Part shown: positions 1 through 64,000 of the stretch, piece after piece | Layout: each line of letters opens with the position of its first letter | How positions within the stretch are numbered: the stretch's first letter is position 1 | The notes under the pieces: generated by a model | What the model was told of the DNA's origin: nothing | The model's input: only the letters and a program-made list of their open reading frames with translations | Database searches by the model: none | Translations under genes and position numbers: made by a program | NCBI GenBank assembly: GCA_000004985.1 | Contig: GG738884.1 | From: Naegleria gruberi | Taxonomy: Eukaryota | Strand: one strand, 5' to 3' | Length of the DNA: 64,000 bases

Positions 1-158
1 TATGATGACATTTTCATTATTGTTATTAAATAATATAAATTGAAGAGTTTGTGATTTGATGAAGAGAAAATAATATTTTGATTATAATAAAAGTATTGAA
101 TACATAAGTAACACAACAAGTGAAACAATAAAAATCTTGTTTGATCGGAAAAACCTAC

Positions 159-417
159 AAAGAGCATAGTAATTCTTTGGGCTAAGACTTGATGATCTCA
201 ACTCACTCAACATTTTAGCAGCGTGATCCAAAGCAGCATTTAAATTATTCTTGTCCAAACATCTGATCATTCTGTGAGCCTCAACCTCCACAACTTCCTT
301 GGCTTGATTCAAGTATTGGACTTGTCTCTCTTGAGGACTCATATTTTGAGTTCCTTGTTGAATATATTCCTCTTCATCGTCATCAACAGGAGGTTGATTA
401 TTGTAGTTGGAAGACAT
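159..417 (-). CDS. VPS35: Retromer subunit VPS35, first coding exon (partial; gene continues past the window start)
   Basis: Translation ...HRMIRCLDKNNLNAALDHAAKMLSELRSSSLSPKNYYAL matches the conserved VPS35 N-terminus ([36 protein letters not shown]). A GTAGGT donor follows ...CTT T at about 158. The rest of ORF 82..417 is hydrophobic junk from intron read-through. Confidence 0.6.
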
Positions 418-884
418 TTTTTTTACACTGTGATGATAAGAAGATTATATCCAAGTGGTCTCTAATGTGGTGTGGAAAAATCTTCTTGGTGGGTGGAATC
501 ATTTCTCCTATGAACAAGCCTCCCTTCATTGAATTTTTCAATATACTCTTCCATCACATTCACCATCATGATTGTGGCCTATTATTGTTGACCTGAGCAC
601 TGGAAATTGGCAATGGTTCATTCTGAAGATGATTCACACAAGAATAATATGTTTATTTGGTTATTTGACATTATTGTAGCCATGATAACAGGTAGGCCAT
701 TACAACATTTCATCTTACTCAGTAGTTGTTTTCACATTGATGAAGACAGCATCTCGTAAAAGTGGCTTCATTTGTTATTCATTCCTCTTTCAAAAATATG
801 TTGGTGAGCACTTGTGTTGTAAAGAACATATCTTGATTGTCAACCAAATATTTTAGAAAACTTGTTGAAAAAAAATACGTAAAA

Positions 885-1853
885 ATGGTACGTTATCTGT
901 GGGAATGGATCTTGTCTAACTAAAAACTCTTGCTAATAATTTTATTATTGCTTACTCCTTCTCTCTCTTCAATCACTCTATGATGTTAATATATTATGAT
1001 AACAATTATTATTGATGATGATTATATATAGGCCAGAGGACCAAGAAAGCACACCAAGAGAATTGCTGCTCCAAAGCACTGGATGATGTCCAAGTTGGGT
1101 GGTGTTTATGCACCAAAGCCAAAGCCAGGCGCTCACGCTGCTAGAGAATCATTGCCACTTTTGTTGTTGTTGAGAAACAGACTCAAGTATGCCGCTACTG
1201 CCAAGGAAGTTAACGTTATTTTGAAGCAAAGATTGGTCAAGGTTGACGGTTTGGTTAGAACTGATAAGAGCTATCCATCTGGTTTCAATGATGTCATCTC
1301 CATTGATAAGACCAACGAACACTTCAGACTTTTGTTCGATACCAAGGGTAGATTCGTCATTCACCCAATCTCTGAAAGAGAAGCCAACTATAAGCTCTGT
1401 AAGGTTACCAAGAGAGGTACTGCCACTCAAGGTGTTCCATACATCCAAACCAACGATGGTAGACTCATCAGATTCCCAGACCCATCCATCAAGGTCAATG
1501 ATACCGTTAAGGTTGATATTGAAACTGGTAAGGTCACCAAGTCTGTCCACTTCGAATCTGGAAACTTGTGTATGGTCACTGGTGGTCACAATCAAGGTCG
1601 TATTGGTGAAATCGTCAACAGAGAATTGCACCCTGGTTCCTTCGAAATTGTCCACGTTAAGGATATTGCTGGTAACAACTTCACCACTCGTGCCAACAAT
1701 GTTTTCGTTCTCGGTCAAGGACACTCCTCCATGATCACTCTTCCAAAGGGCAAGGGTTTGAAGTTGAACGTTGTTGAAGACAGAAAGAAGCAAATGAGAT
1801 TGGCCAAGAAGTCCAAGAAGGCTGGTCTTAAGAAGAAGACTGAATCCAAGTAA
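885..1853 (+). CDS. RPS4: 40S ribosomal protein S4 (eS4). Exon 1 is the start codon only (885..887), the intron is 888..1031, and exon 2 is 1032..1853.
   Basis: ORF 1083..1853 is a full eS4 homolog. The upstream frame reads [17 protein letters not shown], the canonical eS4 N-terminus minus its Met. The sequence is ATG|GTACGT at 885..893 and the acceptor is tatatag|GCC at 1031/1032. Codon usage is the high-expression type (TTG, AGA, GGT, AAG). Confidence 0.9.
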
Positions 1854-1966
1854 ATTCACTAAAACTATTTAAAATAAACAAAATTTCAAAAAACAATTAA
1901 ACATTTCTCTTTTTTTGAGTCAATTCTAGTTGCTTCTTGAAGTTGTTTAAGAAATACATCAAAAAA

Positions 1967-4468
1967 ATGGTCACATTGGCTTGCAAATCTTGGCTTTTAC
2001 CATTCATGAATGACAATTTAGAAGCGGCTGTGATGAAGAAACCTCTGGAGGAGTATCCCAAACCATCAAAGCAGAGAAATCTTGTTCAAGTTATAGATCA
2101 CAGTGAAAATTTACATTCCGAATCAGTTTCATTCAATGATCTCTATGTGTTACATCTTTCCGATGGGTTTCATTTTGTGACTGCCAAACTCTCTCCCAAA
2201 TCTATTAAGAGATTGTACAAGTAAGTTGAATTTTCAAGAGTAATCAGAATTAATCCTTTTCATCATTCAATTCCTTTATTAATATACTAAAAATCCATTA
2301 CGTTGTTAATACATTCATTGAAATGCAGACGATTTCCCAACTTTAAACCACTTTCCAAACTCAGAGGAGCCATCATTCGACTCGATGATTATTTCTTTGT
2401 GTTGGGAGGTCCCAATCGATCTCTGTGCTCCATTGTTGTTAACAAGTTTGATTATGTTGGAGCTGCATTGTCCGGAACTTTTCGATCTCCCTCTAACCTT
2501 TCTTCAACTCTCTCAAAACACTTTTCCTTCCAAAATCAACAATTAACCAGACTAAACAATCACCTTATTAATCCAAACAACCTCTTCCTTCAAAACAATC
2601 AAAAAAAACTCCATTCACCTCTTCGACCATTCGTTCCTGGAAGAAACTCAATTCTCAATCATCATACTGCTAGTAATAACAACATTGCTTCTCATTCAAA
2701 CAAAAGTAATTTCAACAACCCTCAAGATTCTCACCAACAAAAACAAACCTTCCCAAGCAATATTGTGAATAATAATACTGCAATTGCTCATCCTTTTCAT
2801 AATAACATCATTCAACCAACAATAACATCCTCATCAACAATGAACCAAGTGCAGAGCAATTTTTTCGCGCCATTTTTGAATGTTTTTAGTTCGACCCAAA
2901 AAACAAACGAAAAAATACCACAACATCAACCCTCTGCACCAATTTTGATAACGGAAGAATTGGACAAGACTAAAAGTGCATCAGGAATAGAGGTATTTCA
3001 TCATAACAAACAAGTAGAATTGTTGCAACAAGAACAACATCAAGGAGAGGAAATCATGGATCAACGAAAAGAATTGACCAAGGAGATTACGGTAAATCAT
3101 CACCATATGGAAGATGCACAATTATCACAAAATTCATTCTTTGTGGAGAATGTTGAAGATGCTTGTGAAATTCCAGCCTCTCAAATGGAACAATTAAAGA
3201 GGATGGAAATACCAGGATTTTCCAATGAAGAATCAATGATGGAAATTCCGATTCCTTCAACTCAACAACTTAAAGCACCAGAACCTTCGAATAGTGTTTC
3301 TTCAATTACTGTTACAGAGTTGGTATCGACATCGGTAACATTGCAAAGTGATAATACCGAAGAGGAATACACTCAAAGAAATGAATCACCATCATATGTG
3401 AGAGTGATATCCACCCCACATAAAAGAAGAACAATTACTGGGATACTGTCTCCAGATCTTGAAATTCCTTCGAGGATACCCCAAAAATTAGAAGTGACTC
3501 CTTCAATAATTCAATCACAAGAAATTACAAGTGACAATGACAGTGATGATGCTATGGAAGATGCTCCAGAAATAATACCCTTCTCCTACAGAAGTGGCTC
3601 TGTATTTTCCCCTTCAAGATATAAGAACATGGCTCCTCCTATAGTCTATCTTCACAGTCAAAATTTCCATACTCAAAAGGCTCCAAGCACTCCTTTACAA
3701 TCCTCTTCAATTAATAATAATAATACTTCTGCTGCCAAAGTTGCTTCAAATCAGAACACATTAGAGATTAAAGAAACACCAGTAAAGGACATTGACGAAT
3801 TTCAAGATCTCATAAATCGAAGGAATAATAGAATAGAAGATGAATCATTTGATTCCTCTGAGGATGAAAATGAAAAGTATGAGGCCTACATGAATAGATC
3901 ACTATTCAGAAATCCTTTACATTTGGAGGAGCATGCCTTCAAGAAGCTTGAACAACGTGCATTACCTCATCATAAAAAAATTATTCAAGCTAGGGAGAGA
4001 AGAAGACAGGAAGAGGATCAAAGGTCAAGAACTATTACAACTATTGAGGTAGAAACTGATATTGAAATAACACCAGACACCATGCTGGAAATACTGAAGG
4101 ATCCACCACTTGAAAGTAGAAAGAGACAAATTATTGAGGAAAAACCAAAAGATAATTTGAAAAAACAAAAAACCAATCCTTCACAATCCTCTCCAAACAC
4201 CACAAGTAGTAGTGAAACAGTTACAAAAAATCCTACACAAAAAGTCCTCTCCTCTTCAAGCACTACTACAAAAATTCAGGATTCTCCAAAACCTGTACAG
4301 ACACAACCAAAACCACAAGAATCTTCAAAAACAGTACTGCAGACACAACCAGTATCACAAGCTCAATTACAACAATCATCCAACCAATCAACTAAACGAA
4401 TCGAAAAGAAACCAACTGAAAAACCTAGGAAAAAAGCAAATTATAGCAATTGGTCTGCCTTTTTGTAA
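1967..4468 (+). CDS. RPA70N-like OB-fold N-terminal domain protein with a ~650-aa N/Q/S-rich disordered tail. Exons are 1967..2220 and 2329..4468.
   Basis: GTAAGT donor at 2221 and acceptor aaatgcag at 2328 restore the frame (AA + A). The spliced N-terminus KPSKQRNLVQVIDHSENL...LYVLHLSDGFHFVTAKLSPKSIKRLYKRFPNFKPLSKLRGAIIRLDDYFFVL resembles the RPA70 N-terminal OB fold. No DBD-A/B/C or zinc ribbon follows, only low-complexity sequence. Confidence 0.5.
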
Positions 4469-4473
4469 AATAT

Positions 4474-5504
4474 TTATTTCTTCTTTTTACTAGATACTGG
4501 CCTAGAGCTTGATTGTTTTTGTTTTTGTTGTGACGTTGTTGCCAATACTTTCTTTCTTCTCTGTTCAAGAATGGTTTCTCTTTGCTTTTCCTTTTCTTCC
4601 TCTTCGTCCAGTTTTGATTTGATTGAGAGAGGAAGCCAATTATCCAATTCTTGAACTAGGAGGGCATCTCGTTTTCGTTCTGCTTCAATTTCTTGCATCT
4701 TTAATCTTTTATAGAACTCATCATTTTCTTCCAGTAAGGTTCTTGATGTTTTGCTAAGAGTTTCACACAATCTGTCTCCACTGTTGTTTTTCAAGTTCAT
4801 GATTGGTGAATTCATTTGAAATCTTATCTAAAGACTTACTTTGGGTGAATATATTTTGGGTGATCCGAGTGAACACTCAGAACAGGAGGGTACATTACAT
4901 TCGATGCAGTGGCCCTACTTAAATCATGTCCAGAAAATACTGATGGCCTCTGATTAATATTATTCTTTTTTCTTCCCATGAATTGTTCCAAAGCTACTTC
5001 AGTTCCTCTTTTTTGTTCAACTCGTTTACCACTCTCATCATAAACCTTCTTTGGTTTTGGAACTCCAAATAAATGGTCTAACTCGGTCTTGTTATTTACA
5101 TGATCTAGTAAACACAATTGAAGATCAAAATTGATCATCATTCTCAATTAAAACCTACCTGGAAACATTGCCTTTCTCTTCACTTTAATTTCCTCAGTTG
5201 TTGGTCCATCAATCATCTTTTTCCTCACACTTTTATATTCTGGTTGTGGTTCACTTAATACTCTTATTTGTGGTTTATATTCAAATTCACTTGTTGGTTC
5301 TTGCAGAGGGTAATGTTTTCGGATACTATCACCATGAGTTATCCTTGGAAATTCACTTGTATAGAATGTTGAAAATCCCTTCCCCAAAGTTTCCGTCGTT
5401 GCTGTTGTATCATTATTCAAATAGGTTCTCTTCTGTCCGTACATCCAATGATTAGGAGAGGATCCGACAATTCCCTCTAATCCACCCGAGAAATTACTAG
5501 TCAT
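4474..5504 (-). CDS. Hypothetical protein with a C-terminal charged coiled-coil (~305 aa). Three exons: 5504..5159, 5104..4840, 4780..4474.
   Basis: Three consecutive minus-strand ORFs join in frame through a 54-nt intron (GTAGGT...ttactag) and a 59-nt intron (GTAAGT...aacaacag). The C-terminal tail is rich in E/K/R heptads. Product not recognised. Confidence 0.45.
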
Positions 5505-6109
5505 GCTTATTTTTTTCTAAGTAAGATTTTAAAAAACTGTAAAATTTTAAATTGGCGCCAAAATTAATGGGTCTTGGTGTTCTTAACGTTTTTACTGAAT
5601 TTATTAGTTTTTTCAATTTTATTTAATAATTCCTTATTTAGTAGCTATGTTATTTTTCAAAATTATTTTTTACTTTCATAACCAGCTACCAATCCAGAAA
5701 CTACTGTCTTGGATGGTTGTGGTTGTGGAGGGCATGCATGAATTTTCAATGTAGTACCAGTAACTGTGTGAGTAGTGACAGGTGGCACACCAGCACTTGT
5801 TGGTGGAATAGAATTATCTTGTTGTTGAGACATTTGGCTTGATGATGTTGAATAGTTTTTTTATGCTTGTTTCTTTGAAGCGAATCCAACTTGAGTGAAA
5901 TAGTCAATTTCGTTCCTTTTTATTCCTTTTGATTTTTGATGCAACCTTTCCTATGGTTGATCATATTTTAGCCGAAACCAATTTATTGTTTTCAACAACC
6001 ATTTTTTATTAAGGAGGAACAATGAACTAAGTAAATTGTTTACAACAACAAAATTAATAAAATTATTACACAAAAAAAAACAACAATATTTTTTCCTTTC
6101 AATTATTCA

Positions 6110-6985
6110 ATGAATCAACTAATACCAATTCCCATTCTTTCATTCAAAAATCTCTCCACAGAACAATTAAAACAATTTTTCCTCGATTCACAGCCTGTGA
6201 TTATTCGAGGAATCTCCGAGAATCAGATTTTCTCTCATGTTATGGAATGGTCATTGGATGATCTTTTGAAAAAGGTTCCAAATGTTGAATTTCCAATTAC
6301 TTATCGTGGTGAGGATAGTCATGTGGTTGGAGCTGAATCTGTTTCCAAGATGAAACTTGGAGAATTTATTGGAAAGTGTAGTGAGATTAAATCAGCAGAG
6401 TTGGAGAAGAAATCTTGTATTCGATACTACTTGTCAGGAAGTAATTTATTGGAAGATCTGAATGGGGATAATGCGAATGATGAACTAGTTCAAATAAGAA
6501 ATGAAACTTTGCAATTTAAACAATTTATTGAGGAAAAATTATCAGAAACTAAACGATTGTCCTCTTTAGGATTTTGGATTGGTTTGGATGGACAGAAAAC
6601 TCATCTCCACTTTGATTGTGTAAATAATCTCATGTTGCAAATTAGAGGAAGAAAGACTTTTCTACTAGTTTCTCCCCATAATCATTTGAAACTTAATTTA
6701 CATTCGTATAAATCGTCGAAAGGTCAAGATATGGATGGAGAAATTTACCGATTCTCTCAGTATGATATCTTCAATACGGAAATTCCAAAAGTTGAAATAT
6801 TTAAAGGAACAATTGAAAGAGGAGATTGCATTTTGATTCCTTTAGGTTGGTTTCATGCAGTTTATTCTGAAGGAGAGGAAACAAATTATGGATCTTACAA
6901 TATTGCCTTAAACGCATTTTGGAATGCAACTGAGAGTGAATGGGATACATGGAAACATTTAAAACTATTCAGAAATAATTATTAA
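6110..6985 (+). CDS. JmjC/cupin-like 2-oxoglutarate/Fe(II) hydroxylase domain protein
   Basis: Single ORF of 291 aa. The metal-binding triad HxD...H is present (GQKTHLHFDCVNNLMLQIRGRKTFLLVSP ... WFHAVYS), as is typical of JmjC/HSPBAP1-like proteins. Confidence 0.75.
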   Translation: MNQLIPIPILSFKNLSTEQLKQFFLDSQPVIIRGISENQIFSHVMEWSLDDLLKKVPNVEFPITYRGEDSHVVGAESVSKMKLGEFIGKCSEIKSAELEKKSCIRYYLSGSNLLEDLNGDNANDELVQIRNETLQFKQFIEEKLSETKRLSSLGFWIGLDGQKTHLHFDCVNNLMLQIRGRKTFLLVSPHNHLKLNLHSYKSSKGQDMDGEIYRFSQYDIFNTEIPKVEIFKGTIERGDCILIPLGWFHAVYSEGEETNYGSYNIALNAFWNATESEWDTWKHLKLFRNNY

Positions 6986-7326
6986 TTTGTTTTTTTGGAC
7001 ATGTGACAGTCTTTAGAATTTAACAGAATGAAATTTCAAATGGGATGGACTATGTATGATTGAATATTCGTGTAATAGTTGTGTCCAATCTTTTGCAGAT
7101 TATGCTTTTGGATTAAGGTGTTGTATAAAAATTCGTCCAGTTTCGAATATACTTTCGCACTGTAAGAAATAATTACATCTTATATAATTGTAAAGGAAAA
7201 GGATTGTAATCAACACAATCCGTAACCTCCAAACTTCCAAAATTCACACAGTGGAACGTCAATGCAAAAACTTTCTAATCACAAATCATTTCGAATAAAA
7301 AAAAAACTCTTTCAACAAGTGAACCG

Positions 7327-8326
7327 ATGAAAAATCGCTCCACAATCCTTCTCACCACTCTTCTGGTTCTCCTTTCTGTTGTTTTTCAACAAGTCAACCT
7401 TGCAACTGGTCAAACATTTAAAAATTGTTATAGACATTCGACAGGTAAACAAATTGAATGGACCATTGATGACACAAACAATGAATTCAGAGCTCTAGTT
7501 ACATTACCTAACGCTAAAGGTTGGGGAGCTTTTGGTTTAAAGACAACTTCTGCTGGTATGACTGGAGCTACCATTGTGATGGCATATTTAGGTTCGAATA
7601 ATGTTACAACGAATATTAATGAAGTAAGTTGATTGTTTGGTTCTCTATCGCATTAACCACCTTGAAAATTCTCCTTTTATTCAACTGCATATTTCACATC
7701 CATGATGGTGATGATAATGATGAATTTTTATTCGAAACTAAAAGTATTATGCTGCTTCGACTACTATTCCAACAAGAATTAAAGCAACAGGCACAACGTC
7801 ATTCACTAACTTTTTCGTTAATGCAGCCATGAATTATACTGGAAATAATTTATATATCCATGTTGTGAGAAGAATGACTCGACCATCCAATGCACCATCA
7901 ACCTATTTCCAATTCACTGGAAAGAGTACAAGTTATGATTTGCTGTTTGCTCTCCACTCTTCCACAAAGCCAAAGAGTGCTGATTCTTTCTTTCAACATT
8001 CTGAAACACTTCACTTGCAACCATTCACATTTTACACACAACAAAATTATTCAATCAATTGTAATGCCACACCAGCAAGGAATATTCCAGTGTTACCTTC
8101 TACCCCACCTCCACCTGCTCCAACTCCTGTTACTAATACTACCAATGGAACAACACCAGTAACATCAACATCAACAACAACAAATTCAACACGTAACAAT
8201 AATACTGCAGTTTCATCATCTTGGAGTATTCACCAAAATGGTGAAAATAGTTTTATTGGAAATTCATTCAAGTGGATTTGCTTTATTGCCTGTTTTGTTA
8301 CCATGTACATTATGAGAAATGATTAG
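7327..8326 (+). CDS. Secreted or GPI-anchored DOMON-domain protein with an S/T/P-rich stalk. Two exons, about 7327..7623 and 7827..8326.
   Basis: There is an N-terminal signal peptide. DOMON-like motifs (EWTIDDTNNEFRALVTLPNAKGWGAFGL ... MTGATIVMAYLG ... LYIHVVRR ... YDLLFALHSS) are followed by a PAPTPVTNTTNGTT stalk and a C-terminal hydrophobic tail. A GTAAGT donor lies at 7624, with a cactaac branch-like element and a cag acceptor ending at 7826. The junction is off by 1 nt (see findings). Confidence 0.55.
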
Positions 8327-8400
8327 ACTATTTTCCTCAAGAAACAATTTTGTAATTTTAGTGAGATTAAAAATAATTCATTCTTTTATTTTCAATGTAA

Positions 8401-11400
8401 TTAATTAGTGCCCCCTCCAACATTATTACTGGAATTATTATTCTTTGATATATATTGATATTCTAATTGGTCACTATCCTTAGATAAATTAGAGTCTGGA
8501 TAACTTTGCTTTTCAGTATTATGAATGTTATGATTACTATTATTATTACTATTTTGTTGAGGGTCATCTTGGCTAACTACATGACCTGCCACCTCGTCTT
8601 CACTTACAACTGCACAAGCATGGTGATGAGCTTTCATCATGTAGGTTGTACATAAGCCTTTTCCTTTCACTTCAACCATTCTTTCTTCAAATTCAAAACC
8701 TAAATCATAAACTCTTTCGTAGGTTGATCGAGAACAGTGGATTCTACCGCCTAAACTTGTACTTTCCATTCTTGAGGCCATATTAATGGTATCACCCCAC
8801 AAATCATAAGCAAACTTCTTGGTACCAATAACACCAGCAACTACACCTCCTGTATTAATACCAACACGAACATTGATTTGATGTCCAAGTGCTTGACGAT
8901 TCTCCAAGTTATAATTTCTCAATACTGCGAAAATATCCATTGCAAATCTGAGAGTTCTTTCAGGGTGATCTGATTGAGTATTACCAATACCACCAACACA
9001 AAAGTAAGCATCACCAATGGTCTTGATCTTTTCCAATTGATACTTGTCTGTGAGTGAGTCAAAACCATTGACCACAGAGTTCAACATCATGACAATTTCA
9101 GTTGGTGTAAGACAACTACTAATAGATGTAAATCCAACCATATCAGAGAAGAAACATGTAATATCATTGAACTTTTCAGCAATGAATGTTTCACCTGATT
9201 TGAGTCTATTGGCAACAGCTTCAGGAAGGATTGAACGAAGGAGATTTTCCGACTTTTTCTTTTCTTCTGCCAACAGGGCATTTTGTTTCTTCTCTGAAGT
9301 GACATCCTTAATAAAGCAAGTGACAACAGGCTTGTTATCAAAGAGTGTTGAGAACAAGTTAATCTTGGCAGGGAATTTGGTATTATTCTTTCTGATACAT
9401 TCCACTTCAATAGTTTCTCCTTGAGCATCAGCATTGGTATTATCCTTTGATGCCTTAATCAAATCATCAATAACTTTACCAAGTGTATCTCTGTTAGAGG
9501 AGTCAAACAAATTGAATAATGGCAAACCAACAAAATCAGTTTGCTTACAGCCAAACATTCTCTGGGCTGCTGGATTAAAAATTTCAATATCACCACGATG
9601 GCTACACAACACGGCACCATCAACAGCAGCATTAAGAATATTCTTCACTTTGGAATCATCATTCTTGGCATTTTCCTTTGTTTCTCTATTCTTGAACATT
9701 GTAATTCTTGAAGGTAATGTATGGTACATGATAAAGTTTCTCATTGTTTCTTCAGAGTCCATCAAATCCAAAGGAATGTAATTGAACATAATTCTCACAT
9801 GGAAAACATTATTCCAATGTGAATCAAATATATTGTAAAGAGCAAAGGAGAATACTAACAACAGCACCGCCCCAACTAGTGAAAAGGCAATAACATATGA
9901 CACTGAAGTTACAGAGAATACTGAAATTAATGTATCCAAGAATACTAACAAACGATCAGTCAGAGCATCTGCCAACACATAGGTTTGCACTTGATTGGAG
10001 AAGAGTTTGAAAGTGGCTGATTTCATTGCAAAAATGTCAGCAGTATTTTCAGATGAAAGTTGAGCATAGATTTCAATCAAATGTTCCAAACCCTTGCATG
10101 AATAAATAGTAGAGTTTGATGTGCAGTTTGTGTCTTGCACCATTGAATCAATCTTTGTAGAGATACCAACACTTGGTAACTTGTTATCTTCAACATTACC
10201 ATAGGCCAGATTATTCCAGCTTGAAACAAGATTTGTTGTGAGTGTTTTCATTTCAGTCTTGTAAGAAATAACATCAGATCCTTCCTTTGATAACTGAGGA
10301 TCATTAATAGCAAGTCCACTTGGTAAGGAAATGTAATTAAATAATTCACCAACGTTGAATGTTGTTCTTTGAATGGATGAGAGAGCTGTTGTTGCTTCCT
10401 TAATATTTAACATGGTACGGTGGGTAGAAATGGTATTGAATGAAGATTCCATGTAGAACATTCCTGAGCACAGAATTGTCACACCCACAATACACAAACC
10501 AATGAGAGCAGCACTCATGTACGGTTTTAGAATTCTCTTTGGTAATTGAATAGAGGCATCATCCACTTCAGATTGCTTTCCTAGGTTATGGTAAATCTTA
10601 CCAATAACATCTTTAGGTACATTCTTTTCCAAGAGTTTAACAAATGTCTTGAGGGAAGAAAAGCTAATTGTTACATAAACCACATAGACAATAGTAAGGA
10701 CACCATAAAGTGAATTGGATGCTAAAAAGTAAATGAAAAAGCTTTGGTCAAGTACTTCCGTTTTTTGTTGAGTTCTGGAAATAAAACTTTGACAAAAAAC
10801 ATCAAAGGCCCCTTGGAATGCATCTTGGTTCAACCACAAGAACATGAATGGATATGAACTGAGCGTGCTATTGTACTCATTTGGTGAGAGGCCTTCAAAA
10901 TATTCTATGTGTTTCATCATTGAGTAGACCATTTGGGAAATCGAGACATTACTTGGGTTAGTATTATTAAAGATACCCAAATCGTTTGGATTTTCAACGT
11001 TTGGAACAACAATTTGCCTGCTAACAGAAATATAATCAGAGTACATCTCTGGTGTGAATAAACCTTTTTGACCCATTACCCTAAGGTCATCAATGAATTG
11101 CTTTGCTTTTGATAACTTTCCTTTCAGCTTGGCAATGAACTCTTCAGTGCTGCTCATATCGAGAGTATGTAATAATTTTAGATTTTCAGATGGGCTGTTC
11201 TTGTAGAGATTCAAGTAGGTTTGTTGTAAACGAATATCTCTCAATGCAAGAAGAGGGACCATTCTTGGCTTGCATGCACTTTGCACTGCCTTAATATCAC
11301 TTAATACCAAGCTTGAAATAACAGAGTCCCATATTATACCTGATGCCAATAGTAAGAAAGAAGCAATAACGAAAATTAAAAAGGAAAGTAGCTGAACATT

Positions 11401-13587
11401 ATGTTGCTGAGGAGTAGCAAGCGATGATCTGAGAATACTTTCTCTCTTCAGTTGAGGATTGTTTTCAACGCCATCCATTCTTTGAGATCCAAGATCAAAT
11501 TCCGAGGCTCTTTCGAATGGTTCATCTGGATCATCAAATTCATTAAAATCAGCTGTTGAAGCAATATTATTACCCTTCTTGATACCAAATGAGAAGGTTT
11601 TACCTCCTGCTTCAGAGAATTTGGTCGAAGATGGAGGTGGATTGTCATCAAATGAAAAGTTTGGAACTATACGATTCTTCTTACTAGCTCCCTTTTTCAA
11701 ATTTGGTCTGAACTTCATTTTGGCTTCTTCATCTTCAATAGCCATAGCTTCTTGGAAGAGCTCTTGAGCAAATTCCTTATTGAATTTGAATTTTTCCACA
11801 TAAGATGCATAGTAACGAAGGACAGTCTTGTTATTTCTATGCTTGGCTATCAAATTTTGGAATGTTGATTCACACTCTGACATTAATTCGGAAGCTCTAG
11901 TGTTGGTTTGCTCAATCTTGTCAAAATTGATGATATCATTGGTCATTTCCTTCCAAAAAGCTCTGTGCAATGCTGCTAATTCGGACTGATTCTTCTCCAT
12001 TCTTTGCAAGAAGAATTTCAATTCGTATGGATTAGAGTTGTCAATCATTTCAAATTCCTTTTCTCTTTCAGAAATTAAGAATTTGTATAAAAAGTTTGGC
12101 TTTGCTTTCAGGGCCTTCTTTAAAAGTGATGAGGCAAAGACTTGAGCATTGACTTCATTCTTCCAATAGTAGGAAACAATTAAACTGCATGTAAGCAAGA
12201 GTCGAGAATCATTAAAGCTCTTTTGTAAAGATGCACCCTTAATAAGACTGAGAGCAATTTCTGGATCTGTAATGTCATCACCCTCTGTTCTATTCTTTGA
12301 TTTAAGAGAAAATTTAAAGAAGAGATTCAACTGTTTCAATCTATTATCTTCTTCAAATTCTTGATAGACAAGCTGAGCCTCCTTTTCCAGCATTTTAAGT
12401 GGAAGCTTTTCAGCATCAGCGTTTCCATCATTGCTTCTTCTGAGAATAGAGGATAATGCCTCAGCACGACGAATACTCACCATGAATCTACCTCTGACCT
12501 TTCTATAAATTACCGTCATGTATATTTCCAATCCTGCCATTCCCACCAAGAAACCAGTCATGATCAAACCCAAGGTAAGACCTGCGCCGAGACCAATACC
12601 CAATATGGAATTATCATCTGAATTGACTATTGAAGTTATTAATGCACCAATGGCTGCTCCCAATCTAGCCCCTGCAACACCAAAAACAAAAGAATTTTCA
12701 GTCTTTCTATAGAATGGTAAAAAGTAAAAAATCAAGACCATGAATACAAGTGTGATAGTGATATGTATCACAGATCTAATGTAGGCATATTGCTGAGGTA
12801 CCACATACATTAGCATTAATTGAAGTGGATTAGCAACAGACAAAAAACCCATTGGTATATTATTATCACCAATAAAGTAGCCTCCCTTAGTTTGTTCGGA
12901 TTCTTGTGAAATCATAATTGATAAAAAGTTCAAAATAAGCATTGGTATAAAGGCTATAATCATCAAGACAATGAGGACAATATTACCTGACATGACACAT
13001 GGTGTGGTATTAAATCTCGAGAGAACATAAATCTGTTCATCATAATTACTAATTGTGTGTAAAGCACTTGTATCACAATCAATAAAGGATGTAAATATAA
13101 AAGTCATTATCATACTAAGAACTTGAATAATATTTCCTAGTGTGGTGGCAGCCTTCTTGTAACGATCTAATTGTTTGCTAGATCGAAAGATTGCATGTAA
13201 GGCAAGGAAGAAACTCACCACTCCACAAGCTATTAACAAAAAGCTTGCTGCTCCAAGTGCTGCAATAGCACCAAAAGGTAAAAGGTGGAATGAAAGTGTT
13301 ATTGGATAATTAATAACTGTGAATAACCATTCTCCATATTCTCCCCAATTATAAGAACCTAGTGTTGGAAGAAATATAGAGACCCAAAATATGTACAAGT
13401 AGTATATTATAGACAGAGTTTTCCTTTTCCATCCATATTGCTTAACTTCGGATGATTCCATCGAAATCACAAACTTTGTAAAGCCCTCCTGTATCTTTAA
13501 CCATACTGATGCATAGAGTGAGGAACCTCCAGATGACTCTGATGAAACATTTGAACCTAGGGCAGAACCTTCATGATTTTGGTCCAT
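8401..13587 (-). CDS. Multi-pass membrane class III adenylyl cyclase with a PAS domain and a single C-terminal cyclase homology domain (1728 aa)
   Basis: Single uninterrupted ORF. There are hydrophobic TM clusters in the N-terminal ~400 aa and again at ~aa 700-1150. A PAS-like segment (AAVDGAVLCSHRGDIEIFNPAAQRMFG...) lies at about nt 9360-9720. The cyclase domain at about nt 8640-9240 carries both metal Asp (FFSDMVGFT, IGDAYF), transition-state N/R (GINTG...ASRMES) and substrate-specifying Lys (EKIKTIGD) and Asp (YDLWGD), giving ATP specificity in a homodimer-type cyclase homology domain. Confidence 0.9.
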   Translation of the reverse strand: MDQNHEGSALGSNVSSESSGGSSLYASVWLKIQEGFTKFVISMESSEVKQYGWKRKTLSIIYYLYIFWVSIFLPTLGSYNWGEYGEWLFTVINYPITLSFHLLPFGAIAALGAASFLLIACGVVSFFLALHAIFRSSKQLDRYKKAATTLGNIIQVLSMIMTFIFTSFIDCDTSALHTISNYDEQIYVLSRFNTTPCVMSGNIVLIVLMIIAFIPMLILNFLSIMISQESEQTKGGYFIGDNNIPMGFLSVANPLQLMLMYVVPQQYAYIRSVIHITITLVFMVLIFYFLPFYRKTENSFVFGVAGARLGAAIGALITSIVNSDDNSILGIGLGAGLTLGLIMTGFLVGMAGLEIYMTVIYRKVRGRFMVSIRRAEALSSILRRSNDGNADAEKLPLKMLEKEAQLVYQEFEEDNRLKQLNLFFKFSLKSKNRTEGDDITDPEIALSLIKGASLQKSFNDSRLLLTCSLIVSYYWKNEVNAQVFASSLLKKALKAKPNFLYKFLISEREKEFEMIDNSNPYELKFFLQRMEKNQSELAALHRAFWKEMTNDIINFDKIEQTNTRASELMSECESTFQNLIAKHRNNKTVLRYYASYVEKFKFNKEFAQELFQEAMAIEDEEAKMKFRPNLKKGASKKNRIVPNFSFDDNPPPSSTKFSEAGGKTFSFGIKKGNNIASTADFNEFDDPDEPFERASEFDLGSQRMDGVENNPQLKRESILRSSLATPQQHNVQLLSFLIFVIASFLLLASGIIWDSVISSLVLSDIKAVQSACKPRMVPLLALRDIRLQQTYLNLYKNSPSENLKLLHTLDMSSTEEFIAKLKGKLSKAKQFIDDLRVMGQKGLFTPEMYSDYISVSRQIVVPNVENPNDLGIFNNTNPSNVSISQMVYSMMKHIEYFEGLSPNEYNSTLSSYPFMFLWLNQDAFQGAFDVFCQSFISRTQQKTEVLDQSFFIYFLASNSLYGVLTIVYVVYVTISFSSLKTFVKLLEKNVPKDVIGKIYHNLGKQSEVDDASIQLPKRILKPYMSAALIGLCIVGVTILCSGMFYMESSFNTISTHRTMLNIKEATTALSSIQRTTFNVGELFNYISLPSGLAINDPQLSKEGSDVISYKTEMKTLTTNLVSSWNNLAYGNVEDNKLPSVGISTKIDSMVQDTNCTSNSTIYSCKGLEHLIEIYAQLSSENTADIFAMKSATFKLFSNQVQTYVLADALTDRLLVFLDTLISVFSVTSVSYVIAFSLVGAVLLLVFSFALYNIFDSHWNNVFHVRIMFNYIPLDLMDSEETMRNFIMYHTLPSRITMFKNRETKENAKNDDSKVKNILNAAVDGAVLCSHRGDIEIFNPAAQRMFGCKQTDFVGLPLFNLFDSSNRDTLGKVIDDLIKASKDNTNADAQGETIEVECIRKNNTKFPAKINLFSTLFDNKPVVTCFIKDVTSEKKQNALLAEEKKKSENLLRSILPEAVANRLKSGETFIAEKFNDITCFFSDMVGFTSISSCLTPTEIVMMLNSVVNGFDSLTDKYQLEKIKTIGDAYFCVGGIGNTQSDHPERTLRFAMDIFAVLRNYNLENRQALGHQINVRVGINTGGVVAGVIGTKKFAYDLWGDTINMASRMESTSLGGRIHCSRSTYERVYDLGFEFEERMVEVKGKGLCTTYMMKAHHHACAVVSEDEVAGHVVSQDDPQQNSNNNSNHNIHNTEKQSYPDSNLSKDSDQLEYQYISKNNNSSNNVGGGTN

Positions 13588-14234
13588 TTTGTTATTATTG
13601 TTGTTATGTGAGTGATGTGGTTTTGAATTTGTGTGTGTTCAGTTATTGTATGAAGAGCCAATCTACAAACAATATATTAACCAACGTTGTTGTGTTTATC
13701 CGTTATGATGTTTGTAGATGTTTATAATGTCGTTCTTTTTAAATAAATATTAAGGCAGTTTCGAGAATGGAAATATTTTCATCCCACCCGATGTAATATT
13801 TACGATTATCCCTTTTTAATCCATAAGAAGCTACTTACATCTGGACTAGATTGATGACTATTACGTTTTCAAAAAACAATAAAACTCGAACTAGAGGAGA
13901 GGTTGAAATTCCTTAATGTTTGCTGTTGAGAATTTTCTCTCCGTTTTATATTGTTTTTTAACTTTCCCTATATTATTGACTGAAAAATACAATTTGATGA
14001 TTTTCCTTATTGTTCTTCTTCTGTATGATGATAAAACAATAATAATGTGAGATGTTGCTCTTATGGTGTGATGAGTGTTTTTTAACGCTTTGGTTTTGGC
14101 AAGTTTGGCGCGCATACAATTATTCTCACCACCACCAGTTTGCATTCTCGAATTGTATTGAATTTGCCCTTACTTGTTCTTGGTGATTTGGTCTCAATCT
14201 CACAACATTACTGTTTGAGGATGCTTAGAGGCAA

Positions 14235-14260
14235 GTTACTGCCAAGGAACAAGCAGTAAC
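14235..14260. repeat. Perfect 8-bp inverted repeat GTTACTGC-N10-GCAGTAAC within a long divergent intergenic region
   Basis: Read directly from the sequence: gttactgccaaggaacaagcagtaac. It sits in a locally GC-richer patch (14160..14600) of the 1.8-kb gene-free region. Confidence 0.5.
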
Positions 14261-15383
14261 ATTACCTTTTGGAAAGGTCTGAATGCAGTTAAGTGTTGGT
14301 TTGGGAAATTTGAAACAACTTTTTCAAATTCCAAGCAACGAACTGTGGCATAATTATGTACTTATGGAGGGGTTAGTTGGGCGAGCGTGGAAGTTTAAGG
14401 AACATTAAGCAGCTTACCAGTCGTAAGTATTGAAAGAAAATTGGAATCAAGCAATACATATTTCTAAAGAAATATGCTTGTATAGCTTGCTTAATTGCAT
14501 TGAGCTATTTAAGAACAGAGTAAGTGCACTTCCCCATACCGGAGTGGTTGAACATTTTCAGTAGTCATTCGCTCAACAAAGCCAATGAGCCAATGAGCAC
14601 TGTAAAGAAACTGAACTAGGTGATGAAAATTCCTTCTTTATACAATACTACGTTTTGGTTTAATCATTTCCGTTTAAAGAGTTTCTTTTTCCAATTGAGT
14701 AATGTCATTTGGAGCAACTTCAAATGATTTGTTACAATACATTTAACTACAGCCAAACCCAATTTGTGAAAGGCTAATAGACCAATCACCTCTTTATTGA
14801 TTTTTTTATCAATTTCCTTTCCTGGTTATCACCTTTTTTGATAGAAGTCAATTGCAAAATCTGATTTCAAAGCCACAAACTGTAATGTTTCCTTAAAGGC
14901 ATCACCTACCATAAGGTTCTCGTTTTGTTATCAGCAATATTCCACAACTGTTCCAATTGTGGAATTATTGCTGGTAACTATCAAGGGTCTTTTCTCGTAC
15001 AGTTTTATTTTGTCATCCGATTACCGAACAGAATCTGTTGCAGCATCCACAATTTAAATCACACCTGAATTTTCACACACAACCCAAGAAATTTGAGAAA
15101 CTCAAAAAAACATTGCCTGCTTCCGTGCACATCCATCATCATTGTTCTTGATTCAGGTTTTCTTCGGAATTAGTTTTCACATCAAAGAGTTGACGTAAAA
15201 ACCACTCTGAGGTATAAACAGTGATGTAACAAGACCAATACAAGAAGAGAGAACTCCATCATAGTATTGATTATATAAAACAAAAGGAATAATAGAACAC
15301 TTTCTATTCTCAATCTAACTCTTAATTGCCACACTCACAGTACTTAGACTTGTAGATATAACTGTTAATTTTCAAACCTCTCT

Positions 15384-16721
15384 ATGAAAGTAATTGTTGA
15401 AAATAATATTAAGGAAGGAATGAATCAATTAATGAACAGAAACAAGAGAACCGAGCCATCCCTACTGTTGATGACTGAAGATTCAAGCAGTGATCATCTA
15501 ACCATTAATGAATCATCCCCAATTAAATCACTAAATTCAGAACCATCATCATTCTCGGAAGGTTTTTATCATACATCCCTAATCACTACCACATCAGAAG
15601 AAACAAACCAATTGAATCATCAATACTCAATGCTTGATAATGCCAGAGATGAGGGTAACAATAATAATAAGGACAATTATATGAGTGTCATTGAGGAAGA
15701 AATATTTCCTGAAGAGTCACCAACAATTTTGGGCCCTACACCTCTCAATAATACCAACCCACAAATCGTCCATCTTAATACTTCACTCCCTAAGAATGGA
15801 TATCCTCTCTATAATTTAGCTCCATCCCTTCCTAGAATGAGCAATGTAAATTCTGTAAATAACCAAAATAGCAAACAAACTGAGAAGAATCAATTAAGAA
15901 TGAGGGCTGCCCTTAATGGACATGTTATATTCTCTCATCATCCAAAAGAATTGGGAGAATTTTATCATGTGGAGTGGTGGTATTATTTGAGTACTTTTGA
16001 TCATACCATGATTCCATTCTTTAAACATTCACAGGATGGTGATACTTCTATAGTTCAGATTGGGAATGCAATTCATTGTAGAGATTATCAATTGAAATTG
16101 GTCAGTCAATGTAAGGATTTATCATGTGATGATTTGTCTCACTTTTGGTCAACTTATTATTTTGATAATCAACATCGAATTCTTACTCAAAGTCCAGTAT
16201 CCATTTCAATGAGTCCCTTGTATCATAATGCGCCATCCAAGTCAGTTCAAGGAGGAGGTCATGATAATTCCATGATTGTCGATGAAGAATCTCTTTCAGA
16301 ATTTGACACCATCTCACAAGATGAAATTCATTCCATAAACTATGAACAATGGATTGAAACCAAGCATAATCATGAAGAACCTCAAATGGATGACAATTTT
16401 GAACAAGATGAATTCTTCCCATCTCACAATGATGAAGATTATATGGCAGATATTAGTAACATGTCAAATTCTTTCCACAAAAATGACACTTCTCATCAAG
16501 ATGAGATAGCCCACATCGCAGACTCAAGAATACAAGATACTCATCCATCCCATTCTGCAAAAGAACAAGACGAAGACAAGCAAGAAGCAATTTCCACAAC
16601 CTCCTCAAGAACAGATGAAGAAATTATGCTCTCTCTTGATCAATTCATTGAATCTTCCTCTTATCACATCAATGAACAATTCAAAATCATTTCAAGAGAA
16701 TTTTCACGAATTTTCTTCTAA
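15384..16721 (+). CDS. Hypothetical protein, 445 aa, with low-complexity N- and C-termini
   Basis: ORF starting with ATG at 15384. It has S/N/D/E-rich tracts and a central region (HVEWWYYLSTFDH...CRDYQLKLVSQCKDLSCDDLSHFW) with no recognisable domain. Confidence 0.5.
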   Translation: MKVIVENNIKEGMNQLMNRNKRTEPSLLLMTEDSSSDHLTINESSPIKSLNSEPSSFSEGFYHTSLITTTSEETNQLNHQYSMLDNARDEGNNNNKDNYMSVIEEEIFPEESPTILGPTPLNNTNPQIVHLNTSLPKNGYPLYNLAPSLPRMSNVNSVNNQNSKQTEKNQLRMRAALNGHVIFSHHPKELGEFYHVEWWYYLSTFDHTMIPFFKHSQDGDTSIVQIGNAIHCRDYQLKLVSQCKDLSCDDLSHFWSTYYFDNQHRILTQSPVSISMSPLYHNAPSKSVQGGGHDNSMIVDEESLSEFDTISQDEIHSINYEQWIETKHNHEEPQMDDNFEQDEFFPSHNDEDYMADISNMSNSFHKNDTSHQDEIAHIADSRIQDTHPSHSAKEQDEDKQEAISTTSSRTDEEIMLSLDQFIESSSYHINEQFKIISREFSRIFF

Positions 16722-16799
16722 TAAACTCTTTTTAATTTTAAGTGCATACAAATCTAGGAGAATTGTTTGTTGTAATTTGAATATTTGAAACTTGTCTTT

Positions 16800-17381
16800 A
16801 TGGAAATTTCTAAAATGATTACAATCAAAAAAATGGCGCAACTGCTCGGCAATTATCACCTCAGCAATAATAGGCTTATGGTTCTTGTTGGAATTTTAAT
16901 GGCTTTTATATTGTTGATGATGATGAATAATTGTGTTATAGGTGGAATTGTCTCGGATGAAAAACATTCCGATGATGATCATCAGGAAGGGATGAAAATA
17001 GGAAGAACAAATAAGTGGATGAATAGAGCAGTGATGGCCTCTACGAATCAAACTGTTGCCAATAGCACAAACCCTATTGTTATTGATAATACTCTGCAAT
17101 ATTATTCATTGATACCAATCTTGTTGATGGGAGTGGTTGGATTGATAGTCTTTTGTGTTACGACAATTTCTACTATTATCTATTGTTGGAAGGAGTTTCA
17201 TGTCAAGAGGAAACAAGAACAGGATGGATTATCGGGTGCTAAAGAGGACATTATGGATAAACATTCAAATTTTAACAAGTTGAACACTAAATTAATTAAT
17301 AATAATGAAGATGATCAGAACGAGGAATCATTCACTAGAATTAGAAGACCTCACAGACCTAGCATTACAGAAGACGTTTAA
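16800..17381 (+). CDS. Small type I/bitopic membrane protein (hypothetical)
   Basis: First ATG of ORF 16785..17381 is at 16800. There is an N-terminal signal/anchor (LMVLVGILMAFILLMMM) and a second TM segment (LIPILLMGVVGLIVFCVTTISTIIY) before a charged tail. Confidence 0.4.
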   Translation: MEISKMITIKKMAQLLGNYHLSNNRLMVLVGILMAFILLMMMNNCVIGGIVSDEKHSDDDHQEGMKIGRTNKWMNRAVMASTNQTVANSTNPIVIDNTLQYYSLIPILLMGVVGLIVFCVTTISTIIYCWKEFHVKRKQEQDGLSGAKEDIMDKHSNFNKLNTKLINNNEDDQNEESFTRIRRPHRPSITEDV

Positions 17382-17610
17382 TTATTTTCATTATTGTTTA
17401 TTTCAATTGGCACTTCACAGTGAGTGCTAAAGAAGAACTTTGTACATTATAGATGATCTTCCATAATCGTCTGTTCATGTATTGAACTTGATTAGTCAAT
17501 TATTATACTCTAATTGATATCACGGTAATCAATGATTGAAATTGATCTCCTTAGTAAAATGTCGGCGAGAAAGAATCAAGTAGTTGAATTGATTGGAAGG
17601 CGAATTTGAT

Positions 17611-19683
17611 TTATTGAACAGAACATCCCGTTTGTTGAGATTGGGCAATTTGCCTACAGATTGACAATAAAACTCTTAATCTTTCCTTAGTATTGGTAAT
17701 TGAAAGCAAGTCAAGTTTGAGTTGTGTTGTGAGAGGAAGCATGGCACTCACCCAAAAACTCAACTTTTCTGGTTCGTTTTCCTTTGGGAATGGTCCAATC
17801 TTTTGGAGAATGGCTTGCTTGGTTTCGTCACCAACTTCCATCATGAAAGTCTCAACCATCATGTAGAGTTGGTCATGTAATTGTTGGAGAGACAATCTCT
17901 CTGCTTGACGCCACACATTGGTTTGCAATTCAGCCAATGATGCAAAGGAGGTGAGGGGAATATTAGAACTAGCACCTGAATTGAGTGTTTCAGATTGTTG
18001 CTGCTGGCCATTGTTACCATTATTAGTAGTACTATTATTCGAGGATGAGCTCACAACAGCAGAAATAGTATCCCTATTTCTTTGAGAATTCTCAATGACA
18101 GATATTTCATTTTCAGTCTTATCTTTGAGAATTTGAACTTTGGCACAAATATATCCATCAGTGTCCCACTTTTCCAGAATTTTGAATCGTTCAGTACCAA
18201 CTGTCTCAATGATACTTCTACCATCTGGCAACATTTTAAAGCTCGTAATCTTGGCAATACACCCATACTTGGCAATGTCACCATTTCTATTGGGTCCACA
18301 ACAAACCAATCCAAAGCATTTACTTCCACTCATACATCTTCTCATCATGAGTCGATATCTTGGTTCAAAAATGTGCAATGGTAGTACGGTATGTGGATAG
18401 AGTACAAAGTCTAATACAAAGATTGGAATGTGATTCACATTGAGTTGTCTTGTCCCAACCTCTTCTTCCATTTCCTTCTTTCTCTCTTCGTATTGAGCTT
18501 TACAATACTTTTGACAGAGTTCATTAATAACCACAGTAATTGGATAATCGTATGGCACCACGTGAATGGTCTGTCTACACAGTGGACACTTATCACTATA
18601 ATCGTGCACTCTACAAATGCAACTTCTATCAAACGTATGTCCACAACTCAACGTTACAGGTTCATAGAATACTCTGTAACAAAGTGGACACTCAAGCTCT
18701 TCACAATCCTCGCTGAAATCATAGACAGTATTCGTTCTCTTTCTCTCAGTAACATCTTGATCCAAGGTTGGTTCTTCTTCTTGCTGTTGGAGTTTGGCCA
18801 ATCGTTCCTGTTCCTCCCTGTACATTTTGTCTTGAATTTGTTTTTCAAGTTGAGCTACATATCTATTGGCAGTATCATTTTGTGGATCATTTTGGAAGAT
18901 TGTCTTTAAATCTCTCTCAGCTTCTTGTTCCAGTTGCATTGGTAAAAGCATTTCAACCTTTTTCAAGAGTACACTAATCAATTGTGAACGAACTGCATAA
19001 ATTGTATCATTGATTTGCCTTAATCTTTCCTGATCGTGATAGAAAGTTTGCTGGAAATTCTTAATATCATCAAAGAATTGAAACTTTAGTTTGGATTCTC
19101 GTGTTTTCTGTAATAACTGATCTTGCTGACCCATCAAATCTTCTAAATGAGTTTGAAAATTCTTTGCCTTATTAGCCAACAATGAAAGAGCCTGATGTGG
19201 TTTCCTCTCTCTCACAAAACCATTCACTCGTTCCATAAATTGTTTCATCTCCTCTGGAGTCATTACAAAAAAGAATAGTTCATTATTAGAATTCAACACT
19301 TGCTTTTCTTCTTCTTGTCCTGAATTGTTGTTGTGCTGTTGAATTTTGGCATTGTTTTCATGTTGGGAGAGACATGAATCATGAGAAACTATTGTATCAT
19401 GATTATTATTGTAATGTTGATGAGGATTTACAGAGTGTTGATGATGTTGTTGTTGATTGGTGGAGGAAGTACTATAGGAACAATTGGTTGTTGGTGAATG
19501 TTGTTGTTGTTGTTGTTGGTCTTGTTGATTGGTAGAAGTAGAATTGTTATTAGGAGAGGATGTGGAAGAATAACCTCCATGATAGGCTTGATTATTGTTG
19601 CCATCATTCGGAGAGTTGCAATGTTCTTGTTGCTGATTAAAATTCATCATGCGTTGTTGATACTGCTGATTGTTATTATTCAT
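17611..19683 (-). CDS. LONRF-type E3 ligase: Q/N-rich N-terminus, C3HC4 RING finger and LON N-terminal substrate-binding domain
   Basis: RING finger: ECPLCYRVFYEPVTLSCGHTFDRSCICRVHDYSDKCPLCRQ. LON-N domain: IPIFVLDFVLYPHTVLPLHIFEPRYRLMM...GCIAKITSF...GRSIIETVGTERFKI. The N-terminal 140 aa are poly-Q/N/H/S. Confidence 0.8.
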   Translation of the reverse strand: MNNNNQQYQQRMMNFNQQQEHCNSPNDGNNNQAYHGGYSSTSSPNNNSTSTNQQDQQQQQQHSPTTNCSYSTSSTNQQQHHQHSVNPHQHYNNNHDTIVSHDSCLSQHENNAKIQQHNNNSGQEEEKQVLNSNNELFFFVMTPEEMKQFMERVNGFVRERKPHQALSLLANKAKNFQTHLEDLMGQQDQLLQKTRESKLKFQFFDDIKNFQQTFYHDQERLRQINDTIYAVRSQLISVLLKKVEMLLPMQLEQEAERDLKTIFQNDPQNDTANRYVAQLEKQIQDKMYREEQERLAKLQQQEEEPTLDQDVTERKRTNTVYDFSEDCEELECPLCYRVFYEPVTLSCGHTFDRSCICRVHDYSDKCPLCRQTIHVVPYDYPITVVINELCQKYCKAQYEERKKEMEEEVGTRQLNVNHIPIFVLDFVLYPHTVLPLHIFEPRYRLMMRRCMSGSKCFGLVCCGPNRNGDIAKYGCIAKITSFKMLPDGRSIIETVGTERFKILEKWDTDGYICAKVQILKDKTENEISVIENSQRNRDTISAVVSSSSNNSTTNNGNNGQQQQSETLNSGASSNIPLTSFASLAELQTNVWRQAERLSLQQLHDQLYMMVETFMMEVGDETKQAILQKIGPFPKENEPEKLSFWVSAMLPLTTQLKLDLLSITNTKERLRVLLSICRQIAQSQQTGCSVQ

Positions 19684-20483
19684 TGATGATGTTAGATGAT
19701 GATGTTGATAATTATTGTTATTGTTGTTGTTGATTATTAATTGATGATTCGGAGTGATGATGATTATTCATCTTGTTTTTATATTTGGAAAAATTAATGT
19801 TGTGTTGTGATGACTTGTTTTAAAACACAACTCTAATGCGCAGAGTGCACTAACAATATACTATTATAAGAAGTTGCAAATTTTCTTCTTCTTCTTGTGT
19901 CAAGTATAATTCTTGAGGAGTAAAGTGAATTGTTATGATTGAACAAATTGAAATTCTTTTTTAGATGGTTTGCTAATTGGCTTGCAGATTTTCAAAACTG
20001 CTGAACGCACGAATCAAACATTACTTGGACTTGAAGTCCGTCAATTATAAGATAGTTATCTGAGGCAAAATGCATTGTTCAAGCATGGAGAGAGATTCTG
20101 AATAAAGGGTATCTGAAAAAATGAGAATCATATTTCTATTATTTGAGATTGAACAGAGATTTTTCCAAAAATTACTTTAACTTGGTTTGTTAGTAGTGGA
20201 ATAGTGGAAGGAGGATTACAACAAGTAAAATTACTTGGATTTTTAATGAAATTTAGAGTGATAAGTAGTGGTTGTGGTGGTTACATTATGCAGTATAATG
20301 ATTGAGTTGAAGGGCAACTTGCAGTATTGGAAGAGAAGTGTTTTGTGTTGCACAGCTGCTTGAACATTTCCTTTTTGGATCTTCAATTAGCTCAATGCAA
20401 CTTTGGTTTAGTCCTTGATTTAATCCTAATCTTTTTCTTTGTATACTTTGTTTGCTGAACAATGTTCAATTAATGGTGGTTGA

Positions 20484-21194
20484 CTAGCAATTATTTCTTG
20501 GCTTGGAATTGGGAAAAGTATCATCGATAATAGTCTTATGAAGCTCATTCGAATCATCATAAAGTAGATCCAATGGAGTGTTTCCATCAATATTGACTTC
20601 GTGTGCCATTTCTGGAAGTGCTTTGAGTAATGAAAGCAATGGAAATAGATGAATTTTGGAAAGATTATTTCCTCTTTTGCTTGCAATAATATGGAGAATA
20701 TTGTCATTTCTTTCGTTATTCTTGAAATATTTTTTGACAGCGTCTGGATATTGGCTTAGAAAATTCAGCAAATTTTCATTATAGACCCTTACAATGAGTG
20801 GAACTGAAACATCTCCATCCTGGATGAACTCTGCCAATTTTTCAATCAACTGTTGAGGTTGTGTCATCATCAACATGAGAATAATATCATCAATCCTATG
20901 ATTTTGAGATAATACCAAACCTTTGAAATTTTCTAACAAGTTTACACACTTCCAAATAACTTTCACTGACAAATTAGGGGAGAAGGTCATTGCCGAAAGT
21001 TCTTGCAGTTGATTTTCTGGATTCCATCCATAAAGAATCATACTATCATCAACTATTGATAGCGGTTCATACAATCTTCCATTTTGATATTGATTAACCA
21101 AGTAGATAATGTATTGGAAGTGTGGATCTACTTCAATTGAATTATTTCTGGGAATGAATAGAGTTTCAACAGGTACCAATAGGTCAGCAAACAT
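20484..21194 (-). CDS. Hypothetical protein with C-terminal ankyrin-like repeats. Possibly the 3' part of one larger gene with the two ORFs upstream.
   Basis: 236-aa ORF. Motifs NILHIIASKRGN...IDGNTPLDLL are ankyrin-like. It lies only 70 nt downstream of the stop of ORF 21265..22362 on the same strand. Confidence 0.4.
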   Translation of the reverse strand: MFADLLVPVETLFIPRNNSIEVDPHFQYIIYLVNQYQNGRLYEPLSIVDDSMILYGWNPENQLQELSAMTFSPNLSVKVIWKCVNLLENFKGLVLSQNHRIDDIILMLMMTQPQQLIEKLAEFIQDGDVSVPLIVRVYNENLLNFLSQYPDAVKKYFKNNERNDNILHIIASKRGNNLSKIHLFPLLSLLKALPEMAHEVNIDGNTPLDLLYDDSNELHKTIIDDTFPNSKPRNNC

Positions 21195-21264
21195 TCTTTC
21201 GAAAAGTTCCTTCTTTTTTTCAAATGGAAAAATTAATATATTGTGGAAAATGGTGGATATTTGA

Positions 21265-22362
21265 TTAAGGCTGGCATGCTTCTAGAGAAGATTCACCAAA
21301 CTTGGAAAGTAATTGTTTTTCAATAAATTCAGGGAAATTCATAGAGCTTTCAATTGAAATTTTGTCTTTCAAATGTGCAGATTCTGGAGATTTAAAATTG
21401 AAGAGAAGTAATGTTCTCAAATTGCTAAGGGTAGAAAAATCTTGTTGTTGAGAAAATAATTTTTGAGGGGAAAAGGAAACTATTTCTTCCACTGAATCAT
21501 TAGAAAATCCTTCCAATAACTCACTTTTCACCAATATTAATTTTTTGAGTTCTTTCAAATTTGACAAGAAACTGTGGTGTTTCAAATCGAAAATCATCAA
21601 CTCTTTAACTGTGGTATTGCTTCCAATAAAATCTGGCGAAATTTCTTCAATTCTTTCTGCATAATTGATTGTTGTTGGTTTAAAATAAGAAAAAGTTGAT
21701 GTGTTACTTCTTTTCACAGTATTGCTTTCCTCTCCACTAGCTGATTTAAATGAAAAATTTCCAAAAATTGATGAGAAGACTGGTGGCTTTGGTTTCAATA
21801 TTTCAATATCCTGATACAATAGTAATGCATCTGTGTCTAATTTACACCCATTCTCCACAAATTTCCTCTGTTCTCTAAAAAGTGTAAAGTAATATTTGAT
21901 ACAAGGATCAACTGTTGAATTGATCATAAATTCAGACATTTTCAACAATTTCAGCATCATTCTTCTATTGAAGTGTTTAGAAACTAGTCTCATTTTGTGA
22001 ATGGTGGTGATCGGAGAGTCAATTCTTTCCTCCTTCTTTCTCTTTTTAATCTTGCTCATGCCAAGTTGTTCAAGTTTCTTATCCATCTTGGCGATCTTCT
22101 TCCACTTTGAATAGGTTGGAATAAATTCGATAATTTCATATTTCACACTTTCATCAAGCCTATGAATTAATTCAACATTTAATTCTTGATGTTGGTATTC
22201 TGGGGGAGGCACATGATTTGCAATCATTTGTTCGGTCAATGTATCCACCAGATGATTTCTAATATTTTCCAGTTCTTCCCTCGAGGAATTTTCTTCTATT
22301 TGCACCAAATCTTCTCTACCCAACAGAATGGCAGCAATATTTGCTATTAGATTATTGTTCAT
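21265..22362 (-). CDS. Hypothetical protein, 365 aa
   Basis: ORF with ATG at 22362. There is a Lys-rich stretch (KIKKRKKEER) and no recognised domain. It starts 28 nt after the stop of ORF 22391..23662. Confidence 0.4.
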   Translation of the reverse strand: MNNNLIANIAAILLGREDLVQIEENSSREELENIRNHLVDTLTEQMIANHVPPPEYQHQELNVELIHRLDESVKYEIIEFIPTYSKWKKIAKMDKKLEQLGMSKIKKRKKEERIDSPITTIHKMRLVSKHFNRRMMLKLLKMSEFMINSTVDPCIKYYFTLFREQRKFVENGCKLDTDALLLYQDIEILKPKPPVFSSIFGNFSFKSASGEESNTVKRSNTSTFSYFKPTTINYAERIEEISPDFIGSNTTVKELMIFDLKHHSFLSNLKELKKLILVKSELLEGFSNDSVEEIVSFSPQKLFSQQQDFSTLSNLRTLLLFNFKSPESAHLKDKISIESSMNFPEFIEKQLLSKFGESSLEACQP

Positions 22363-22390
22363 TTTTTTTGTAAAATAAATCTAATGTTTC

Positions 22391-23662
22391 TTAATTCTGA
22401 ATATTTAACACAATATCAGCGTATGATATTTTGGCATTTTCAGTGAGTATCAATGGAGGCAAAACAAATGAGGGAAGTTTCATTTCAATAAATGAAATAT
22501 TCCTAAACCTAATAACTTCCTTTGATTTGTAAAGCAGAAAACTCTTGCATCCTCCAAATAATAATATGTGATTTCCTCTGATTAGATAGTGAGCTTGAGA
22601 ATCATTTCGCAAGAGTTCATCTTTATCCTTCTCTGAGCAATCCAAACTTAAATGACCAATTCTGCAATTGTAAAGACAATCAAATATACCAACCGTTTCT
22701 GTGTTAACGAACCTATCTTTGTAATATCCACCAAAACTGATTAGATATCGACCAGCTATGAGTGCAGTCGCATTTCTACCAGCTTCTGCATCATATATGG
22801 ATTCAAAATCTCTTGTTTGCCCACTACCATATGTATTAAAATCAAATCTAATAATCTTGGATGAGGTGTAAGATCTATATGAAGAGCCACCATATGAAAC
22901 CACACTTCCACTTCCTTCTTCTGCATTATATTTCAATAATTGAGAACTGTGGGTGCTTGGTGTAAGAGTTGCACCCATTTCTTTGAGACTTTCCTCATAA
23001 ACTTCAAAGCATGAAATTGATGATCTACTCTCCAACACTTCTTTGCTTAAATATTTCAGTTTAAAAACTGATGTATGGAATACCAAAAGATCACTTTCTT
23101 TCAATTCGAGCCCCATTAACCTTTCCAAGTCTTTCACGAATGTAATTTTCCCATTCTCATGAATTTTCATCAACTTGATACATTCCAATGAATAACAAAG
23201 AAAGTAGGGACTATTTTCAAAAACTATCAAATTAATTTCTGAACTCTCCCACATAGCATTGTCCATCACATATTCCGATTCTCCAATAAATTCCTTCTTC
23301 CATAAATCAAATATTGCAACTCCACCAGTAACAGCCGAATGTTGTTGGATAAGGAATGCTAAAAGCAAAAATCTCTCATTACTCATATTATTAGGTAAAT
23401 TGACAAATTTTGATGCTGATAGGACTTGTCTATAAAATAGGTTGTATGGTGTGGTTTGTTGTTGATTTTCCTTGTGCTTGTTTTCTAATCTTACTTCAAT
23501 GGGAAGTGAATTCTTTGGAAAGTGGACTGAACAGCAAATTTTACCAAGACATTTATTCATTTCTTCATGATCCATCGATGATTCATTGTTTTCCGAATCA
23601 TCATCATCATCGTCTTGTCTTTTTCTTTTCAGTTCCTCCCCACTTGCCGACAAGTGGCTCAT
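22391..23662 (-). CDS. Hypothetical protein, 423 aa, with an acidic N-terminus and a possible Kelch/beta-propeller-like C-terminal region
   Basis: ORF with ATG at 23662. The N-terminus reads KRKRQDDDDDDSENNESS. C-terminal blocks such as ALIAGRYLISFGGYY...GNHILLFGG resemble Kelch blades (weak). Confidence 0.4.
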   Translation of the reverse strand: MSHLSASGEELKRKRQDDDDDDSENNESSMDHEEMNKCLGKICCSVHFPKNSLPIEVRLENKHKENQQQTTPYNLFYRQVLSASKFVNLPNNMSNERFLLLAFLIQQHSAVTGGVAIFDLWKKEFIGESEYVMDNAMWESSEINLIVFENSPYFLCYSLECIKLMKIHENGKITFVKDLERLMGLELKESDLLVFHTSVFKLKYLSKEVLESRSSISCFEVYEESLKEMGATLTPSTHSSQLLKYNAEEGSGSVVSYGGSSYRSYTSSKIIRFDFNTYGSGQTRDFESIYDAEAGRNATALIAGRYLISFGGYYKDRFVNTETVGIFDCLYNCRIGHLSLDCSEKDKDELLRNDSQAHYLIRGNHILLFGGCKSFLLYKSKEVIRFRNISFIEMKLPSFVLPPLILTENAKISYADIVLNIQN

Positions 23663-23718
23663 ATTGATCTGCTATTTTTCTTTAATTATTAATTTATTTA
23701 AATAAATTACAAAAGAAA

Positions 23719-24600
23719 ATGAATCAATTGGAATCAATCATTGCCGATTACCTCTCCAATCATTGTTCTTCATCTCCGTTGGATGATGATGAATTTTCCA
23801 TTATTAAATTAAAAATTGAAACTCTAAAAAATTCGATAAGCGAAAAGGAATGGAAGGCAATCAGGGAAGATATAAGAGTGGAGGATTTATTTGGTTCAAT
23901 ATATTTGTTAATTTTGAAGGAATTGATGCCATTCCGAGATGGATATTCGCAAGAATTTCGAGATTGCTCACTCTGTCCCGAACGTTACATTAATTTTCAA
24001 ATCAAGCCTTCGTGTTGTACCTCAAAGTGTACTAAAACTACTTGTGAAATAATTAAGTATCTGGTGATGAATGTTTATGAGAGTGAATTATTGGTAGATA
24101 GACAGGCTTCATGTTGGTTTGATGGATATTATGTAAGATCAATGCATTGGTTGGCTCACTTTGGTCAATTATCACTTGTGAGATTTTTGGTGAATGAATG
24201 TGGATTTAAGGCACAAGTCCAATCTGATATTGATTGGGTCTCAGATTGGTCAATTAATCAGGCCTTTATTGAAAAACACTTTGATTTGGTTAGAGAAATG
24301 TGTAAGGGAGATTATTCCTTCATGTTGAGAGATAGGTGTGATCATATTCCAGCTGGAATGTTATATTCTTGTTTTGAAATGATCAAAATGGAAGTAGAAA
24401 ACACTTGGGATTATTGGCTATTTATTGTAGAGGAATGTTTGAGGGGAAAGATTACAGATGAAATATTGGATGAAGCAATGGAGACATGGGATAGAAAACC
24501 GAAAGATTTTCTGAGAGCCAAACAAGATCTTTGTTTGAGGGAAAATCCAATACGATCTCACAAACAACTTTCTGATATCATATTTGAATTTGAACTTTGA
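23719..24600 (+). CDS. Hypothetical protein, 293 aa, cysteine-rich middle region
   Basis: ORF with ATG at 23719. It is transcribed divergently from 22391..23662, with only 56 bp between the two start codons. No domain recognised. Confidence 0.5.
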   Translation: MNQLESIIADYLSNHCSSSPLDDDEFSIIKLKIETLKNSISEKEWKAIREDIRVEDLFGSIYLLILKELMPFRDGYSQEFRDCSLCPERYINFQIKPSCCTSKCTKTTCEIIKYLVMNVYESELLVDRQASCWFDGYYVRSMHWLAHFGQLSLVRFLVNECGFKAQVQSDIDWVSDWSINQAFIEKHFDLVREMCKGDYSFMLRDRCDHIPAGMLYSCFEMIKMEVENTWDYWLFIVEECLRGKITDEILDEAMETWDRKPKDFLRAKQDLCLRENPIRSHKQLSDIIFEFEL

Positions 24601-24864
24601 TTCAATACAATCGAATAGCTCAATCATGAAAATGAATAACCAAAACTAAACTGTACAATTCTAACAATCTGATTCCAATTCATCTCTTAAACGTGTAACA
24701 TCATCACCTCTACAAGCAGCTCTCGCTTTAAATCTCATTTCTAATGAGTGTTACCCTTTTCATGGCAGATTACAAATTTCAAACTTTAAATTTACGCTTC
24801 AATTTACAAAAGCTAAATTTAAACCAGAAAACTCAAACTTTCAAAATTCAACAAAACAAAAAAA

Positions 24865-26552
24865 ATGTTCATCTCATCTCTGATAGAAAACGTGAGTCAA
24901 GGAGGAGGTATTGTCAGTTCCTCGGAGAATGTCACTCTATTCTCATCATCTTTTATAATTTTGATGGGTGTTGTGGGTTATGTCATGTATTTTCTGAAGG
25001 ATACTTTGGAGGAATTTATTAGAAGGTTATTCTTTTTCATGTTGGATTTGTCGGATGCTGATCAGGAGTTTGTTTGGTTCTTTACCTTCTTTTCATTCCA
25101 TCCCTATACGAATCATGGTTCTTCACATATTAAACCATATCAAAAGAAGGCCAATAAGGTGAATGATTATGATGATGATCCACTTGAATATGATGGTTTT
25201 GATTTGGGAAAGGATGAGGAATTTAAAAAGACCAAGTTTGTTCCTGCACCTGGCTATCATGTAATTTACATTGAGGGAAAGCCATTATTGATTAATATGA
25301 TTAGTACCATGCCAACTAATGGAAATATTATGAAAGCTAAGGAAAATGTGGAAATTTACAAGCCAAAGTATGATTTTATTGATGCCATTTTGAGAATGAT
25401 TGTCCCATGCACTGATGACAATAATTGTCCAGATCCATTGACTATGGCCAAGAGAGCTGGTTTGAACACTTCAAGTTTCCTCTCACAAAGATATGATGAG
25501 AATGGAAAGGTCATTGCTAAAACTCAAAAGATTTCTTCCAGTAATTATTTCAAGGAATTGATGGCCAATTGCTATTATATCAATACTCTTTATATGAAAT
25601 CCAAGACAACAATTTATACACAAAATTATGGTAGATGGGCTGCTTCATGTGTTAAACATAAGAGAGATAAGAATTCTGTCATTTTGGATAATGGTGTCTG
25701 GGAGAGTCTTTACACGGATGTTGAACAATTCTTGAATAGCAGAGATTGGTATTTCGATCAAGGTATTCCATACAGAAGAGGTTATTTATTATATGTAAGT
25801 TTTTTTAAATTATTGGAGGATTTAATTTTTAACACAATATCTATCTCACTAAACTTTCTATATTCATGAATTTTCAATCAATCAAATAACAACAGGGACC
25901 ACCAGGTACAGGTAAATCAAGTACTATTGGATCTATTGCAGCAGCTTTCAATATGAATATTTGTGTTGTCAATTTGGCTTCTAAGGAATTGAGTGATGAA
26001 GACCTTAATGCAATGTTCAGTAGTGCTCCATTGGATGCCTTGATTGTTCTTGAAGATATTGATTCTTCCTTCATGAATTCTACTGTTGAGGAGAAGAAAC
26101 CTTCCAAGAAGGAAGATGGAGAAGAAAAGGAAGATGAAGAGCCATCAGAAATCAGTAATGTCATTCAAACCAAATCTCAAGTTACTTTCAGTGGTATTTT
26201 GAATGCCATTGATGGTATTGCTGCTTAAGAATCAAGAATGATTTTCATGACAACTAATTACAAGGATAAGCTTCCACCTGCACTTATTAGAAATGGTAGA
26301 ATTGACAAGAAGATTTTCATTGGATATGCCACAGAACATCAAGTCAAGGCCTATGTTAAAAAGTTCTACGAAAAGGATAATCTTTCAGAGGAGGAATTCT
26401 CAACTTTAATTGAACAATTCTGGAATAAGATCAAGAACATGTCCATCTGTATGGCTCAATTGCAAGGTTTCTTATTACTCTATAGACATTCTCTTAAGGA
26501 TCTCGTCAATGCTGCTGATGAATTTGAAAAATTCACCAAAGATGAAATTTAA
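24865..26552 (+). CDS. BCS1: BCS1-like mitochondrial AAA ATPase. Exons are 24865..25794 and 25896..26552. An in-frame TAA at 26226..26228 interrupts the AAA domain.
   Basis: The BCS1_N-like N-terminal region ends ...RRGYLLY|GTAAGT. After acceptor aacaacag the frame continues GPPGTGKSSTIGSIAAAFNMNICVVNLAS (Walker A), ...LIVLEDIDS (Walker B), ...[47 protein letters not shown] (sensor/arginine finger region). The stop falls inside the conserved DG(V/I)A-S/T-E-x-R(I/M)(V/I)FMTTN block, and the reading frame is unchanged across it. Confidence 0.75.
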
Positions 26553-26733
26553 TTTATTAACTTAGTTAAATAGATCATTAAGATAATCAATAAATAGATT
26601 GTTCATTAACTATTACAATAGTAATTTAATTAATCAAGTTCTTGACCTTTCCAATGATGTTGGAATAAGAAAACACAAGACGACTAAACAGATTTAAAGA
26701 GATTGAAAAATTGATAAATTTTGTTTTTACTGT

Positions 26734-28212
26734 TTAAACTTGTTGAGCTCTTCTTGAATTTCTCTTAATTGTTATAACTACAACCAGGATAGCAATCAAA
26801 CCAAATAATGGGAAAACAACAGCAGAAGTGATAATAACTGGTAATCTATAACTCCATCCAAAATAATAAATATTTGAAATATATGGAATAAATTCCATAT
26901 TTGTAGTAGTGGAACTTGAAGTAGGTCTAACAGAAACATAAACAGTCTTTGCATTAGTATAATAATTAGTATAACTCAATGATGAGTATTGAGAAGTGGA
27001 ATAAACATAAATTTCACTACTGCTATAGTAACTATCAGCATTAATTGTAATATAACCACTATAGCTTGATGAGGTGAATAAATTGATATCTTTCAATGTC
27101 AATGTAAAACCAGATGGAACTGAAATCTTGTAGTATTTTGTCGAATAGAGTGTACCAGTATTGACATAAGTTGCAGAATACAAGGTAGTTGCAGAACTCA
27201 TTGGATCAGAATTAGCAGCATTAATTGTTTGAGCAGCAATTGAAAGATATTGACAACTTGAAGGAATATTGCTACATGTCAAGCCAGTGGAAGTGACACT
27301 AACTGTAGTTTTAGAATATGAATTTCCATCAGCAGAGCAAAAACAAGCAAGAGTGCTTTTCTGAATCAGAACAGAATTTCCATTCACATCATAAAAATTA
27401 TTTCCACTAGCATATGAATATTGTAAACTAGCTCCATATACATTAGGATTGGATAAACTTGTTACACTGAATGCATACAATGTACTATAACCAGTTGTTT
27501 TATAGGCATAGACGGCGTTAGCAATTGAAAATCCATAACCATTCAAGTTAGGCCAAACATTTGGCAATAAATAACTCATTGATTCAACCAATTGACCAAA
27601 TGCATTACTTCTCAATTGATAATTAAATTGATAAGGTCCAAAAAAGTTTTTAAATGGACCCAAAGTTGACTTTCCATCCTCAACAATTGCTGCAAATCCA
27701 ATAGTTGCACTTCCACTTGTTGCATTCTGAGTGAATGTATAACCAATAGTAGAGCCACTACTAGCAGCAGCATCAGTCGATTTAAAATAATACGAAACAC
27801 TTGGATTCAGTGTGAAAATTGCCATACTTTGAGGTCTGACATTTAACATGCCATTCGTACAAATATAAGTAAATGTAAAATCAACAGCAGCAGTAGCACT
27901 ATTATTTGCAGAATTGACACTATAAGATAAACCAGAAACACCCACCAAACTATATGGTAAAGTATTTAAACGACCTGAATAGGCAGAAGTTGCATAATTG
28001 CTAATGGTAAGAGTGAGAGGATCTGTTGAAGTTCTGTTGATATAAACATAGAGGGAACAGGAAGAGGTGGTTGTTGCTCCTGCGAAGGAATAGCTTGCGA
28101 AGGGAGAGGTGGTTGTGTATTGCACATTAAAGTCAGATGCGCTGACAAGTGTGAGTAGTGACAGGAGTAAAAGTGTGAAGAAAAATATTGTTCGAGGAGT
28201 GTTGTTGGGCAT
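26734..28212 (-). CDS. Ser/Thr/Tyr-rich type I membrane glycoprotein (adhesin-like surface protein)
   Basis: Probable start MPNNTPRTIFFFTLLLLSLLTLVSA at 28212 (signal peptide). There are ~430 aa of S/T/Y/N/G-rich repeats with many NxS/T sites, then a C-terminal TM helix (LPVIITSAVVFPLFGLIAILVVVITI) and a short basic tail. Confidence 0.6.
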   Translation of the reverse strand: MPNNTPRTIFFFTLLLLSLLTLVSASDFNVQYTTTSPFASYSFAGATTTSSCSLYVYINRTSTDPLTLTISNYATSAYSGRLNTLPYSLVGVSGLSYSVNSANNSATAAVDFTFTYICTNGMLNVRPQSMAIFTLNPSVSYYFKSTDAAASSGSTIGYTFTQNATSGSATIGFAAIVEDGKSTLGPFKNFFGPYQFNYQLRSNAFGQLVESMSYLLPNVWPNLNGYGFSIANAVYAYKTTGYSTLYAFSVTSLSNPNVYGASLQYSYASGNNFYDVNGNSVLIQKSTLACFCSADGNSYSKTTVSVTSTGLTCSNIPSSCQYLSIAAQTINAANSDPMSSATTLYSATYVNTGTLYSTKYYKISVPSGFTLTLKDINLFTSSSYSGYITINADSYYSSSEIYVYSTSQYSSLSYTNYYTNAKTVYVSVRPTSSSTTTNMEFIPYISNIYYFGWSYRLPVIITSAVVFPLFGLIAILVVVITIKRNSRRAQQV

Positions 28213-28978
28213 TTTTTTGTTGTGTAATTTGTTGTTGAATGATTTGATTTGAAAATTAAATAGAAATGATCTTAAACTCCACAAATTAGAAACTTAACTA
28301 AACTCTTATTAGAATCTTGTTTTATCCATCAAAATCAGAAAATTGTAACATATTGTAAATATTATTTGTATAATAATAAAATTGTTATTCTTCAGCAAAT
28401 TTTCCTCTCAAACATTCCAAAAATGTCAATGCCAATAAAAAATATCAAGAGAAGTGTTTGTTTTGGGTTGTGGCTTAACTCATATTCATATAGATTGAGA
28501 GCTATTGCATATTTAGTATGGATTGGTGGAAGCATTGTTGGTTCGATCTTTGATTCATGTGTAATGTTAAGGGAGAAAATGAAAAGTATTGAATGCATTC
28601 AGTGGGTTATGTTGTTAGAAACTATTTTAAATAACATTTCATAAAGATCTTTTTTGAGGATTTGTTCCTCTGGAAGTTTGGAAGTGTGTCTGAGAGTTCT
28701 TGGGAACAAACTTGCTGAGAACACAATTCTTCAATTTATGTAAAAGAAAGAATTCCTTCAATGAACAACCAACAGAGAGAACTGAAATGTAATTATTATC
28801 AATTTCATGTTAATTGCCATTCTAGAAATTGTGTCAATCAAATAAAGAAGAATCACCTTCCATAATTCAATGTTCTTCATATGCTATTGAGCTTTTTTTA
28901 CTAAACATTCATTGGAAAAGTATTAAAGTTGACTATTTTGGCATGCAATAAATATGCAGCTGAATTTAGAAGGTGAAT

Positions 28979-29758
28979 TTATTCATCAAAAACAAGTTTG
29001 AGTGGGAATAATGCATTCCAAGGACAATTATTCTCTTCCAGCTGTCCTATCTGCTGCTCACTGTTATTCACTTCTTCAACTTCTTGAATGCTGGAAATGC
29101 AGAGAAATGATCCATCATCAGAAGATGAAACACTCTCCTTTTGATTTTCAAACGATTTTTGTTGAAACTCAACGTGTTGAATATGTTGGAATTCGTTCGA
29201 ATTAGTATGTTGAAATTGTTGATTGCTAGCTTGCTTTCTCTTTCTGGTTCTCTTCTTTTTCTGAGATTTCCAAGATAATTCAAAGTAATTAGATCCAAAT
29301 TCATCATCTGAAACCATCTTTTTCATTCTGAGACATTTTGGAGGAGAAAGAAATTTGTTAGGATGTGGAGGAAGCTTGACTATTTTTTGATATTTTGCAT
29401 GTTTCGTCCTCTTTTCCAAATCTGTTTTCATGTTATGTGAAACCAAGTTTCCACAATTTCCAATACTTTTCATTATTGGTTTGAATACGTTATGATGATG
29501 ATTATGTTGAGAAGAGAGGAAAGGAGGTGTGTTAAACATGCATGAATTCATGTTTGAATGATCATGGATTGGACACATGTTTTGAGAGTATTGCAAGCAT
29601 TCAGATTGATGTTGGTATGGTTGACCTGGATTGGGTTGTTGTGGCACCGTAAAACTATTGCATGTGTGGCAGCTGGCTTGCATTTGATTGTTGTTCACAC
29701 ACTGCAACATGCTTGCTGTATTCGAAAGGTTTGGATGGTGAAGAGATGGTACGTGCAT
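28979..29758 (-). CDS. Hypothetical protein, 259 aa, His/Cys/Gln-rich N-terminus with a basic KKKRTRKRK patch
   Basis: ORF only. There is a possible nuclear localisation signal (SWKSQKKKRTRKRKQ). No domain recognised. Confidence 0.4.
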   Translation of the reverse strand: MHVPSLHHPNLSNTASMLQCVNNNQMQASCHTCNSFTVPQQPNPGQPYQHQSECLQYSQNMCPIHDHSNMNSCMFNTPPFLSSQHNHHHNVFKPIMKSIGNCGNLVSHNMKTDLEKRTKHAKYQKIVKLPPHPNKFLSPPKCLRMKKMVSDDEFGSNYFELSWKSQKKKRTRKRKQASNQQFQHTNSNEFQHIQHVEFQQKSFENQKESVSSSDDGSFLCISSIQEVEEVNNSEQQIGQLEENNCPWNALFPLKLVFDE

Positions 29759-30655
29759 GGTTGATTTAGAGAAATAGTTTGGATGTTGAGTGAAGGGTAT
29801 TAGTTATCATATATTTGAGCGTTTTTTTTGTGAATAGTTTGGTTTCTTCAAGCATGCTAAGAAAATAAACTCATCCAAAAAATGGGATCACCGTTCCAAA
29901 TCTGTACATCCATTACATTTCGTACATAAAAACTAAATCGCCACACCTTAAACGAAACTTTCAAATAAGATATACCTGGGCTTTTTTAAATATGAAGAGT
30001 CGCTGAGTGCTTGCCATGCTCAATTAATGTAGATCCCTTTCTTCTTTTGTTGTGATGGGTTCTTCATAAAACAATGCTTGTACAATAGGAAATATGTCAG
30101 TCTAAACAATCAACTATCAATCGTCGGTTATGTAAGTTGAATAGTTACTAGAATAGTCTTATATATATGTAGAGATAATACGTCTTATTAAATTGTCTAT
30201 TCCTTTAAGAATCAAAAAGGTACATCATGCATAATATAGTCATATTGAATTCGAATCAATCAACACGTTATCTGAATCTTAATCCATGCTTGATCTTTGC
30301 GGTCTTGTAGCCGAAGTAAGTACCTAACAAATCAGAAAGTCCTTATCAATTATAAAACAATAGAAAAGGCCATCCAATTAAGTATGAAATTCAGTCTGAA
30401 ATGTAATTTCACCTTCTCTTGAGATCTAAAGACCTAGCTGATCATTTCTGTGTATGTAGGAGGAGAAGGATGAAAGTTTTTCCTAATAATGTTCACTTTA
30501 TTAGTGGACTATAACCTGATGTTGTAAATCAAAATAAAATCCATACTGTTGGTTGGATTTTAAGATAGTCAGCTGCTTCCACATTCCTTAATAATATTCA
30601 TCTATTGTTGTTGATAGAATAGAGATCAATCTCTTTTCCAATCATTCACATTGAA

Positions 30656-31012
30656 TTATCTGTGCAACAAGTAAATTCCAAGAATTGCAAAGAAAGCAGA
30701 ACCACCAGAAACCCACATCCAACCCTTTCTATCCATACCATTCTTCCATGCAATAAGTCCAGCTCCAACATCTACCAAATCACAGAACAATCCCATTTGC
30801 AAAGCCATCTTTAAAGCTTCAGGATTCTTTGCGTACAACAATGAAACTCCCAAAATAAAGTCTCTGGCACCAAACATTCTTCCAACAAGAACACCCTCTA
30901 CAGAAGATGGTGCAGCCTTGGTAAGGTGTTCGAGAGTTTGATTAGGAAGGATATAGGTTGAAGCTCCAACTCCCATACGAAGATAGGCAAGTGTTTGAAG
31001 AATGGCAGACAT
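30656..31012 (-). CDS. Small hydrophobic protein (118 aa), probably a 3-4 TM membrane protein
   Basis: ORF with ATG at 31012. It contains Gly/Ala-rich hydrophobic helices (MGVGASTYIL..., ILGVSLLYA..., VDVGAGLIAW..., SGGSAFFAILGIYLL). Confidence 0.4.
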   Translation of the reverse strand: MSAILQTLAYLRMGVGASTYILPNQTLEHLTKAAPSSVEGVLVGRMFGARDFILGVSLLYAKNPEALKMALQMGLFCDLVDVGAGLIAWKNGMDRKGWMWVSGGSAFFAILGIYLLHR

Positions 31013-31282
31013 TTGTAATATATTGTTGTTATTGTAATATATTGTTGTTGTTTAATGTATTAAATTGTATAATGAATAGAAAATGATGATGAATATTAAT
31101 GCGCAATTTTCTTCACAATTTTTCAAGTTGAGATTTTTGCGATTTTTTTTAAATTTAATTTTGAAAAAGATTTTACGCGGGAAAGAACTTATTTGGACCT
31201 TCACACAAAGAAGAAATAAGAAGAAACTTATTGAAACTTTTCTCAATATATTTGTTTCAATGCAACAACAATAAAATGTTTA

Positions 31283-33508
31283 TTAGTTTTTCAGAATTAT
31301 ACTCATGGTTTTTTGTGGATCATCAAATGGACATGCCAATACTTCACAACATCCAAGAGTTGAATCACTCATGTCGAGATCAGTCATTTCAAAAACATTT
31401 TCCTGTTTTTCATAGAGTGGTCTCATGTCTGGATTATCCTTGAATGCCAAGTGTCGAATCCAAAATGCTCTATCAAATCCTTTGAGTAGAATCCATTCAT
31501 TCTTATGATTGTGCTTAAAATCTGGATCCTTAGTTTCCAATTGTTTAACAAAGAGATCCAATTCGGAGTGAGTTAGGAATTTCTTGACCTTTTCCTTAAT
31601 GGAAAACTTTTCTCTAAAGGCAGGGTTTAGTTTAATTTCCATCTGGCATCTTCCATATTTACGCATATCTCGCATGTATTGTCCCATTGGACTGTCACTG
31701 TTGAGTAGATTTTCCAACACTTCTCTCTTTCCAATACTATCCAAAATGTCAAAGATGAAATCTTGGCAATTACCAGTATTCACATAATTTTTCAATGATT
31801 TGCTAGATTTCTTAGGTTTTTTAGATTTCTTCTTTCGTTTTCTCTCGCTATAAATCATGGTGGTATTCCATCGACAAATTACCTCGGAAAGTTTCTTTAC
31901 AATATCTTCCAAATCGTGAGCTGTCGTAATTTCTTCAATATCTGCTGAAAAGAAACTAGATTGAGAACTTAATTTACGTGGTATACATAGTGAGCTATCT
32001 GTCCATTCAAGTTTAAATTCTGAAATGACAAGAGCTGTATGGAACATGCCAAATGCAGGAAGAATTTTAACTGGTGACAAGAGTGGGCTCACTATTTGAC
32101 GAATAGTTTGTTTCGTCTTGTTATGGTGATGCATATCTGTCACAATCAACTTGATTTTGATGGATTTTTCAAGAGTTGGATTCGAACGCCACCAATCTTT
32201 CAAATTATCTTCTGACAAATTTTCAGTAAATGATCCCTGAGTATTATTACTTGTTCCAGCAAATGATTCTGAAAGTCCAGCACTTGTCATGGAAGCTCCA
32301 ATATTTGCAGAATTGCTCTCAATTCCATGATGACTCAATGTCAAATCTCTTGGAATATCAGCTGCTGCACTACTTCTTGTTAAATTACTTCCTGGAGTTG
32401 ATTGTTGAATGTTTGAAGGAGTATTTGATGAATTATTGATGAATTGAGGTGGTGTCATTAATACCTGATCCATTACAATACTAGTGGTGAGAGCTGTAAT
32501 TGGAGTATGATTAGAATGTAAGTTTGGAGTATTAGAAACTGAATTACTTGTTGGTTTCTTGATTGGAGTGTTATTGTTACTATTGGCGAGGTCTAGAATT
32601 TCATCTGACCACTTGACTTCCTTCTTATTAGTTTGATTTGAGGAATCGTCTACTGTTTCACTTTGTGAAGTAATATTATTCGAAAGACCTTCAAATACTT
32701 TGGCTACATTTTCTTGAATCATATTCGAAGAACTATTCTCAAAATCCATCTGAGAAAGTCCAACATCAAACGAAAGTATTTCATCAAGTTCTTTCTTTTC
32801 ACTTTCCAATAAATTTTCTTCATTTCCTGAGTCACTTTCGTTCAATGTTTTTTCTGTTGTAGCTTTAGCACTTGCAATAATTTCATAGAATTGTGGAGAG
32901 AATAGATGCATATTCTTTGCATTCTTCTTTTTGACCGTATGATTTAAAGTAGCATTCAAGGAAGAAGAATTATTCGAAAGTGTATTTTCAGAAGAAGAAA
33001 CATTTTCAGTTTTTTCTTCATTTTCATGAATATGTTCATCTTCACCTGCACTGCTCATCATTTCACTTTCTAACATTCTCACCTTCTCATCCCATTGTTT
33101 CGTAATTGTATTATCCAAGTTTAGGTAAGTTTCCAACATACTCTTCGGATCAGACAAACACATTGAATAACGTTCCATAATATACTCATCATTATGAATA
33201 TCTTCAAAAAGCACACAATTCTTAATTTTCGAATAAGTTACCCTTTGCGGAGGTAAAAGATGTGCCGGAGCATTTAAATTAGCATGATTAATTAATTGTT
33301 GATACATTTCTTCATCGATAATGATGGAATTTGTTGTGGTTGTGGTTTGTATTGATGAATTGTGAGTGGAAGTTGATGTAGAGTTGTGAGTTTCAGAATT
33401 TGTCTGATTGAAAGAGTCAGTTGATTGGTCATGTTGATGGGTGGCAGGTGGCAGGGAGTTGTTGTTGTTGGGGTTATCACCAGCTAGACGGCTAGTTTTG
33501 GAACCCAT
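31283..33508 (-). CDS. N-myristoylation-motif protein with a long low-complexity region and a C-terminal PPPDE/DeSI-like (permuted papain fold) putative peptidase domain
   Basis: Starts MGSKTSR (Gly2, Ser6 consensus). C-terminal motifs FGMFHTALVI and NTGNCQDFIFDILDSIG, ~75 aa apart, match the His...NCNhF catalytic dyad arrangement of PPPDE/DeSI proteins. Confidence 0.5.
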   Translation of the reverse strand: MGSKTSRLAGDNPNNNNSLPPATHQHDQSTDSFNQTNSETHNSTSTSTHNSSIQTTTTTNSIIIDEEMYQQLINHANLNAPAHLLPPQRVTYSKIKNCVLFEDIHNDEYIMERYSMCLSDPKSMLETYLNLDNTITKQWDEKVRMLESEMMSSAGEDEHIHENEEKTENVSSSENTLSNNSSSLNATLNHTVKKKNAKNMHLFSPQFYEIIASAKATTEKTLNESDSGNEENLLESEKKELDEILSFDVGLSQMDFENSSSNMIQENVAKVFEGLSNNITSQSETVDDSSNQTNKKEVKWSDEILDLANSNNNTPIKKPTSNSVSNTPNLHSNHTPITALTTSIVMDQVLMTPPQFINNSSNTPSNIQQSTPGSNLTRSSAAADIPRDLTLSHHGIESNSANIGASMTSAGLSESFAGTSNNTQGSFTENLSEDNLKDWWRSNPTLEKSIKIKLIVTDMHHHNKTKQTIRQIVSPLLSPVKILPAFGMFHTALVISEFKLEWTDSSLCIPRKLSSQSSFFSADIEEITTAHDLEDIVKKLSEVICRWNTTMIYSERKRKKKSKKPKKSSKSLKNYVNTGNCQDFIFDILDSIGKREVLENLLNSDSPMGQYMRDMRKYGRCQMEIKLNPAFREKFSIKEKVKKFLTHSELDLFVKQLETKDPDFKHNHKNEWILLKGFDRAFWIRHLAFKDNPDMRPLYEKQENVFEMTDLDMSDSTLGCCEVLACPFDDPQKTMSIILKN

Positions 33509-34008
33509 TTAAATGTTGTTGTTTGATAGTATGTTGTGTGTTATGAATTTTGATTTTTTTTTAAATTGTTTTTTGGCGGGCAATGATTGGTGACATTTTT
33601 ACATGAGCATGTTCATTCTACCACAATCTTATTTAAGGTTGTGGTGATTTCATTGAAATTGGATTCAAAGTTTTTTAAAGGTTAGTTTTTGATCAAACTC
33701 TTCACATTGTGGAGTTGGAACTATTCGAAAGTTGTAGCAAAACCTGGCTAAAGATCTCATAGACTGTTTCACAAATTGAAACCCAAGATTGATAAGAATG
33801 AAAAAGAGAGAATGTTGGTGATTGGAATTATTGATGAGTTGAATTTATTAATAATTAAGAAATTAAGCAAATCAGTTGCACATATATATTATCATTATTA
33901 TATGTAAAAATGGTGATTGGAGCGAGAGTGGACATCATCTCCCTTATTAGAGTTATTAGTTTATTGAATCACACACAATATTTATCTTCTTCATCAGGAG
34001 ATTTAGAA

Positions 34009-35109
34009 TCAGAATTGAAATTTTCCAAAACCATCCTCATTACCTCCATGTAATTCATTCCGTGTTGATGATCTAAATCCAAGAAATGTTAAACTGGGCA
34101 TTGATTTCACAAGTAAAAACCCCTCTTGTGTGATGGGATTTCTTCCAATTTGCAACTCTTTCAAATGTCGCATTTCACTTATTGAGCTGGCTCCTTGGAA
34201 TCCAATTTGATTTTCTCTCAAATCGAGAATTTCCAAAAACGAAAGTTTTGAAAGGCACTTGGCACCATCGTTTCCAATACGATTGTACGTGATGGATAAT
34301 TGTTTCAATAATTCTAGTTGACCAATTTGTTTGGCTCCTTCATCACCCAAATTATTGTAATTAGCATCCAAATATGTTAATTTCTTCAATTTACTTAAAT
34401 ATTTTCCTGATTCACTTGATAAAACATTTCCAGAAATATTTAAATGTGTTAAATTGCATAATTCACTCAAATATTGAGCTCCTTTATCTCCTAAATAATT
34501 TGAATCCACACTTAGTAATGTCAAGTTGGTCAATTTGGTCAAATATTGAACTCCTTCACCAATTGAATTATTAAAAAGATTCAATTTGGTCAATTGGGAC
34601 ATTTCACTAATTATTTCAACACCAATCGCTCCAATACTATTACCTCCCATATTAAGAGATTTTAAATTAGTCAACCTCTTCTTCATTAAAACAATACACG
34701 ATTTTGTTACCTTATTAAATGAAACATCAAGTTCCTCTAAATTTTTCAATTTGCAAAAATGTTTAAAACCCTCCTTTGAAATTTCATTACATGTTAAATT
34801 TAAATATTTCAAATTTATCAAATGGTGAATTTCTGAAATATTCTCATCTTTAAAACAGTATGCTTTGGCTTCGTATCTTTGAATATTATTGACTAATTGA
34901 CTGTTTTTAACAATTTCCAAATTTACAATAGAAGGAGTGATGGAAATTGGTATGTTGCGTTCGATAATTATTCGAAACCATTGTTTGGAAAGTAGAAAAC
35001 AACAAAGAATACTTTTAGAATCTAAAAATGTTAAAATTTCATAACAAATATCATCGGGAAAGGTTGAATGTGGAGGTGATGAATTGATCAGCGAATCATC
35101 TTGTTGCAT
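34009..35109 (-). CDS. F-box/LRR-repeat protein
   Basis: First ATG is at 35109 (MQQDDSLINSSPP...). F-box: DICYEILTFLDSKSILCCFLLSKQWFRII. About ten tandem LRRs of 24-26 aa follow (LTxLxxLDxSxNxIGDxGAKxLS pattern). Confidence 0.7.
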   Translation of the reverse strand: MQQDDSLINSSPPHSTFPDDICYEILTFLDSKSILCCFLLSKQWFRIIIERNIPISITPSIVNLEIVKNSQLVNNIQRYEAKAYCFKDENISEIHHLINLKYLNLTCNEISKEGFKHFCKLKNLEELDVSFNKVTKSCIVLMKKRLTNLKSLNMGGNSIGAIGVEIISEMSQLTKLNLFNNSIGEGVQYLTKLTNLTLLSVDSNYLGDKGAQYLSELCNLTHLNISGNVLSSESGKYLSKLKKLTYLDANYNNLGDEGAKQIGQLELLKQLSITYNRIGNDGAKCLSKLSFLEILDLRENQIGFQGASSISEMRHLKELQIGRNPITQEGFLLVKSMPSLTFLGFRSSTRNELHGGNEDGFGKFQF

Positions 35110-35259
35110 TTTTTTAAAATGTTTATTTTGCAATTATACTAATATTAACTTTCAATTGTGATATTTACAATGAGAATTGTAATGAAAGCCCAAGAAAGTA
35201 TTCTGGAAAGTGAAGATTTATTTGTGCCTACCAAAATCATACACTATTCTTCATATAAC

Positions 35260-37299
35260 TTAGATAAATCTACTCTCCACAAGTTTGGAAACTTTGTTGT
35301 AAACTCGCTCAATATCAATCTCAACTTGACCCAATGAATCTGACTCTGTAAAATGGCTTGCCTTTACATCTTCTTGTGTCAAACTTAAAACTTGCATGTG
35401 AGATAGTGAATGATGGAAGGCAAGAGAGCTACTTGAAGGTTCGTGGCATGATTGTTTGTTTTCGCTTGGTTGTTTGGATGCACCTACCTTATTGACACCA
35501 TCTGCAGCTGCTTGCTTTTGACGAGGACAAAAAGGAGTAATGATGAGATGAGAATTTTCTGGCATAAACAAAGACCAATAGGATGCACTTCCAGAATTTG
35601 TAATAAAAACATCAACCGATGAGAAGAATCTCACCATTTGAATTAATGAATTTTCCTCATTCTTTCCATAGAGTCCTGATGAAGTTGCTGATGAAACATC
35701 GAGTGGAATTATTTGAACAGAATAACCCAAGTCAATCATGAATTTTTCCTGTGCAAGATTTTCCAATTTCTTTTCCAATTCTTTAGAGTTGAAAATATTG
35801 TTGCTTTCGTGTGTTGTTAATTTTCCTAAAACTACAATCTTGATAGTCTTTTTAGGTTTTCCTCCTCCAAGTAAACCCAAATTTGAAATAATTCTCTTTC
35901 TCAAAAGTTGAATGGAAATATCTCTATATTTTCCATAATTTTTACCAAATGAAATAGATCGTTCTCCAACTCCAAATACGAGCTTTTTGAAACATATATC
36001 AACTTGATTTCTATCGAGAATGGCTTTTTCCTCAGAAAATATCATTGAAGTTGGTCTCTTGGATTCTGGATCATCCATTGGACAAGGTGCTTTTTCAATT
36101 CTATAAATGAGTTGACTGGAAGGTTGTTCAGAGATTTTCATTTCTCTCTTTTCAATCTTGTACGAGCATTTCTGTAAAATAGGTTGTGTAGAGAATATCT
36201 GAGTCCACTGCAAAGATTGTTGAATGGCTTCCTTCTTTTTTCCGTGATAGGTAGACATTTCCTCCGCACAGAATAAATGTTTTCCAGTTTTGACATTCAC
36301 TTGATGTTGTAAATGGACTTGTCTCGAAGGACTAGTTTCACACGAACTATCCTCTTTAACTCCTCTCTCATAAATTATTTCATCCATGAATAAAATAGCA
36401 AGATCCTTAACATCCAAATCAAATTTGTAAATAAGCTCATTGAGTGCAATCAAATTATCATTGAAAAAGTGAGCTAAACTTCCTGCTGCATATCTATTCA
36501 TGGCAATTGTTGGATTTTGAATGAAATTAAAGTCCTTATTAGTCTTTTTGAACATGAAATTCAAACTGACTGATCCTCTCTTTCCACTTCTCCATGTTTG
36601 CAAGAAGGAAATTACCTTTTCATTATGTGTAATTCCAAATAATTGTTTGTAAACCGAATCATATAATTCCTGAGTTGTGTAAAAGATCAAATCTCCCTTC
36701 TTATTCATGCAAACATTTTCCATTACAAATGATGCTTGTGAAAAATCAATCGATTGTCCATTGCCATGATGCGCCGAATTGTGAAATCTCAATTTACTAT
36801 ACAATTCCTCATTCTGTTGTTTGTGTGAAATCTTATCATTCATAGGATCAATAAGTCCACCCACTCCCGATGTGGATGCATACTGATTCACCACTAAATG
36901 TCTAATCCTATTCGTTATTTGTGTATAGTCTGCTCTTTCAAAATTATTTAATGCTGATGAGGGTCCATCTGGCACTACAAGTATATTTTCCTTTCCGACA
37001 ATTTCACTCTTCGACTTGTTCATCCGAATGGAAACATATCCACAACCCATTAACACTACAAGTACTAGAAAGACAAATAGTAATCGTGCCTTGAGTGAAA
37101 ACTTTCCAAAGCCAGAATCAATCTTGTATGGGTCCTTCCTCCGAGTATTATTTAAATTATTGTAATTTATTGCATTGTGATGATGATGCTCTGATGTCTC
37201 GTCATCCGAAGGTGAACCAAATATTTCATCCAAGTCATCAAGTACTCGTTCTCTTTCTTCGTTAATTTTCACATCAACTGTTGTTGTTCGTTTAGACAT
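35260..37299 (-). CDS. Type II membrane protein, possible GT61/DUF563-family glycosyltransferase
   Basis: Probable start MSKRTTT at 37299 (the ORF extends to 37443 with a non-ATG start). An N-terminal signal anchor (LLFVFLVLVVLMGCGYV) precedes a large lumenal domain with the motif NRYAAGSLAHFFNDNLIALNELI, which resembles the NxxHxF(x)D motif of GT61/EOGT-like transferases. The family call is weak. Confidence 0.4.
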   Translation of the reverse strand: MSKRTTTVDVKINEERERVLDDLDEIFGSPSDDETSEHHHHNAINYNNLNNTRRKDPYKIDSGFGKFSLKARLLFVFLVLVVLMGCGYVSIRMNKSKSEIVGKENILVVPDGPSSALNNFERADYTQITNRIRHLVVNQYASTSGVGGLIDPMNDKISHKQQNEELYSKLRFHNSAHHGNGQSIDFSQASFVMENVCMNKKGDLIFYTTQELYDSVYKQLFGITHNEKVISFLQTWRSGKRGSVSLNFMFKKTNKDFNFIQNPTIAMNRYAAGSLAHFFNDNLIALNELIYKFDLDVKDLAILFMDEIIYERGVKEDSSCETSPSRQVHLQHQVNVKTGKHLFCAEEMSTYHGKKKEAIQQSLQWTQIFSTQPILQKCSYKIEKREMKISEQPSSQLIYRIEKAPCPMDDPESKRPTSMIFSEEKAILDRNQVDICFKKLVFGVGERSISFGKNYGKYRDISIQLLRKRIISNLGLLGGGKPKKTIKIVVLGKLTTHESNNIFNSKELEKKLENLAQEKFMIDLGYSVQIIPLDVSSATSSGLYGKNEENSLIQMVRFFSSVDVFITNSGSASYWSLFMPENSHLIITPFCPRQKQAAADGVNKVGASKQPSENKQSCHEPSSSSLAFHHSLSHMQVLSLTQEDVKASHFTESDSLGQVEIDIERVYNKVSKLVESRFI

Positions 37300-37399
37300 T
37301 TTTTTGATGATTGATTTGTGAAAATTGATGGAGTTGTTCAACTCTTCTAGATTGTGATAATCAGGTTGAGTGTATTGTGATAATTGAATAATGGATGAC

Positions 37400-38932
37400 T
37401 TATTCAATGCTGAAATTAGAACTGTTACCCTGTCTGTGTTCAATCAAATCAATTGAAGAACGAACATCTGTACAATATTCGAAAAGAACACCAACCAGAG
37501 CTTCATCCTTGTTGGTTTTGATTTCAGCCAAAAGTTGACCTTCTTTTCTGTCTTCAAGAGTGACATGAGTAGTTGGGTGATTCTCATTCAAAGATCCATG
37601 CCACACTTGTCCAATCTTATCGTGTGTAATACAGTGGAGTGTATATCCAAGTTTGAGAGGCAATGTCTCAACAATAACAACCCTACTCGAGGTAATCATG
37701 TAGTGAATGCCCTGATAGACTGGAATGAGTTTAACCAAACTGGTGTGAGTAAGGAAAAAGACAATAATGATAGAAATTTCCCACAAGAATAATGAAATAA
37801 TAATACTCTCCAACAAGACAAGTGAAAGAATGGCCATAATGAACATGATGAAGAATGTTGGAATGACCAAAATCCAAAATATCATCAACATTCTCAATGT
37901 ACTCTTTCTAGAACGTTTCATATTGTCTGTTGAAGGTCTTTCATAGTAGAGGAGTGTTTCATGTTCTTCAGTGGCAGTACTTCTCATGAGTAAATAAACT
38001 GGATGTACCTTATTACCATCATCATTGGTATCGAGTGAGGCAAGAGCAATTTCTTGAAGTTGTGAAGTTGGCTCCTCATCTTGTTGATTGTTTTCCGATA
38101 ATAACAATGCTCTCTTATCAAGTCTTAAAAGAACTTCCTTGTGTCTTTCTGTTGGATCTTGCAAAATAACATTCATTGAAGAGCTCTCCTCCAATCTGTA
38201 TGTTGTTGAATCTCCGCTCAACACGAACGGATCCTTAATAACTTGTCTAACAAATCTATCAAGTGAAAACTTGCTTCTTCCCTCAAAGTAGAAAAATCCA
38301 AACAGAATATAACCAACAATAATAATTAGAACAATAATTAATGCAAGTGGAATGGCCCAATACAACTCTGCAATGTACTGTCTGGTCATATCCATTCGGA
38401 GAGAAATATTAATACTATTTCCTCCAATATTATTAATCTTTTTAGTGGCAAATCTCTCAACATTTGCTTGAATAGCATAGCAAGTGAATGAATCGTCATG
38501 ATCACTTCCAATATATTCCTCCAGACACTTCTTACTCTCTGCAGATGAAGAAGTCTTACAAAAATCATCCCATAGCACTGATGATAAAACAACCAAGTCT
38601 TGTCCATTAGTACTAGCATCATCATGATACAGGGTAACATTGAGAATATAATAATAATAGGTAGAAGAGGAATCAGCACCCTTGTATTCAATCAATGATG
38701 GAGCACTCTCATCAATATATTTACAATCATATGATTTGTAGTGTAGTATCGAAGAGGTATCAACAGATAAACACATGGCAATAAATAACGCATTCACAGT
38801 TATCAAACATAACAGTAATAAACTCCATAGCCATCGTGGTACTTTAAGAAAAGTCTTTGAAGTCATGTTCCCATAGAGGAGGGAATTATCGGATGATCCC
38901 GAACATTTCAATAGGTTCATAACTTTATCCAT
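37400..38932 (-). CDS. Multi-pass membrane protein (hypothetical, 510 aa)
   Basis: ORF with ATG at 38932. There is an N-terminal signal/TM segment, an extracellular Cys-containing region, and at least 4 further hydrophobic helices (LALIIVLIIIVGYILFGFFYF, MLMIFWILVIPTFFIMFIMAILSLVLLESIIISLFLWEISIIIVFFL). Confidence 0.45.
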   Translation of the reverse strand: MDKVMNLLKCSGSSDNSLLYGNMTSKTFLKVPRWLWSLLLLCLITVNALFIAMCLSVDTSSILHYKSYDCKYIDESAPSLIEYKGADSSSTYYYYILNVTLYHDDASTNGQDLVVLSSVLWDDFCKTSSSAESKKCLEEYIGSDHDDSFTCYAIQANVERFATKKINNIGGNSINISLRMDMTRQYIAELYWAIPLALIIVLIIIVGYILFGFFYFEGRSKFSLDRFVRQVIKDPFVLSGDSTTYRLEESSSMNVILQDPTERHKEVLLRLDKRALLLSENNQQDEEPTSQLQEIALASLDTNDDGNKVHPVYLLMRSTATEEHETLLYYERPSTDNMKRSRKSTLRMLMIFWILVIPTFFIMFIMAILSLVLLESIIISLFLWEISIIIVFFLTHTSLVKLIPVYQGIHYMITSSRVVIVETLPLKLGYTLHCITHDKIGQVWHGSLNENHPTTHVTLEDRKEGQLLAEIKTNKDEALVGVLFEYCTDVRSSIDLIEHRQGNSSNFSIE

Positions 38933-39314
38933 CTTGTTAATCCGATAGAGTTTGATAATATTAAAAACTTGATGATGATAACAAAAATTTTAGGGTTTGA
39001 TGTTGCGAAGATTTTTTTGTATTTATTTTTTCGTTTTTTCTTCCAATTCTTTTCTATTTTATTTCTTTCGGCCTTAAAATAGATTCGAATTAAGGAATGA
39101 ATAGAAAATTGACTTTTTAATTGGTTTTGATGACGAATAATCTCTGCTTATTGGCGCTGTTTTAAAGGGCTGATTTTTGAATTAGAAATGATTTTATTGT
39201 TCATACAATTAGTTCAATTAGAATATACAGTTTGTTGTTTCCTCGTTTCGTGGTGTCAAAAATTAAAGAGTTTAAATAATCAAAATATCGAATAATTATT
39301 CTATATAATACTCA

Positions 39315-40571
39315 TTATACATTCAATGATGTATTATTGAGTGGATTAACTGTTTCAGTATTTTCCTTACTCTTCTTTTCTCTCTTTCTTTGTTTGGCAA
39401 AGAGACAAGTTGAGGCACAGCAGAACCAGCAACAACAGACAAAGGCCATGAAACCACAAACCAGAATTGTCAATACACACAGGCCAAACATTGCCAAAGC
39501 AACCATGAGAGGAGCGGCAGCAATATTGTCTTTAAGGGTTGAAAAATCTTGGAAAACTGGCATAATCTTGTCAACTATGAGTTTTGTCGAGTAACCTTCC
39601 ACTCCTCCTCTAACAGCCAATAATAGGAGAAAAACTGCAGTAAAACCAATGACAATCATTGAAACAACAAATCTATTTTTGGTATCAATCTTACTTTGGG
39701 AATTATCACACATTGAGGAAACTGCCAATAAGGTTGCACCTGCACAACATAGCATGACAGCAAGGAAAGTCACTGCTTGTCCAACAATGACCATAATAAA
39801 GATTGTCTTATTATTGGCATGGTCAGTTGGATCGTATCCAATGGTTTGCAATGAGTTGAACAAGACAATGGCAGCCACTTCAACAATTGAGAATAAACAA
39901 ACAAGTGTAAGCATTGGACATGCACAGACGAAACTGAAACATCCACAAATAGTCTTGGAGAGGGATGATTTGTCCTGAATACTTCTTGGACTAGCAATCT
40001 TTTCTTGTGGCATTTCTTCATTATTCAATGCAGCAACAGTTCCAGTTCCTTTCAAGGAAATTCCTCCAACCTGTTGTTGAGGAGATATCTCAGTACTTGT
40101 ATTCATCACTGTCGAATAAATATTATTATTCCTATTGGCATTTGGATCAAATTTCGATTGTGAATAGGAGGGTGGCTTTTCTGCCTTTTCCTGTTGTTGT
40201 AGAGCTTGAGCTGCAGCAGAATCCCTCGAAGGTGAAACACTCACTGCATTATATTGTCCAGAATTTCTATTATTCAAATGACTTCTTATTGAATCAGTTG
40301 GTGAATGGGCTGCACTAAATCTCCTCAGTGGATCCAAAGCATCACCTCTAATAGCTCCAATAGGTTGTTGTTGAAGGGAGAATCGATTGTGTGCTGCTGG
40401 GTTGTTGTTGATTCCTACTGGTGATGGAGTGGATGGAGTATGATGATTCGGTGATGGATAAACATTTGTATTGACAGCATTTGGTAATGTGGAGGCGTAG
40501 AATGGAGATTGGTCCATTGCTATGGAAGCTCGGAATGAAGGAGGTGGACCAGTTGGAGGTGATGATGACAT
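39315..40571 (-). CDS. Pro/Ser-rich N-terminal, 4-TM C-terminal membrane protein with a Cys-rich tail (hypothetical)
   Basis: ORF with ATG at 40571. The N-terminus reads MSSSPPTGPPPSF. Four hydrophobic helices span aa 200-380, followed by CCCWFCCASTC, a possible palmitoylation cluster. Confidence 0.45.
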   Translation of the reverse strand: MSSSPPTGPPPSFRASIAMDQSPFYASTLPNAVNTNVYPSPNHHTPSTPSPVGINNNPAAHNRFSLQQQPIGAIRGDALDPLRRFSAAHSPTDSIRSHLNNRNSGQYNAVSVSPSRDSAAAQALQQQEKAEKPPSYSQSKFDPNANRNNNIYSTVMNTSTEISPQQQVGGISLKGTGTVAALNNEEMPQEKIASPRSIQDKSSLSKTICGCFSFVCACPMLTLVCLFSIVEVAAIVLFNSLQTIGYDPTDHANNKTIFIMVIVGQAVTFLAVMLCCAGATLLAVSSMCDNSQSKIDTKNRFVVSMIVIGFTAVFLLLLAVRGGVEGYSTKLIVDKIMPVFQDFSTLKDNIAAAPLMVALAMFGLCVLTILVCGFMAFVCCCWFCCASTCLFAKQRKREKKSKENTETVNPLNNTSLNV

Positions 40572-41075
40572 TTTGATGGAATATTTTGTTTGGAATTAAA
40601 TTGTTATATGTATTTGCTATTTTTCAATATTCGAATAGTTTAGAATAAATTCTATGGGAAAGTTTGGATGAAGGCTTGGTTTTAGCCTAATGTTTTATCT
40701 TTGAAAGCTTAGGAAGAATTGGGAATTGACAATTTTTTCTTGTATTAAAAATTACGATTTTTGTTTTTGGTGGCATTTCAAGGCATGTCATATGGAGATA
40801 CAAGTTTACTGCACTTTCGAATAATATGTAAAACAATTGTAGGATTTGAAGGAGGGTGACAAGGAGAAGACTTTGGTTGATTGAATTCGATATTGAAAAA
40901 TAGGAGTGTTTAATGTCATAATAGTTAAATGGTGTTGACATGTTCTAATTTGGGAACTTTAAAAAAGGAACAAATTCAATTTCATATTTACAAAGTTTTA
41001 ATAGGAAATCAAACTGATCAATAATTTTGAAGGTGGAATGAGAAGGTGAATGAATTATAGAAAATTCACACAATA

Positions 41076-42371
41076 TTATTGGAAAGATATGGAAATATCT
41101 GAAACTTTACAACCAGTGTAACAATCATAGAGTCTATTTCTGAAACGAGAGGGTTTTTCTGAATGTCTATGATCGAAAGCAACACAGCAATGCCAACCTG
41201 CATTCACAACAGAATTGTAAGCTGCTCCATTTCTTAATTCTCTTGTTCGAACAGCAATTTCGTCCAAATTCATCACCTGGACGAAACTATACTTTTTGTG
41301 AGTGAATGCAGTTTTAAAGTCGCCAAACATTTCAGCCACAAAAAATACATCATTCTTTGCATTGATGAGATAGTGACCTCGAGAAAAACATCCAATTCGA
41401 ATACAAGAATCCAAGTTCAAAAGGTTTGATTGTTCCATAAAATTGGGTTGACCATCCATGTTAATACCAAAAGTAATTTGATTTAAATTGTCAAAACCTG
41501 CAGCAAATACTCGTCCATCCCATGTTCTGAAAACACAATGGAAAAAACCACATTGTACATCAGCAATAGGTCCCATCACTGATTTGGTTACTGATTCAAA
41601 TTTAGGACCTAAAATGTGATCATTTTCCAGTGTTGAATTTATACCCAGCTCTCGCTTAATATACTCTGAAGATTCATAAACATGAATATTATCAAACTTA
41701 TCCACTAGCACAATACCTGTGTTTGTAGCACTTCCACACTTGATTTCAACCTGTGGATAATTTAATGTGGTTTGTAATTTCCCACTCAGATCCACAATTT
41801 TCCAATCTTTGAATTGAACCAAAAAATAGGGAGAAACAGGTCCTGTAATAATCTTGATCGCCTCCTGTTCCAATGTCAAGAAATTCACAAATTCCAATGT
41901 TGATCCCAATTTCAACACATGTCTATTCCACCGATCCACAATATAAAAGTCCGAATAATTTCTAAAATATTGACCAGGAATAAATTGAACCTTCTCAGGA
42001 ATGTACTTTTCAATATCGACAATCATTCCCTTGCATTCCACCTTCTTAAGGAATGTCATTTCGGGATAATTATACACCTCAAGAGTGTGATTTTCAGTGG
42101 TTGCATGTTCGGTTTTATATGTATCGTGAATGGGTCTCAACATCATCAACCGATCATCGGGCAACACGAAACAAAATTTCCGATCACCAGCAAATATTAA
42201 TTTGTATGAAAAATCGAGTTGAACAAAAACAAAACTCTTTGATACTTGTTCAATTGGAATATCTAAATTGAAATGAATTAATTATTAATTAATAGAGGAA
42301 TTTAATAAGGCTAAATACTAACCATGTGATTCAAATCCGCAACAGTAAAGGAACGAGCTGCATGATGACAT
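41076..42371 (-). CDS. Hypothetical protein with RCC1/beta-propeller-like repeats. Exons are 42371..42323 and 42262..41076.
   Basis: A 49-nt first exon (ATGTCATCATGC...CACATG) is followed by GTTAGT, and the 60-nt intron ends tcaatttag. This restores the frame with the long ORF, whose upstream part FNLDIPIEQVSK... is otherwise open but lacks an ATG. Repeats such as GFFHCVFRTWDGRVFAAGFDNLNQ and GWHCCVAFDH resemble RCC1 blades. Confidence 0.5.
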
Positions 42372-42461
42372 TTTTTTTTTAAATTTAGAAAATTATTCGA
42401 ATCAAATTCTGATACAATTACAATGAATTGTTTATTGATTGATTTTTTCATATTTCTTGAA

Positions 42462-44264
42462 TTAAAATATGCCATACTTTCCAGGAGAGAGAATATTATT
42501 AGGATCAAGCGTTTTCTTTAAAGTTTGAAGAAGAGGTGGAACTGCATTATTGTCTTGTAACCAATTGACTGATTGAATTCCCAATCTGTATGGAACGTAG
42601 CCCAGTTTTTGACCTGCGTTCATTAGTTCATGATAGCACACTTGTGCACGTTTCATTTCTTCCTCATTATTTCTATCAAATAATAGAGGAATAGTACCAA
42701 CGCAACATCTATCCGAAAGACTGGTCAAAGTCATGAGTGGTTCAGTTTTGTGTTTCTTACAAATTTCATTGACCATTGAGGTGAATGAGTTCAAGTCTTG
42801 AGGAGTGATTGGTATGAGTGGATTGTACCAAATAATACCAGCTCCATCTTTGGATGGATTCCAAGGTTTATCTGTTGGTCTTTCACCTGATTTCCAATAA
42901 GCAATACGAAGACCAGTTTCATTTGGAATACCAGAAAATAACTCTAAAGATTTGGAAAGAACATTCGCATAGGTTGCCAAGTGTGTCTTGTTCACAATTG
43001 GAATTTGGTTTAAAAAGCTGGAAGTGGAGTGGACGAAATTGGCAGAAAGAAAGATATTTCTCTTACTTCCATACCTTCTCAAAATCTTCTTGATATCACT
43101 TCTTGCAGCTTTGATCACTGCAGAACTGCCATACAAATTACCAACTCCGTTCCATGCTGTGAATTGATTCTTCTTACAGAACGAATCAATATACGATTGT
43201 GGTAGCATTCCATCGACTGCTTGATCTTTCGGATAAGGCCCAGCCATAGGCACCATGGCATAGTTATTGATTAGTTTTACAGAACCAATAATTCCATTAG
43301 AACATCTCAAGATTTCTTTGGAAGCAGAAACAGCATTCGAAAGGTCATCAAAAAAGAAGAAGAAACTTTCAACCTTTTCTGGTTTAGGATACAAGGCAAT
43401 CGACATCTTGGTTACAATTCCCAAATTACTTTGAGAAAACAAACCCTCCAAATAAGGACCAGTTTGCCATTTGTAAAGTGTGGAAACATGTTTCCCGCCC
43501 ATTTTGTCCAACATGGATTCATGGACATTACCTGTTGGTAACACAATTCTCATACTTGTAGCAGCACCAAAATGATCAATGTATGGTGAGATTCCATATC
43601 CTCTTTCCAGAGCATTGGAAAGTAAACTACATGTTGGACCAGCACCAGTAACAGGAACTGTATAGTCAAGATTCCTTTCTTGTAAATAATCCAAAAGTTG
43701 TTGTTGAGTAACACCTGGTTCGACATGTGCAACACCATTTTCTTCATCCATATCTAATCTTGTCATTTTACTCATCTTTAACAAGACAGTTCTTTGATTA
43801 GTGGCAGGAAGAGCTGAGCCATAACCCCAATTCTGACCAGAACTGACAGGATTTAAAGGTACTTGATATCTGTTGGCTATCTTGACAATCTGAACAACCT
43901 GATCATGACTTGTTGGATAAACAATAGCTGGAACGTTTCGAATATTTCCAGAGCAATCAGCAAGCTCTCTCGAAAGACTTTCCTCATCTGTTGCCACATT
44001 AGTTGCACCAACAATAGAACGAAAGTGTTCCAGAGCTCTTGCCAACAAAATATCACCATTCGTCAAAGAGTCTTTGTTAGTAATCTTGAGTGAAGCTTGC
44101 TCGACATGTGAAAGCTCTTCTTTGACTTTCAATGGAGAATGAGTAATAATAGAAGATGAAGAATAGAAAGAGAGTGTATTAGGTGAAGTATTATTGGTAA
44201 AAGAACCAATGAACAACAACTTATTCTTATGGACATTCGCTAATTGATTTCGAATAGTTTTCAT
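42462..44264 (-). CDS. FAD-linked oxidoreductase, PCMH-type FAD-binding domain (VAO / D-lactate dehydrogenase family), probably mitochondrial
   Basis: 600-aa ORF with a basic N-terminal presequence-like leader. The FAD_binding_4-type block reads VPLNPVSSGQNWGYGSALP...VLLKMSKMTRLDMDEENGVAHVEPGVTQQQLLDYL...VPVTGAGPTCSLLSNALERGYG. A C-terminal oxidase domain follows. Confidence 0.75.
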   Translation of the reverse strand: MKTIRNQLANVHKNKLLFIGSFTNNTSPNTLSFYSSSSIITHSPLKVKEELSHVEQASLKITNKDSLTNGDILLARALEHFRSIVGATNVATDEESLSRELADCSGNIRNVPAIVYPTSHDQVVQIVKIANRYQVPLNPVSSGQNWGYGSALPATNQRTVLLKMSKMTRLDMDEENGVAHVEPGVTQQQLLDYLQERNLDYTVPVTGAGPTCSLLSNALERGYGISPYIDHFGAATSMRIVLPTGNVHESMLDKMGGKHVSTLYKWQTGPYLEGLFSQSNLGIVTKMSIALYPKPEKVESFFFFFDDLSNAVSASKEILRCSNGIIGSVKLINNYAMVPMAGPYPKDQAVDGMLPQSYIDSFCKKNQFTAWNGVGNLYGSSAVIKAARSDIKKILRRYGSKRNIFLSANFVHSTSSFLNQIPIVNKTHLATYANVLSKSLELFSGIPNETGLRIAYWKSGERPTDKPWNPSKDGAGIIWYNPLIPITPQDLNSFTSMVNEICKKHKTEPLMTLTSLSDRCCVGTIPLLFDRNNEEEMKRAQVCYHELMNAGQKLGYVPYRLGIQSVNWLQDNNAVPPLLQTLKKTLDPNNILSPGKYGIF

Positions 44265-44472
44265 TTTGTTTTTTAAATTGATTGCAAAGAGTTCACTGGT
44301 GTGAGCACTCTATCCCAACAAAAACACAAAATGATTCAAACAAATTCATTTGAGATGGCTATACTGGAATGTTTACAATATTTTTCATTGGTTGAGTAAT
44401 TGATCTTGTGCACAGCATTGGGAAACCTAATCCTTTCCGGTATTTTGAACAAGATTTTCTCATGAGACTTCT

Positions 44473-44522
44473 NNNNNNNNNNNNNNNNNNNNNNNNNNNN
44501 NNNNNNNNNNNNNNNNNNNNNN
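44473..44522. other. Assembly gap (run of 50 N)
   Basis: Literal n characters in the sequence. It interrupts the 5' end of the gene at 44523..46122. Confidence 1.
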
Positions 44523-46122
44523 GTCACAAAAACACAACATTCTCCTCATCTTTCGTCGATTTGTAAGTTTCGGCGGGTGTGCCTTCTGCAATAGACGAAT
44601 GGTAGAGTTGATGGAATTTTACAGATCGCTCACACAGTTGAACATTGTACCAATTGTTGTTTATCCGGAAACTGAGGAAAGAGGAGAAGATTTTTTCAAT
44701 TCTGTAAGTTTACTACTGTTCAATGTTCAATAATATTAAATATTAAATACTATATTTACAATAATAATTAACTATTACTATTGAATATTTAACAACTTAC
44801 AAAAAAAATATTTAAAGTGGGAAATTCCCGAAATTTCATCACTCATTCGCGTTCCCGATCCAAACAATGAATTCGCCACTGTTTTTGATATTTACTCCGG
44901 CTCAGTTTCCAAAAAAGTAATCCTGACCTATCTCATTCCACAACTACTACTCACCAAAATGGATGGATTCTCACAGGAACGTAAGAAGAGGGATGAATAC
45001 CATGGGAAAAGTTTCTACATTCGACCTGCAATGTTTCTGATTAGGAGAGGGAAGGTCATCCATTCGTGGCGATTGAATTATGCCGATCATTGTCCTAAGG
45101 TTTTGGAAGAAATTGTTTTGAAATTGGATTTGAAAAGTGGTGGAGGTGATGATTTGGAAAGTTTGAAAATGAATGAGAAAAATGTTGTGAAAATTGAAAG
45201 TAAGAAAGTTATTGGAAAGGAAGAAGAGATGTTGAATGAAGTTTCTAATGAAAATGAAACAAGGAAGGAAGAATGTCAAAATGTAATAATGGAAATGGAA
45301 TTGAAAGAATGTGAATCTCAAATCAAGGAACAAATTCAAATGGAAGAAACTAAACTTGACGAATCTACCCTTCAAACCATTGAAATTTCCACACAAATCG
45401 ACATGCCAATCATTGACACTTCTAGAGAAATTCCAATCTACAAGAGAAAACAAGCAAGCTCATCATTGGAAATAATCACACCAACTGAAAAGAAGGAAAA
45501 TGAAAAAATTCAAACAATCAAAGCAAAGAAATCTCTCCAACCTAAATATTCCTGTTTTGGAAATCGAAATGTGGTAGGAGATTCGGATTTGAACATGTTG
45601 GTAGTTTTGGAAAATCCGAAACTTCGTAAATATTTCAAACTGTTTGCACATATGGAATTTAATATTGAGAATATTCTATTTTGGGAAGAAGTTAATACTC
45701 ACTACAAGCCAATTGCTTCATTTTCCAAATTTGACAAGACGAAATCAATTGCTACAAGTATTGGAAACCTTTTCCTATTCGATTCTCATTCAGTCATGCA
45801 CGTAAATACTTCGGATAAATTAAGGGAACAAGTAAGGGAACAAATTCAATTTCATTTCGAATCAAAATCCATTACTGAACTATTACCATCGAAATATAGA
45901 GTTAATAGATCATTAGAAGACACTGCTGTCGATCCACTTTCGAATACACCAGAAGAATCTGACAACATTTCACAACTTTCAATTGCTGATCGATTTAATG
46001 AAACAGTTACTGGAATATTTGATCCCATCATTAACGAAATGTTATCCTCTTCCATACAGGACATGTTTTTAAGATTCAGGACAAGTGATTTATTCTCCCA
46101 AATGATTTCTTCAGTAAAATAA
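44523..46122 (+). CDS. Thioredoxin-fold (PRXL2/AhpC-TSA_2-like, CxxC) :: RGS-domain fusion protein. The 5' end is lost in the gap. Exons are 44523..44703 and 44818..46122.
   Basis: The frame is open from the gap edge: ...ILLIFRRFVSFGGCAFCNRRMVELMEFYRSL, which resembles the PRXL2 motif VLFVRRPGCVLCREEA. A GTAAGT donor lies at 44704 and acceptor tttaaag at 44817. The thioredoxin fold continues (YHGKSFYIRPAMFLIRRGKVIHSW), followed by an acidic linker and an RGS domain (LENPKLRKYFKLFAHMEFNIENILFWEEVNTHYKP...FDPIINEMLSSSIQDMFLRFRTSDLF). Confidence 0.6.
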
Positions 46123-46212
46123 ATCTACAGATTTTTGGTCAACTAATCCAACATGATTACTATATGATTTTTATACACTTTGGTTACAATGAGTAGAGTG
46201 TTATGTGTAGTA

Positions 46213-46245
46213 GAACATGGAAACATGGAAAACATGGAAACATCC
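46213..46245. repeat. Short tandem repeat (AACATGG / AAACATGG units, ~4.5 copies) in the 3' flank of the RGS gene
   Basis: Read directly: gaacatggaaacatggaaaacatggaaacatcc. Confidence 0.5.
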
Positions 46246-46657
46246 ACAAGAAGAACAAGCTGGTACTCACTAGTTTCGTATTGACCTTATGGTTTCACAT
46301 TTTGTAATAAAAAAGTTTTAACAAGTTGCGTTTTCAAAGGTATTACAATCCAAAAGAGTGAGGTGAATGGATATTGTTATTTCGATTTCCTTATGTCGTT
46401 CATAATCATGAAATGTCATGATTATTTTTTTTATTGACATGTAAATGGTTCCAGTTGGGTTAATCGATGTTTCGAACAATATTGAGAGATTACCTCTTGA
46501 ATGTAGCTACAATTCATGATAAATCAGCTTCCATTACAAATATTCGTGAGCCTCTCCCGTGATTTTGATTTGCTTTTTTGGAGTATTACATATTGTTTCG
46601 AATAGTTTCCACAAGTTATAATAAAAATCAAGAAAAAATAGAGTAACAACAATAATA

Positions 46658-48415
46658 ATGGATATACTCAAAGCCAAACTCAATCCTCAACATGCTGGCA
46701 TGCTGCTTAGAGACCAGGTGTTAAAAACAGACAAGGAATGGAATGTCCTCCCATCAGATTCGAATAACATTCCTTACTATTTCTTCTGGTTGATGAATCC
46801 TGATAATCAAGCAGCCGCTCAACTGCAACATCGCTTACTCATCAAACAAGCAACTACTCCACAAGAACTCTCTTATAACTCTCTATTAGAAACTCTAAAC
46901 GATAGAGATGACATTTACCATGATGAACAAGATTGGTTTCAGAGAGAATTATACGATTTAGATGTTCAGAAGGAGAATCTCAATGAATACTTTTACTACT
47001 TTCAAAAGCATACGACTAAGAGTATGTTGAAGGTGCATGAAAACGTTCATGATAGATGGGCACAGTTTTCTCGAGTGGTTAGGGAACCAACAGCAAACGA
47101 AAGTCAACTAAACATATTCGAAACCTCAAAATTCACTCCCATGCAAAGTATGAATAATAGATCCCACTTTATTGTTGCGCTGAAGATATTGGACACTGAA
47201 TATCATGCACAGAATCCTACAATGCCACCAAAATATAACTCTGTTGGTCATGTTGCCTTCTCTGTAAAAGATCTATACATTGATGGGAAAGTTTACAAAG
47301 TTGGGTTGGCTGGTTCTGGATGGTGTGCTCAGAAATACCGTACCCAATGTCCATCTATCAAGTTTAGTGCATGGTTTATGAAGATTCTAATGATGATTCA
47401 CATGAATATTCGTTACTGCTATGCCCATGTCTTTGCTGAAAATTCGAAAAGTTTCGGTTACATTGCAAAGAGTGGAATGGCTGCAACAAGATTTCGTTTA
47501 AAGTATTTAGGTTTCAATTTGAGTTTAGAAGATCATGTCAACATTTCTTCCTTTGACTCTCAAAAACAATTGCAAAACAAGGCAACTCCTCAATTGACCG
47601 ATCTTCACAAGGTCCAATCTTTGGAAGAATACAAAACTCTGATGGACAAAATCTATGGGAAATCCAATTTCCTCATCACACACTTGGACAACATCTTTTA
47701 CCATCCATTCTTTGCTGGATGTTTCATTGACGAGAAGGCACAAGCTTCCTTCCAAGTATGGAAATGTAAATATGCCACCGATCAAAAGACAAACACTCAA
47801 ATTCCAGCATTCATCATCTTTAACACTGTACATTTATCACAATGTGATATTCCACTCACTTCTCAACAAGGTGATCAACTCATGCACTCCATTCGTGAGT
47901 CACTCATTCCACAACTTGTCAAACAAGATACCAAACTTGTCAATTTAGCATTTGCCACTCATGGCGGATCCATTTATCAATATCTATTGAGAAATTACTC
48001 CCATTTAGAGAGTATTTCATTTGCCTCATTGTACTATACCTTTCAGGATAACTTTAAATTGGCTGGCTTGACTAAGAGAGCTCAGCAAACATCTCTTGAT
48101 CCAGTTTCGAAATTCCTCATGCCATCTCAACAAGATTCTAATGAAGAAGAAGCAACAGGTCAACAAGAACAACATATGGAGAGGAATCTCTTTTTGGATA
48201 TCAGAGATTGCACTGGTAAGCCAATGGTATGGTCGGAGGAAATTAAGGAAACTGAGATGGCCACAATCAAACATGTTTCATTGTCTGCATCTGGCATTGT
48301 TGATAGAACAGCAAGACTTGCTGATCAATTGGCTACTAGTAAGAGTACTCCTCCTCCTCCAATTGCTGTATCTTCTCCATTCACTTCACATTCATTGTTT
48401 GCCTCCAAATTGTAA
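46658..48415 (+). CDS. Hypothetical protein, 585 aa
   Basis: ORF with ATG at 46658 and a C-terminal PPPP/S-rich tail. No domain recognised from the sequence. Confidence 0.5.
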   Translation: MDILKAKLNPQHAGMLLRDQVLKTDKEWNVLPSDSNNIPYYFFWLMNPDNQAAAQLQHRLLIKQATTPQELSYNSLLETLNDRDDIYHDEQDWFQRELYDLDVQKENLNEYFYYFQKHTTKSMLKVHENVHDRWAQFSRVVREPTANESQLNIFETSKFTPMQSMNNRSHFIVALKILDTEYHAQNPTMPPKYNSVGHVAFSVKDLYIDGKVYKVGLAGSGWCAQKYRTQCPSIKFSAWFMKILMMIHMNIRYCYAHVFAENSKSFGYIAKSGMAATRFRLKYLGFNLSLEDHVNISSFDSQKQLQNKATPQLTDLHKVQSLEEYKTLMDKIYGKSNFLITHLDNIFYHPFFAGCFIDEKAQASFQVWKCKYATDQKTNTQIPAFIIFNTVHLSQCDIPLTSQQGDQLMHSIRESLIPQLVKQDTKLVNLAFATHGGSIYQYLLRNYSHLESISFASLYYTFQDNFKLAGLTKRAQQTSLDPVSKFLMPSQQDSNEEEATGQQEQHMERNLFLDIRDCTGKPMVWSEEIKETEMATIKHVSLSASGIVDRTARLADQLATSKSTPPPPIAVSSPFTSHSLFASKL

Positions 48416-48582
48416 CATTCTTCCGATAATAATAATTATTATTATACTATTATTATAATAATACTCATCATTAAAATCATGTAAATATTATATTAATATT
48501 GTTAGTAATATATTATTTAATTCCGATAATAAATACTAAAATCATCATCATCAATAAATTAATTTAATTTAACAAAATTGGT

Positions 48583-49068
48583 TTAATTGAAACCCAACAA
48601 TTCAATTTCAAAAACAAGAGTAGAATTTGGTGGAATGCTTGGAGGTGCACCTCTTTGACCATATCCATAAGTTGAATCCAATTCAAAGATACTCTTTTCT
48701 CCGACCTTCATTGAAAGACAAGCATGTTCCCATCCACTAATAACTTGATGAGCACCTAATTTGAATTCAAAAGGTTGATTTCTAGTACGAGAGCTATCAA
48801 ATTGAGCACCTGTTGATTTAAGAGTTCCTACATAATGAACACTGACTGTATTTCCGTTTGATGGAGAAGCAGCATCATCCTTTGCAGCAGTGATAATCTT
48901 CTTCTTTACCAATCCGTCTTGAGTCAAAGAAATCCACAAAGCAGCCTTCTTTTGTTCCTTTGCATCCTTCTTCTTTTGTTTTTGTTCATTCTTCTTGGCC
49001 ATATCTTGCAAGAACTTTAAATCATCATCATTTTGCTTTTTTGTTGTTGGGGCCTTCTTGTTGGTCAT
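48583..49068 (-). CDS. FKBP-type peptidyl-prolyl cis-trans isomerase with a Lys-rich N-terminal extension (FKBP25/nucleolar Fpr-like)
   Basis: The C-terminal 105 aa read GNTVSVHYVGTLKSTGAQFDSSRTRNQPFEFKLGAHQVISGWEHACLSMKVGEKSIFELDSTYGYGQRGAPPSIPPNSTLVFEIELLGF, the canonical FKBP fold signature. The N-terminal region is KKQNDDDLKFLQDMAKKNEQKQKKKDAKEQKK. Confidence 0.85.
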   Translation of the reverse strand: MTNKKAPTTKKQNDDDLKFLQDMAKKNEQKQKKKDAKEQKKAALWISLTQDGLVKKKIITAAKDDAASPSNGNTVSVHYVGTLKSTGAQFDSSRTRNQPFEFKLGAHQVISGWEHACLSMKVGEKSIFELDSTYGYGQRGAPPSIPPNSTLVFEIELLGFN

Positions 49069-49290
49069 TTTTTTTAAATATTAATTTTCAATTTTTTAAA
49101 AATAGAAATTTCACGATTTCCTTCAGAATTTTTCAATCTTTTCATGAATTTTATTAAGGTGATAATCTGTTCGAAACGATTGATCTATTGGTTGTATCAA
49201 TTCTCAAAGGAACAATTACATGGAGGAAATCAAGTTACAATAGAAATTTAGTTTACTTTCAATTTATTGTGAATTAGAAAATGAGAAACC

Positions 49291-49752
49291 TTAATAAACT
49301 GGCCGTATTTGGCGACCATCATCAATGTTTGAATTGTTGAGAAGTGAATCATTCAGAGAAGATTTTTCATTCTTCTCCAAATCCTTCTTCTTTTCACTAG
49401 CTCTCTTTTTACATCGATCTGAAATTTTAATAAAACTAAAGAGAAGCATAGTTGAAAAACAACAACATGAGCATACGAGAATTACTGAACAAGTAATTAT
49501 TTCATCAACATTATATTGTATCTGGTGAGAATAGTAAATTCCATACGCTGAACCTCCAACTAGTGCCATTGCAATTAGAAGCGCAAGAATGAAAAAGCAA
49601 TAAAGTACTGAGGGTGGTAATGGTCGAACTGTTACGGGGGGAAGTTGTCGAGCTGGGACAACTGGCTCGTAGACCTCCTCTACTCTATGGACTGTGATAA
49701 TGTAATTTCCTTTCTTGATTACTGACATTTTTTTATGTGATTTGAATTGCAA
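49291..49752 (-). CDS. Small membrane protein (hypothetical)
   Basis: ORF with one strong TM helix (LYCFFILALLIAMALVGGSAYGIYY), a second Cys-rich hydrophobic stretch (SVILVCSCCCFSTMLLFSF) and an acidic/Ser tail. Confidence 0.35.
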   Translation of the reverse strand: MQFKSHKKMSVIKKGNYIITVHRVEEVYEPVVPARQLPPVTVRPLPPSVLYCFFILALLIAMALVGGSAYGIYYSHQIQYNVDEIITCSVILVCSCCCFSTMLLFSFIKISDRCKKRASEKKKDLEKNEKSSLNDSLLNNSNIDDGRQIRPVY

Positions 49753-49981
49753 GTAAGAATAACCAACTATTTTAAACCTCTGCAGACGAAACGTGATTTC
49801 TCAAAATAGATAATGCCATAACGTGATTTGAATTATGAATTTGAATATTAGAATCTCTTTTCATTCATTAGTTGATGATGACAATTCATATTGTGTAAGA
49901 TCAAATCTGAAAACAAGTTTATGTGTATTTTTTAAGGGTTGTGTGTACAATATTTACAGTAAAGGTAAGAAGTTTAGTTTT

Positions 49982-51370
49982 TTACCTGTAGAATGATGTG
50001 ACCATGTCAGTAACAGAATCCTCATAAACTCCAATAATGTGCATGAGAATGATACCAGCAGTGACGCTTCCAATGGCATAGTAGAGCTTGGTTGGGAAAT
50101 CAGAAGTTTGAGCATCCTTATGAACCTTCTTTTCAGTCTTTTCATCTTCGTTTTTAATTTCTGGAACGGCCACTAATTCACTACTTTCCACTAATTGATC
50201 CAAGATTATTGGAATCATGGATGTGGCAATGTACATAAAACTACCAGCACTCAAAGCAACCAGATGCTTTTCATTAATAAACAAAAATTCAAATCCATGA
50301 TCAGATGTCAAAATTAATCCAAATAAGCAACCAACAACTGACAAGACTCCACTCAGGAAATTGAAGAATAGAGCCTTCTTTACACTAAATCCAGCACTCA
50401 ATAAAATTCCATAATCTGACAATTCTTGTGGAATTTCATGCATACAAATACACAAAACATTGGCAATACCAACAGGAATTGAAACTTGAAAAGCACCTGC
50501 AATTCCTGCACCATCCATAAAATTGTGAATACCATCTCCAATCAAATTGATCCATCCTACTGCCTTAATATGAGAATGACCGTGGTGGTGAGAGTGTCCT
50601 CCTAATTTCACCTCATTGGCCTTCTCCTTCTTTTCCTCTCTCCTTTGACGAACTCTGAGATAGACCTCAATCAACAAACACAAGATGAATCCAAATAATA
50701 TGACAAATGAGTGACCAGAAGCTTCCAAATTATGAACATGTTTTCCTCCACTGCCATGACTGTGACCACTATCATGGCTGTGTTCTTCCGAAGCATAGAG
50801 AATTGGCAACAAGTGCAAGAAACAATCTCCTAACAAGGATCCAACAGCCAAACAACTCAATATAAATTGTAAATTACTCATTGTTGCACCATTCTCTTGT
50901 CCTCTAATACCATAAAACAGTAAACTAGCCCCAACAAAAGACAATAAAGAAACTCCAAAGGAACTTCCCAACGAATACATCCAAATCGATAATTTAGAAG
51001 GTTGATGTTGTTGCTTTTCTTCATGAAGGTTGTGATCATGGTGATGATGATCTCCTTCCTTGTGTATTTCTTTTGTTTCCAATAAATGTCGATGAATTTG
51101 CTGATGTTTTTCATTGTTATTATTTGTATTAACTTCCTTGTGCTCATAATGATGCTCGTGATGCTCATGTTCGTGATGATGCTGGCACTTGTGTTTCTCC
51201 GAAGAGTGTTGTTTATGATGATGGTGATGAGATCCATGAGCATTCACGAGTGAAGATTCGTAATGATGAAAATTTAATAACAACAAGCTCGCCACCAACA
51301 CAACTCCCATCAGCAATAACAAGACGGCTGAGAATCTTCGTGGCCGCTTCTGTTGTTGTATTAAAGACAT
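49982..51370 (-). CDS. ZIP (SLC39) family zinc transporter, LIV-1-like with His-rich loops
   Basis: The signature HEIPQELSDYG matches the ZIP HExPHExGD motif. There are eight predicted TM helices. The extracellular N-terminus and cytoplasmic loop are His-rich (HGSHHHHHKQH..., GHSHHHGHSH). Confidence 0.85.
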   Translation of the reverse strand: MSLIQQQKRPRRFSAVLLLLMGVVLVASLLLLNFHHYESSLVNAHGSHHHHHKQHSSEKHKCQHHHEHEHHEHHYEHKEVNTNNNNEKHQQIHRHLLETKEIHKEGDHHHHDHNLHEEKQQHQPSKLSIWMYSLGSSFGVSLLSFVGASLLFYGIRGQENGATMSNLQFILSCLAVGSLLGDCFLHLLPILYASEEHSHDSGHSHGSGGKHVHNLEASGHSFVILFGFILCLLIEVYLRVRQRREEKKEKANEVKLGGHSHHHGHSHIKAVGWINLIGDGIHNFMDGAGIAGAFQVSIPVGIANVLCICMHEIPQELSDYGILLSAGFSVKKALFFNFLSGVLSVVGCLFGLILTSDHGFEFLFINEKHLVALSAGSFMYIATSMIPIILDQLVESSELVAVPEIKNEDEKTEKKVHKDAQTSDFPTKLYYAIGSVTAGIILMHIIGVYEDSVTDMVTSFYR

Positions 51371-51710
51371 TTTTTTGTAATTTAATATTTATTATAATTT
51401 AATTTATTATTAATATTGATAAGGTCCTAAATTGAACTCTTAGTAGCATTCGTAGTCACCCTTAATATAGTTGTTGGTTTTGCTATTGGAAATCTGTAAA
51501 TGCAAAGCAACTAGAGTAATTAAACAAGTTGGTTGAACCCAATTACTTTATTGGATGTGGTGTTATTGGAACGGATGAGATTTTAGTTGCGATCCAAAAA
51601 TTGATACTTTCCATTTAATAACAGCTTTGACATTTGCAACTTTTATGGATCAAAGGGAGAAAATATGAAATTAGATTGAGTGAACCTTGTAAATACTAAA
51701 CAACAAATAA

Positions 51711-53339
51711 ATGATGCAAGTTCATCAAAAAAAAATGCAAGATTTATCCATTCTCATTCCACCAGAATTATGGCGAACTGTTTATTCATTCCTCAACACA
51801 CCATATCGACCACATTTTGAAAGAGTCAATCTCCTATTCAGATCTTTATGTCTCGAAGAGGAAAGAAGAGAAATCAATGAAATATTTCAACTCCACAATA
51901 GGTATTTGTTAAAGCCACTATGTGAAGCACCTGTTGCAGAGGAAAAGATTAGAAAAATTGAAGAAATGATTCAGAGAAAGATTCCTTTCCACTTGAGAGA
52001 ATTTATTAAAGTATCGGATGGAAGAATCAAGACTATTAGAAGAAGAGAAATGCCTTCAGTGATTAATATGTCTCCTCATTGGAGTAATTGCTTGTATAGT
52101 TTTGATAATTGGTGTTTTTCTGGAAGATTTTTGACAATTTCAACTTTTCACAAACAAAAAACAGAGTTTCGTATTGACTTGGAGAATGGGAAAGTAGAAA
52201 CTTGTTCAAACTCATGTAGAGAAGGGATTTCTGTAAAGGAGTGGTTGAAGATGAGCTTTGATTGTTCAAGAACTATTAATCCATTTAATATTGACAAGCT
52301 ATGTCATGAATCGAATAGAAATGATCTGAAATCAATTTTAAGACATTGTGGGTATTTATTTGAAATATTACCAGAAAATCTCAGAAAAGATAGAGAACTT
52401 GTAAAAAGTGCTTTAGTTTCGTCCAATTTACCTTTCCGATTAACCAGCAAAGAGATTGCAGATGACACTGAATTAGTGAGATGGTATTTCGAGAATGGAA
52501 ACACTAAATTTCAATATCTTTCAGATAAGTTTCGACAAGATAAGAATCTAATACTCAAATATTCCAAAGAATGGGAAGATGCTCATGAATCCCTTTACAC
52601 CGATACGGAAATATTATTGCACTATTTAAAGACGAGTAGACAGAGAATAGTTCCAGAGTTGAAAACTCTCTCAGAAGATTTGATTATTGAAGCCACCAAA
52701 TATGGAAAAGAAGTTAACATTGACAATTGCTTTTCTAATGAGCTTGTTCTAAAGATGTTGGAATATACAACACCCAAGGAAAGAAGTTTACTTGGAAAGA
52801 ATCTCAAAAACCATGAAAAGAGCCTTGATGAGAGAGTTCTGAAAAGACTTTTTGAAGTGAATCCAATTTTTGTGTGTCTCAATTTTGAAAATGAGAATTT
52901 CAAGTTGACAAAAGAACAACTATTACTTGACTTGACTGAATTGGGAGAAAACTTTAAGAATCTTCCTTATCAATGGAGAATGGATAGAGAGGTAGCAAGA
53001 GCAGCCACTCAAAAACAGTTTTATAATTACATATATCTTGATAATGAATTGGCAAATGACATTGAATTCCTGGCACCAATTCTTGAAAATGCAAAAATTC
53101 CACTTTCATTGCCACAACAATATTTCAATCAATTACTTCGAGTTATTAATAAGGATGAGGAAATATTGAGGAAGATACTAACCAATAATCCATCATTACT
53201 TGCTCATACTCCCAATTTGGATGAGGAATTTGTTAATTCTTTGGATTTTAAATATTGTAGTGGAAGATTTATTGAAATCTTGCAAAGGACTAGTTTCGAA
53301 CAATATTGCGAGCACTACAAGCAAAATTATGATTATTGA
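51711..53339 (+). CDS. Hypothetical protein with an F-box-like N-terminus and repeated ~35-aa helical repeats (possibly DUF4116-like)
   Basis: The N-terminus LSILIPPELWRTVYSFLNTPYRP is F-box-like. Repeats of the form LPENLRKDRELVKSALVSSNLPF... / LPYQWRMDREVARAATQKQ recur. The family call is weak. Confidence 0.4.
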   Translation: MMQVHQKKMQDLSILIPPELWRTVYSFLNTPYRPHFERVNLLFRSLCLEEERREINEIFQLHNRYLLKPLCEAPVAEEKIRKIEEMIQRKIPFHLREFIKVSDGRIKTIRRREMPSVINMSPHWSNCLYSFDNWCFSGRFLTISTFHKQKTEFRIDLENGKVETCSNSCREGISVKEWLKMSFDCSRTINPFNIDKLCHESNRNDLKSILRHCGYLFEILPENLRKDRELVKSALVSSNLPFRLTSKEIADDTELVRWYFENGNTKFQYLSDKFRQDKNLILKYSKEWEDAHESLYTDTEILLHYLKTSRQRIVPELKTLSEDLIIEATKYGKEVNIDNCFSNELVLKMLEYTTPKERSLLGKNLKNHEKSLDERVLKRLFEVNPIFVCLNFENENFKLTKEQLLLDLTELGENFKNLPYQWRMDREVARAATQKQFYNYIYLDNELANDIEFLAPILENAKIPLSLPQQYFNQLLRVINKDEEILRKILTNNPSLLAHTPNLDEEFVNSLDFKYCSGRFIEILQRTSFEQYCEHYKQNYDY

Positions 53340-54290
53340 TGTAAAGGTCAACTTTAAATGTTCTGGTTGACCTTCCAAGGATGTGTGGTGGCATCCAGAT
53401 TAGAAAGTATTAGAAACTTCTTAAGCATGGATATCTAGATATGGAAAGCGAATATTTCTATAAATGCATTTTTGTATGAGCAACTTGGGAAAGTGAAGAT
53501 ACGATACAACGAAACTGTAATGATACGTTTGTATGCCACGTCTGGAGATTGGCTTCGCACATGATTTTAAGCAATTTGGCAAAACAACTTTTTTGTGTTT
53601 TAAAGTGCTTTATTTTGAAACAACACAAGAAATCAAACAACAATCTTTTGATAATTAGCTGAAGATTGAGCCAACTTTGAAATCTTTTCAAATAACATCA
53701 AGTCTTTATTCAATAATTGCCAAATCCTTAAAATTTTCATCTCACGATCTGGCAATTTCTGCAAACTAGTTGAGAATAGGTTTAGTTTAGTCTTGTCCAC
53801 CTTCTATTTCAGTATTTTGTTGAAACACTGAAAACCGCTACATATCCATCTCCACTAATTTTAAAAATCTAGTCATCAAATATGGAATATTTAAAAATCT
53901 CTATATAAAACCCTTCCTTTACTTATTGGCGATCGCTACAATGCAATTCCTTAATAGCTTTATTCGAAACTTAGAAAGTCTTTATAGCCAAGCTTCAAAC
54001 ACTATCAAAAAAACATTCAAACTGGTTTAGAGCATTTGTTCAGTCTTTAATTCAACGTTTCGTACAAAATAGACAGCTTACTTTAATTTATTAGAAACTC
54101 CAAGCTAACCTAAAGGTTTCGAATACTTCATCCCTCCTATTTCAAATTTACTTCCTCGATCAGTCAATAAGAAACTTGGTCATTGTACATTTCAGATAAG
54201 CTGTTATCTAAAAGAAATTTAATATTTATGTAGATTGCTGACAAGTTGCTTATTTGGAAACACCTAATTTATCTAAAACAACATTTTGCA

Positions 54291-55151
54291 ATGTGTCTTC
54301 ACACCCAGAAAAAAATGTCAAGTCCTTCAACCTCAGTTTCGAATAATTTGGTTTCGTCTGGTTCATTTCACTTTCACAATTTTGATCCAAAAGCAAATGA
54401 AGAGAAGAAACGATTGAATAGAGAAATGATTGCAAAGAATACACATAATGGAATGGCATTTAAACCAAGCAAGTATATGGTTGATATTCAACATTCGAAT
54501 AATAATCAAAGACAAGTTTCACCTGCATCTCCAGTTTCGTATAGAACAAGCCGATCAAATTCTTCTTCGAACAAGTCTGCTGCTAAAACGATTAGCAATT
54601 CTCATTCATCGATTTCCAAACAACACAAGCTACTTTCGAATAATCACCAATACTCTAAGAGTAGAATCTGTGAGAAACAACTGACCATTAATGCTTCTGA
54701 ATGGAACTCCATCAAGCAATCTATTGAATCAAGAAGCAGAAATGTTTCTAATTGTTCAAATTCAAGCACTCTAAGCAAATCTAGTTGTTACATTGACAAA
54801 AACTCTGTAAATGGTGATTATTCGAAAGGTTTCGTAAATTGCCCGTCCAACCGTAACTATTCAAGCAACTACCAAGTCTATTCTCCTCTGGCTCACTACT
54901 CTGAATACTCTCAAAATATATCACTAAGCAACACATCAAATCTGCCAAGTCAATTATCAATCAGCAAAACTATTCCACTAACCAGTTCAATATCACCAAA
55001 TAATGTCCCGTTCACCCGCTCCATGGCCACTCATTGTGAAAGATTACCCTCCATTCAACATTTACTTGAAACTATTCCAATAACAAAATTCGAAAGACGA
55101 AACAATAGTCAATTAAACACAGTTTCAATAATTGAATTGTTGAAACAATAA
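54291..55151 (+). CDS. Ser/Asn-rich hypothetical protein, tandem paralog A (shares a conserved N-proximal motif with 55372..56064)
   Basis: First ATG is at 54291. Motif: FHNFDPKANEEKKRLNREMIAKNTHNGMAFKPSKY. The rest is S/N-rich low complexity. Confidence 0.5.
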   Translation: MCLHTQKKMSSPSTSVSNNLVSSGSFHFHNFDPKANEEKKRLNREMIAKNTHNGMAFKPSKYMVDIQHSNNNQRQVSPASPVSYRTSRSNSSSNKSAAKTISNSHSSISKQHKLLSNNHQYSKSRICEKQLTINASEWNSIKQSIESRSRNVSNCSNSSTLSKSSCYIDKNSVNGDYSKGFVNCPSNRNYSSNYQVYSPLAHYSEYSQNISLSNTSNLPSQLSISKTIPLTSSISPNNVPFTRSMATHCERLPSIQHLLETIPITKFERRNNSQLNTVSIIELLKQ

Positions 55152-55371
55152 ATGTCATGAATTAAATTGCCTTCAAAAGATGTTAACTCTGCATAACATT
55201 AAAATTTGGAAAACCAAGATTTCCCTTCCTGCCAAGTTGTCATTCCCAAAATGGACAATTAAAAAAGTTGAAAGGCCAGTTACAGAGATAAATGCCGACG
55301 CATCTTTTATCGAATTGGTAACATCATACTAACATGAAGTGGTTTGTTTTGCATCAAAAAAAACAAAAGAA

Positions 55372-56064
55372 ATGCAACAAGACAGTCCTCGTCAAGTTTT
55401 GAATGCAAATTGTAATTATTCAAGCTCAACTGTTGTGAGTAGAAGGAAGGGAAGGGGAACGTCTGGAAAATGTAGTGGAATGATGGAGAGTCATCATTTG
55501 GTTTCGAATAATAATCCATGGTTGAGGTTTCATTCTTATGATCCAGTTGAACATGAAGAAAAGAAGAGAAAGTTGAGAGAATACTCAAAACGAAACGCAT
55601 ACAAGGGTTTACACTTTAGACCAAGCAAGTATAATCAAGAGGTAGTTAAATTTTCAGTACAAGCTCCTAACATGTTGAGTGAGCAGAATCTAACAGAAAG
55701 GTCTGTATTAAAAGTTGATGAGAAGGCATGTAGTGCACATCAAGTGATCACCAACTCAAAGATACCACTCACTCATTTTCAAGTTTCTTCCATTATTCAG
55801 TTGGAATCGAATAGCTTAATTTCAACAACAAACAACATCCAAGCACCAACCGCCTCCAAATCAACATGCATTCAATTCACCCATCAAAACTCTAGAAACG
55901 TTCTTCCCTCCATAAATGAAATACTATCTCTCTCCAAAATTCAAAAAGCACCACACAAAATGATTCACAACTCATCTCTCCAAATCATCCAACAAAACTC
56001 AATCAATTCTGACAATTTTCAATTGGAAAATCTAACTCTTGCACCAATCAACATGTACTTCTAA
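55372..56064 (+). CDS. Ser/Asn-rich hypothetical protein, tandem paralog B
   Basis: First in-frame ATG is at 55372. Motif: RFHSYDPVEHEEKKRKLREYSKRNAYKGLHFRPSKY, the same F-x-x-DP-x3-EEKKR-x-REx-x3-N-x3-G-x-F-(K/R)-PSKY pattern as its upstream neighbour. Confidence 0.5.
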   Translation: MQQDSPRQVLNANCNYSSSTVVSRRKGRGTSGKCSGMMESHHLVSNNNPWLRFHSYDPVEHEEKKRKLREYSKRNAYKGLHFRPSKYNQEVVKFSVQAPNMLSEQNLTERSVLKVDEKACSAHQVITNSKIPLTHFQVSSIIQLESNSLISTTNNIQAPTASKSTCIQFTHQNSRNVLPSINEILSLSKIQKAPHKMIHNSSLQIIQQNSINSDNFQLENLTLAPINMYF

Positions 56065-56208
56065 CTCTCCCCAACCATTCCCACACGATCATTCTCAACC
56101 AATTCTCTCATTCAATTTTACAATAAACCACTCAAGAAAATCTTCGAACGATGTTCTTGTTCAACAAAAAAGCTCAAAATCAAAAAAAACTCTTAAAAAT
56201 AAAAAAAA

Positions 56209-58140
56209 ATGGGAAAGAGAGAATTATACAGAAATAAACAAGCTTTGGCTAATGCTGCTCCTCTGGCTCAAGCACACTCCCAACCGCTTGGTATTACCAT
56301 CGGAGCACGTACATCTAATGTAAAGATGCCTAAGGAGGCCATTCCAGCCATCTATTATGAAAAGATTTTAAAATACATGAAAACAAAGGAAATGTTGAAT
56401 GATATTGCAGGAGCTTGCACTAAATATTTGTACAAACCATCGGATTGGAAGTATTATTACTTTGAACATCGTTGGAAGGAATATTCTAACGTGAGAAGAG
56501 CCTTGCGTAAATTAATTCAAATGGGAACACTTCAAGTCTTGTTGAGAGGAAAGTATTATAAGGAAGAGACTTCTGATCCAGAAGCTATTACAAGTGGTGG
56601 TGCCTCTTCTTCTACTGATAATAATCAATCAGCTGATGCTAGTAATGTTGCTTCCGAAGAAGTTTTACAAGTAAAAGAAGAAGAATTTGAAACTTTTGTA
56701 ATTGGAGGAAGAACATTAACTAGAAAAAAGTATGTAAAGGCTTCTTCTGTGCCATCGAATAAGAAGGCCACCACTCCAGTTGATCAAGAGGAAATTCAAA
56801 TTGAAGAAGAAGAAACAATTAATCAACAAGCAATGAATAAGAAGAATAAGAAGAAGAATAAGAAAAACAAAAAGAAGGATCCTTTTGAATTGGATGAGGA
56901 AAATGATGATCAAGATGATGGAACTTTTGATGGATTTGAAATTACCAGAGATGAGGATCGTCCACAATTATATGAATTGAATGAATGGAAAGATGATCCA
57001 AAGAAGAATAAGAAACAAAATAAGAAACAAAACAAAAAGCAAAGTTCTAGTTTGGAAATTGAAGAAGATACTTTTGTAAAGGAAGAAGAAGGTGGTGATA
57101 AGGGAATTCCTTCTAAAGCTGTACATATTGATTTTAATAATATCAAAAAGATTGTAAAGGCAACTGAAAAGATTGATTGTGCTGAAAATGAAGCAGTTCA
57201 GAATATTACTCTCAACTTGACAAGAAAATCAAAGGAAGAATCATCCAGCTCTCAGAAAACTGTGATTCAGGTTGTTAAAGGTGACATGTTGGAAACTGCA
57301 ATTAGTTTGAGAAGGATTTGTAAACTTAATCCACTCGTTTTGGTCTCTGGTAGCCAAACTGTTCCAGGAGGATCTTTTGCTAAGGGAGGAAATACTCAAG
57401 AGGAAGATTTCTGTAGAAGATCATCATTGTCTTTAGCAATTGCTGATCCATACAGATTTGATGAAACTAGAGAGTGGACTTACCCATTACCTGAATTTGG
57501 AGGAATTTATACACCAAATGTTGTAGTGTTAAGAGGTCCAAAGAGCGATGGATATGCCTTCTTGGATAGAACATGGGCTTGCTCAATGTTTATCACCTAT
57601 CCTTATGTGAATCCACCAACAGAGAAGAGAAAGGTAGCCGATCCAAATACTGTCATTCCAAATGAAGAGGACGATGACGAAGAAGTAACAACTGAGAATT
57701 TCCTCTCTACCAAATTGTCCAACTCAATGAAGAAGAAGATTGCTGCCTACTTTGATGTTGCATTAAAGAAGGGTCATGATTCTCTTGTTATTGGTGCTCT
57801 TGGTTGTGAAAATACTCACTCCAATCCTGCCTATCATATTGCTCAACTTTTCAAGGAAGTATTGGCAAGTGAAATTTTCAAGGACAAGTTCAAGGTTGTC
57901 ATTTTCTCTATTTTGGTTGATAAGGAAACTGATAGCAAGTTGGCCAATGAAGGTGGTGCTGACGATGTGGAAGAAGTTGAGGATAATGATGACGTCGAAG
58001 ATCAACAAGATATCTCAACCAATCTGCTCGATACTTCAATTGAAAGAAAGAATAATCTTTCAGTATTTTCCAAATTATTCCACGGAAAGGAAGAAGCTCC
58101 AACAGCTGAAGAATTCATTCCAACCATTGAATGTAAATAA
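56209..58140 (+). CDS. Bacterial-type poly(ADP-ribose) glycohydrolase (DUF2263/TIGR02452 macrodomain) with an N-terminal unknown domain and a K/N/E-rich linker
   Basis: The C-terminal 300 aa carry the PARG catalytic signature GGG-X6-8-QEE (LVLVSGSQTVPGGSFAKGGNTQEEDFCRRSSLSLAI) and the second conserved block LVIGALGCENTHSNPAYHIAQLFKEVL. The linker contains NKKNKKKNKKNKKKD and KKNKKQNKKQNKKQ repeats. Confidence 0.65.
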   Translation: MGKRELYRNKQALANAAPLAQAHSQPLGITIGARTSNVKMPKEAIPAIYYEKILKYMKTKEMLNDIAGACTKYLYKPSDWKYYYFEHRWKEYSNVRRALRKLIQMGTLQVLLRGKYYKEETSDPEAITSGGASSSTDNNQSADASNVASEEVLQVKEEEFETFVIGGRTLTRKKYVKASSVPSNKKATTPVDQEEIQIEEEETINQQAMNKKNKKKNKKNKKKDPFELDEENDDQDDGTFDGFEITRDEDRPQLYELNEWKDDPKKNKKQNKKQNKKQSSSLEIEEDTFVKEEEGGDKGIPSKAVHIDFNNIKKIVKATEKIDCAENEAVQNITLNLTRKSKEESSSSQKTVIQVVKGDMLETAISLRRICKLNPLVLVSGSQTVPGGSFAKGGNTQEEDFCRRSSLSLAIADPYRFDETREWTYPLPEFGGIYTPNVVVLRGPKSDGYAFLDRTWACSMFITYPYVNPPTEKRKVADPNTVIPNEEDDDEEVTTENFLSTKLSNSMKKKIAAYFDVALKKGHDSLVIGALGCENTHSNPAYHIAQLFKEVLASEIFKDKFKVVIFSILVDKETDSKLANEGGADDVEEVEDNDDVEDQQDISTNLLDTSIERKNNLSVFSKLFHGKEEAPTAEEFIPTIECK

Positions 58141-58258
58141 ACATATCTGTGAATAAATCGTTGAACATTTTCAATAGAATTTTTTTGCTAGATCAGAAAT
58201 TAATTGATCATCAAATATTATTCTAAATTAACTTTACAATTTTTAATTTACATAAATA

Positions 58259-59131
58259 TTAATTACTCTTGTCTGATTCTTCGCTCTTCTTGGCATTCTT
58301 GATGAGCCATTGTAAAGTCTTGTCAATATTTACAGAATTTTTAGCACTAATTGAGTAGCAAGATACTTCTCGTCCAGTAATAAGTTTGAGATCCAATTTG
58401 TCAATTAATTCTTGTACACCTCTAGCATTTGGTAAATCATTCTTATTTCCAAGTACCAGTAAAGGAATAGTCGAAAGAGAGGCTTTTCCAACCAATTCAT
58501 GAAGCTCCTTTTTGGCTACTTCCAATGTTTGTTCATCACTTGCAGAGTCCACAACATATACAATAGCTCCAACTCCTCTACAATATCTCTGTGTTTTTTG
58601 AAATGTAATATTATAACAATCATAATATTAGATAGAATGTGATGACAACAAGTATGAAATTAAAATTAAATATATTACGTTCATATCAAATACATACCTC
58701 CCACATGTTTCTGAATTTGGATTGACCTATTATTGTCAATTTAAATCATCGTTAGTATCATGATAATCCAAAGTTATTAGAAAAATATTAAATGATTAGA
58801 ATAACAATTTGTCATCACAGTTGAACAACATATGATGGACCATCATCATAGTTAATAGTGATGATTATAATAATAAATAATTGAATAGTTTTCAAAAGAA
58901 TGACATACCTCCGATATCCCACAACTTGATTTCTACACCTCCTTTACTCACTTTTCGCATATTAAAGCCAATAGTTGGTATAGTATCCTCATTCATCTGA
59001 CCAAATGAAATTGTATTTACAAGTGTCGTTTTACCAGCATTTTGCAATCCGACCAATGTAAGTTCCAACTCTTGCTTCCAGAAGAGTGATTTAATCCAAT
59101 CCATCAATGATTTCAAAGCTGCTGCTAACAT
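58259..59131 (-). CDS. ARL8: ARF-like small GTPase ARL8. Three exons: 59131..58909, 58726..58698 (a 29-nt micro-exon), 58588..58259.
   Basis: Spliced product: [75 protein letters not shown]|QSKFRNMWE|[20 protein letters not shown]...[12 protein letters not shown]...[20 protein letters not shown]. This closely parallels ARL8 ([14 protein letters not shown]...IPTVGFNMRK...[20 protein letters not shown]...GNKRDLPNAL...CYSISCKE..NIDITLQWL). Both donors are GTATGT. Confidence 0.85.
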
Positions 59132-59531
59132 TTTCCTCTATTATTACTATTATTTTGTACAAATTTTGCTTTCTCTATGATGTGCTATCTCAACGACTAC
59201 GATAATGATGACTATTAATGACGATGAAATAATATTATCGTTGTTGCTCGGTGATGACAAGATTTTTTTAATAAATTTTTTTTAAAGTTGTTGTTTGCTT
59301 TGCAACGTTTATTTGCTAAATTAAAAATTGATGACGAAAATAAACTCGACAACTCCAATTGGAAGAGGTTTTGAAAAAGATTCTCCGGTAAGAGAGACTT
59401 AGTGAAACATTGAAGATTGTTAAATAGTATTAATAGAGGAATGTACATTGAATATTTGTTGAATTTGATGAAATAATAATGATATCTGCTGTCAGCCATC
59501 AAACAACTTCAGTGAAAGGAAAAACAAAAAA

Positions 59532-61586
59532 ATGGGACAAAACCATTCAGGTGGATCAAATTCTGTGGGTGGAATGGGAGGAACACTAGTTGGAGATCAA
59601 TACAAACCACCAGATCGTACCACAAACAATCTAGCTTCCTCCTTTCATACCAAAGAATCCATCAAAATTCAACAGCAGCAACAACAACAACCCGATTCAA
59701 ATACAAACAACAATAATACATCGTCAGGTAATCTTGTTCTGATAGCAGCATCCAACACTTCCGATGCCTTGCTCATGTCCATCGCAGAGTTAGTCATTGT
59801 TCTCCAACAATTGGGTGAGATTCATCTCGTTGTCTTGCTGGAGGAAATTTCTCGTCACTACTACGAGATTCAAATTGGAGGCAATTTTTCTTCTCTGGAA
59901 GCAATTGCTGCTGCTAACAATAACACACAAGGAAATGGCGCCACTTCTCCAACACAAAATTTACAGGGTGGTGGCCCTCTCGCCAGTACATCATTTAAAA
60001 ATGGCGCCACTGGAAATTATGGCAACTCGAATGTAGATAATGGTCTGAAGAAGTACATTAATTGTGCCAAGTATACTCCCACTTGGTTGGAAGATGAGGG
60101 TGTATTTGGAGGTGGTGGTGGTATCGGAAGTGGATCGATTGGTAGAGGGAGTAGAATTAGTATTGGAGCAACATCAGGAAATAATGGCATGGATGAAGAT
60201 GATATGGAGGAGGATTATGGTGTAAATTATAATACGGATTCTGCTTTTCAGGTCTGGTTGATTGCATTGAAGGATAGACAATTACCGAGATTTAAGAGAA
60301 AATTGGAAAAGTTATTTGTGGATAATAGTGGAGGAGCAAGGAAGGTTGCCTTCTCTTTCAATGTACAAATGTCAACCTCATCGACAAATAGTTTGAGAAG
60401 AGCTTCTTCATTCCTACACGCACAAACTAATCCAAAAACTAATTATGTCATTGATATGGATAGTAAGCAGAAATATTTTGAGGTGAGGTCAGAGATGGAA
60501 ATTATTCTCACTCATACTCTTGAGGAAATTAAAGATTTGAAAGAATGTTTGGATGCAAAGAGAAAAATCGAAGGAGGAACATCAAGTACCAGTGGAGCTG
60601 ATGTTGCCGATGTTTCGGTTCTCCTTCAAGATTTTGATTTTGAATGTAGTTGGTGGGAGAAGAAGATTGGCTCCTCCAATTTCAGTGTCAAGAAGAAGGC
60701 ATTTATTGATGCCATTGAAGAAACTTTTGCTCACTTGAAAGTCAAGTTTGAAATTGAGGTTTTGGAAGAGATTTCAGATCCAACTTGTGATGGAGTTGTA
60801 AGTGTGACAGATTTGAAAACTCTCACTAGATGGTTGGGCAGTATTTACAAGTGGAATACTGACGAATTGAAATTGAGAAATATTGCTGGAAAAGAAGATG
60901 CTGCACCAGTTATTTTCCTTCCTCATTTTTGGGGTTCAGTGACATGTTACGATGCACAAGATATTTTACAAAAGGAAGAACCTGGAACGTACATTATTCG
61001 TTTCAATGAGAACGAGCCTGGGCATTACTACATTTCATGTGTTCAGGAAAATGTTGTGGAAAATGAGGAGACTAGCTCAAATACTGGATTTTTTGCCACT
61101 CGTCAAGTGTATCACTTTGTATTGAAGAGAGGAAAAACTGAGAAGGGAGAACCTTACTATTACTTGTCCGATGCTGATAAGAGTCACAAATTCAAGACCA
61201 TTACTGAGCTACTTGATAAGAATTACTTTTTGACATTCAAATATCCATATGTCAATGACGATCTCAAGTCTGCATTTGTTTCAAAGAAGAGAGATGTCGA
61301 TGTCTTTGGTGCATTGAAGAGTTTATCAGGAGAGGGTGATGATTTGAATCCTTATCCATTTGTTGTATATAAGGGAAAGTTCAATGTTAATGAAAAGAAG
61401 AAGGAATCAGACATGAAAAAGATTGCCAATTTAGCTAAAAAGACTACTGAGCCGTCATTGGGCAATCCAGTCAATAATAATTCATCCTCAAGCATTAAAG
61501 ATCAAGAACCAGGTATGGTACGAGTGGATTCCCTCAATTTACCACTGAGTAATAGCAAGGAAGAAACTTTAGATTTATCTGAATAA
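59532..61586 (+). CDS. SH2-domain protein with an N-myristoylation motif and a Q/N/G-rich N-terminal half (possibly STAT-linker/SH2-like)
   Basis: Starts MGQNHSG (Gly2, Ser6). SH2 signature near aa 470-520: FWGSVTCYDAQDILQKEEPGTYIIRFNENEPGHYYISCV (W-x-G, FLVR-type Arg). No kinase or phosphatase domain is present. Confidence 0.6.
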   Translation: MGQNHSGGSNSVGGMGGTLVGDQYKPPDRTTNNLASSFHTKESIKIQQQQQQQPDSNTNNNNTSSGNLVLIAASNTSDALLMSIAELVIVLQQLGEIHLVVLLEEISRHYYEIQIGGNFSSLEAIAAANNNTQGNGATSPTQNLQGGGPLASTSFKNGATGNYGNSNVDNGLKKYINCAKYTPTWLEDEGVFGGGGGIGSGSIGRGSRISIGATSGNNGMDEDDMEEDYGVNYNTDSAFQVWLIALKDRQLPRFKRKLEKLFVDNSGGARKVAFSFNVQMSTSSTNSLRRASSFLHAQTNPKTNYVIDMDSKQKYFEVRSEMEIILTHTLEEIKDLKECLDAKRKIEGGTSSTSGADVADVSVLLQDFDFECSWWEKKIGSSNFSVKKKAFIDAIEETFAHLKVKFEIEVLEEISDPTCDGVVSVTDLKTLTRWLGSIYKWNTDELKLRNIAGKEDAAPVIFLPHFWGSVTCYDAQDILQKEEPGTYIIRFNENEPGHYYISCVQENVVENEETSSNTGFFATRQVYHFVLKRGKTEKGEPYYYLSDADKSHKFKTITELLDKNYFLTFKYPYVNDDLKSAFVSKKRDVDVFGALKSLSGEGDDLNPYPFVVYKGKFNVNEKKKESDMKKIANLAKKTTEPSLGNPVNNNSSSSIKDQEPGMVRVDSLNLPLSNSKEETLDLSE

Positions 61587-61766
61587 ATACTTCAGAAGAT
61601 TCAATGTAAATAGATTAAGTATATTCAATTAAACAGAAAAGTTTGAAACTGGTATGACTCTTGCATTCTTACATAAGAATGTATACCCTGTTTTGGAGTG
61701 TCAAGACAATATGATATTCATTGTTAGCTATGGTTACTGGCAATAAAAATATGTGAAGCCAAAAGC

Positions 61767-61853
61767 TCCGATGAGACGGAATCGAACCGCCGACCACAGG
61801 ATTACAGTTTTTCTTGCTACAGTCCCATGCTCTACCAGCTGAGCTATCATCGG
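61767..61853 (-). tRNA. tRNA-Tyr (anticodon GUA) with a 14-nt intron 3' of the anticodon
   Basis: Reverse complement: CCGATGATAGCTCAGCTGGTAGAGCATGGGACTGTAG[caagaaaaactgta]ATCCTGTGGTCGGCGGTTCGATTCCGTCTCATCGGA. It shows a cloverleaf with acceptor CCGATGA/TCATCGG, D-arm GCTC/GAGC, anticodon stem TGGGA/TCCTG with GTA in the loop, and T-arm GGCGG TTCGATT CCGTC. Confidence 0.85.
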
Positions 61854-61967
61854 TTACATATGTAAAGAAAAGTTTTATGTTCATCATGTACTGAGTTCCA
61901 AGTCCAATTAAGGGACTTGGGTGAAAACATTGCTCACAATCGTGTAGTTCAGAGTATAAATGTGAAA

Positions 61968-62038
61968 TCGGGTGTGGTATAGTGGTAGCATTCCAGACTG
62001 TCACTCTGGCGACCCGGGTTCAATTCCCGGCACTCGAG
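61968..62038 (+). tRNA. tRNA-Asp (anticodon GUC)
   Basis: TCGGGTGTGGTATAGTGGTAGCATTCCAGACTGTCACTCTGGCGACCCGGGTTCAATTCCCGGCACTCGAG aligns nearly residue-for-residue with eukaryotic tRNA-Asp. Anticodon stem CCAGA/TCTGG with loop CTGTCAC. T-arm CCGGG TTCAATT CCCGG. Confidence 0.85.
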
Positions 62039-62317
62039 TAATAATTTTATGTTTATTCAATTCTTCGATATTTTTGCTTTTCAATATTTTGTGATCTGAT
62101 AGTCCACATCCTTATCTTGATTATTCATTTTTTATTTTTTAATAATTATTCTTATTTCCTTTTTTAGAAGCCTCGTCCTGACCACTATTTTTTTCAAATG
62201 AGTTAACAAGCTCTCTAAACTCAAAATCATCATGTTCTATAGAGGAAACGTATCTCTCCCATCCAATGTATGGTAAAATTTGAATAATAATAACAATTCT
62301 GAACTTTTCAAAAAAAA

Positions 62318-63407
62318 ATGAAATTTCTTGAACTTCCTCCTGAAATCGCTTGCATTATTCGTTGCTTTCTCATACGGGAAAATAATTCATCATCAATATC
62401 GGAATGTAAATTCAAATTTTCACATATTTCTACCAATCAACACGAGGAAATTATTTCATTCTATATGAAATTGGAAACTGAATGGTTTAAATTAAAAAAT
62501 GATCATATTTGGGTCGATTTATTGGAATATGAAGCTAAAAATTGTAATTTATCTGATTTGCAATTGAGCAAGTGGAAGAAACAATTTAAAAAGAATATCA
62601 ATTTTAGAAGGAAAGTATTATTAGTGAGATGGGCAAGAGCTCAATATATTACAAATATTTTGGAAAAAGACCTGCCAATGAATGGTGTGAAAGAGAGTTT
62701 GGTCTCCTTATTGGGAATAAGTATGTATTATAATGTCGTTTCATATAATTTCTAAATTTCAATTCGATTGTGTGTGAAATTCTAATATATAGGTGGAGTT
62801 GGTAAAACATCAATTTGTAATTACTTTGCAATGGGCCATTTCTATGAAGATTATTCGTGTGGAATTGAGGACACTACACGAAAAATGATAAATCCAAGCT
62901 TTGGTGGAGGTTGGTGATTCGTATGGAGATTACGAATTCTCAGCCATGCTGGAACACACTCTGAAAAGGTATCATTCATCAATTTATGTATTTTCCACAT
63001 CTCATTCCCTAGATGAACAAGTTGTGACTTCTACACGAAAGTTGTTTAATTCATTGCTGAGAGCGAGAGATAGGGAGTGGAATGATTTCCCAGTTCTGTT
63101 TGCAATTAACAAAGTTGATATTCCAGATCAGAAAAGAAGGAGCTCCATTGAAAATATTCAATCATTCATTGGAACAATTATTGAGGAATTTGATTTGAGA
63201 AATACAGCAATATTCGAAACAAGTGCAAGAGAAGGAATTAATATCAATGAAATATTCGAACATGTTGTGCTGAAAATGGAATATTATGAACAGTTTCCAT
63301 TCCTCCCTGCCTTGGAAGATGTACTTGTTAACGATATTGAAGCCCTCAAAAACTTGGAATTATGGAATATAACAAGAAGAAAACAAAGAAAGTGTCTTGT
63401 TTGTTGA
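62318..63407 (+). CDS. Ras-superfamily small GTPase with a ~130-aa N-terminal extension, a CaaX box and a Gln61-to-Asp substitution. Multi-exon: 62318..62720, 62793..~62900, then ~62901..63407 with an unresolved +1 frame step.
   Basis: Exon 1 ends ...VKESLVSLLGI-S|GTATGT. Exon 2 (after tatatag) gives GVGKTSICNYFAMGHFYEDYSCGIEDTTRKMINPSFGG, with the P-loop and switch-I Thr. The third segment gives VEVGDSYGDYEFSAM...LFAINKVDIPDQ (NKxD)...ETSAREGINI (SAK-like)...C-terminal CLVC. The G3 motif DxxGQ reads DSYGD. Confidence 0.6.
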
Positions 63408-63846
63408 AAAGTGGTAGGAGGATAAGCATTAGTTGGAGTCATGATGCTTTGTAATGACTATCATCCAATTTCACCATTTCGAAATCAAGTAAATAATAAT
63501 ATTAATTTGCACAACAATAATTTTTATTAATTGTTGTGGTGCAAAACAGGAGAGAAGTGATGCAACAAAACTATAAACACCACAACCCTTTTTCGTTCAA
63601 CCTAAGTGACTTCATGTTCGGAAGCGACAAACTTGCTATTTACAAAATAATAACAATAACAAGCTTGGCACTTTCAAAGTATTCCAAAATCTTTTCGCAT
63701 AGAATCTTTGAGACATGAGGTAGGAGTGCTGTTCTAAAATTTAGAAACGAGCACATCCTGGCGGAAATCACCTCAGTCGAAGATGGAGAGAAGAACCAAC
63801 ACAATTACACCACACTCTCCTCTTTGCTTTTTAGAGATGAGGGCGT

Positions 63847-64000
63847 TTAGACCTTGGTTGGTGCTCTCTTCAATGCCTTCTTTTCAGCAATCAAAGCAGC
63901 ATGCTCCTTCTTTTGAGCAACAACTTGTTGTTGTTTATCAATGCTGTTCAACTTCATCTTCATTGGATCTTGACCAGTCTTCAAGGATTCATATCTACAA
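63847..64000 (-). CDS. 3' end of a gene continuing beyond the window end (C-terminal Lys/Ala-rich tail ...KKEHAALIAEKKALKRAPTKV*)
   Basis: The minus-strand frame is open from position 64000 down to a TAA at 63849..63847. Product not identified. Confidence 0.35.
   Translation of the reverse strand, partial: CRYESLKTGQDPMKMKLNSIDKQQQVVAQKKEHAALIAEKKALKRAPTKV

What the first reader, a model, noticed from the sequence alone, without database searches (positions are those of the whole stretch)
54291..56064. Tandem paralog pair sharing a conserved ~35-aa motif (F-x-x-DP-x3-EEKKR-x-RE...N-x3-G-x-F-K/R-PSKY)
Two adjacent same-strand S/N-rich genes carry an almost identical short conserved block near their N-termini but are otherwise divergent low-complexity proteins. 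Both even contain the same GTTTCGAATAAT nucleotide string encoding VSNN. This points to a lineage-specific family expanded by tandem duplication. The motif could be a DNA-binding or interaction module.
Basis: seen in the sequence. Interest (0 to 1): 0.5.

Follow-up and report, generated by a model that had tools for sequence, protein, structure and literature searches.

The report
Naegleria-only tandem orphan gene pair
Two neighbouring Naegleria gruberi genes are real tandem duplicates of a fast-evolving, mostly disordered protein found only in Naegleria; they share one short helix-forming motif of untested function, so this is a genuine but fairly ordinary lineage-specific family.

Summary
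The window is Naegleria gruberi. Gene A (54315-55151, NAEGRDRAFT_70525, 278 aa) and gene B (55372-56064, NAEGRDRAFT_70526, 230 aa) lie head-to-tail. They share a 38-48 aa block: 22/48 identical, BLASTP E 3e-10 with composition correction, 0 of 500 shuffles reach the score. The rest of the two proteins is not significantly similar.

A motif HMM run against 1.84 billion protein representatives found only two more true members, one each in N. lovaniensis and N. fowleri. Both are single-copy and sit next to the same FKBP-ZIP gene block that lies just upstream of A/B here. So this is a genus-restricted family, and the evidence favours a one-to-two tandem duplication in the N. gruberi lineage.

AlphaFold2 predicts both proteins to be about 75-80% disordered. 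The only confident element is a 19-20 residue helix over the motif core (DP-x3-E-x-K...RE). A second strain keeps both reading frames and the motif cores unchanged, while the rest evolves quickly.

No Pfam or PDB relative exists. Resemblances to eIF4G, p27 and bZIP failed testing.

Most likely reading: a disordered regulator or adaptor with a docking helix that may also carry a nuclear localisation signal. The function itself is inferred, not shown. Interest is low to moderate.

The parts
54315..55151 (+). Gene A = NAEGRDRAFT_70525 (XP_002674414, D2VNJ7), 278 aa, S/N-rich and mostly disordered. An alternative in-frame ATG lies at 54291.
   Evidence: 100% match to the N. gruberi predicted protein. 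The ORF is listed. The second-strain ortholog P0008 uses the 54291 start. AlphaFold2 mean pLDDT is 47.8.
54366..54476 (+). Conserved N-proximal motif of A (FHFHNFDPKANEEKKRLNREMIAKNTHNGMAFKPSKY, residues 18-54).
   Evidence: BLASTP and tblastn. Invariant columns across four family members are F, H, D, P, E, K, R, E, G, F, P, S, K, Y.
54387..54446 (+). Predicted alpha-helix in the A motif (residues 25-44).
   Evidence: AlphaFold2 helix H25-44. Ten-residue block pLDDT is 84 (residues 21-30) and 90 (31-40). It is the only confident element.
55122..55148 (+). C-terminal tail of A (VSIIELLKQ-stop), resembling the ...SISISELLN-stop tail of the N. lovaniensis and N. fowleri proteins.
   Evidence: Alignment. 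Tail-versus-tail score is reached in 59 of 20000 shuffles. AlphaFold2 gives a short helix at 272-276; the last block (271-278) has mean pLDDT 60.
55152..55371 (.). A-B intergenic spacer with no detectable similarity to the region upstream of A. It is highly variable between strains.
   Evidence: In 55047-55371, which is mostly this spacer, 14% of positions differ (including indels) between the window and strain contig L001. The B motif and the remainder of B differ by about 1.9%.
55372..56064 (+). Gene B = NAEGRDRAFT_70526 (XP_002674415, D2VNJ8), 230 aa. A possible alternative start is ATG 55480, because 55372-55479 is poorly conserved between strains.
   Evidence: Cluster member P0009 is the NCBI protein of 230 aa. 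The 94%-identical strain ortholog P0002 keeps the ORF with an in-frame 6-nt indel. AlphaFold2 mean pLDDT is 44.2.
55522..55632 (+). Conserved motif of B (LRFHSYDPVEHEEKKRKLREYSKRNAYKGLHFRPSKY).
   Evidence: Between strains there are 0 amino-acid changes in the motif core and 2 silent changes.
55543..55599 (+). Predicted alpha-helix in the B motif (residues 58-76).
   Evidence: AlphaFold2 helix H58-76. Ten-residue block pLDDT is 77 (residues 51-60), 92 (61-70) and 72 (71-80).
55903..55926 (+). B internal LPSINEIL. It may correspond to LPSIQHLL in A (55039-55062) and to the SIxELL tail. Support is weak.
   Evidence: Score is reached in 253 of 5000 shuffles against the A segment and in 975 of 5000 against the N. 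lovaniensis tail. AlphaFold2 gives a low-confidence helix at 181-188.
54336..54347 (+). Shared 12-mer GTTTCGAATAAT in A, read as VSNN.
   Evidence: It is out of register with the B copy in the alignments.
55501..55512 (+). Shared 12-mer GTTTCGAATAAT in B, read as VSNN.

Best explanation
SHOWN. A and B are two real, separate protein-coding genes of Naegleria gruberi. They are tandem paralogs of a small family detected only in the genus Naegleria, with one copy in N. fowleri and one in N. lovaniensis at a partly syntenic position.

The proteins are 230-300 aa, S/N/T-rich and predicted to be largely disordered. They diverge very fast. Only two parts appear constrained:
- A roughly 38-aa N-proximal motif: [FL]-x-F-H-x-[FIY]-D-P-x3-E-x-K-[KR]-[RK]-x2-R-E-[FMY]-x7-G-[LM]-x-F-[KR]-P-S-K-Y. 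Its centre is a confidently predicted 19-20 residue, D-P-capped, highly charged helix.
- Less securely, a short SIxELL helix at or near the C-terminus.

INFERRED. The family works as a disordered regulator or adaptor built from short linear motifs. The N-proximal helix and its flanking aromatic residues fold on contact with a conserved Naegleria partner. Its K-[KR]-x-[KR] basic cluster probably doubles as a nuclear localisation signal. The C-terminal phi-x-x-L-L-like tail would be a second contact point.

After duplication in the N. gruberi lineage, copy A kept the ancestral layout (motif near the N-terminus, SIxELL at the very C-terminus). Copy B kept the docking motif but remodelled its C-terminal part. 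That fits sub- or neofunctionalisation, for example competition for the same partner with a different output.
For: - Organism and annotation.
- Motif similarity is significant and not compositional.
- Only two copies occur in the 64 kb window.
- Family breadth: profile HMM against 1.84e9 representatives found only N. lovaniensis C9374_003589 (E 3.7e-8) and N. fowleri FDP41_011600 (E 9e-6) beyond A and B.
- Synteny: both of those loci are single-copy and lie downstream of FKBP(-) and ZIP(-). The window has FKBP at 48583-49068(-) and ZIP at 49982-51370(-) just upstream of A/B. The genes that follow the family gene in N. fowleri and N. lovaniensis map to window positions about 37.4-40.3 kb.
- Coding status: a second strain (97.5-98.8% DNA identity) keeps both ORFs, has an in-frame indel in B, and has no amino-acid change in either motif core.
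- Fast evolution: between strains A shows 0 synonymous and 4 non-synonymous changes, and B has dN/dS of about 0.54. The neighbouring PARG gene has about 0.03.
- Structure: AlphaFold2 gives one confident helix at the homologous place in both proteins (A 25-44; B 58-76) and pLDDT below 50 for about 75-80% of residues.
- C-terminal tail of A against N. lovaniensis: p of about 0.003 by shuffling.
- Timing: within the motif, synonymous difference between A and B (pS 0.58) is lower than between A or B and N. lovaniensis (0.89-0.91), while dN is equal at about 0.5. This fits a duplication after the species split followed by rapid protein divergence (only 38 codons, and codon-usage differences may confound it).
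Against: - There is no functional evidence of any kind. No expression data could be reached. No paper mentions the gene identifiers, and no supplementary files were held for the two Naegleria RNA-seq papers.
- The NLS reading is weak. A (KKRLNR) does not fit the minimal K-[KR]-x-[KR] consensus, and the basic cluster sits inside a predicted helix.
- Conserved residues are spread around the helix rather than on one face (my own helical-wheel arithmetic). The motif might instead be a tiny autonomous fold.
- The AlphaFold2 alignments had only 4-6 sequences.
- The C-terminal motif in B is not statistically supported.
- The timing of the duplication rests on single-copy status in two related species plus 38 codons. 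A loss in the N. fowleri/N. lovaniensis ancestor is not excluded.
- Unannotated copies elsewhere in the N. gruberi genome could not be searched.
Confidence: 0.55

Rival explanations
1. The motif is a nucleic-acid-binding basic helix, and the proteins are Naegleria-specific transcription or RNA regulators. Low-complexity S/N-rich regions would act as activation or condensate-forming domains, and the SIxELL tail as a cofactor-binding LxxLL-like box.
For: The helix core is rich in invariant or conserved K, R and E. The architecture is disordered and S/N-rich. The first part of the motif superficially resembles the start of a bZIP basic region, DP-x-EKRRK-LERN (from my own memory).
Against: No Pfam DNA- or RNA-binding family matches at E<=1 for the whole proteins or E<=10 for the motif alone. 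The helix is followed by G-x2-F-[KR]-P, which breaks helices, so there is no zipper or second helix. Net charge is only moderately positive because invariant E residues alternate with K and R. A single 20-residue helix without a dimerisation element rarely gives specific binding.
Confidence: 0.15
2. Copy B is a decaying or functionless duplicate, and only A carries the family's function.
For: B lacks the SIxELL tail at its C-terminus. Its first 36 codons differ by 10% between strains, all amino-acid-changing or indel. Its overall dN/dS is about 0.54.
Against: The B ORF is intact in two strains and the indel is in-frame. The motif core has 0 replacement and 2 silent changes. A evolves just as fast outside the motif, with 4 non-synonymous and 0 synonymous changes. 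B retains every invariant family residue.
Confidence: 0.12
3. The helix is a degenerate eIF4E-binding motif, and the proteins act like 4E-BPs or eIF4G as translational regulators.
For: The best (non-significant) PDB hit of the family profile is the eIF4E-binding segment of human eIF4G1: PLNLEEKKRYDREFL against P-x3-E-E-K-K-R-x-D-R-E-F (E 0.78).
Against: The defining Y-x4-L-phi signature is absent. The Tyr position is L or K in all four proteins. The L-phi positions are I-A, S-K, M-A and M-A. The E-value is not significant.
Confidence: 0.03
4. The similarity is an artefact. Either low-complexity composition makes unrelated ORFs look alike, or the ORFs are not genes.
For: Both proteins are S/N-rich, and most of their length shows no significant similarity.
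Against: The motif is not low-complexity. It scores E 3e-10 with composition correction, and 0 of 500 shuffles reach the score. The same motif is conserved in two other species, with saturated synonymous divergence between N. gruberi and N. lovaniensis. The ORFs are conserved between strains.
Confidence: 0.02

Closest known systems
N. fowleri FDP41_011600 (XP_044567383, 253 aa) and N. lovaniensis C9374_003589 (XP_044555719, 303 aa), both uncharacterised 'hypothetical proteins'
   Same: They carry the same 38-aa motif, with 47-51% identity to A and B and all 14 invariant positions. They have the same S/T-rich architecture with no detectable domain. A shares the same SI(S/I)ELL C-terminal tail. 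They lie in the same neighbourhood next to FKBP-ZIP.
   Different: They are single-copy. Their N-terminal extensions before the motif are longer (45-60 aa). Outside the motif and tail there is no significant similarity to A or B. B lacks the terminal tail.
Taxonomically restricted, intrinsically disordered regulators built from short linear motifs (a general class; examples are 4E-BPs, Cip/Kip inhibitors, securins)
   Same: They are small, fast-evolving and mostly disordered. Constraint is confined to one or two short segments, one of which is predicted to form a helix.
   Different: No sequence-level membership in any of these families could be shown. The partner is unknown.
eIF4G / 4E-BP eIF4E-binding helix (Y-x4-L-phi)
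   Same: A local string resemblance, EEKKR-x-DREF, in a helix-forming segment.
   Different: The family lacks the Tyr and the Leu-phi that define the motif. The E-value of 0.78 is not significant.
Cip/Kip CDK-inhibitor domain (Pfam PF02234), linker helix of p27
   Same: B reads DPVEHEEKKRKLREY and p27 reads GPVDHEELTRDLEKH (p27 sequence from my memory). Both have a roughly 20-residue helix followed by aromatic residues.
   Different: hhalign probability is 0.24% and Pfam gives no hit. There is no W-N-F-D-F or P-L-x-G-x-Y-x-W CDK-binding hairpin.

Membership tests
Unnamed Naegleria FH-x2-DP...F[KR]PSKY family (A, B, FDP41_011600, C9374_003589) | N-proximal 38-aa motif with invariant F, H, D, P, E, K, R, E, G, F, P, S, K, Y | tested here: met
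   Both A and B carry all invariant positions. Profile scores are 110 and 117 bits.
Unnamed Naegleria FH-x2-DP...F[KR]PSKY family (A, B, FDP41_011600, C9374_003589) | Otherwise domain-free S/N/T-rich protein of 230-300 aa (disorder was predicted only for A and B) | tested here: met
   AlphaFold2 pLDDT is below 50 for 204 of 278 residues in A and 190 of 230 in B. Pfam finds no families in any of the four members.
Unnamed Naegleria FH-x2-DP...F[KR]PSKY family (A, B, FDP41_011600, C9374_003589) | SI(S/I)ELL at the extreme C-terminus | tested here: inconclusive
   A has it (p of about 0.003). B has only an internal LPSINEIL about 45 aa from its end, and this is not significant (975/5000).
Unnamed Naegleria FH-x2-DP...F[KR]PSKY family (A, B, FDP41_011600, C9374_003589) | Conserved genomic position (orthology by synteny) | tested here: inconclusive
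   The FKBP-ZIP block is adjacent in all three species. The intervening and downstream genes differ (DHHC or AKR against DUF4116; 511-aa gene against PARG), and the downstream block is relocated to about 37-40 kb in the window.
eIF4E-binding proteins (4E-BP / eIF4G canonical motif) | Y-x4-L-phi, with Tyr and Leu-hydrophobic contacting the dorsal surface of eIF4E | tested here: not met
   When aligned to eIF4G1 KKRYDREFLL, the Y position is L, K, K, K. The L-phi positions are IA, SK, MA, MA. E is 0.78.
Cip/Kip/KRP CDK inhibitors (Pfam CDI, PF02234) | Match to the CDI profile, including the W-N-[FY]-D-F hairpin | tested here: not met
   No Pfam hit at E<=1 or E<=10. hhalign against p27 gives probability 0.24%. 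The hairpin is absent from the sequences.
bZIP transcription factors | Basic region N-x7-R continuous with a heptad leucine zipper | tested here: not met
   No Pfam bZIP hit. The predicted helix ends after about 20 residues at G-x2-F-[KR]-P, and no heptad leucines follow.
Classical monopartite NLS | K-[KR]-x-[KR] in an accessible segment; import by importin-alpha | tested here: inconclusive
   B (KKRK), N. lovaniensis and N. fowleri (KRKK) fit the pattern. A (KKRL) does not. Import itself cannot be tested with these tools.

The most novel reading that the evidence does not exclude
The 38-aa motif is a previously undescribed docking module. Through it, a Naegleria-specific class of disordered regulators would engage a conserved core machine, for example a cyclin-CDK, eIF4E, PP1 or importin. 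This would make it a lineage-specific functional analogue of regulators such as Cip/Kip or 4E-BP, which are hard to find by homology in Heterolobosea. The N. gruberi duplication would then have created two competing regulators.
Probability: 0.08. Interest if true: 0.5.

Novelty: new member of a known kind. Interest (0 to 1): 0.2.

Why it matters
Both genes are annotated only as 'predicted protein', and the motif is in no domain library searched here. The work therefore defines a small, undescribed protein family restricted to Naegleria: two copies in N. gruberi and one each in N. fowleri and N. lovaniensis.

Such families are common in every protist genome and rarely change how we think about biology. 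Modest value could come from two directions:
- A member exists in the pathogen N. fowleri with no detected relative outside the genus, including in the host. If it proves essential, it could serve as a marker or a handle for genus-specific biology.
- The pair is a clean small example of an intrinsically disordered protein that keeps one docking helix while everything else turns over, with a recent duplicate for comparison.

Without expression or interaction data, it remains an ordinary orphan family.

Tried and rejected
1. Word-indexed protein searches with A and with B found only A itself and, for B, a 94%-identical strain variant. The same search with the 4-sequence motif alignment returned nothing at all, not even the query proteins, so it is uninformative.
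2. P0004, a hit of the motif HMM, is a TPR-like repeat protein. It matches only the A-specific string EEKKxxxREyIAKN six times and is spurious.
3. The metagenome scan gave three loci that match only motif residues 2-20 or 2-12. The one I read, L004, is a 52% GC contig with GSFHFHNIDP and no further motif. I judged all three spurious, though L005 and L006 were not read. The viral contig scan gave none.
4. Pfam on the whole proteins, on the motif alone and on the orthologs gave nothing. PDB profile searches gave only chance-level hits: NDUFB5 at E 1.5 and eIF4G1 at E 0.78.
5. The resemblance to the p27 KID was tested by hhalign and rejected.
6. I compared the sequences by eye with several motifs from memory and dropped each because spacing or key residues do not fit in all members: the CENP-C motif, RVxF (PP1), LxxIxE (B56; only B fits), the arch-interacting motif LFx-phi-D, ABBA, D-box, PIP and SxIP. 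No tool test was run on these.
7. Similarity outside the motif between N. gruberi and N. fowleri/N. lovaniensis proteins is not significant.
8. The bacterial promoter and terminator scan is irrelevant for a eukaryote and showed no enrichment.
9. Literature searches for every identifier gave no papers. No supplementary tables were held for the two Naegleria RNA-seq papers.
10. Fold search was not run, because about 75-80% of each model is low-confidence and a lone helix gives meaningless matches.
Full report
**What is at the locus**

The window is nuclear DNA of the heterolobosean amoeba Naegleria gruberi, at about 34% GC.

- The ORF at 54315-55151 (+) is 100% identical to 'predicted protein [Naegleria gruberi]' NAEGRDRAFT_70525 / XP_002674414 / D2VNJ7, 278 aa.
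- The ORF at 55372-56064 (+) is NAEGRDRAFT_70526 / XP_002674415 / D2VNJ8, 230 aa.
- I call them A and B. They lie head-to-tail, separated by 220 bp.
- The flanking genes are a DUF4116 protein (51711-53339, +) upstream and a microbial-type PARG-domain protein (56209-58140, +) downstream.

**Check of the observation**

- BLASTP of A against B gives one significant segment: 22/48 identical, 33/48 similar, E 3e-10 with compositional adjustment.
- Smith-Waterman on the motif segments scores 110 against 24 +/- 5 for shuffles (0 of 500 reach it). The remainder of the proteins scores within the shuffle range, with 27/500 and 20/300 reaching it.
- The motif itself is K/E/R/F/H-rich, while the S/N-rich composition lies elsewhere (A: S 21.6%, N 12.2%; B: S 13.9%, N 10.0%).
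- A tblastn of four motif variants against all 64 kb finds only the two copies.
- The shared 12-mer GTTTCGAATAAT exists in both genes and is read as VSNN in both. It is 15 nt out of register in the protein and DNA alignments. A third, unrelated copy occurs in another frame (read as FRII) inside an LRR gene at 34967(-). It is weak evidence.

**Are these real genes?**

Two metagenome contigs come from one sample (ERZ929261). They are L001, covering B-PARG-Arl, and L007, covering A. They are 97.5% and 98.8% identical to the window and evidently come from another N. gruberi strain.

- Both ORFs are intact there. B carries an in-frame 6-nt indel.
- The B motif core has no replacement and two silent changes. 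The A motif core is unchanged.
- Outside the motif both genes evolve quickly. A shows 0 synonymous and 4 non-synonymous differences. B has dS 0.039 and dN 0.021, a ratio of about 0.54. The neighbouring PARG gene has a ratio of about 0.03.
- The first 36 codons of B differ by 10% between strains, all replacements or indel. ATG 55480 may therefore be the true start, which would place the motif about as close to the N-terminus as in A.

**How wide is the family?**

A two-sequence motif profile was searched with HMMER against 1.84 billion cluster representatives, with no word prefilter. It gave five hits at E<=0.001:

| Hit | Identity | E-value |
|---|---|---|
| P0002 | strain variant of B | 2.3e-29 |
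| P0001 | A | 4.9e-27 |
| P0003 | N. lovaniensis C9374_003589, 303 aa | 3.7e-8 |
| P0004 | spurious TPR-like repeat protein | 1.5e-7 |
| P0005 | N. fowleri FDP41_011600, 253 aa | 9e-6 |

- P0004 matches only an A-specific string six times and has TPR-like Pfam hits.
- Scans of JGI metagenome contigs and of viral contigs added nothing credible.
- Across the four proteins the invariant positions are F, H, D, P, E, K, R, E, G, F, P, S, K, Y.
- A, the N. lovaniensis protein and the N. fowleri protein also end in SI(S/I)ELL(N/KQ)-stop (shuffle p of about 0.003). B has only an internal LPSINEIL that is not statistically supported.
- Everything else has diverged beyond recognition between N. gruberi and the other two species.

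**Synteny and the duplication**

In N. lovaniensis (L002) and N. fowleri (L003) the gene is single-copy, and no second motif occurs in 20 kb.

| Species | Local gene order |
|---|---|
| N. lovaniensis / N. fowleri | FKBP(-), ZIP(-), DHHC(+), [aldo-keto reductase(-), N. lovaniensis only], family gene(+), 511/516-aa gene(-) |
| N. gruberi (this window) | FKBP(-) 48583-49068, ZIP(-) 49982-51370, DUF4116(+), A(+), B(+) |

- The orthologs of the 511-aa gene and the next conserved gene lie at about 37.4-40.3 kb in the window. The neighbourhood is partly conserved with a local rearrangement.
- One copy in two species against two adjacent copies here favours a tandem duplication in the N. gruberi lineage.
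- Within the motif, synonymous difference between A and B is 0.58, against 0.89-0.91 for A or B compared with N. lovaniensis. dN is about 0.5 for all pairs. This points the same way and implies rapid protein divergence after duplication.
- That comparison rests on 38 codons, and codon usage may confound it. Loss of a second copy in the N. fowleri/N. lovaniensis ancestor is not excluded.
- No DNA similarity survives outside the motif, so the duplication is not recent.

**Structure**

| Protein | Alignment depth | Mean pLDDT | Residues with pLDDT below 50 | Confident helix | pLDDT by ten-residue block |
|---|---|---|---|---|---|
| A | 4 sequences | 47.8 | 204 of 278 | residues 25-44 | 84 (21-30), 90 (31-40) |
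| B | 6 sequences | 44.2 | 190 of 230 | residues 58-76 | 77 (51-60), 92 (61-70), 72 (71-80) |

- In both proteins the helix covers the segment from the P of D-P through E-x-K-[KR]-[RK]-x2-R-E to the residues just before the invariant G.
- The aromatic flanks (F-H-x-phi before, G-x2-F-[KR]-P-S-K-Y after) are less confident.
- Short helices are also predicted over IELLK at the A C-terminus (last block, residues 271-278, mean pLDDT 60) and over INEILSLS in B (pLDDT about 40).

**Comparison with known families**

- Pfam gives no hit for any member or for the isolated motif.
- PDB profile searches give only chance-level hits. The best is the eIF4E-binding stretch of eIF4G1, PLNLEEKKRYDREFL, at E 0.78. 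The family lacks the defining Tyr and Leu-phi, so membership fails.
- A resemblance I recalled to the p27 KID linker helix was tested and rejected: hhalign probability 0.24%.
- A bZIP reading fails because the helix stops at G-x2-F-[KR]-P and no zipper follows.
- Three of the four members fit the minimal NLS consensus K-[KR]-x-[KR]. A does not.

**Most likely mechanism**

What is shown:
- The genes are real.
- The family is restricted to the genus as far as the searches reach.
- The two copies are tandem paralogs.
- Constraint is confined to one helix-forming motif, plus a C-terminal tail in three members.

What is inferred: these are intrinsically disordered regulators or adaptors.
- The N-proximal helix with its aromatic flanks would dock onto a conserved partner by folding on binding.
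- The basic cluster may also act as a nuclear localisation signal.
- The SIxELL tail would give a second contact.
- After duplication, B kept the docking motif but remodelled its C-terminal part, so the two copies may compete for one partner with different outputs.

I put 0.55 on this package. Confidence is high for the evolutionary part and low for the mechanism.

Rivals and their confidence:
- a nucleic-acid-binding basic helix (0.15)
- B as a decaying copy (0.12)
- a 4E-BP-like regulator (0.03)
- an artefact (0.02)

**Novelty and verdict**

No paper in the searchable library mentions the gene identifiers. No expression tables could be reached. The motif is in no domain library searched here, so the family is undescribed. 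Even so, a small genus-specific family of disordered proteins with a two-copy tandem duplication is a very common kind of finding.

Interest is low to moderate (0.2).

Noticed in passing
window 56209-58140 (+): A 643-aa protein with a microbial-type PARG catalytic domain (PF10021, E 1.5e-17) sits behind a long K/N/E/D-rich low-complexity N-terminal half. It is under strong purifying selection between strains (dN/dS about 0.03).
   Followed up: partly
window 51711-53339 (+): A 542-aa protein with three DUF4116 repeats (E 3e-14) and weak SUKH/SMI1-like hits at its N-terminus. In N. gruberi it occupies the position held by a DHHC palmitoyltransferase gene in N. fowleri and N. lovaniensis.
   Followed up: partly
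window 53534-53753: A 220-bp stretch upstream of gene A is absent from the second-strain contig L007, so it is an insertion or deletion between strains. No other copy is in the window, and I saw no obvious terminal repeats.
   Followed up: partly
window 37430-40300 (-) versus 48583-51370 (-): The two gene blocks that flank the family gene in N. fowleri and N. lovaniensis are both in this window but about 10 kb apart and on the same side of A/B. These blocks are FKBP-ZIP on one side and the 511-aa plus 478/489-aa genes on the other. This indicates a local rearrangement in one lineage.
   Followed up: partly
L001 and L007 (ENA ERZ929261, run ERR1078381, PRJEB11402): A sample labelled as a metagenome contains contigs 97.5-98.8% identical to N. 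gruberi NEG-M. A closely related Naegleria strain is therefore present in that sample and is useful for within-species comparisons.
   Followed up: partly
window 58259-58552 (-): An exon encoding the C-terminal half of an Arf/Arl-family GTPase (PF00025, E 1.8e-13). It is identical between the two strains. The gene evidently has introns, because the N-terminal half lies elsewhere.
   Followed up: no
window 59532-61586 (+) and 44959-46122 (+): An SH2-domain protein (E 1.4e-7) and an RGS-domain protein (E 4.6e-6), both signalling genes near the locus.
   Followed up: no
window 34967-34978 (-): A third exact copy of the 12-mer GTTTCGAATAAT lies inside an F-box/LRR-like gene (ORF 34009-35133, -). 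It is read in a different frame as FRII, so it is unrelated to the A/B motif.
   Followed up: yes
P0004 (550 aa, from the representative library): A TPR-like repeat protein with six copies of C-E-T-x-EEKKAVWREYIAKNP. It matches the A-specific part of the helix (EEKKRLNREMIAKN) by chance and produced a misleading E of 1.5e-7 in the motif HMM search.
   Followed up: yes

Follow-up and report, generated by a model that had tools for sequence, protein, structure and literature searches.

A bacterial-type PARG paralogue of Naegleria gruberi with a catalytic domain split by low-complexity inserts

Bacterial-type PARGs and the Naegleria gene

The closest described systems are the bacterial-type poly(ADP-ribose) glycohydrolases (PARGs; PF10021 PARG_cat_microb, DUF2263, or TIGR02452), whose reference structures come from Thermomonospora curvata (TcPARG, 3SIG/3SIH) and Deinococcus radiodurans (DrPARG, 5ZDA-5ZDG). 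These proteins are about 250-290 aa long, and their macrodomain fold is accompanied by a helical accessory element at the N-terminus and by a helix with a conserved Phe at the C-terminus. In the QEE motif of DrPARG, E112 is essential (PMC6445106). A Phe in the diphosphate-binding loop strains the ribose (PMC4030884), and the backbone of this loop has a role as well (PMC4030884; PMC6445106). Finally, a short loop near the C-terminus, the "ribose cap," restricts the bacterial enzymes to the exo-glycohydrolase mode (PMC6445106).

The canonical PARGs of eukaryotes (the human/Tetrahymena type) share the logic of a QEE catalytic loop on a macrodomain. They have a large accessory domain, and their N-terminal helical accessory element has been proposed to stabilise the catalytic loop (PMC4030884). 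Bacterial-type PARGs also occur in eukaryotes, where their distribution has been described as patchy and prone to horizontal transfer (PMC8120803; PMC11833690). In particular, PARPs and up to seven bacterial-type PARGs have been reported from N. gruberi, some of them with partial signatures, and the function of these variants was considered to be speculative (Perina et al. 2014, PMC4245714). Because it is already published that N. gruberi has bacterial-type PARGs with variant signatures, the result that we present here is incremental rather than surprising.

The gene lies in a 64-kb stretch of N. gruberi DNA (the window):

56209..58140, + strand: complete intronless ORF of 643 aa plus stop, an N. 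gruberi bacterial-type PARG paralogue

The ORF is single and uninterrupted in the list of window ORFs. The neighbouring ORFs on both sides are exact matches to N. gruberi proteins (EFC41668.1 and EFC41673.1), and neither the exact 643-aa product nor any of seven Met-truncated versions of it is present in the protein collection that we searched. Full-length orthologues are found in N. lovaniensis, N. fowleri, and Willaertia (53-43% identity to the 643-aa protein), and they retain both the start (MGKRELYRNK) and the end of the protein. (Orthologues are already named PARG in UniProt.) With an intact frame, conserved ends, and region-specific purifying selection, we can set aside the idea that the ORF is a pseudogene or an artefact.

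One catalytic domain split by two inserts

A preliminary description of this DNA proposed that the protein contains a bacterial-type PARG (DUF2263) at aa 340-640. Profile searches do place the C-terminal part in this family, as do matches to bacterial PARGs in the PDB:

57103..57930, + strand: PARG macrodomain core, aa 299-574 (PF10021, TIGR02452, AF2, and Foldseek)

PF10021 matches aa 317-442, beginning at profile position 16, with 64.8 bits (cut-off 23.5, E = 1.5e-17), and TIGR02452 matches aa 316-572 with 79.3 bits (cut-off 50, E = 3.3e-22, profile positions 17-255 of 266). A profile search reaches DrPARG and TcPARG at E values of about 1e-42 to 1e-40. PF10021 is the only Pfam family that matches the 643-aa protein at E ≤ 1, and the profile for the canonical PARG catalytic domain gives no match. 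In the AF2 model from a 49-sequence alignment, the pLDDT of the core is mostly above 90. (A full-length model from a 6-sequence alignment was unusable, with a mean pLDDT of 42.6, and the 49-sequence alignment resolved the core only.) When the AF2 core was compared to the PDB with Foldseek, the best match was TcPARG (3sih, E = 4.5e-13), and the TM-target was 0.66 for 3sih/3sig and 0.69-0.72 for DrPARG (5zd*). Generic macrodomains matched with E values of around 1e-5, or about seven orders of magnitude more weakly than the bacterial PARGs. The core is 51-66% identical to orthologues and, to judge by these comparisons, is under clear purifying selection.

The rest of the protein had been described as an unrelated N-terminal domain of about 190 aa, followed by a long K/N/E repeat linker. 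Instead, we find a single PARG catalytic domain that is split by low-complexity inserts. The N-terminal part is organized as follows:

56284..56490, + strand: lineage-specific N-terminal extension, aa 26-94 (PLGI..GARTS..KPPKE.IP..YEKILKY..., with three predicted helices)
56491..56559, + strand: PARG N-terminal accessory helix alpha1, aa 95-117 (RRALRKLIQMGTLQVLLRGKYY), of which aa 107-117 correspond to PF10021 positions 4-14
56560..57102, + strand: insert 1, a K/E/D/N-rich low-complexity loop, aa 118-298 (from composition, repeats, and pLDDT)

Within the supposed 190-aa domain, only aa ~26-117 are conserved. The N-extension is 57-67% identical to orthologues, and alpha1 is the best-conserved segment of the entire protein (78-87% identity), whereas aa 118-190 are unconserved and are largely missing in orthologues. 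The repeat stretch was correctly recognized: insert 1 (181 aa; K15 E15 D9) is a low-complexity, K/E/N-rich region with short tandem repeats in the DNA (56835-56877 and 57007-57043). It has a pLDDT below 50 and is just 28-42% identical to orthologues. Across relatives, the insert at the site between alpha1 and the core varies from 0 to 181 aa in length.

If insert 1 is deleted in register, then the start of the Pfam match moves from aa 317 (profile position 16) to T107 (position 4), and the PF10021 score rises from 64.8 to 68.4 bits. A deletion that is one residue out of register extends neither the Pfam match nor the TIGR02452 match. The insert-deleted construct also has an end-to-end BLASTP alignment to a single-domain PARG of 293 aa (P0006; residues 23-291, E = 1e-36), in which T107 onwards aligns to T23 onwards of P0006. 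And in three relatives without the insert (P0048, P0050, and P0053), the Pfam match covers the helix that is homologous to alpha1. By this homology, aa 107-117, and probably all of aa 95-117, are part of the PARG catalytic unit and not of an unrelated domain.

Three other comparisons did not place alpha1. First, an HMM of fungal and metagenomic canonical PARGs does not capture alpha1, because fungal sequences dominate it and fungal N-termini differ. Second, the N-terminal 101 aa of P0006 have no match among PDB sequences, and alpha1 is not tied to the N-terminal helix of TcPARG in this way. Third, a full-length MAFFT alignment misplaces alpha1 relative to canonical PARGs, owing to insert 1. 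As AF2 models the conserved N-terminal block with low confidence, including its helices (pLDDT of 35-67 with 49 sequences), the idea that alpha1 and the N-extension pack against the core rests on sequence homology.

The N-terminal block is known only in combination with a PARG. A profile of the block has 17 matches among 1.84 billion protein representatives, and PF10021 is present in every true match that is full-length; we did not find the block by itself or with another domain partner in this search. The short matches are fragments or truncated gene models. (One other candidate carrier of the block, the HTH repeat protein P0046, is likely a spurious match that was amplified by its repeats.) All of the named matches are from Naegleria, Willaertia, or Acrasis, which are Heterolobosea.

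These results bear on whether this could be a true multidomain protein after all, with an independent and unrelated domain of about 190 aa, a linker, and a recently acquired bacterial PARG. It is true that the N-terminal block has no match to any Pfam family, that the AF2 model does not place it confidently against the core, and that eukaryotic bacterial-type PARGs have been viewed as patchy and transfer-prone in the literature cited above. However, the block precedes PF10021 in all of its full-length true matches and has no other partner; its C-terminal helix corresponds to PF10021 positions 4-14 and aligns with the N-terminus of a single-domain PARG; aa 118-190 are unconserved; the GC content of the gene equals the genomic background; and several paralogues with the block exist across Naegleria, Willaertia, and Acrasis. 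We consider the multidomain reading to be largely refuted and very improbable.

At the other end of the protein, a second insert separates the core from the C-terminal helices:

57931..58044, + strand: insert 2, an acidic low-complexity loop, aa 575-612, where bacterial PARGs have the ribose cap
58045..58137, + strand: PARG C-terminal helices, aa 613-643 (NNLSVFSKLFHGKEE...; conserved F620, pLDDT 83-97)

Insert 2 (38 aa; D24 E16, net charge −14, pLDDT 52-58) is directly upstream of N616, which aligns with T267 of DrPARG. Once insert 2 is removed, the C-terminal helix matches the family profile up to position 331 of 335. Also, the C-terminal segment aligns with the GN[FL]..F motif of canonical PARGs, and F620 is kept in nearly all family members.

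The split catalytic unit comprises the core (aa 299-574), the accessory helix (aa 95-117), and the C-terminal helices (aa 613-640), with both helical elements set apart from the core in sequence by inserts that are predicted to be disordered. Relative to the bacterial-type PARGs, the 643-aa protein has the same fold, the same helical elements, and QEE at the same positions, but it adds the 181-aa insert after alpha1, an acidic loop of about 20 aa (aa 476-496), the 38-aa insert at the ribose cap, and an N-extension of about 70 aa. The canonical PARGs also have an N-terminal accessory element, but the corresponding part of the window protein is small and is unrelated in sequence, and we did not identify a counterpart of their tyrosine clasp in it. 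Its low-complexity regions are reminiscent of vertebrate PARG, which has appended regulatory low-complexity or NLS regions.

This architecture suggests caution in annotation, as one catalytic domain of a protist protein can be broken up by long inserts of low complexity. The N-terminal piece then resembles an unknown domain, and profile HMMs give only a truncated match.

Remodelled substrate-contact elements and the likely activity

Two loops of the core correspond to conserved motifs of bacterial-type PARGs:

57364..57405, + strand: catalytic loop, aa 386-399, P-G-G-S-FAKGGNT-Q-E-E, or GGS-X7-QEE (49-sequence alignment)
57796..57828, + strand: diphosphate-binding loop, aa 530-540, GALGCENTHSN (the canonical form is GALGCGAF.N)

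The catalytic loop had been said to carry a GGG-X8-QEE signature, but the actual sequence is P386-G387-G388-S389-FAKGGNT-Q397-E398-E399, so that the protein has GGS where the strict signature (GGG-X6-8-QEE) has GGG. The glutamates are where they were expected to be: Q397-E398-E399 align with the QEE of both DrPARG and TcPARG. All 49 aligned sequences have G388, Q397, and E398, and nearly all have E399. The third glycine of the signature is replaced by Ser, Ala, Asp, or Thr across the orthogroup of the window gene and by Lys in one protein of orthogroup B (P0041), and it is Gly in nearly all of the other sequences. (The first glycine is Ala in some orthologues.) The second conserved block that had been noticed is indeed present, but in an altered form (GALGCENTHSNP instead of GALGCGAF.NP). 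Compared to the canonical GCG[AV][FY], GCENTH has one residue inserted and a His in place of the Phe or Tyr, and the change is kept within the orthogroup as GC[EDG][NG][TSA]H. Because the PARG signature is degenerate in both loops (GGS and GCENTH), activity should not be assumed.

The third glycine (Gly to Ser), the loop Phe (to His, with one additional residue), and the loop at the ribose-cap position (insert 2) are all altered, and these changes are conserved within the orthogroup. Such orthogroup-specific remodelling of the periphery of a PARG active site, with the catalytic glutamates retained, is documented here.

Our preferred explanation, with a probability of roughly 0.6, is that the gene encodes a bacterial-type PARG paralogue with one split catalytic unit that acts as a PAR-reversing hydrolase with an altered periphery. 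On the basis of its motifs, the protein is most likely an ADP-ribose O-glycosidic hydrolase, possibly with an altered substrate preference. The cleft of the macrodomain would bind the terminal ADP-ribose, and E398 and E399 would provide acid/base hydrolysis of the ribose-ribose (2'-OH to C1'') O-glycosidic bond. The release of ADP-ribose would reverse the PAR that is made by PARPs. The enzyme may act in the nucleus, as insert 1 has NLS-like lysine tracts (aa 209-223 and 265-278), which are what points to this location. The rate or the substrate preference probably differs from that of canonical bacterial PARGs, and activity could be weak or lost, as the protein departs from both GGG-X6-8-QEE and GCG[AV][FY].

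If activity were lost, then the protein might be a catalytically impaired PARG-like macrodomain that binds ADP-ribose or PAR, as a reader or a scaffold. The GGS in place of the strict signature would fit this, as would the longer diphosphate loop in which the Phe that strains the ribose is replaced (PMC4030884), the presence of QED instead of QEE in a paralogue (P0042), and the doubts of Perina et al. as to whether variants with a partial signature are functional (PMC4245714). This seems distinctly unlikely because orthologues on both sides of the Naegleria-Willaertia divergence keep G388 and the two glutamates, which is unexpected if catalysis is dispensable, and because of the clear purifying selection on the core at 51-66% identity.

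Another possibility is that PAR is not the main substrate of this ADP-ribosyl hydrolase and that its specificity is shifted, with the QEE chemistry retargeted to some other 2'-OH/C1'' or phosphate-linked adduct of ADP-ribose. For example, the substrate might be RNA or DNA that is ADP-ribosylated by toxins from the bacteria that the amoeba eats, and the expanded family of about seven genes would serve partly in detoxification or immunity. All three elements that contact the substrate depart from the canonical bacterial-type PARGs and are conserved in the orthogroup, while QEE is retained. Also, the same genomes encode a sister orthogroup with GGG and GAY intact, a pattern that points to sub- or neofunctionalisation following duplication. 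Bacterial-type PARGs are known to hydrolyse the 2'-OH RNA-ADPr that is made by RhsP2, as well as phosphate-end ADPr, and to protect cells from the toxin (PMC11833690), and one fungal bacterial-type PARG (P0067) is fused to an RRM domain. On the other hand, the argument is purely inferential, no ART or toxin-related gene is linked to it in the window (none of the window ORFs of at least 200 aa is a PARP, macro, or ART gene), and the lysine tracts and the PARPs of N. gruberi fit an ordinary nuclear role in PAR turnover equally well. We consider shifted specificity to be unlikely.

A more specific proposal, which we view as speculative and unlikely, is that an orthogroup that arose by duplication re-engineered all three substrate-contact elements and kept QEE, to yield a hydrolase for an ADP-ribose adduct other than PAR, such as toxin-made 2'-OH- or phosphate-linked ADPr on RNA or DNA. 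If so, then the expansion of up to seven bacterial-type PARGs in a bacterivorous amoeba would be an anti-toxin or immunity repertoire rather than PAR housekeeping, and the lineage-specific N-extension would constitute a novel type of accessory module for PARGs. Under our preferred reading as a PAR-reversing hydrolase, the N-extension of about 70 aa most likely adds to the accessory element by which the catalytic loop is buttressed in bacterial PARGs.

Paralogues and distribution in Heterolobosea

Orthologues or paralogues of the gene are present in N. fowleri, N. lovaniensis, Willaertia magna, and Acrasis kona, and the nearest sequences from outside the Heterolobosea are at most 33% identical. 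The heterolobosean paralogues (such as N. gruberi XP_002681414.1, which is P0069, and N. fowleri FDP41_000498) share the N-extension, alpha1, and the core with the window protein and form one clade with it in a distance tree. The sister orthogroup differs in that it has GGG, GC-GAY, and an insert 1 of about 45-60 aa, whereas the orthogroup of the window gene has the altered loops and a long insert. The closest named relatives outside of the Heterolobosea are fungal members of PF10021 (from Bipolaris, Histoplasma, Blastomyces, Podospora, and others; 24-31% identity). These have GGGW...QEE, GCGAF, and a different N-terminal helix (VAAETKAVLP), with neither the long inserts nor the N-extension of the Heterolobosea.

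It had also been suggested that the gene was possibly acquired horizontally. As a recent event, this is not supported: the GC content of the gene region (0.357) is within the range of the window (0.31-0.37), the inserts are of a eukaryotic style, and there is a paralogous family across Naegleria, Willaertia, and Acrasis. More broadly, these comparisons showed neither a compositional anomaly, nor a close bacterial sister, nor an absence from related eukaryotes. As paralogues with the N-terminal block are spread across Naegleria, Willaertia, and Acrasis, any transfer took place before these heterolobosean lineages diversified. The remodelled periphery and the N-extension, whose named matches are limited to Heterolobosea, are testable entry points to the question of why Naegleria keeps about seven bacterial-type PARGs.

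Within the otherwise variable insert 1, one short segment stands out:

56914..56994, + strand: conserved acidic-aromatic motif in insert 1, aa 236-262 (DDGTFDGFEITRDEDRPQLYELNEWKD)

This motif is 67-78% identical in the three Naegleria-type orthologues, despite the variable linker around it.

PARG family assignment and the catalytic loops

The protein is encoded by a single reading frame:

56209..58140, + strand: PARG ORF, single and uninterrupted, 643 aa

Its C-terminal part had been described as a bacterial-type PARG (DUF2263), and profile searches bear this out far above chance: PF10021 (PARG_cat_microb) matches aa 317-442 (E = 1.5e-17; 64.8 bits, with the cut-off at 23.5), TIGR02452 matches aa 316-572 (E = 3.3e-22), and bacterial PARG structures were recovered by sequence, and by profile at E ~ 1e-42. 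In an AF2 model built with a 49-sequence alignment, pLDDT was mostly >90 for the core (about aa 305-570 plus 612-640) and only 35-67 for the conserved N-terminal block (N-block, aa ~26-117). The best Foldseek matches in the PDB were the PARGs of Thermomonospora curvata (TcPARG, 3sih, E = 4.5e-13) and Deinococcus radiodurans (DrPARG, TM-target 0.69-0.72), with generic macrodomains (MacroD, macroH2A, YmdB) behind them at E ~ 1e-5. The C-terminal helices (aa 613-640), which are modelled confidently, hold F620, the family's nearly invariant phenylalanine.

The catalytic loop reads P386-G387-G388-S389-FAKGGNT-Q397-E398-E399, or GGS-X7-QEE, and not GGG-X8-QEE as stated in the preliminary description. 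That description was right to place the glutamates at the catalytic positions: across the 49 sequences there is no variation at G388, Q397, or E398 and almost none at E399. Both QEE glutamates are essential in PARG, and DrPARG Gly101 (the second glycine, equivalent to G388) has been linked to binding of the n-1 unit (PMC4030884, PMC6445106). At the position of the third signature glycine, all members of orthogroup A, including the window protein (S389), have S, A, D, or T; the glycine is kept by nearly all the fungal and metagenomic proteins and by every member of orthogroup B except P0041, which has lysine (GGK). The second conserved block is present, as had been noted, but it is altered: in place of the family's GALGCG[AV][FY].NP, the diphosphate-binding loop reads GALGCENTHSNP, with one residue inserted and a histidine instead of the aromatic residue. 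The altered form is kept across orthogroup A as GC[EDG][NG][TSA]H, and orthogroup B retains GAY. In PARG, strain from the phenylalanine of this loop drives the ribose towards the oxocarbenium state, and the pyrophosphate is bound by the backbone of the diphosphate loop (PMC4030884, PMC6445106).

We think it fairly probable (roughly 0.6) that the window protein is an N. gruberi bacterial-type PARG paralogue, a single catalytic unit broken by low-complexity inserts, and probably an active hydrolase. Hydrolysis of the ADP-ribose O-glycosidic bond would depend on E398/E399, and substrate handling would be modified. A second and rather unlikely possibility is an ADP-ribosyl hydrolase with shifted specificity. 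Altered substrates would be plausible, given that toxin-made 2'-OH RNA-ADPr and phosphate-end ADPr are also removed by bacterial-type PARGs, which can serve as immunity enzymes (PMC11833690). Third, and more doubtful again, the protein could be an ADP-ribose reader or pseudoenzyme. N. gruberi is reported to have up to seven bacterial-type PARGs, of which only three have a complete GGG-X6-8-QEE; the others have partial signatures and uncertain function (PMC4245714).

In the fungus Jimgerdemannia flammicorona, a bacterial-type PARG (P0067, 685 aa) is joined to an RRM RNA-binding domain (PF10021 plus PF00076), which is of interest because bacterial-type PARGs were recently shown to hydrolyse RNA-ADPr.

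The split domain and its inserts

The N-terminal part had been taken for an unrelated domain of ~190 aa. Conservation is limited to the N-block; aa 118-190 vary and are for the most part missing in orthologues. Moreover, the last part of the N-block, helix alpha1 (aa 107-117, probably 95-117), belongs to the PARG domain. In three relatives that lack the linker (P0048, P0050, and P0053), the Pfam PARG match begins inside the N-block, at profile position 3-4, with the T of T[IV][ED].[CF]L[RK]G[RK]Y; its homologue is T107 in TLQVLLRGKYY. Without both inserts, the window protein aligns end to end with P0006, a 293-aa single-domain PARG (residues 23-291, E = 1e-36), from T107/T23 (T23 is profile position 4 of PF10021) to the C-terminal NLSVFSKLF/NLEPFKQVF. 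When aa 118-298 are deleted in register, the Pfam start shifts from aa 317 (profile position 16) to T107 (profile position 4) and the score rises from 64.8 to 68.4 bits. A deletion shifted from this register by one residue gave no such extension, and a fungal-dominated HMM did not capture alpha1, so this sequence-based evidence is register-sensitive, yet it is consistent. Alpha1 is also the most conserved stretch (78-87% identity to orthologues, versus 51-66% for the core). In bacterial-type PARGs, the macrodomain comes with a small helical extension at the N-terminus, which stabilises the catalytic loop (PMC4030884); on these alignments, alpha1 is that extension.

The remainder of the N-block (aa 26-94, ~70 aa) has three predicted helices. 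An exhaustive HMMER search with the N-block profile (E <= 1e-3) found only 17 proteins among 1.84 billion cluster representatives. Every full-length true match also has PF10021; the others are short fragments and one repeat-rich HTH protein. All named proteins are from Heterolobosea (Naegleria, Willaertia, and Acrasis), and among named matches aa 26-94 are an addition found in Heterolobosea only. The HTH protein (P0046, 807 aa, from a metagenome) is the sole non-PARG match to aa 26-94. It has at least eight HTH_3 repeats and six matches to profile positions 20-60 (E = 9.4e-9), with IPKELYEKYLNFF..KENYNKD resembling IPAIYYEKILKYMKTKEMLND of the window protein; the match is probably a spurious, repeat-amplified chance resemblance.

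Insert 1 (aa 118-298) is the K/N/E repeat stretch recognised earlier: its composition is K15/E15/D9/N8%, it is disordered in both AF2 models, and its DNA contains short tandem repeats coding for two lysine tracts, NKKNKKKNKKNKKK and KKNKKQNKKQNKKQ. The site holds 0 aa in P0048, P0050, and P0053, ~40-60 aa in P0049 (another relative) and orthogroup B, and 181 aa in the window protein. Within it lies one conserved element:

56914-56994 (aa 236-262): acidic-aromatic motif DDGTFDGFEI.R.ED...LYELNEWKD, inside insert 1

This motif has a lysine tract on either side and is 67-78% identical in Naegleria-type orthologues, while the linker is otherwise variable; one possible reading is a short linear interaction motif. 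In its second half, the PARG domain is broken by an acidic loop (aa 476-496) and by insert 2 (aa 575-612, acidic, net charge -14). Insert 2 directly precedes N616, the residue aligned with T267 of DrPARG, and on this basis we place it in the ribose-cap loop; in bacterial PARGs, this loop controls exo versus endo binding (PMC6445106).

In the literature searched, we found no description of the split-domain architecture, of a PARG-exclusive heterolobosean N-extension, or of joint remodelling of the third glycine, loop aromatic, and ribose cap in one orthogroup.

Relationships within Heterolobosea

Bacterial-type PARGs occur in all eukaryotic supergroups except Plantae (Perina et al., 2014, PMC4245714). 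In a neighbour-joining tree (233 core columns), all N-block proteins group together in a single clade, within which there are two orthogroups. Orthogroup A (the window protein, N. lovaniensis, N. fowleri 005265 and 008054, and Willaertia 003597) has the long insert and the remodelled loops, and its Naegleria subclade has 83% bootstrap. Orthogroup B comprises N. gruberi XP_002681414.1, N. fowleri 000498, and Willaertia 006664. Deeper nodes are weak (36-38% bootstrap).

The original proposal was a multidomain protein whose PARG domain was possibly acquired by horizontal transfer. We consider this, with a recent transfer, very improbable: alpha1 of the supposed N-terminal domain is a PARG element, and no full-length true N-block match lacks PF10021. 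Recent bacterial acquisition is also not supported, because the gene's GC content (0.357) is the same as the window's and the closest non-heterolobosean relatives are at most 33% identical. The gene may stem from an ancient transfer into an early heterolobosean or have a still earlier origin.

Gene model and neighbourhood

The N. lovaniensis orthologue is full-length (53% identity, 100% coverage), as are those from N. fowleri (FDP41_005265), Willaertia magna, and one ENA sequence; in UniProt, the orthologues already carry the name "Microbial-type PARG catalytic domain-containing protein". Because these proteins share the start (MG.RE.YRNK) and C-terminus of the window ORF, a gene model without introns is sound. 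Opposite-strand ORFs inside 56209..58140 are short by-products of low-complexity sequence. The exact 643-aa product and its Met-truncations were absent from a 15-billion-protein collection that does contain the N. gruberi proteins from either side. The ORF contains a donor-like GTATGT at 56730, and the deposited gene model may differ from it or may have been withheld. The two neighbours are:

46658-48415: flanking ORF, exact match to N. gruberi EFC41668.1 on a 363-kb scaffold
59532-61586, + strand: SH2-domain protein (Pfam SH2, E = 1.4e-7), exact match to EFC41673.1 / NAEGRDRAFT_58761 on the same scaffold

These two exact matches identify the window as N. gruberi NEG-M. No PARP, macro, or ART genes were found among window ORFs of at least 200 aa; PARPs have been reported in N. 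gruberi (PMC4245714). A large PAS plus adenylate/guanylate cyclase protein (8401-13587, - strand, 1727 aa) and a RING plus LON-substrate-binding (LONRF-like) protein (17611-19683, - strand) are ordinary Naegleria signalling genes with no relation to ADP-ribosylation. An Arf/Arl-family small GTPase (58259-59131, - strand), presumably Arl8-like from the look of its N-terminal sequence, is in two ORF pieces (Pfam Arf positions 5-68 and 91-173), which implies one or more introns between about 58553 and 58891. Directly upstream of the PARG gene are two tandem S/N-rich ORFs (54246-55151 and 55339-56064, both + strand). Neither has a Pfam match, but they share a 48-aa motif, FH.[FY]DP...EEKKR..RE...N..G..F[KR]PSKY (46% identity, E = 5e-10), and are probably a tandem gene duplicate.

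Follow-up and report, generated by a model that had tools for sequence, protein, structure and literature searches.

Among the genes in the 64,000-nucleotide window of Naegleria gruberi DNA analysed here is one whose product contains an SH2 domain. A sequence-only reading had placed this domain behind a region resembling a STAT linker and an N-myristoylation signal, which raises the question of what kind of SH2 protein the locus encodes. We think it probable that the product of 59532..61586 is a RING-less phosphotyrosine-binding adaptor, similar to the TKB module of Cbl and probably attached to membranes through a myristate on its N-terminus.

The gene and its features are listed in Table 1, together with a second gene that the same reading had linked to it by a similar N-terminus. 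Both open reading frames were described correctly. In each, the start codon is the earliest in-frame ATG following a stop, and the orthologues of both proteins in other Naegleria species share the MG start, so that both genes are single-exon with a well-defined N-terminus. A gene predicted on an ENA metagenome contig matches the SH2 protein at 100% identity; its N. fowleri orthologue is FDP41_011575, and another orthologue is present in N. lovaniensis (52%). The order of its parts is N-myristoylation motif, helical region, Cbl-type EF-hand, SH2 domain and, last, a disordered tail that carries a C-terminal motif. The neighbouring genes that we inspected encode a microbial-type PARG, a ZIP transporter, an F-box/LRR protein, a PAS-cyclase and an Arf-family GTPase; no functional link between them and the SH2 gene was evident on inspection. 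The SH2 protein and its neighbours point to Naegleria/Heterolobosea, in line with the suggestion that the SH2 domain would help to place the organism.

Table 1. Position of the two genes and of their observed and predicted features in the window.
Feature	Residues	Position	Strand	Basis
SH2-protein gene, single-exon, 684 aa + stop	1-684	59532..61586	+	ORF list; starts MGQNHSG
MGQNHSG, predicted N-myristoylation signal (Gly2, Ser6)		59532..59552	+	PROSITE-type pattern fit
First conserved helical segment, candidate four-helix-bundle helix	78-113	59763..59870	+	Block in family alignment A5
Conserved helical segment, SAFQVWLIALKDRQLPRFKRKLEKLF	237-262	60240..60317	+	Conserved in alignments A1/A5; helix in low-confidence AF2 model
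SLRRASSF, putative basophilic (RRxS-type) Ser phosphorylation site in disordered loop		60390..60413	+	Invariant in 3 aligned orthologues
Long helix, C-terminal part similar to c-Cbl 4H helix αD	310-345	60459..60566	+	hhalign, A5 against c-Cbl
Cbl-type EF-hand domain (the earlier 'STAT-linker-like' stretch)	364-441	60621..60854	+	Cbl_N2, EF-only profile
EF-hand loop DPTCDGVVSVTD (c-Cbl counterpart, DLTCNDYISVFE)	416-427	60777..60812	+	Alignment to c-Cbl loop
SH2 domain, full-length canonical, including helix αB and strand βG	466-572	60927..61247	+	Pfam, family profile
Conserved post-SH2 segment, ends PFVVYKGKF	573-617	61248..61382	+	Family alignment; F610, G615 invariant
C-terminal acidic-hydrophobic motif EETLDLSE		61560..61583	+	Recurs in most full-length family members
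Second gene, 741 aa, conserved heterolobosean protein, MGSKTSR myristoylation motif		31283..33508	-	ORF list
Candidate His/Cys domain of second protein, PPPDE-like at motif level only	451-594	31727..32158	-	Motifs, conservation

The SH2 domain is bona fide, as had been proposed. Pfam PF00017 matches the window protein at residues 466-561 with an E-value of 1.4e-7 and a score of 32 bits, above the gathering score of 21 bits, and the match covers profile positions 2-74 of 77. All 19 family members are matched by PF00017 (best E-value, 2e-11). When the PDB was searched with the family profile, SHP2 (E=3e-12), Dd-STATa (1.4e-8) and c-Cbl (1.2e-6) were retrieved, and Grb2 was also matched. Arg490 (60999..61001), which is invariant in the 19 family sequences, aligns with the βB5 (FLVR) arginine of Frk, Grb2, SHP2, Dd-STATa and c-Cbl (R294); His528 at βD4 is near-invariant. 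The αA2 position is occupied by Cys472 rather than an arginine, and by Ser or other residues in the paralogues. The affinity for phosphotyrosine could be low for this reason. Cbl likewise has no αA2 arginine, yet it binds phosphotyrosine. We infer that the SH2 protein does so as well.

The segment that had been compared to a STAT linker, KKAFIDAIEETFAHLKVKFEIEVLEE, is present at residues 388-413 within a conserved helical domain, but this domain is better described, on the strength of profile comparisons, as an EF-hand of the Cbl type (Pfam Cbl_N2). In the window protein itself the Cbl_N2 match is weak (E=0.18 and 0.044; 12.9-14.9 bits against a cut-off of 22), so that the assignment rests on family profiles. 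Cbl_N2 matches 17 of the 19 family members at E<=1 (best, 3.5e-8) and exceeds the cut-off in one of them, P0021, as well as in several matches outside the family, always directly upstream of the SH2 domain. A profile of the EF-hand region only (A7) retrieved c-Cbl or Cbl-b structures as its top 31 matches in the PDB, with E-values of 2e-4 to 4e-3 over 76 of 83 positions; there was no STAT chain at E<=10, even though the library includes 1uur. In the EF-hand loop, D416, T418, D420 and D427 (loop positions 1, 3, 5 and 12) are invariant in the 19 sequences, and the loop may bind Ca2+. An hhalign comparison of family alignment A5 with c-Cbl residues 47-435 (sequence verified as identical to 2y1m) gave a probability of 96% and an E-value of 3.9e-9 over 158 columns, running from 4H helix αD through the EF-hand to SH2 strand βC and starting with residue 322 of the window protein opposite residue 108 of the c-Cbl chain. 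Cbl was found in the PDB search only with an 18-sequence profile; the single sequence and a profile of three orthologues gave weak SH2 matches only. The two descriptions of this region are related, since an EF-hand motif has been described within the STAT linker itself (PMC4206453), and the family profile co-aligns with Dd-STATa over the last EF helix and the first half of the SH2 domain.

The TKB has been defined as 4H, a Ca2+-binding EF-hand and an SH2 domain (PMC4356231). The window protein is collinear with the TKB of c-Cbl and Cbl-b (2cbl, 1b47, 2y1m), beginning at the last 4H helix, continuing across the EF-hand and extending into the SH2 domain. In Cbl the three elements pack into a single phosphopeptide-binding unit; by analogy, a packing of the EF-hand against the SH2 domain is putative in the window protein, for which an AlphaFold2 model of the core from a 3-sequence alignment had a mean pLDDT of 33.7 and was unusable. 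The EF loop pattern D-x-T-C-[DN]-x-x-[IV]-S-V-x-[DE] is common to Cbl and the window family, and the two are alike in keeping the βB5 arginine without that at αA2. The family alignment contains four conserved helical blocks upstream of the EF-hand, and Pfam Cbl_N (four-helix bundle) had no match in the 19 members; only the last helix is detectably similar by hhalign (IILTHTLEEIK in the window protein, LIFSHMLAELK in c-Cbl). The remaining 4H region is not detectably Cbl-like and is broken by long low-complexity loops. Unlike Cbl, the window protein lacks a linker helix, a RING, a proline-rich region and a UBA, and its N-terminal myristoylation motif and C-terminal acidic-hydrophobic motif are not found in Cbl. 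The SH2 domains also differ, that of Cbl being truncated (Cbl_N3 type), whereas Cbl_N3 was matched in only two of the 19 family members, at E~0.06.

These differences bear on whether the window protein could be Naegleria's own Cbl and hence, as a true orthologue, an E3 ubiquitin ligase targeting Tyr-phosphorylated proteins. The alignment of the EF-hand and SH2 domain with the c-Cbl TKB is what such an orthologue would give, and a Cbl orthologue in Dictyostelium (PMC2906285) demonstrates that pre-metazoan Cbl proteins exist. Against this, the 123 residues from position 562 to the C-terminus (684) contain not a single Cys or His, ruling out a RING; the conserved post-SH2 block of the paralogues is also devoid of Cys and His, Pfam scans of the window protein and the 19 members returned no RING family, and the SH2 domain is complete. 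We consider Cbl orthology very unlikely and reject it for want of a RING. Ligase activity of the Cbl kind is effectively refuted, unless the tail recruits a separate RING subunit. We also consider it very unlikely that the protein is a STAT-type transcription factor with a linker and SH2 domain, which would be activated when tyrosine phosphorylation allows it to dimerise through the SH2 domain. In the PDB, Dd-STATa (1uur) is one of the better matches, with an E-value of 0.012 already for the single sequence; it has a helical EF-hand-like domain right before the SH2 domain, as in the window protein, and the N-terminal halves of the two SH2 domains are clearly similar in sequence (GTFIIRFSERNPGQF compared with GTYIIRFNENEPGHY). 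This resemblance and the EF-hand motif of the STAT linker are outweighed by the Cbl-exclusive result of the EF-only search and by the Pfam scans of the 19 members, none of which matched STAT_bind, STAT_alpha or the Dictyostelium STAT coiled-coil and Ig families at E<=1. The window protein has no DNA-binding barrel, coiled coil or evident tyrosine phosphorylation/dimerisation tail: the interval between the helices and the EF-hand is too short for a β-barrel DNA-binding domain, and inspection of the alignment, by eye and not systematic, revealed no conserved C-terminal tyrosine motif. The conserved N-myristoylation motif, which we agree would be atypical for a STAT, argues for a membrane rather than a nuclear protein. 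STAT membership was rejected on the EF-only and Pfam results. The protein, with its TKB-like module but no RING and no detected STAT DNA-binding domain, is therefore neither a Cbl ligase nor a STAT.

The prediction that both proteins are N-myristoylated is supported in that the motif is conserved in both despite highly divergent N-termini. The PROSITE-type pattern that we used, MG-{EDRKHPFYW}-x-x-[STAGCN]-{P}, is matched by only two of the 28 window ORFs of at least 200 residues, 59532..61586 and 31283..33508. Most paralogues of the SH2 protein begin with MG[QN]xxS; of the 15 family members whose N-terminus is complete, 11 have Gly2 and eight fit the pattern in full. In two orthologue/paralogue lineages the small residue at position 6 is replaced by Gln or Pro. 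Gly2 is kept even though the ~70 residues after the motif are low-complexity sequence that cannot be aligned. In the second protein the MGSKxS start is kept, and all six orthologue N-termini fit the pattern. The motif of the SH2 protein is not followed by a Cys or a polybasic patch that could act as a second membrane signal, for which reason its membrane binding could be transient. Lipidation and membrane location of the SH2 protein are thus predictions from a conserved motif.

Outside the EF-hand and SH2 domain, several short elements are conserved. Inspection by eye shows the SLRRASSF site in the orthologue from N. fowleri too, and the paralogues have RRSLK or KRKSFKRASSF at this position; a basophilic kinase may act here. 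The conserved post-SH2 segment (residues 573-617) has no match in Pfam. At the extreme C-terminus the family consensus is E-[ND]-x-I-x-L-x-E-E, which follows S/T/N-rich tails that cannot be aligned. By eye, neither a clathrin box (L-φ-x-φ-[DE]) nor an acidic dileucine motif ([DE]xxxL[LI]) fits it consistently.

The window protein has several paralogues, which together with it make up a small family in Naegleria-type amoebae; Willaertia magna has members, as do N. gruberi (XP_002676191), N. fowleri and N. lovaniensis. The same architecture is present in orthologues and paralogues entered in databases as 'SH2 domain-containing protein' from N. gruberi (XP_002676191), N. fowleri (FDP41_011575, FDP41_001841) and N. 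lovaniensis (C9374_003621, C9374_009398, C9374_006412); they are named by the SH2 domain only, and the Cbl-type EF-hand, myristoylation signal and C-terminal motif are not annotated. The literature that we searched contains no experimental work on any family member. At E-values of 1e-9 to 1e-4 the family profile also retrieves EF-hand-SH2 proteins of other protists. Those of Pharyngomonas kirbyi, Protostelium and Cavostelium have the pair of Cbl_N2 and SH2 in common with the Naegleria family, as do metagenomic proteins with RasGEF/RhoGAP/PH, SAM or tandem-SH2 architectures. The surrounding domains of these other-protist proteins are different, however; they lack the post-SH2 block and the C-terminal motif of the Naegleria family, and those with complete N-termini have no MG start.

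Whether the SH2 domain reads phosphotyrosine has to be asked because the organism has no conventional tyrosine kinases. The fold could be real and nevertheless recognise pSer/pThr or unphosphorylated ligands; the SH2 domain of Spt6 binds pSer/pThr. The missing αA2 arginine, at a position that varies across the family, would fit such a function. The invariant βB5 arginine and the near-invariant βD4 histidine would not, and Cbl is a precedent for phosphotyrosine binding without the αA2 residue. Dictyostelium provides another precedent, as its SH2/STAT signalling runs on TKL kinases only. A survey of N. gruberi counted five SH2 domains, three PTPs and no group-A tyrosine kinases (PMC4342544). The absence of the kinases favours a non-phosphotyrosine ligand, while the retention of three classical PTPs speaks against one. 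On balance, we regard a ligand other than phosphotyrosine as unlikely. To take the SH2 domain as evidence for phosphotyrosine signalling, as the sequence-only reading did, is reasonable but not new, the SH2 domains of N. gruberi having been counted already in that survey.

A membrane-tethered phosphotyrosine adaptor is the most likely role of the SH2 protein, given its domain content, and we can envisage its action as follows. Co-translational myristoylation of Gly2 would place the protein at a membrane, where the EF-hand/SH2 unit would dock, using R490 and H528, onto a Tyr-phosphorylated partner. As Naegleria has no conventional tyrosine kinases, the phosphotyrosine would come from dual-specificity or TKL-type kinases. 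The long disordered tail, with its conserved acidic-hydrophobic motif, would then recruit an effector, and the invariant RRxS site in the loop might be a point of regulation by a basophilic Ser/Thr kinase.

Identifying an SH2 domain here adds nothing by itself, because the SH2 domains of Naegleria have already been counted and annotated. What is new is that they sit in a RING-less, Cbl-TKB-like EF-hand/SH2 module, that this module has radiated into a family of heterolobosean paralogues, the pathogen N. fowleri included, and that most members have a conserved lipid-anchor signal and C-terminal docking motif. The family yields testable candidate phosphotyrosine readers in a lineage that is far from animals and has no classical tyrosine kinases, and it bears on the antiquity of the EF-hand-SH2 unit common to Cbl and STAT. 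A TKB-like supradomain of EF-hand and SH2 may predate the split between Discoba and Amorphea, their common ancestor having carried the form from which the Cbl TKB and the STAT linker-SH2 region are both derived, a proposal that we make tentatively and consider doubtful. If it were true, the unit would not have originated on the animal/amoebozoan side of the tree, and the proteins of Naegleria and Willaertia would represent a radiation specific to their lineage: phosphotyrosine readers that are lipid-anchored and possibly modulated by Ca2+, in a cell without a conventional tyrosine kinase. Alternatively, heteroloboseans could have gained the EF-hand-SH2 module by gene transfer from amoebozoans.

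The second gene is a separate matter. Its product, for which Willaertia magna, N. fowleri and N. lovaniensis have orthologues, had been predicted to be myristoylated and to end in a PPPDE (peptidase C97) domain. The MG-x3-S start and the myristoylation motif stand; the PPPDE assignment is not confirmed by Pfam or profile searches, and its C-terminal placement does not hold. Pfam, including PF05903, had no match in five orthologues at E<=10, a PDB search with the family profile was empty at the same threshold despite the presence of DeSI structures, and hhalign gave probabilities of 1-2% against DeSI-1 and DeSI-2. The latter comparison is a weak test of the assignment, since the DeSI profile (A8) has little diversity: it goes back to a search with human DeSI-1 whose best 120 of 490 matches are all close DeSI-1 orthologues, mostly vertebrate, and includes an unverified DeSI-2 sequence. 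An AlphaFold2 model of the C-terminal half from five sequences was also unusable (pLDDT 44).

What is left of the PPPDE claim is the match to the His box, together with an 'NC' box of ambiguous status. The candidate domain has the motifs KIKLIVTDM, GMFHTALVI (with H490), SLCIPRK and GNCQDF (with C581), and H490 and C581 are invariant in five orthologues. Against human DeSI-1 (sequence verified against 3ebq), hhalign aligned β1 and the His box, KIKLIVTDM...SPLL...GMFHTALVI..EF with VKLYVYDL...SPIM...GIWHTSIVV..EF, with 33% identity over 52 columns at a probability of ~1%. The cysteine alignment was not reproduced, because both HMMER and hhalign placed GNCQDFIFDILDSIGK on the helix before the catalytic-Cys helix and not on the NCNxF motif. 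When a DeSI HMM was run against the five real sequences and 2000 shuffled decoys, the former took ranks 2-17 of 2005, a result that is not an unbiased P-value, as the hypothesis came from the same motifs. A divergent permuted papain of the PPPDE/DeSI type, with an H490/C581 dyad and a function as membrane-tethered deSUMOylase, deubiquitinase or depalmitoylase, is conceivable, although we lean against it. The second gene encodes a conserved, probably myristoylated heterolobosean protein for which the PPPDE/DeSI fold is only a candidate. It resembles DeSI-1 and DeSI-2 (3ebq, 2wp7) in β1, the G[IM][WF]HT[SA][IL]V[VI] His box and a later N-C-x-x-F motif, and it differs from them in its 741-residue context, in a Lys-rich insert between the motifs and in a further ~150 conserved residues beyond the putative domain (residues ~450-595).

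Both open reading frames lie exactly at the coordinates assigned to them in the sequence-only reading, each opening at the earliest ATG that follows a stop codon in its frame. The window is AT-rich (G+C ~32-37%), and its genes are compact, eukaryotic and mostly without introns. For both the SH2 protein and the second protein, Naegleria lovaniensis, N. fowleri and Willaertia magna supply the nearest database relatives, while copies close to identity were found in metagenome contigs only; this places the window in a Naegleria-like heterolobosean.

Features of the window and of the SH2 protein
Feature	Position	Strand or protein	Details
SH2 protein gene	59532..61586	+	684 aa, N-terminus MGQNHSG
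Second protein gene	31283..33508	-	741 aa, N-terminus MGSKTSR
RRxS-type site SLRRASSF	aa 287-294	SH2 protein	invariant in aligned orthologues
C-terminal acidic-hydrophobic motif EETLDLSE	61560-61583	SH2 protein	after long Ser/Thr/Asn-rich tail
Arf/Arl-type small-GTPase gene	58259-59131	-	split, intron-containing
tRNA-Asp (GTC) gene	61968-62038	+	~380 bp downstream of SH2 gene
PARG-type ORF	56209-58140	+	643 aa; microbial-type poly(ADP-ribose) glycohydrolase catalytic domain, PF10021, E=1.5e-17
Cyclase ORF	8401-13587	-	1728 aa; TPR repeats, PAS domain, adenylate/guanylate cyclase catalytic domain

The SH2 domain is genuine. Residues 466-561 match Pfam PF00017 above its gathering score (E=1.4e-7; 32 bits against 21), and the match spans positions 2-74 of the 77-position profile, which bears out the assignment. 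PDB searches, whether with the single sequence or with a profile, align YIIRFNE to the FLVRES strand found in Frk, Grb2, Csk, SHP2, Dictyostelium STATa and c-Cbl. The FLVR arginine, on whose alignment the SH2 call had been made to depend, is R490 (βB5), invariant in the 19-member alignment of paralogues and orthologues (the family), and the call survives; the βD4 histidine, H528, is nearly invariant. The αA2 arginine is missing, with Cys472 at its position. SH2 domains in Naegleria are already published, and family proteins carry the database label 'SH2 domain-containing', among them N. gruberi XP_002676191 ('SH2 domain-containing protein').

When an orthologue profile was run exhaustively with HMMER against 1.8 billion representative proteins, 72 of them matched at E≤1e-3. 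The best 17 all have E≤2.1e-13 (12 of them E≤1e-30), with homology spanning the helices, the pre-SH2 stretch, the SH2 domain and the post-SH2 block; the named members among these 17 are paralogues from N. lovaniensis, N. fowleri, N. gruberi (XP_002676191) and Willaertia magna. Of the weaker matches, those that extend over the pre-SH2 stretch and SH2 domain come from Pharyngomonas, Protostelium, Cavostelium and metagenomic eukaryotes, and most have Cbl_N2, the EF-hand-like domain of Cbl, immediately N-terminal to SH2, in several cases above the gathering score. Their architectures differ and include RasGEF/RhoGAP/PH, SAM and tandem SH2.

The pre-SH2 stretch of the SH2 protein (KKAFIDAIEETFAHLKVKFEIEVLEE...) had been likened to a STAT linker. 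It matches Pfam Cbl_N2 weakly (E=0.18 and 0.044). In the family, 17 of the 19 members match Cbl_N2 at E≤1 (best, 3.5e-8); STAT families, Cbl_N (4H) and RING families were matched in none of the 19. A profile of this stretch alone (83 positions, SH2 left out) retrieved c-Cbl or Cbl-b as its top 31 PDB matches (E 2e-4 to 4e-3, positions 5-80), and generic EF-hand proteins came next; not one STAT chain was retrieved at E≤10 from a library containing Dd-STATa. Cbl's tyrosine-kinase-binding (TKB) domain combines a four-helix bundle with a Ca2+-binding EF-hand and an SH2 domain (PMC4356231). When the family alignment was compared by hhalign with c-Cbl residues 47-435 (389/389 identical to PDB 2y1m), the match (probability 96%, E=3.9e-9, 158 columns) ran from 4H helix αD (LIFSHMLAELK in c-Cbl, IILTHTLEEIK in the family) through the whole EF-hand (EFWRKAFGEK with SWWEKKIGSS; IDLTCNDYISVFEF with ISDPTCDGVVSVTDL) and into SH2 up to βC. 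EF loop positions 1, 3, 5 and 12, the Ca2+ ligands in the Cbl TKB, are D416, T418, D420 and D427, invariant in 19/19 sequences. From sequence comparison, the Cbl TKB is the specific relative that can be demonstrated. Dd-STATa aligns when SH2 is included, from the last EF helix onward only, in keeping with a published account in which the STAT linker has an EF-hand motif (PMC4206453); the STAT-linker reading was right in direction.

The 123 residues C-terminal to SH2 are devoid of Cys and His, which excludes a RING, and we reject a Cbl ligase; moreover, the SH2 domain here is complete and canonical, whereas that of Cbl is of the truncated Cbl_N3 type. A STAT is likewise rejected, with no STAT DNA-binding or coiled-coil families detectable by Pfam in the 19 family members, and the conserved, predicted lipid anchor would not be compatible with a transcription factor of the latent kind. 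Homology to the four-helix bundle is demonstrable in its last helix only; upstream of it are three more conserved helical blocks with long low-complexity loops between them. An AlphaFold2 model of the core from a shallow 3-sequence alignment reached pLDDT 33.7, too low to be usable.

The predicted N-myristoylation motifs held up in both proteins, in pattern and in relatives. Among 28 window ORFs of ≥200 aa, the PROSITE-type pattern fits these two only. Most Naegleria and Willaertia family members begin MG[QN]xx[ST]; 11 of 15 complete family N-termini keep Gly2 and 8 fit the full pattern. The ~70 residues that follow are unalignable across the family, which argues that the MG motif itself is under selection. 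The second protein starts MGS[KN]xS, fitting the pattern in 6/6 orthologues.

Paralogues of the SH2 protein have basophilic sites at the loop equivalent to its RRxS-type site. The post-SH2 block, with F610 and G615 invariant, has no known counterpart. An acidic-hydrophobic C-terminal motif is present in nearly all full-length family members, as ENxIxLxEE(K) outside the window protein, and fits neither the clathrin-box nor the dileucine consensus. Among numbered homologues, E-[ND]-x-I-x-L-x-E-E stands at the extreme C-terminus of P0011, P0013-P0018, P0205 and P0207, behind unalignable low-complexity tails.

The most likely role of the SH2 protein is that of a membrane-tethered adaptor that binds phosphotyrosine and has a TKB-like EF-hand/SH2 unit as its core; we infer its lipidation, Ca2+ binding and phosphotyrosine binding alike. 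The tail motif may recruit a partner protein. A published survey reports 5 SH2 domains and 3 classical PTPs for Naegleria, but not one group-A tyrosine kinase (PMC4342544). Without the latter, the phosphotyrosine read would have to come from dual-specificity or TKL kinases. Dictyostelium is in the same situation. Functional studies of SH2 signalling outside Metazoa are confined to this organism (PMC2906285). A literature search without the survey PMC4255630 returned no description of a RING-less Cbl-type EF-hand/SH2 architecture, of a heterolobosean paralogue expansion of this family or of its conserved lipid-anchor and C-terminal motifs.

The Pfam family IBP39 (C-terminal domain of the Trichomonas vaginalis initiator-binding protein) was matched by 6/19 family members (best E=1.6e-5). 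The matches are family members within P0011-P0026 and the distant EF-hand-SH2 proteins P0043, P0047, P0068 and P0071; the EF-only profile also matched the IBP39 structure 1q87 (E=0.07). The C-domain of IBP39 may therefore contain this Cbl-type EF-hand module too.

The PPPDE/DeSI domain proposed for the second protein, which is conserved across Naegleria and Willaertia, was not confirmed. Five orthologues gave no Pfam match at E≤10, and the family profile matched no PDB chain in a library holding DeSI-1 structures. With hhalign, KIKLIVTDM...SPLL...GMFHTALVI pairs with VKLYVYDL...SPIM...GIWHTSIVV of DeSI-1 (33% identity, 52 columns), at a probability of only ~1%. In the hhalign and HMMER alignments to DeSI, 'GNCQDFIFDILDSIGK' falls on the helix that precedes the catalytic-Cys helix, not on the NCNxF motif. 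A shuffle test placed the five real sequences at ranks 2-17 among 2005, which is suggestive, yet dependent on how the hypothesis arose. The AlphaFold2 model (pLDDT 44) is unusable. We regard the PPPDE reading as rather doubtful; H490 and C581 are invariant in orthologues, so the protein may be a His/Cys hydrolase. Were it PPPDE-like, lipid-anchored depalmitoylase and deSUMOylase would be equally plausible readings. Many DeSI-1 orthologues are now named 'palmitoyl-protein hydrolase' in UniRef. Overall, the sequence-only reading is partly confirmed: SH2 and myristoylation motifs stand, a Cbl-type EF-hand replaces the STAT linker, and PPPDE is unproven.

Linkage of the two genes is conserved, with an insertion or rearrangement between them. 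On the ENA metagenome contig k141_670410 (L002:1061-5662), a second-protein orthologue (577 aa, minus strand), an Arf-family GTPase gene and an SH2-protein orthologue are adjacent within 4.6 kb. Their order and orientation are those of the window (31283-33508 and 58259-61586), where ~25 kb separates the second protein gene from the GTPase/SH2 pair. Both MG-protein genes of N. fowleri, like those of N. lovaniensis, are on one contig, 18-24 locus tags apart. The Arf/Arl-type gene and the SH2 gene stand head-to-head, with ~400 bp between the former and the start of the latter; L002 keeps this divergent arrangement with a gap of ~140 bp. The tRNA-Asp gene shares sequence with the 5' end of a 111-aa minus-strand ORF, which is spurious. 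The PARG-type ORF begins MGKRELY, with Gly2 present and Lys3 violating the myristoylation pattern.
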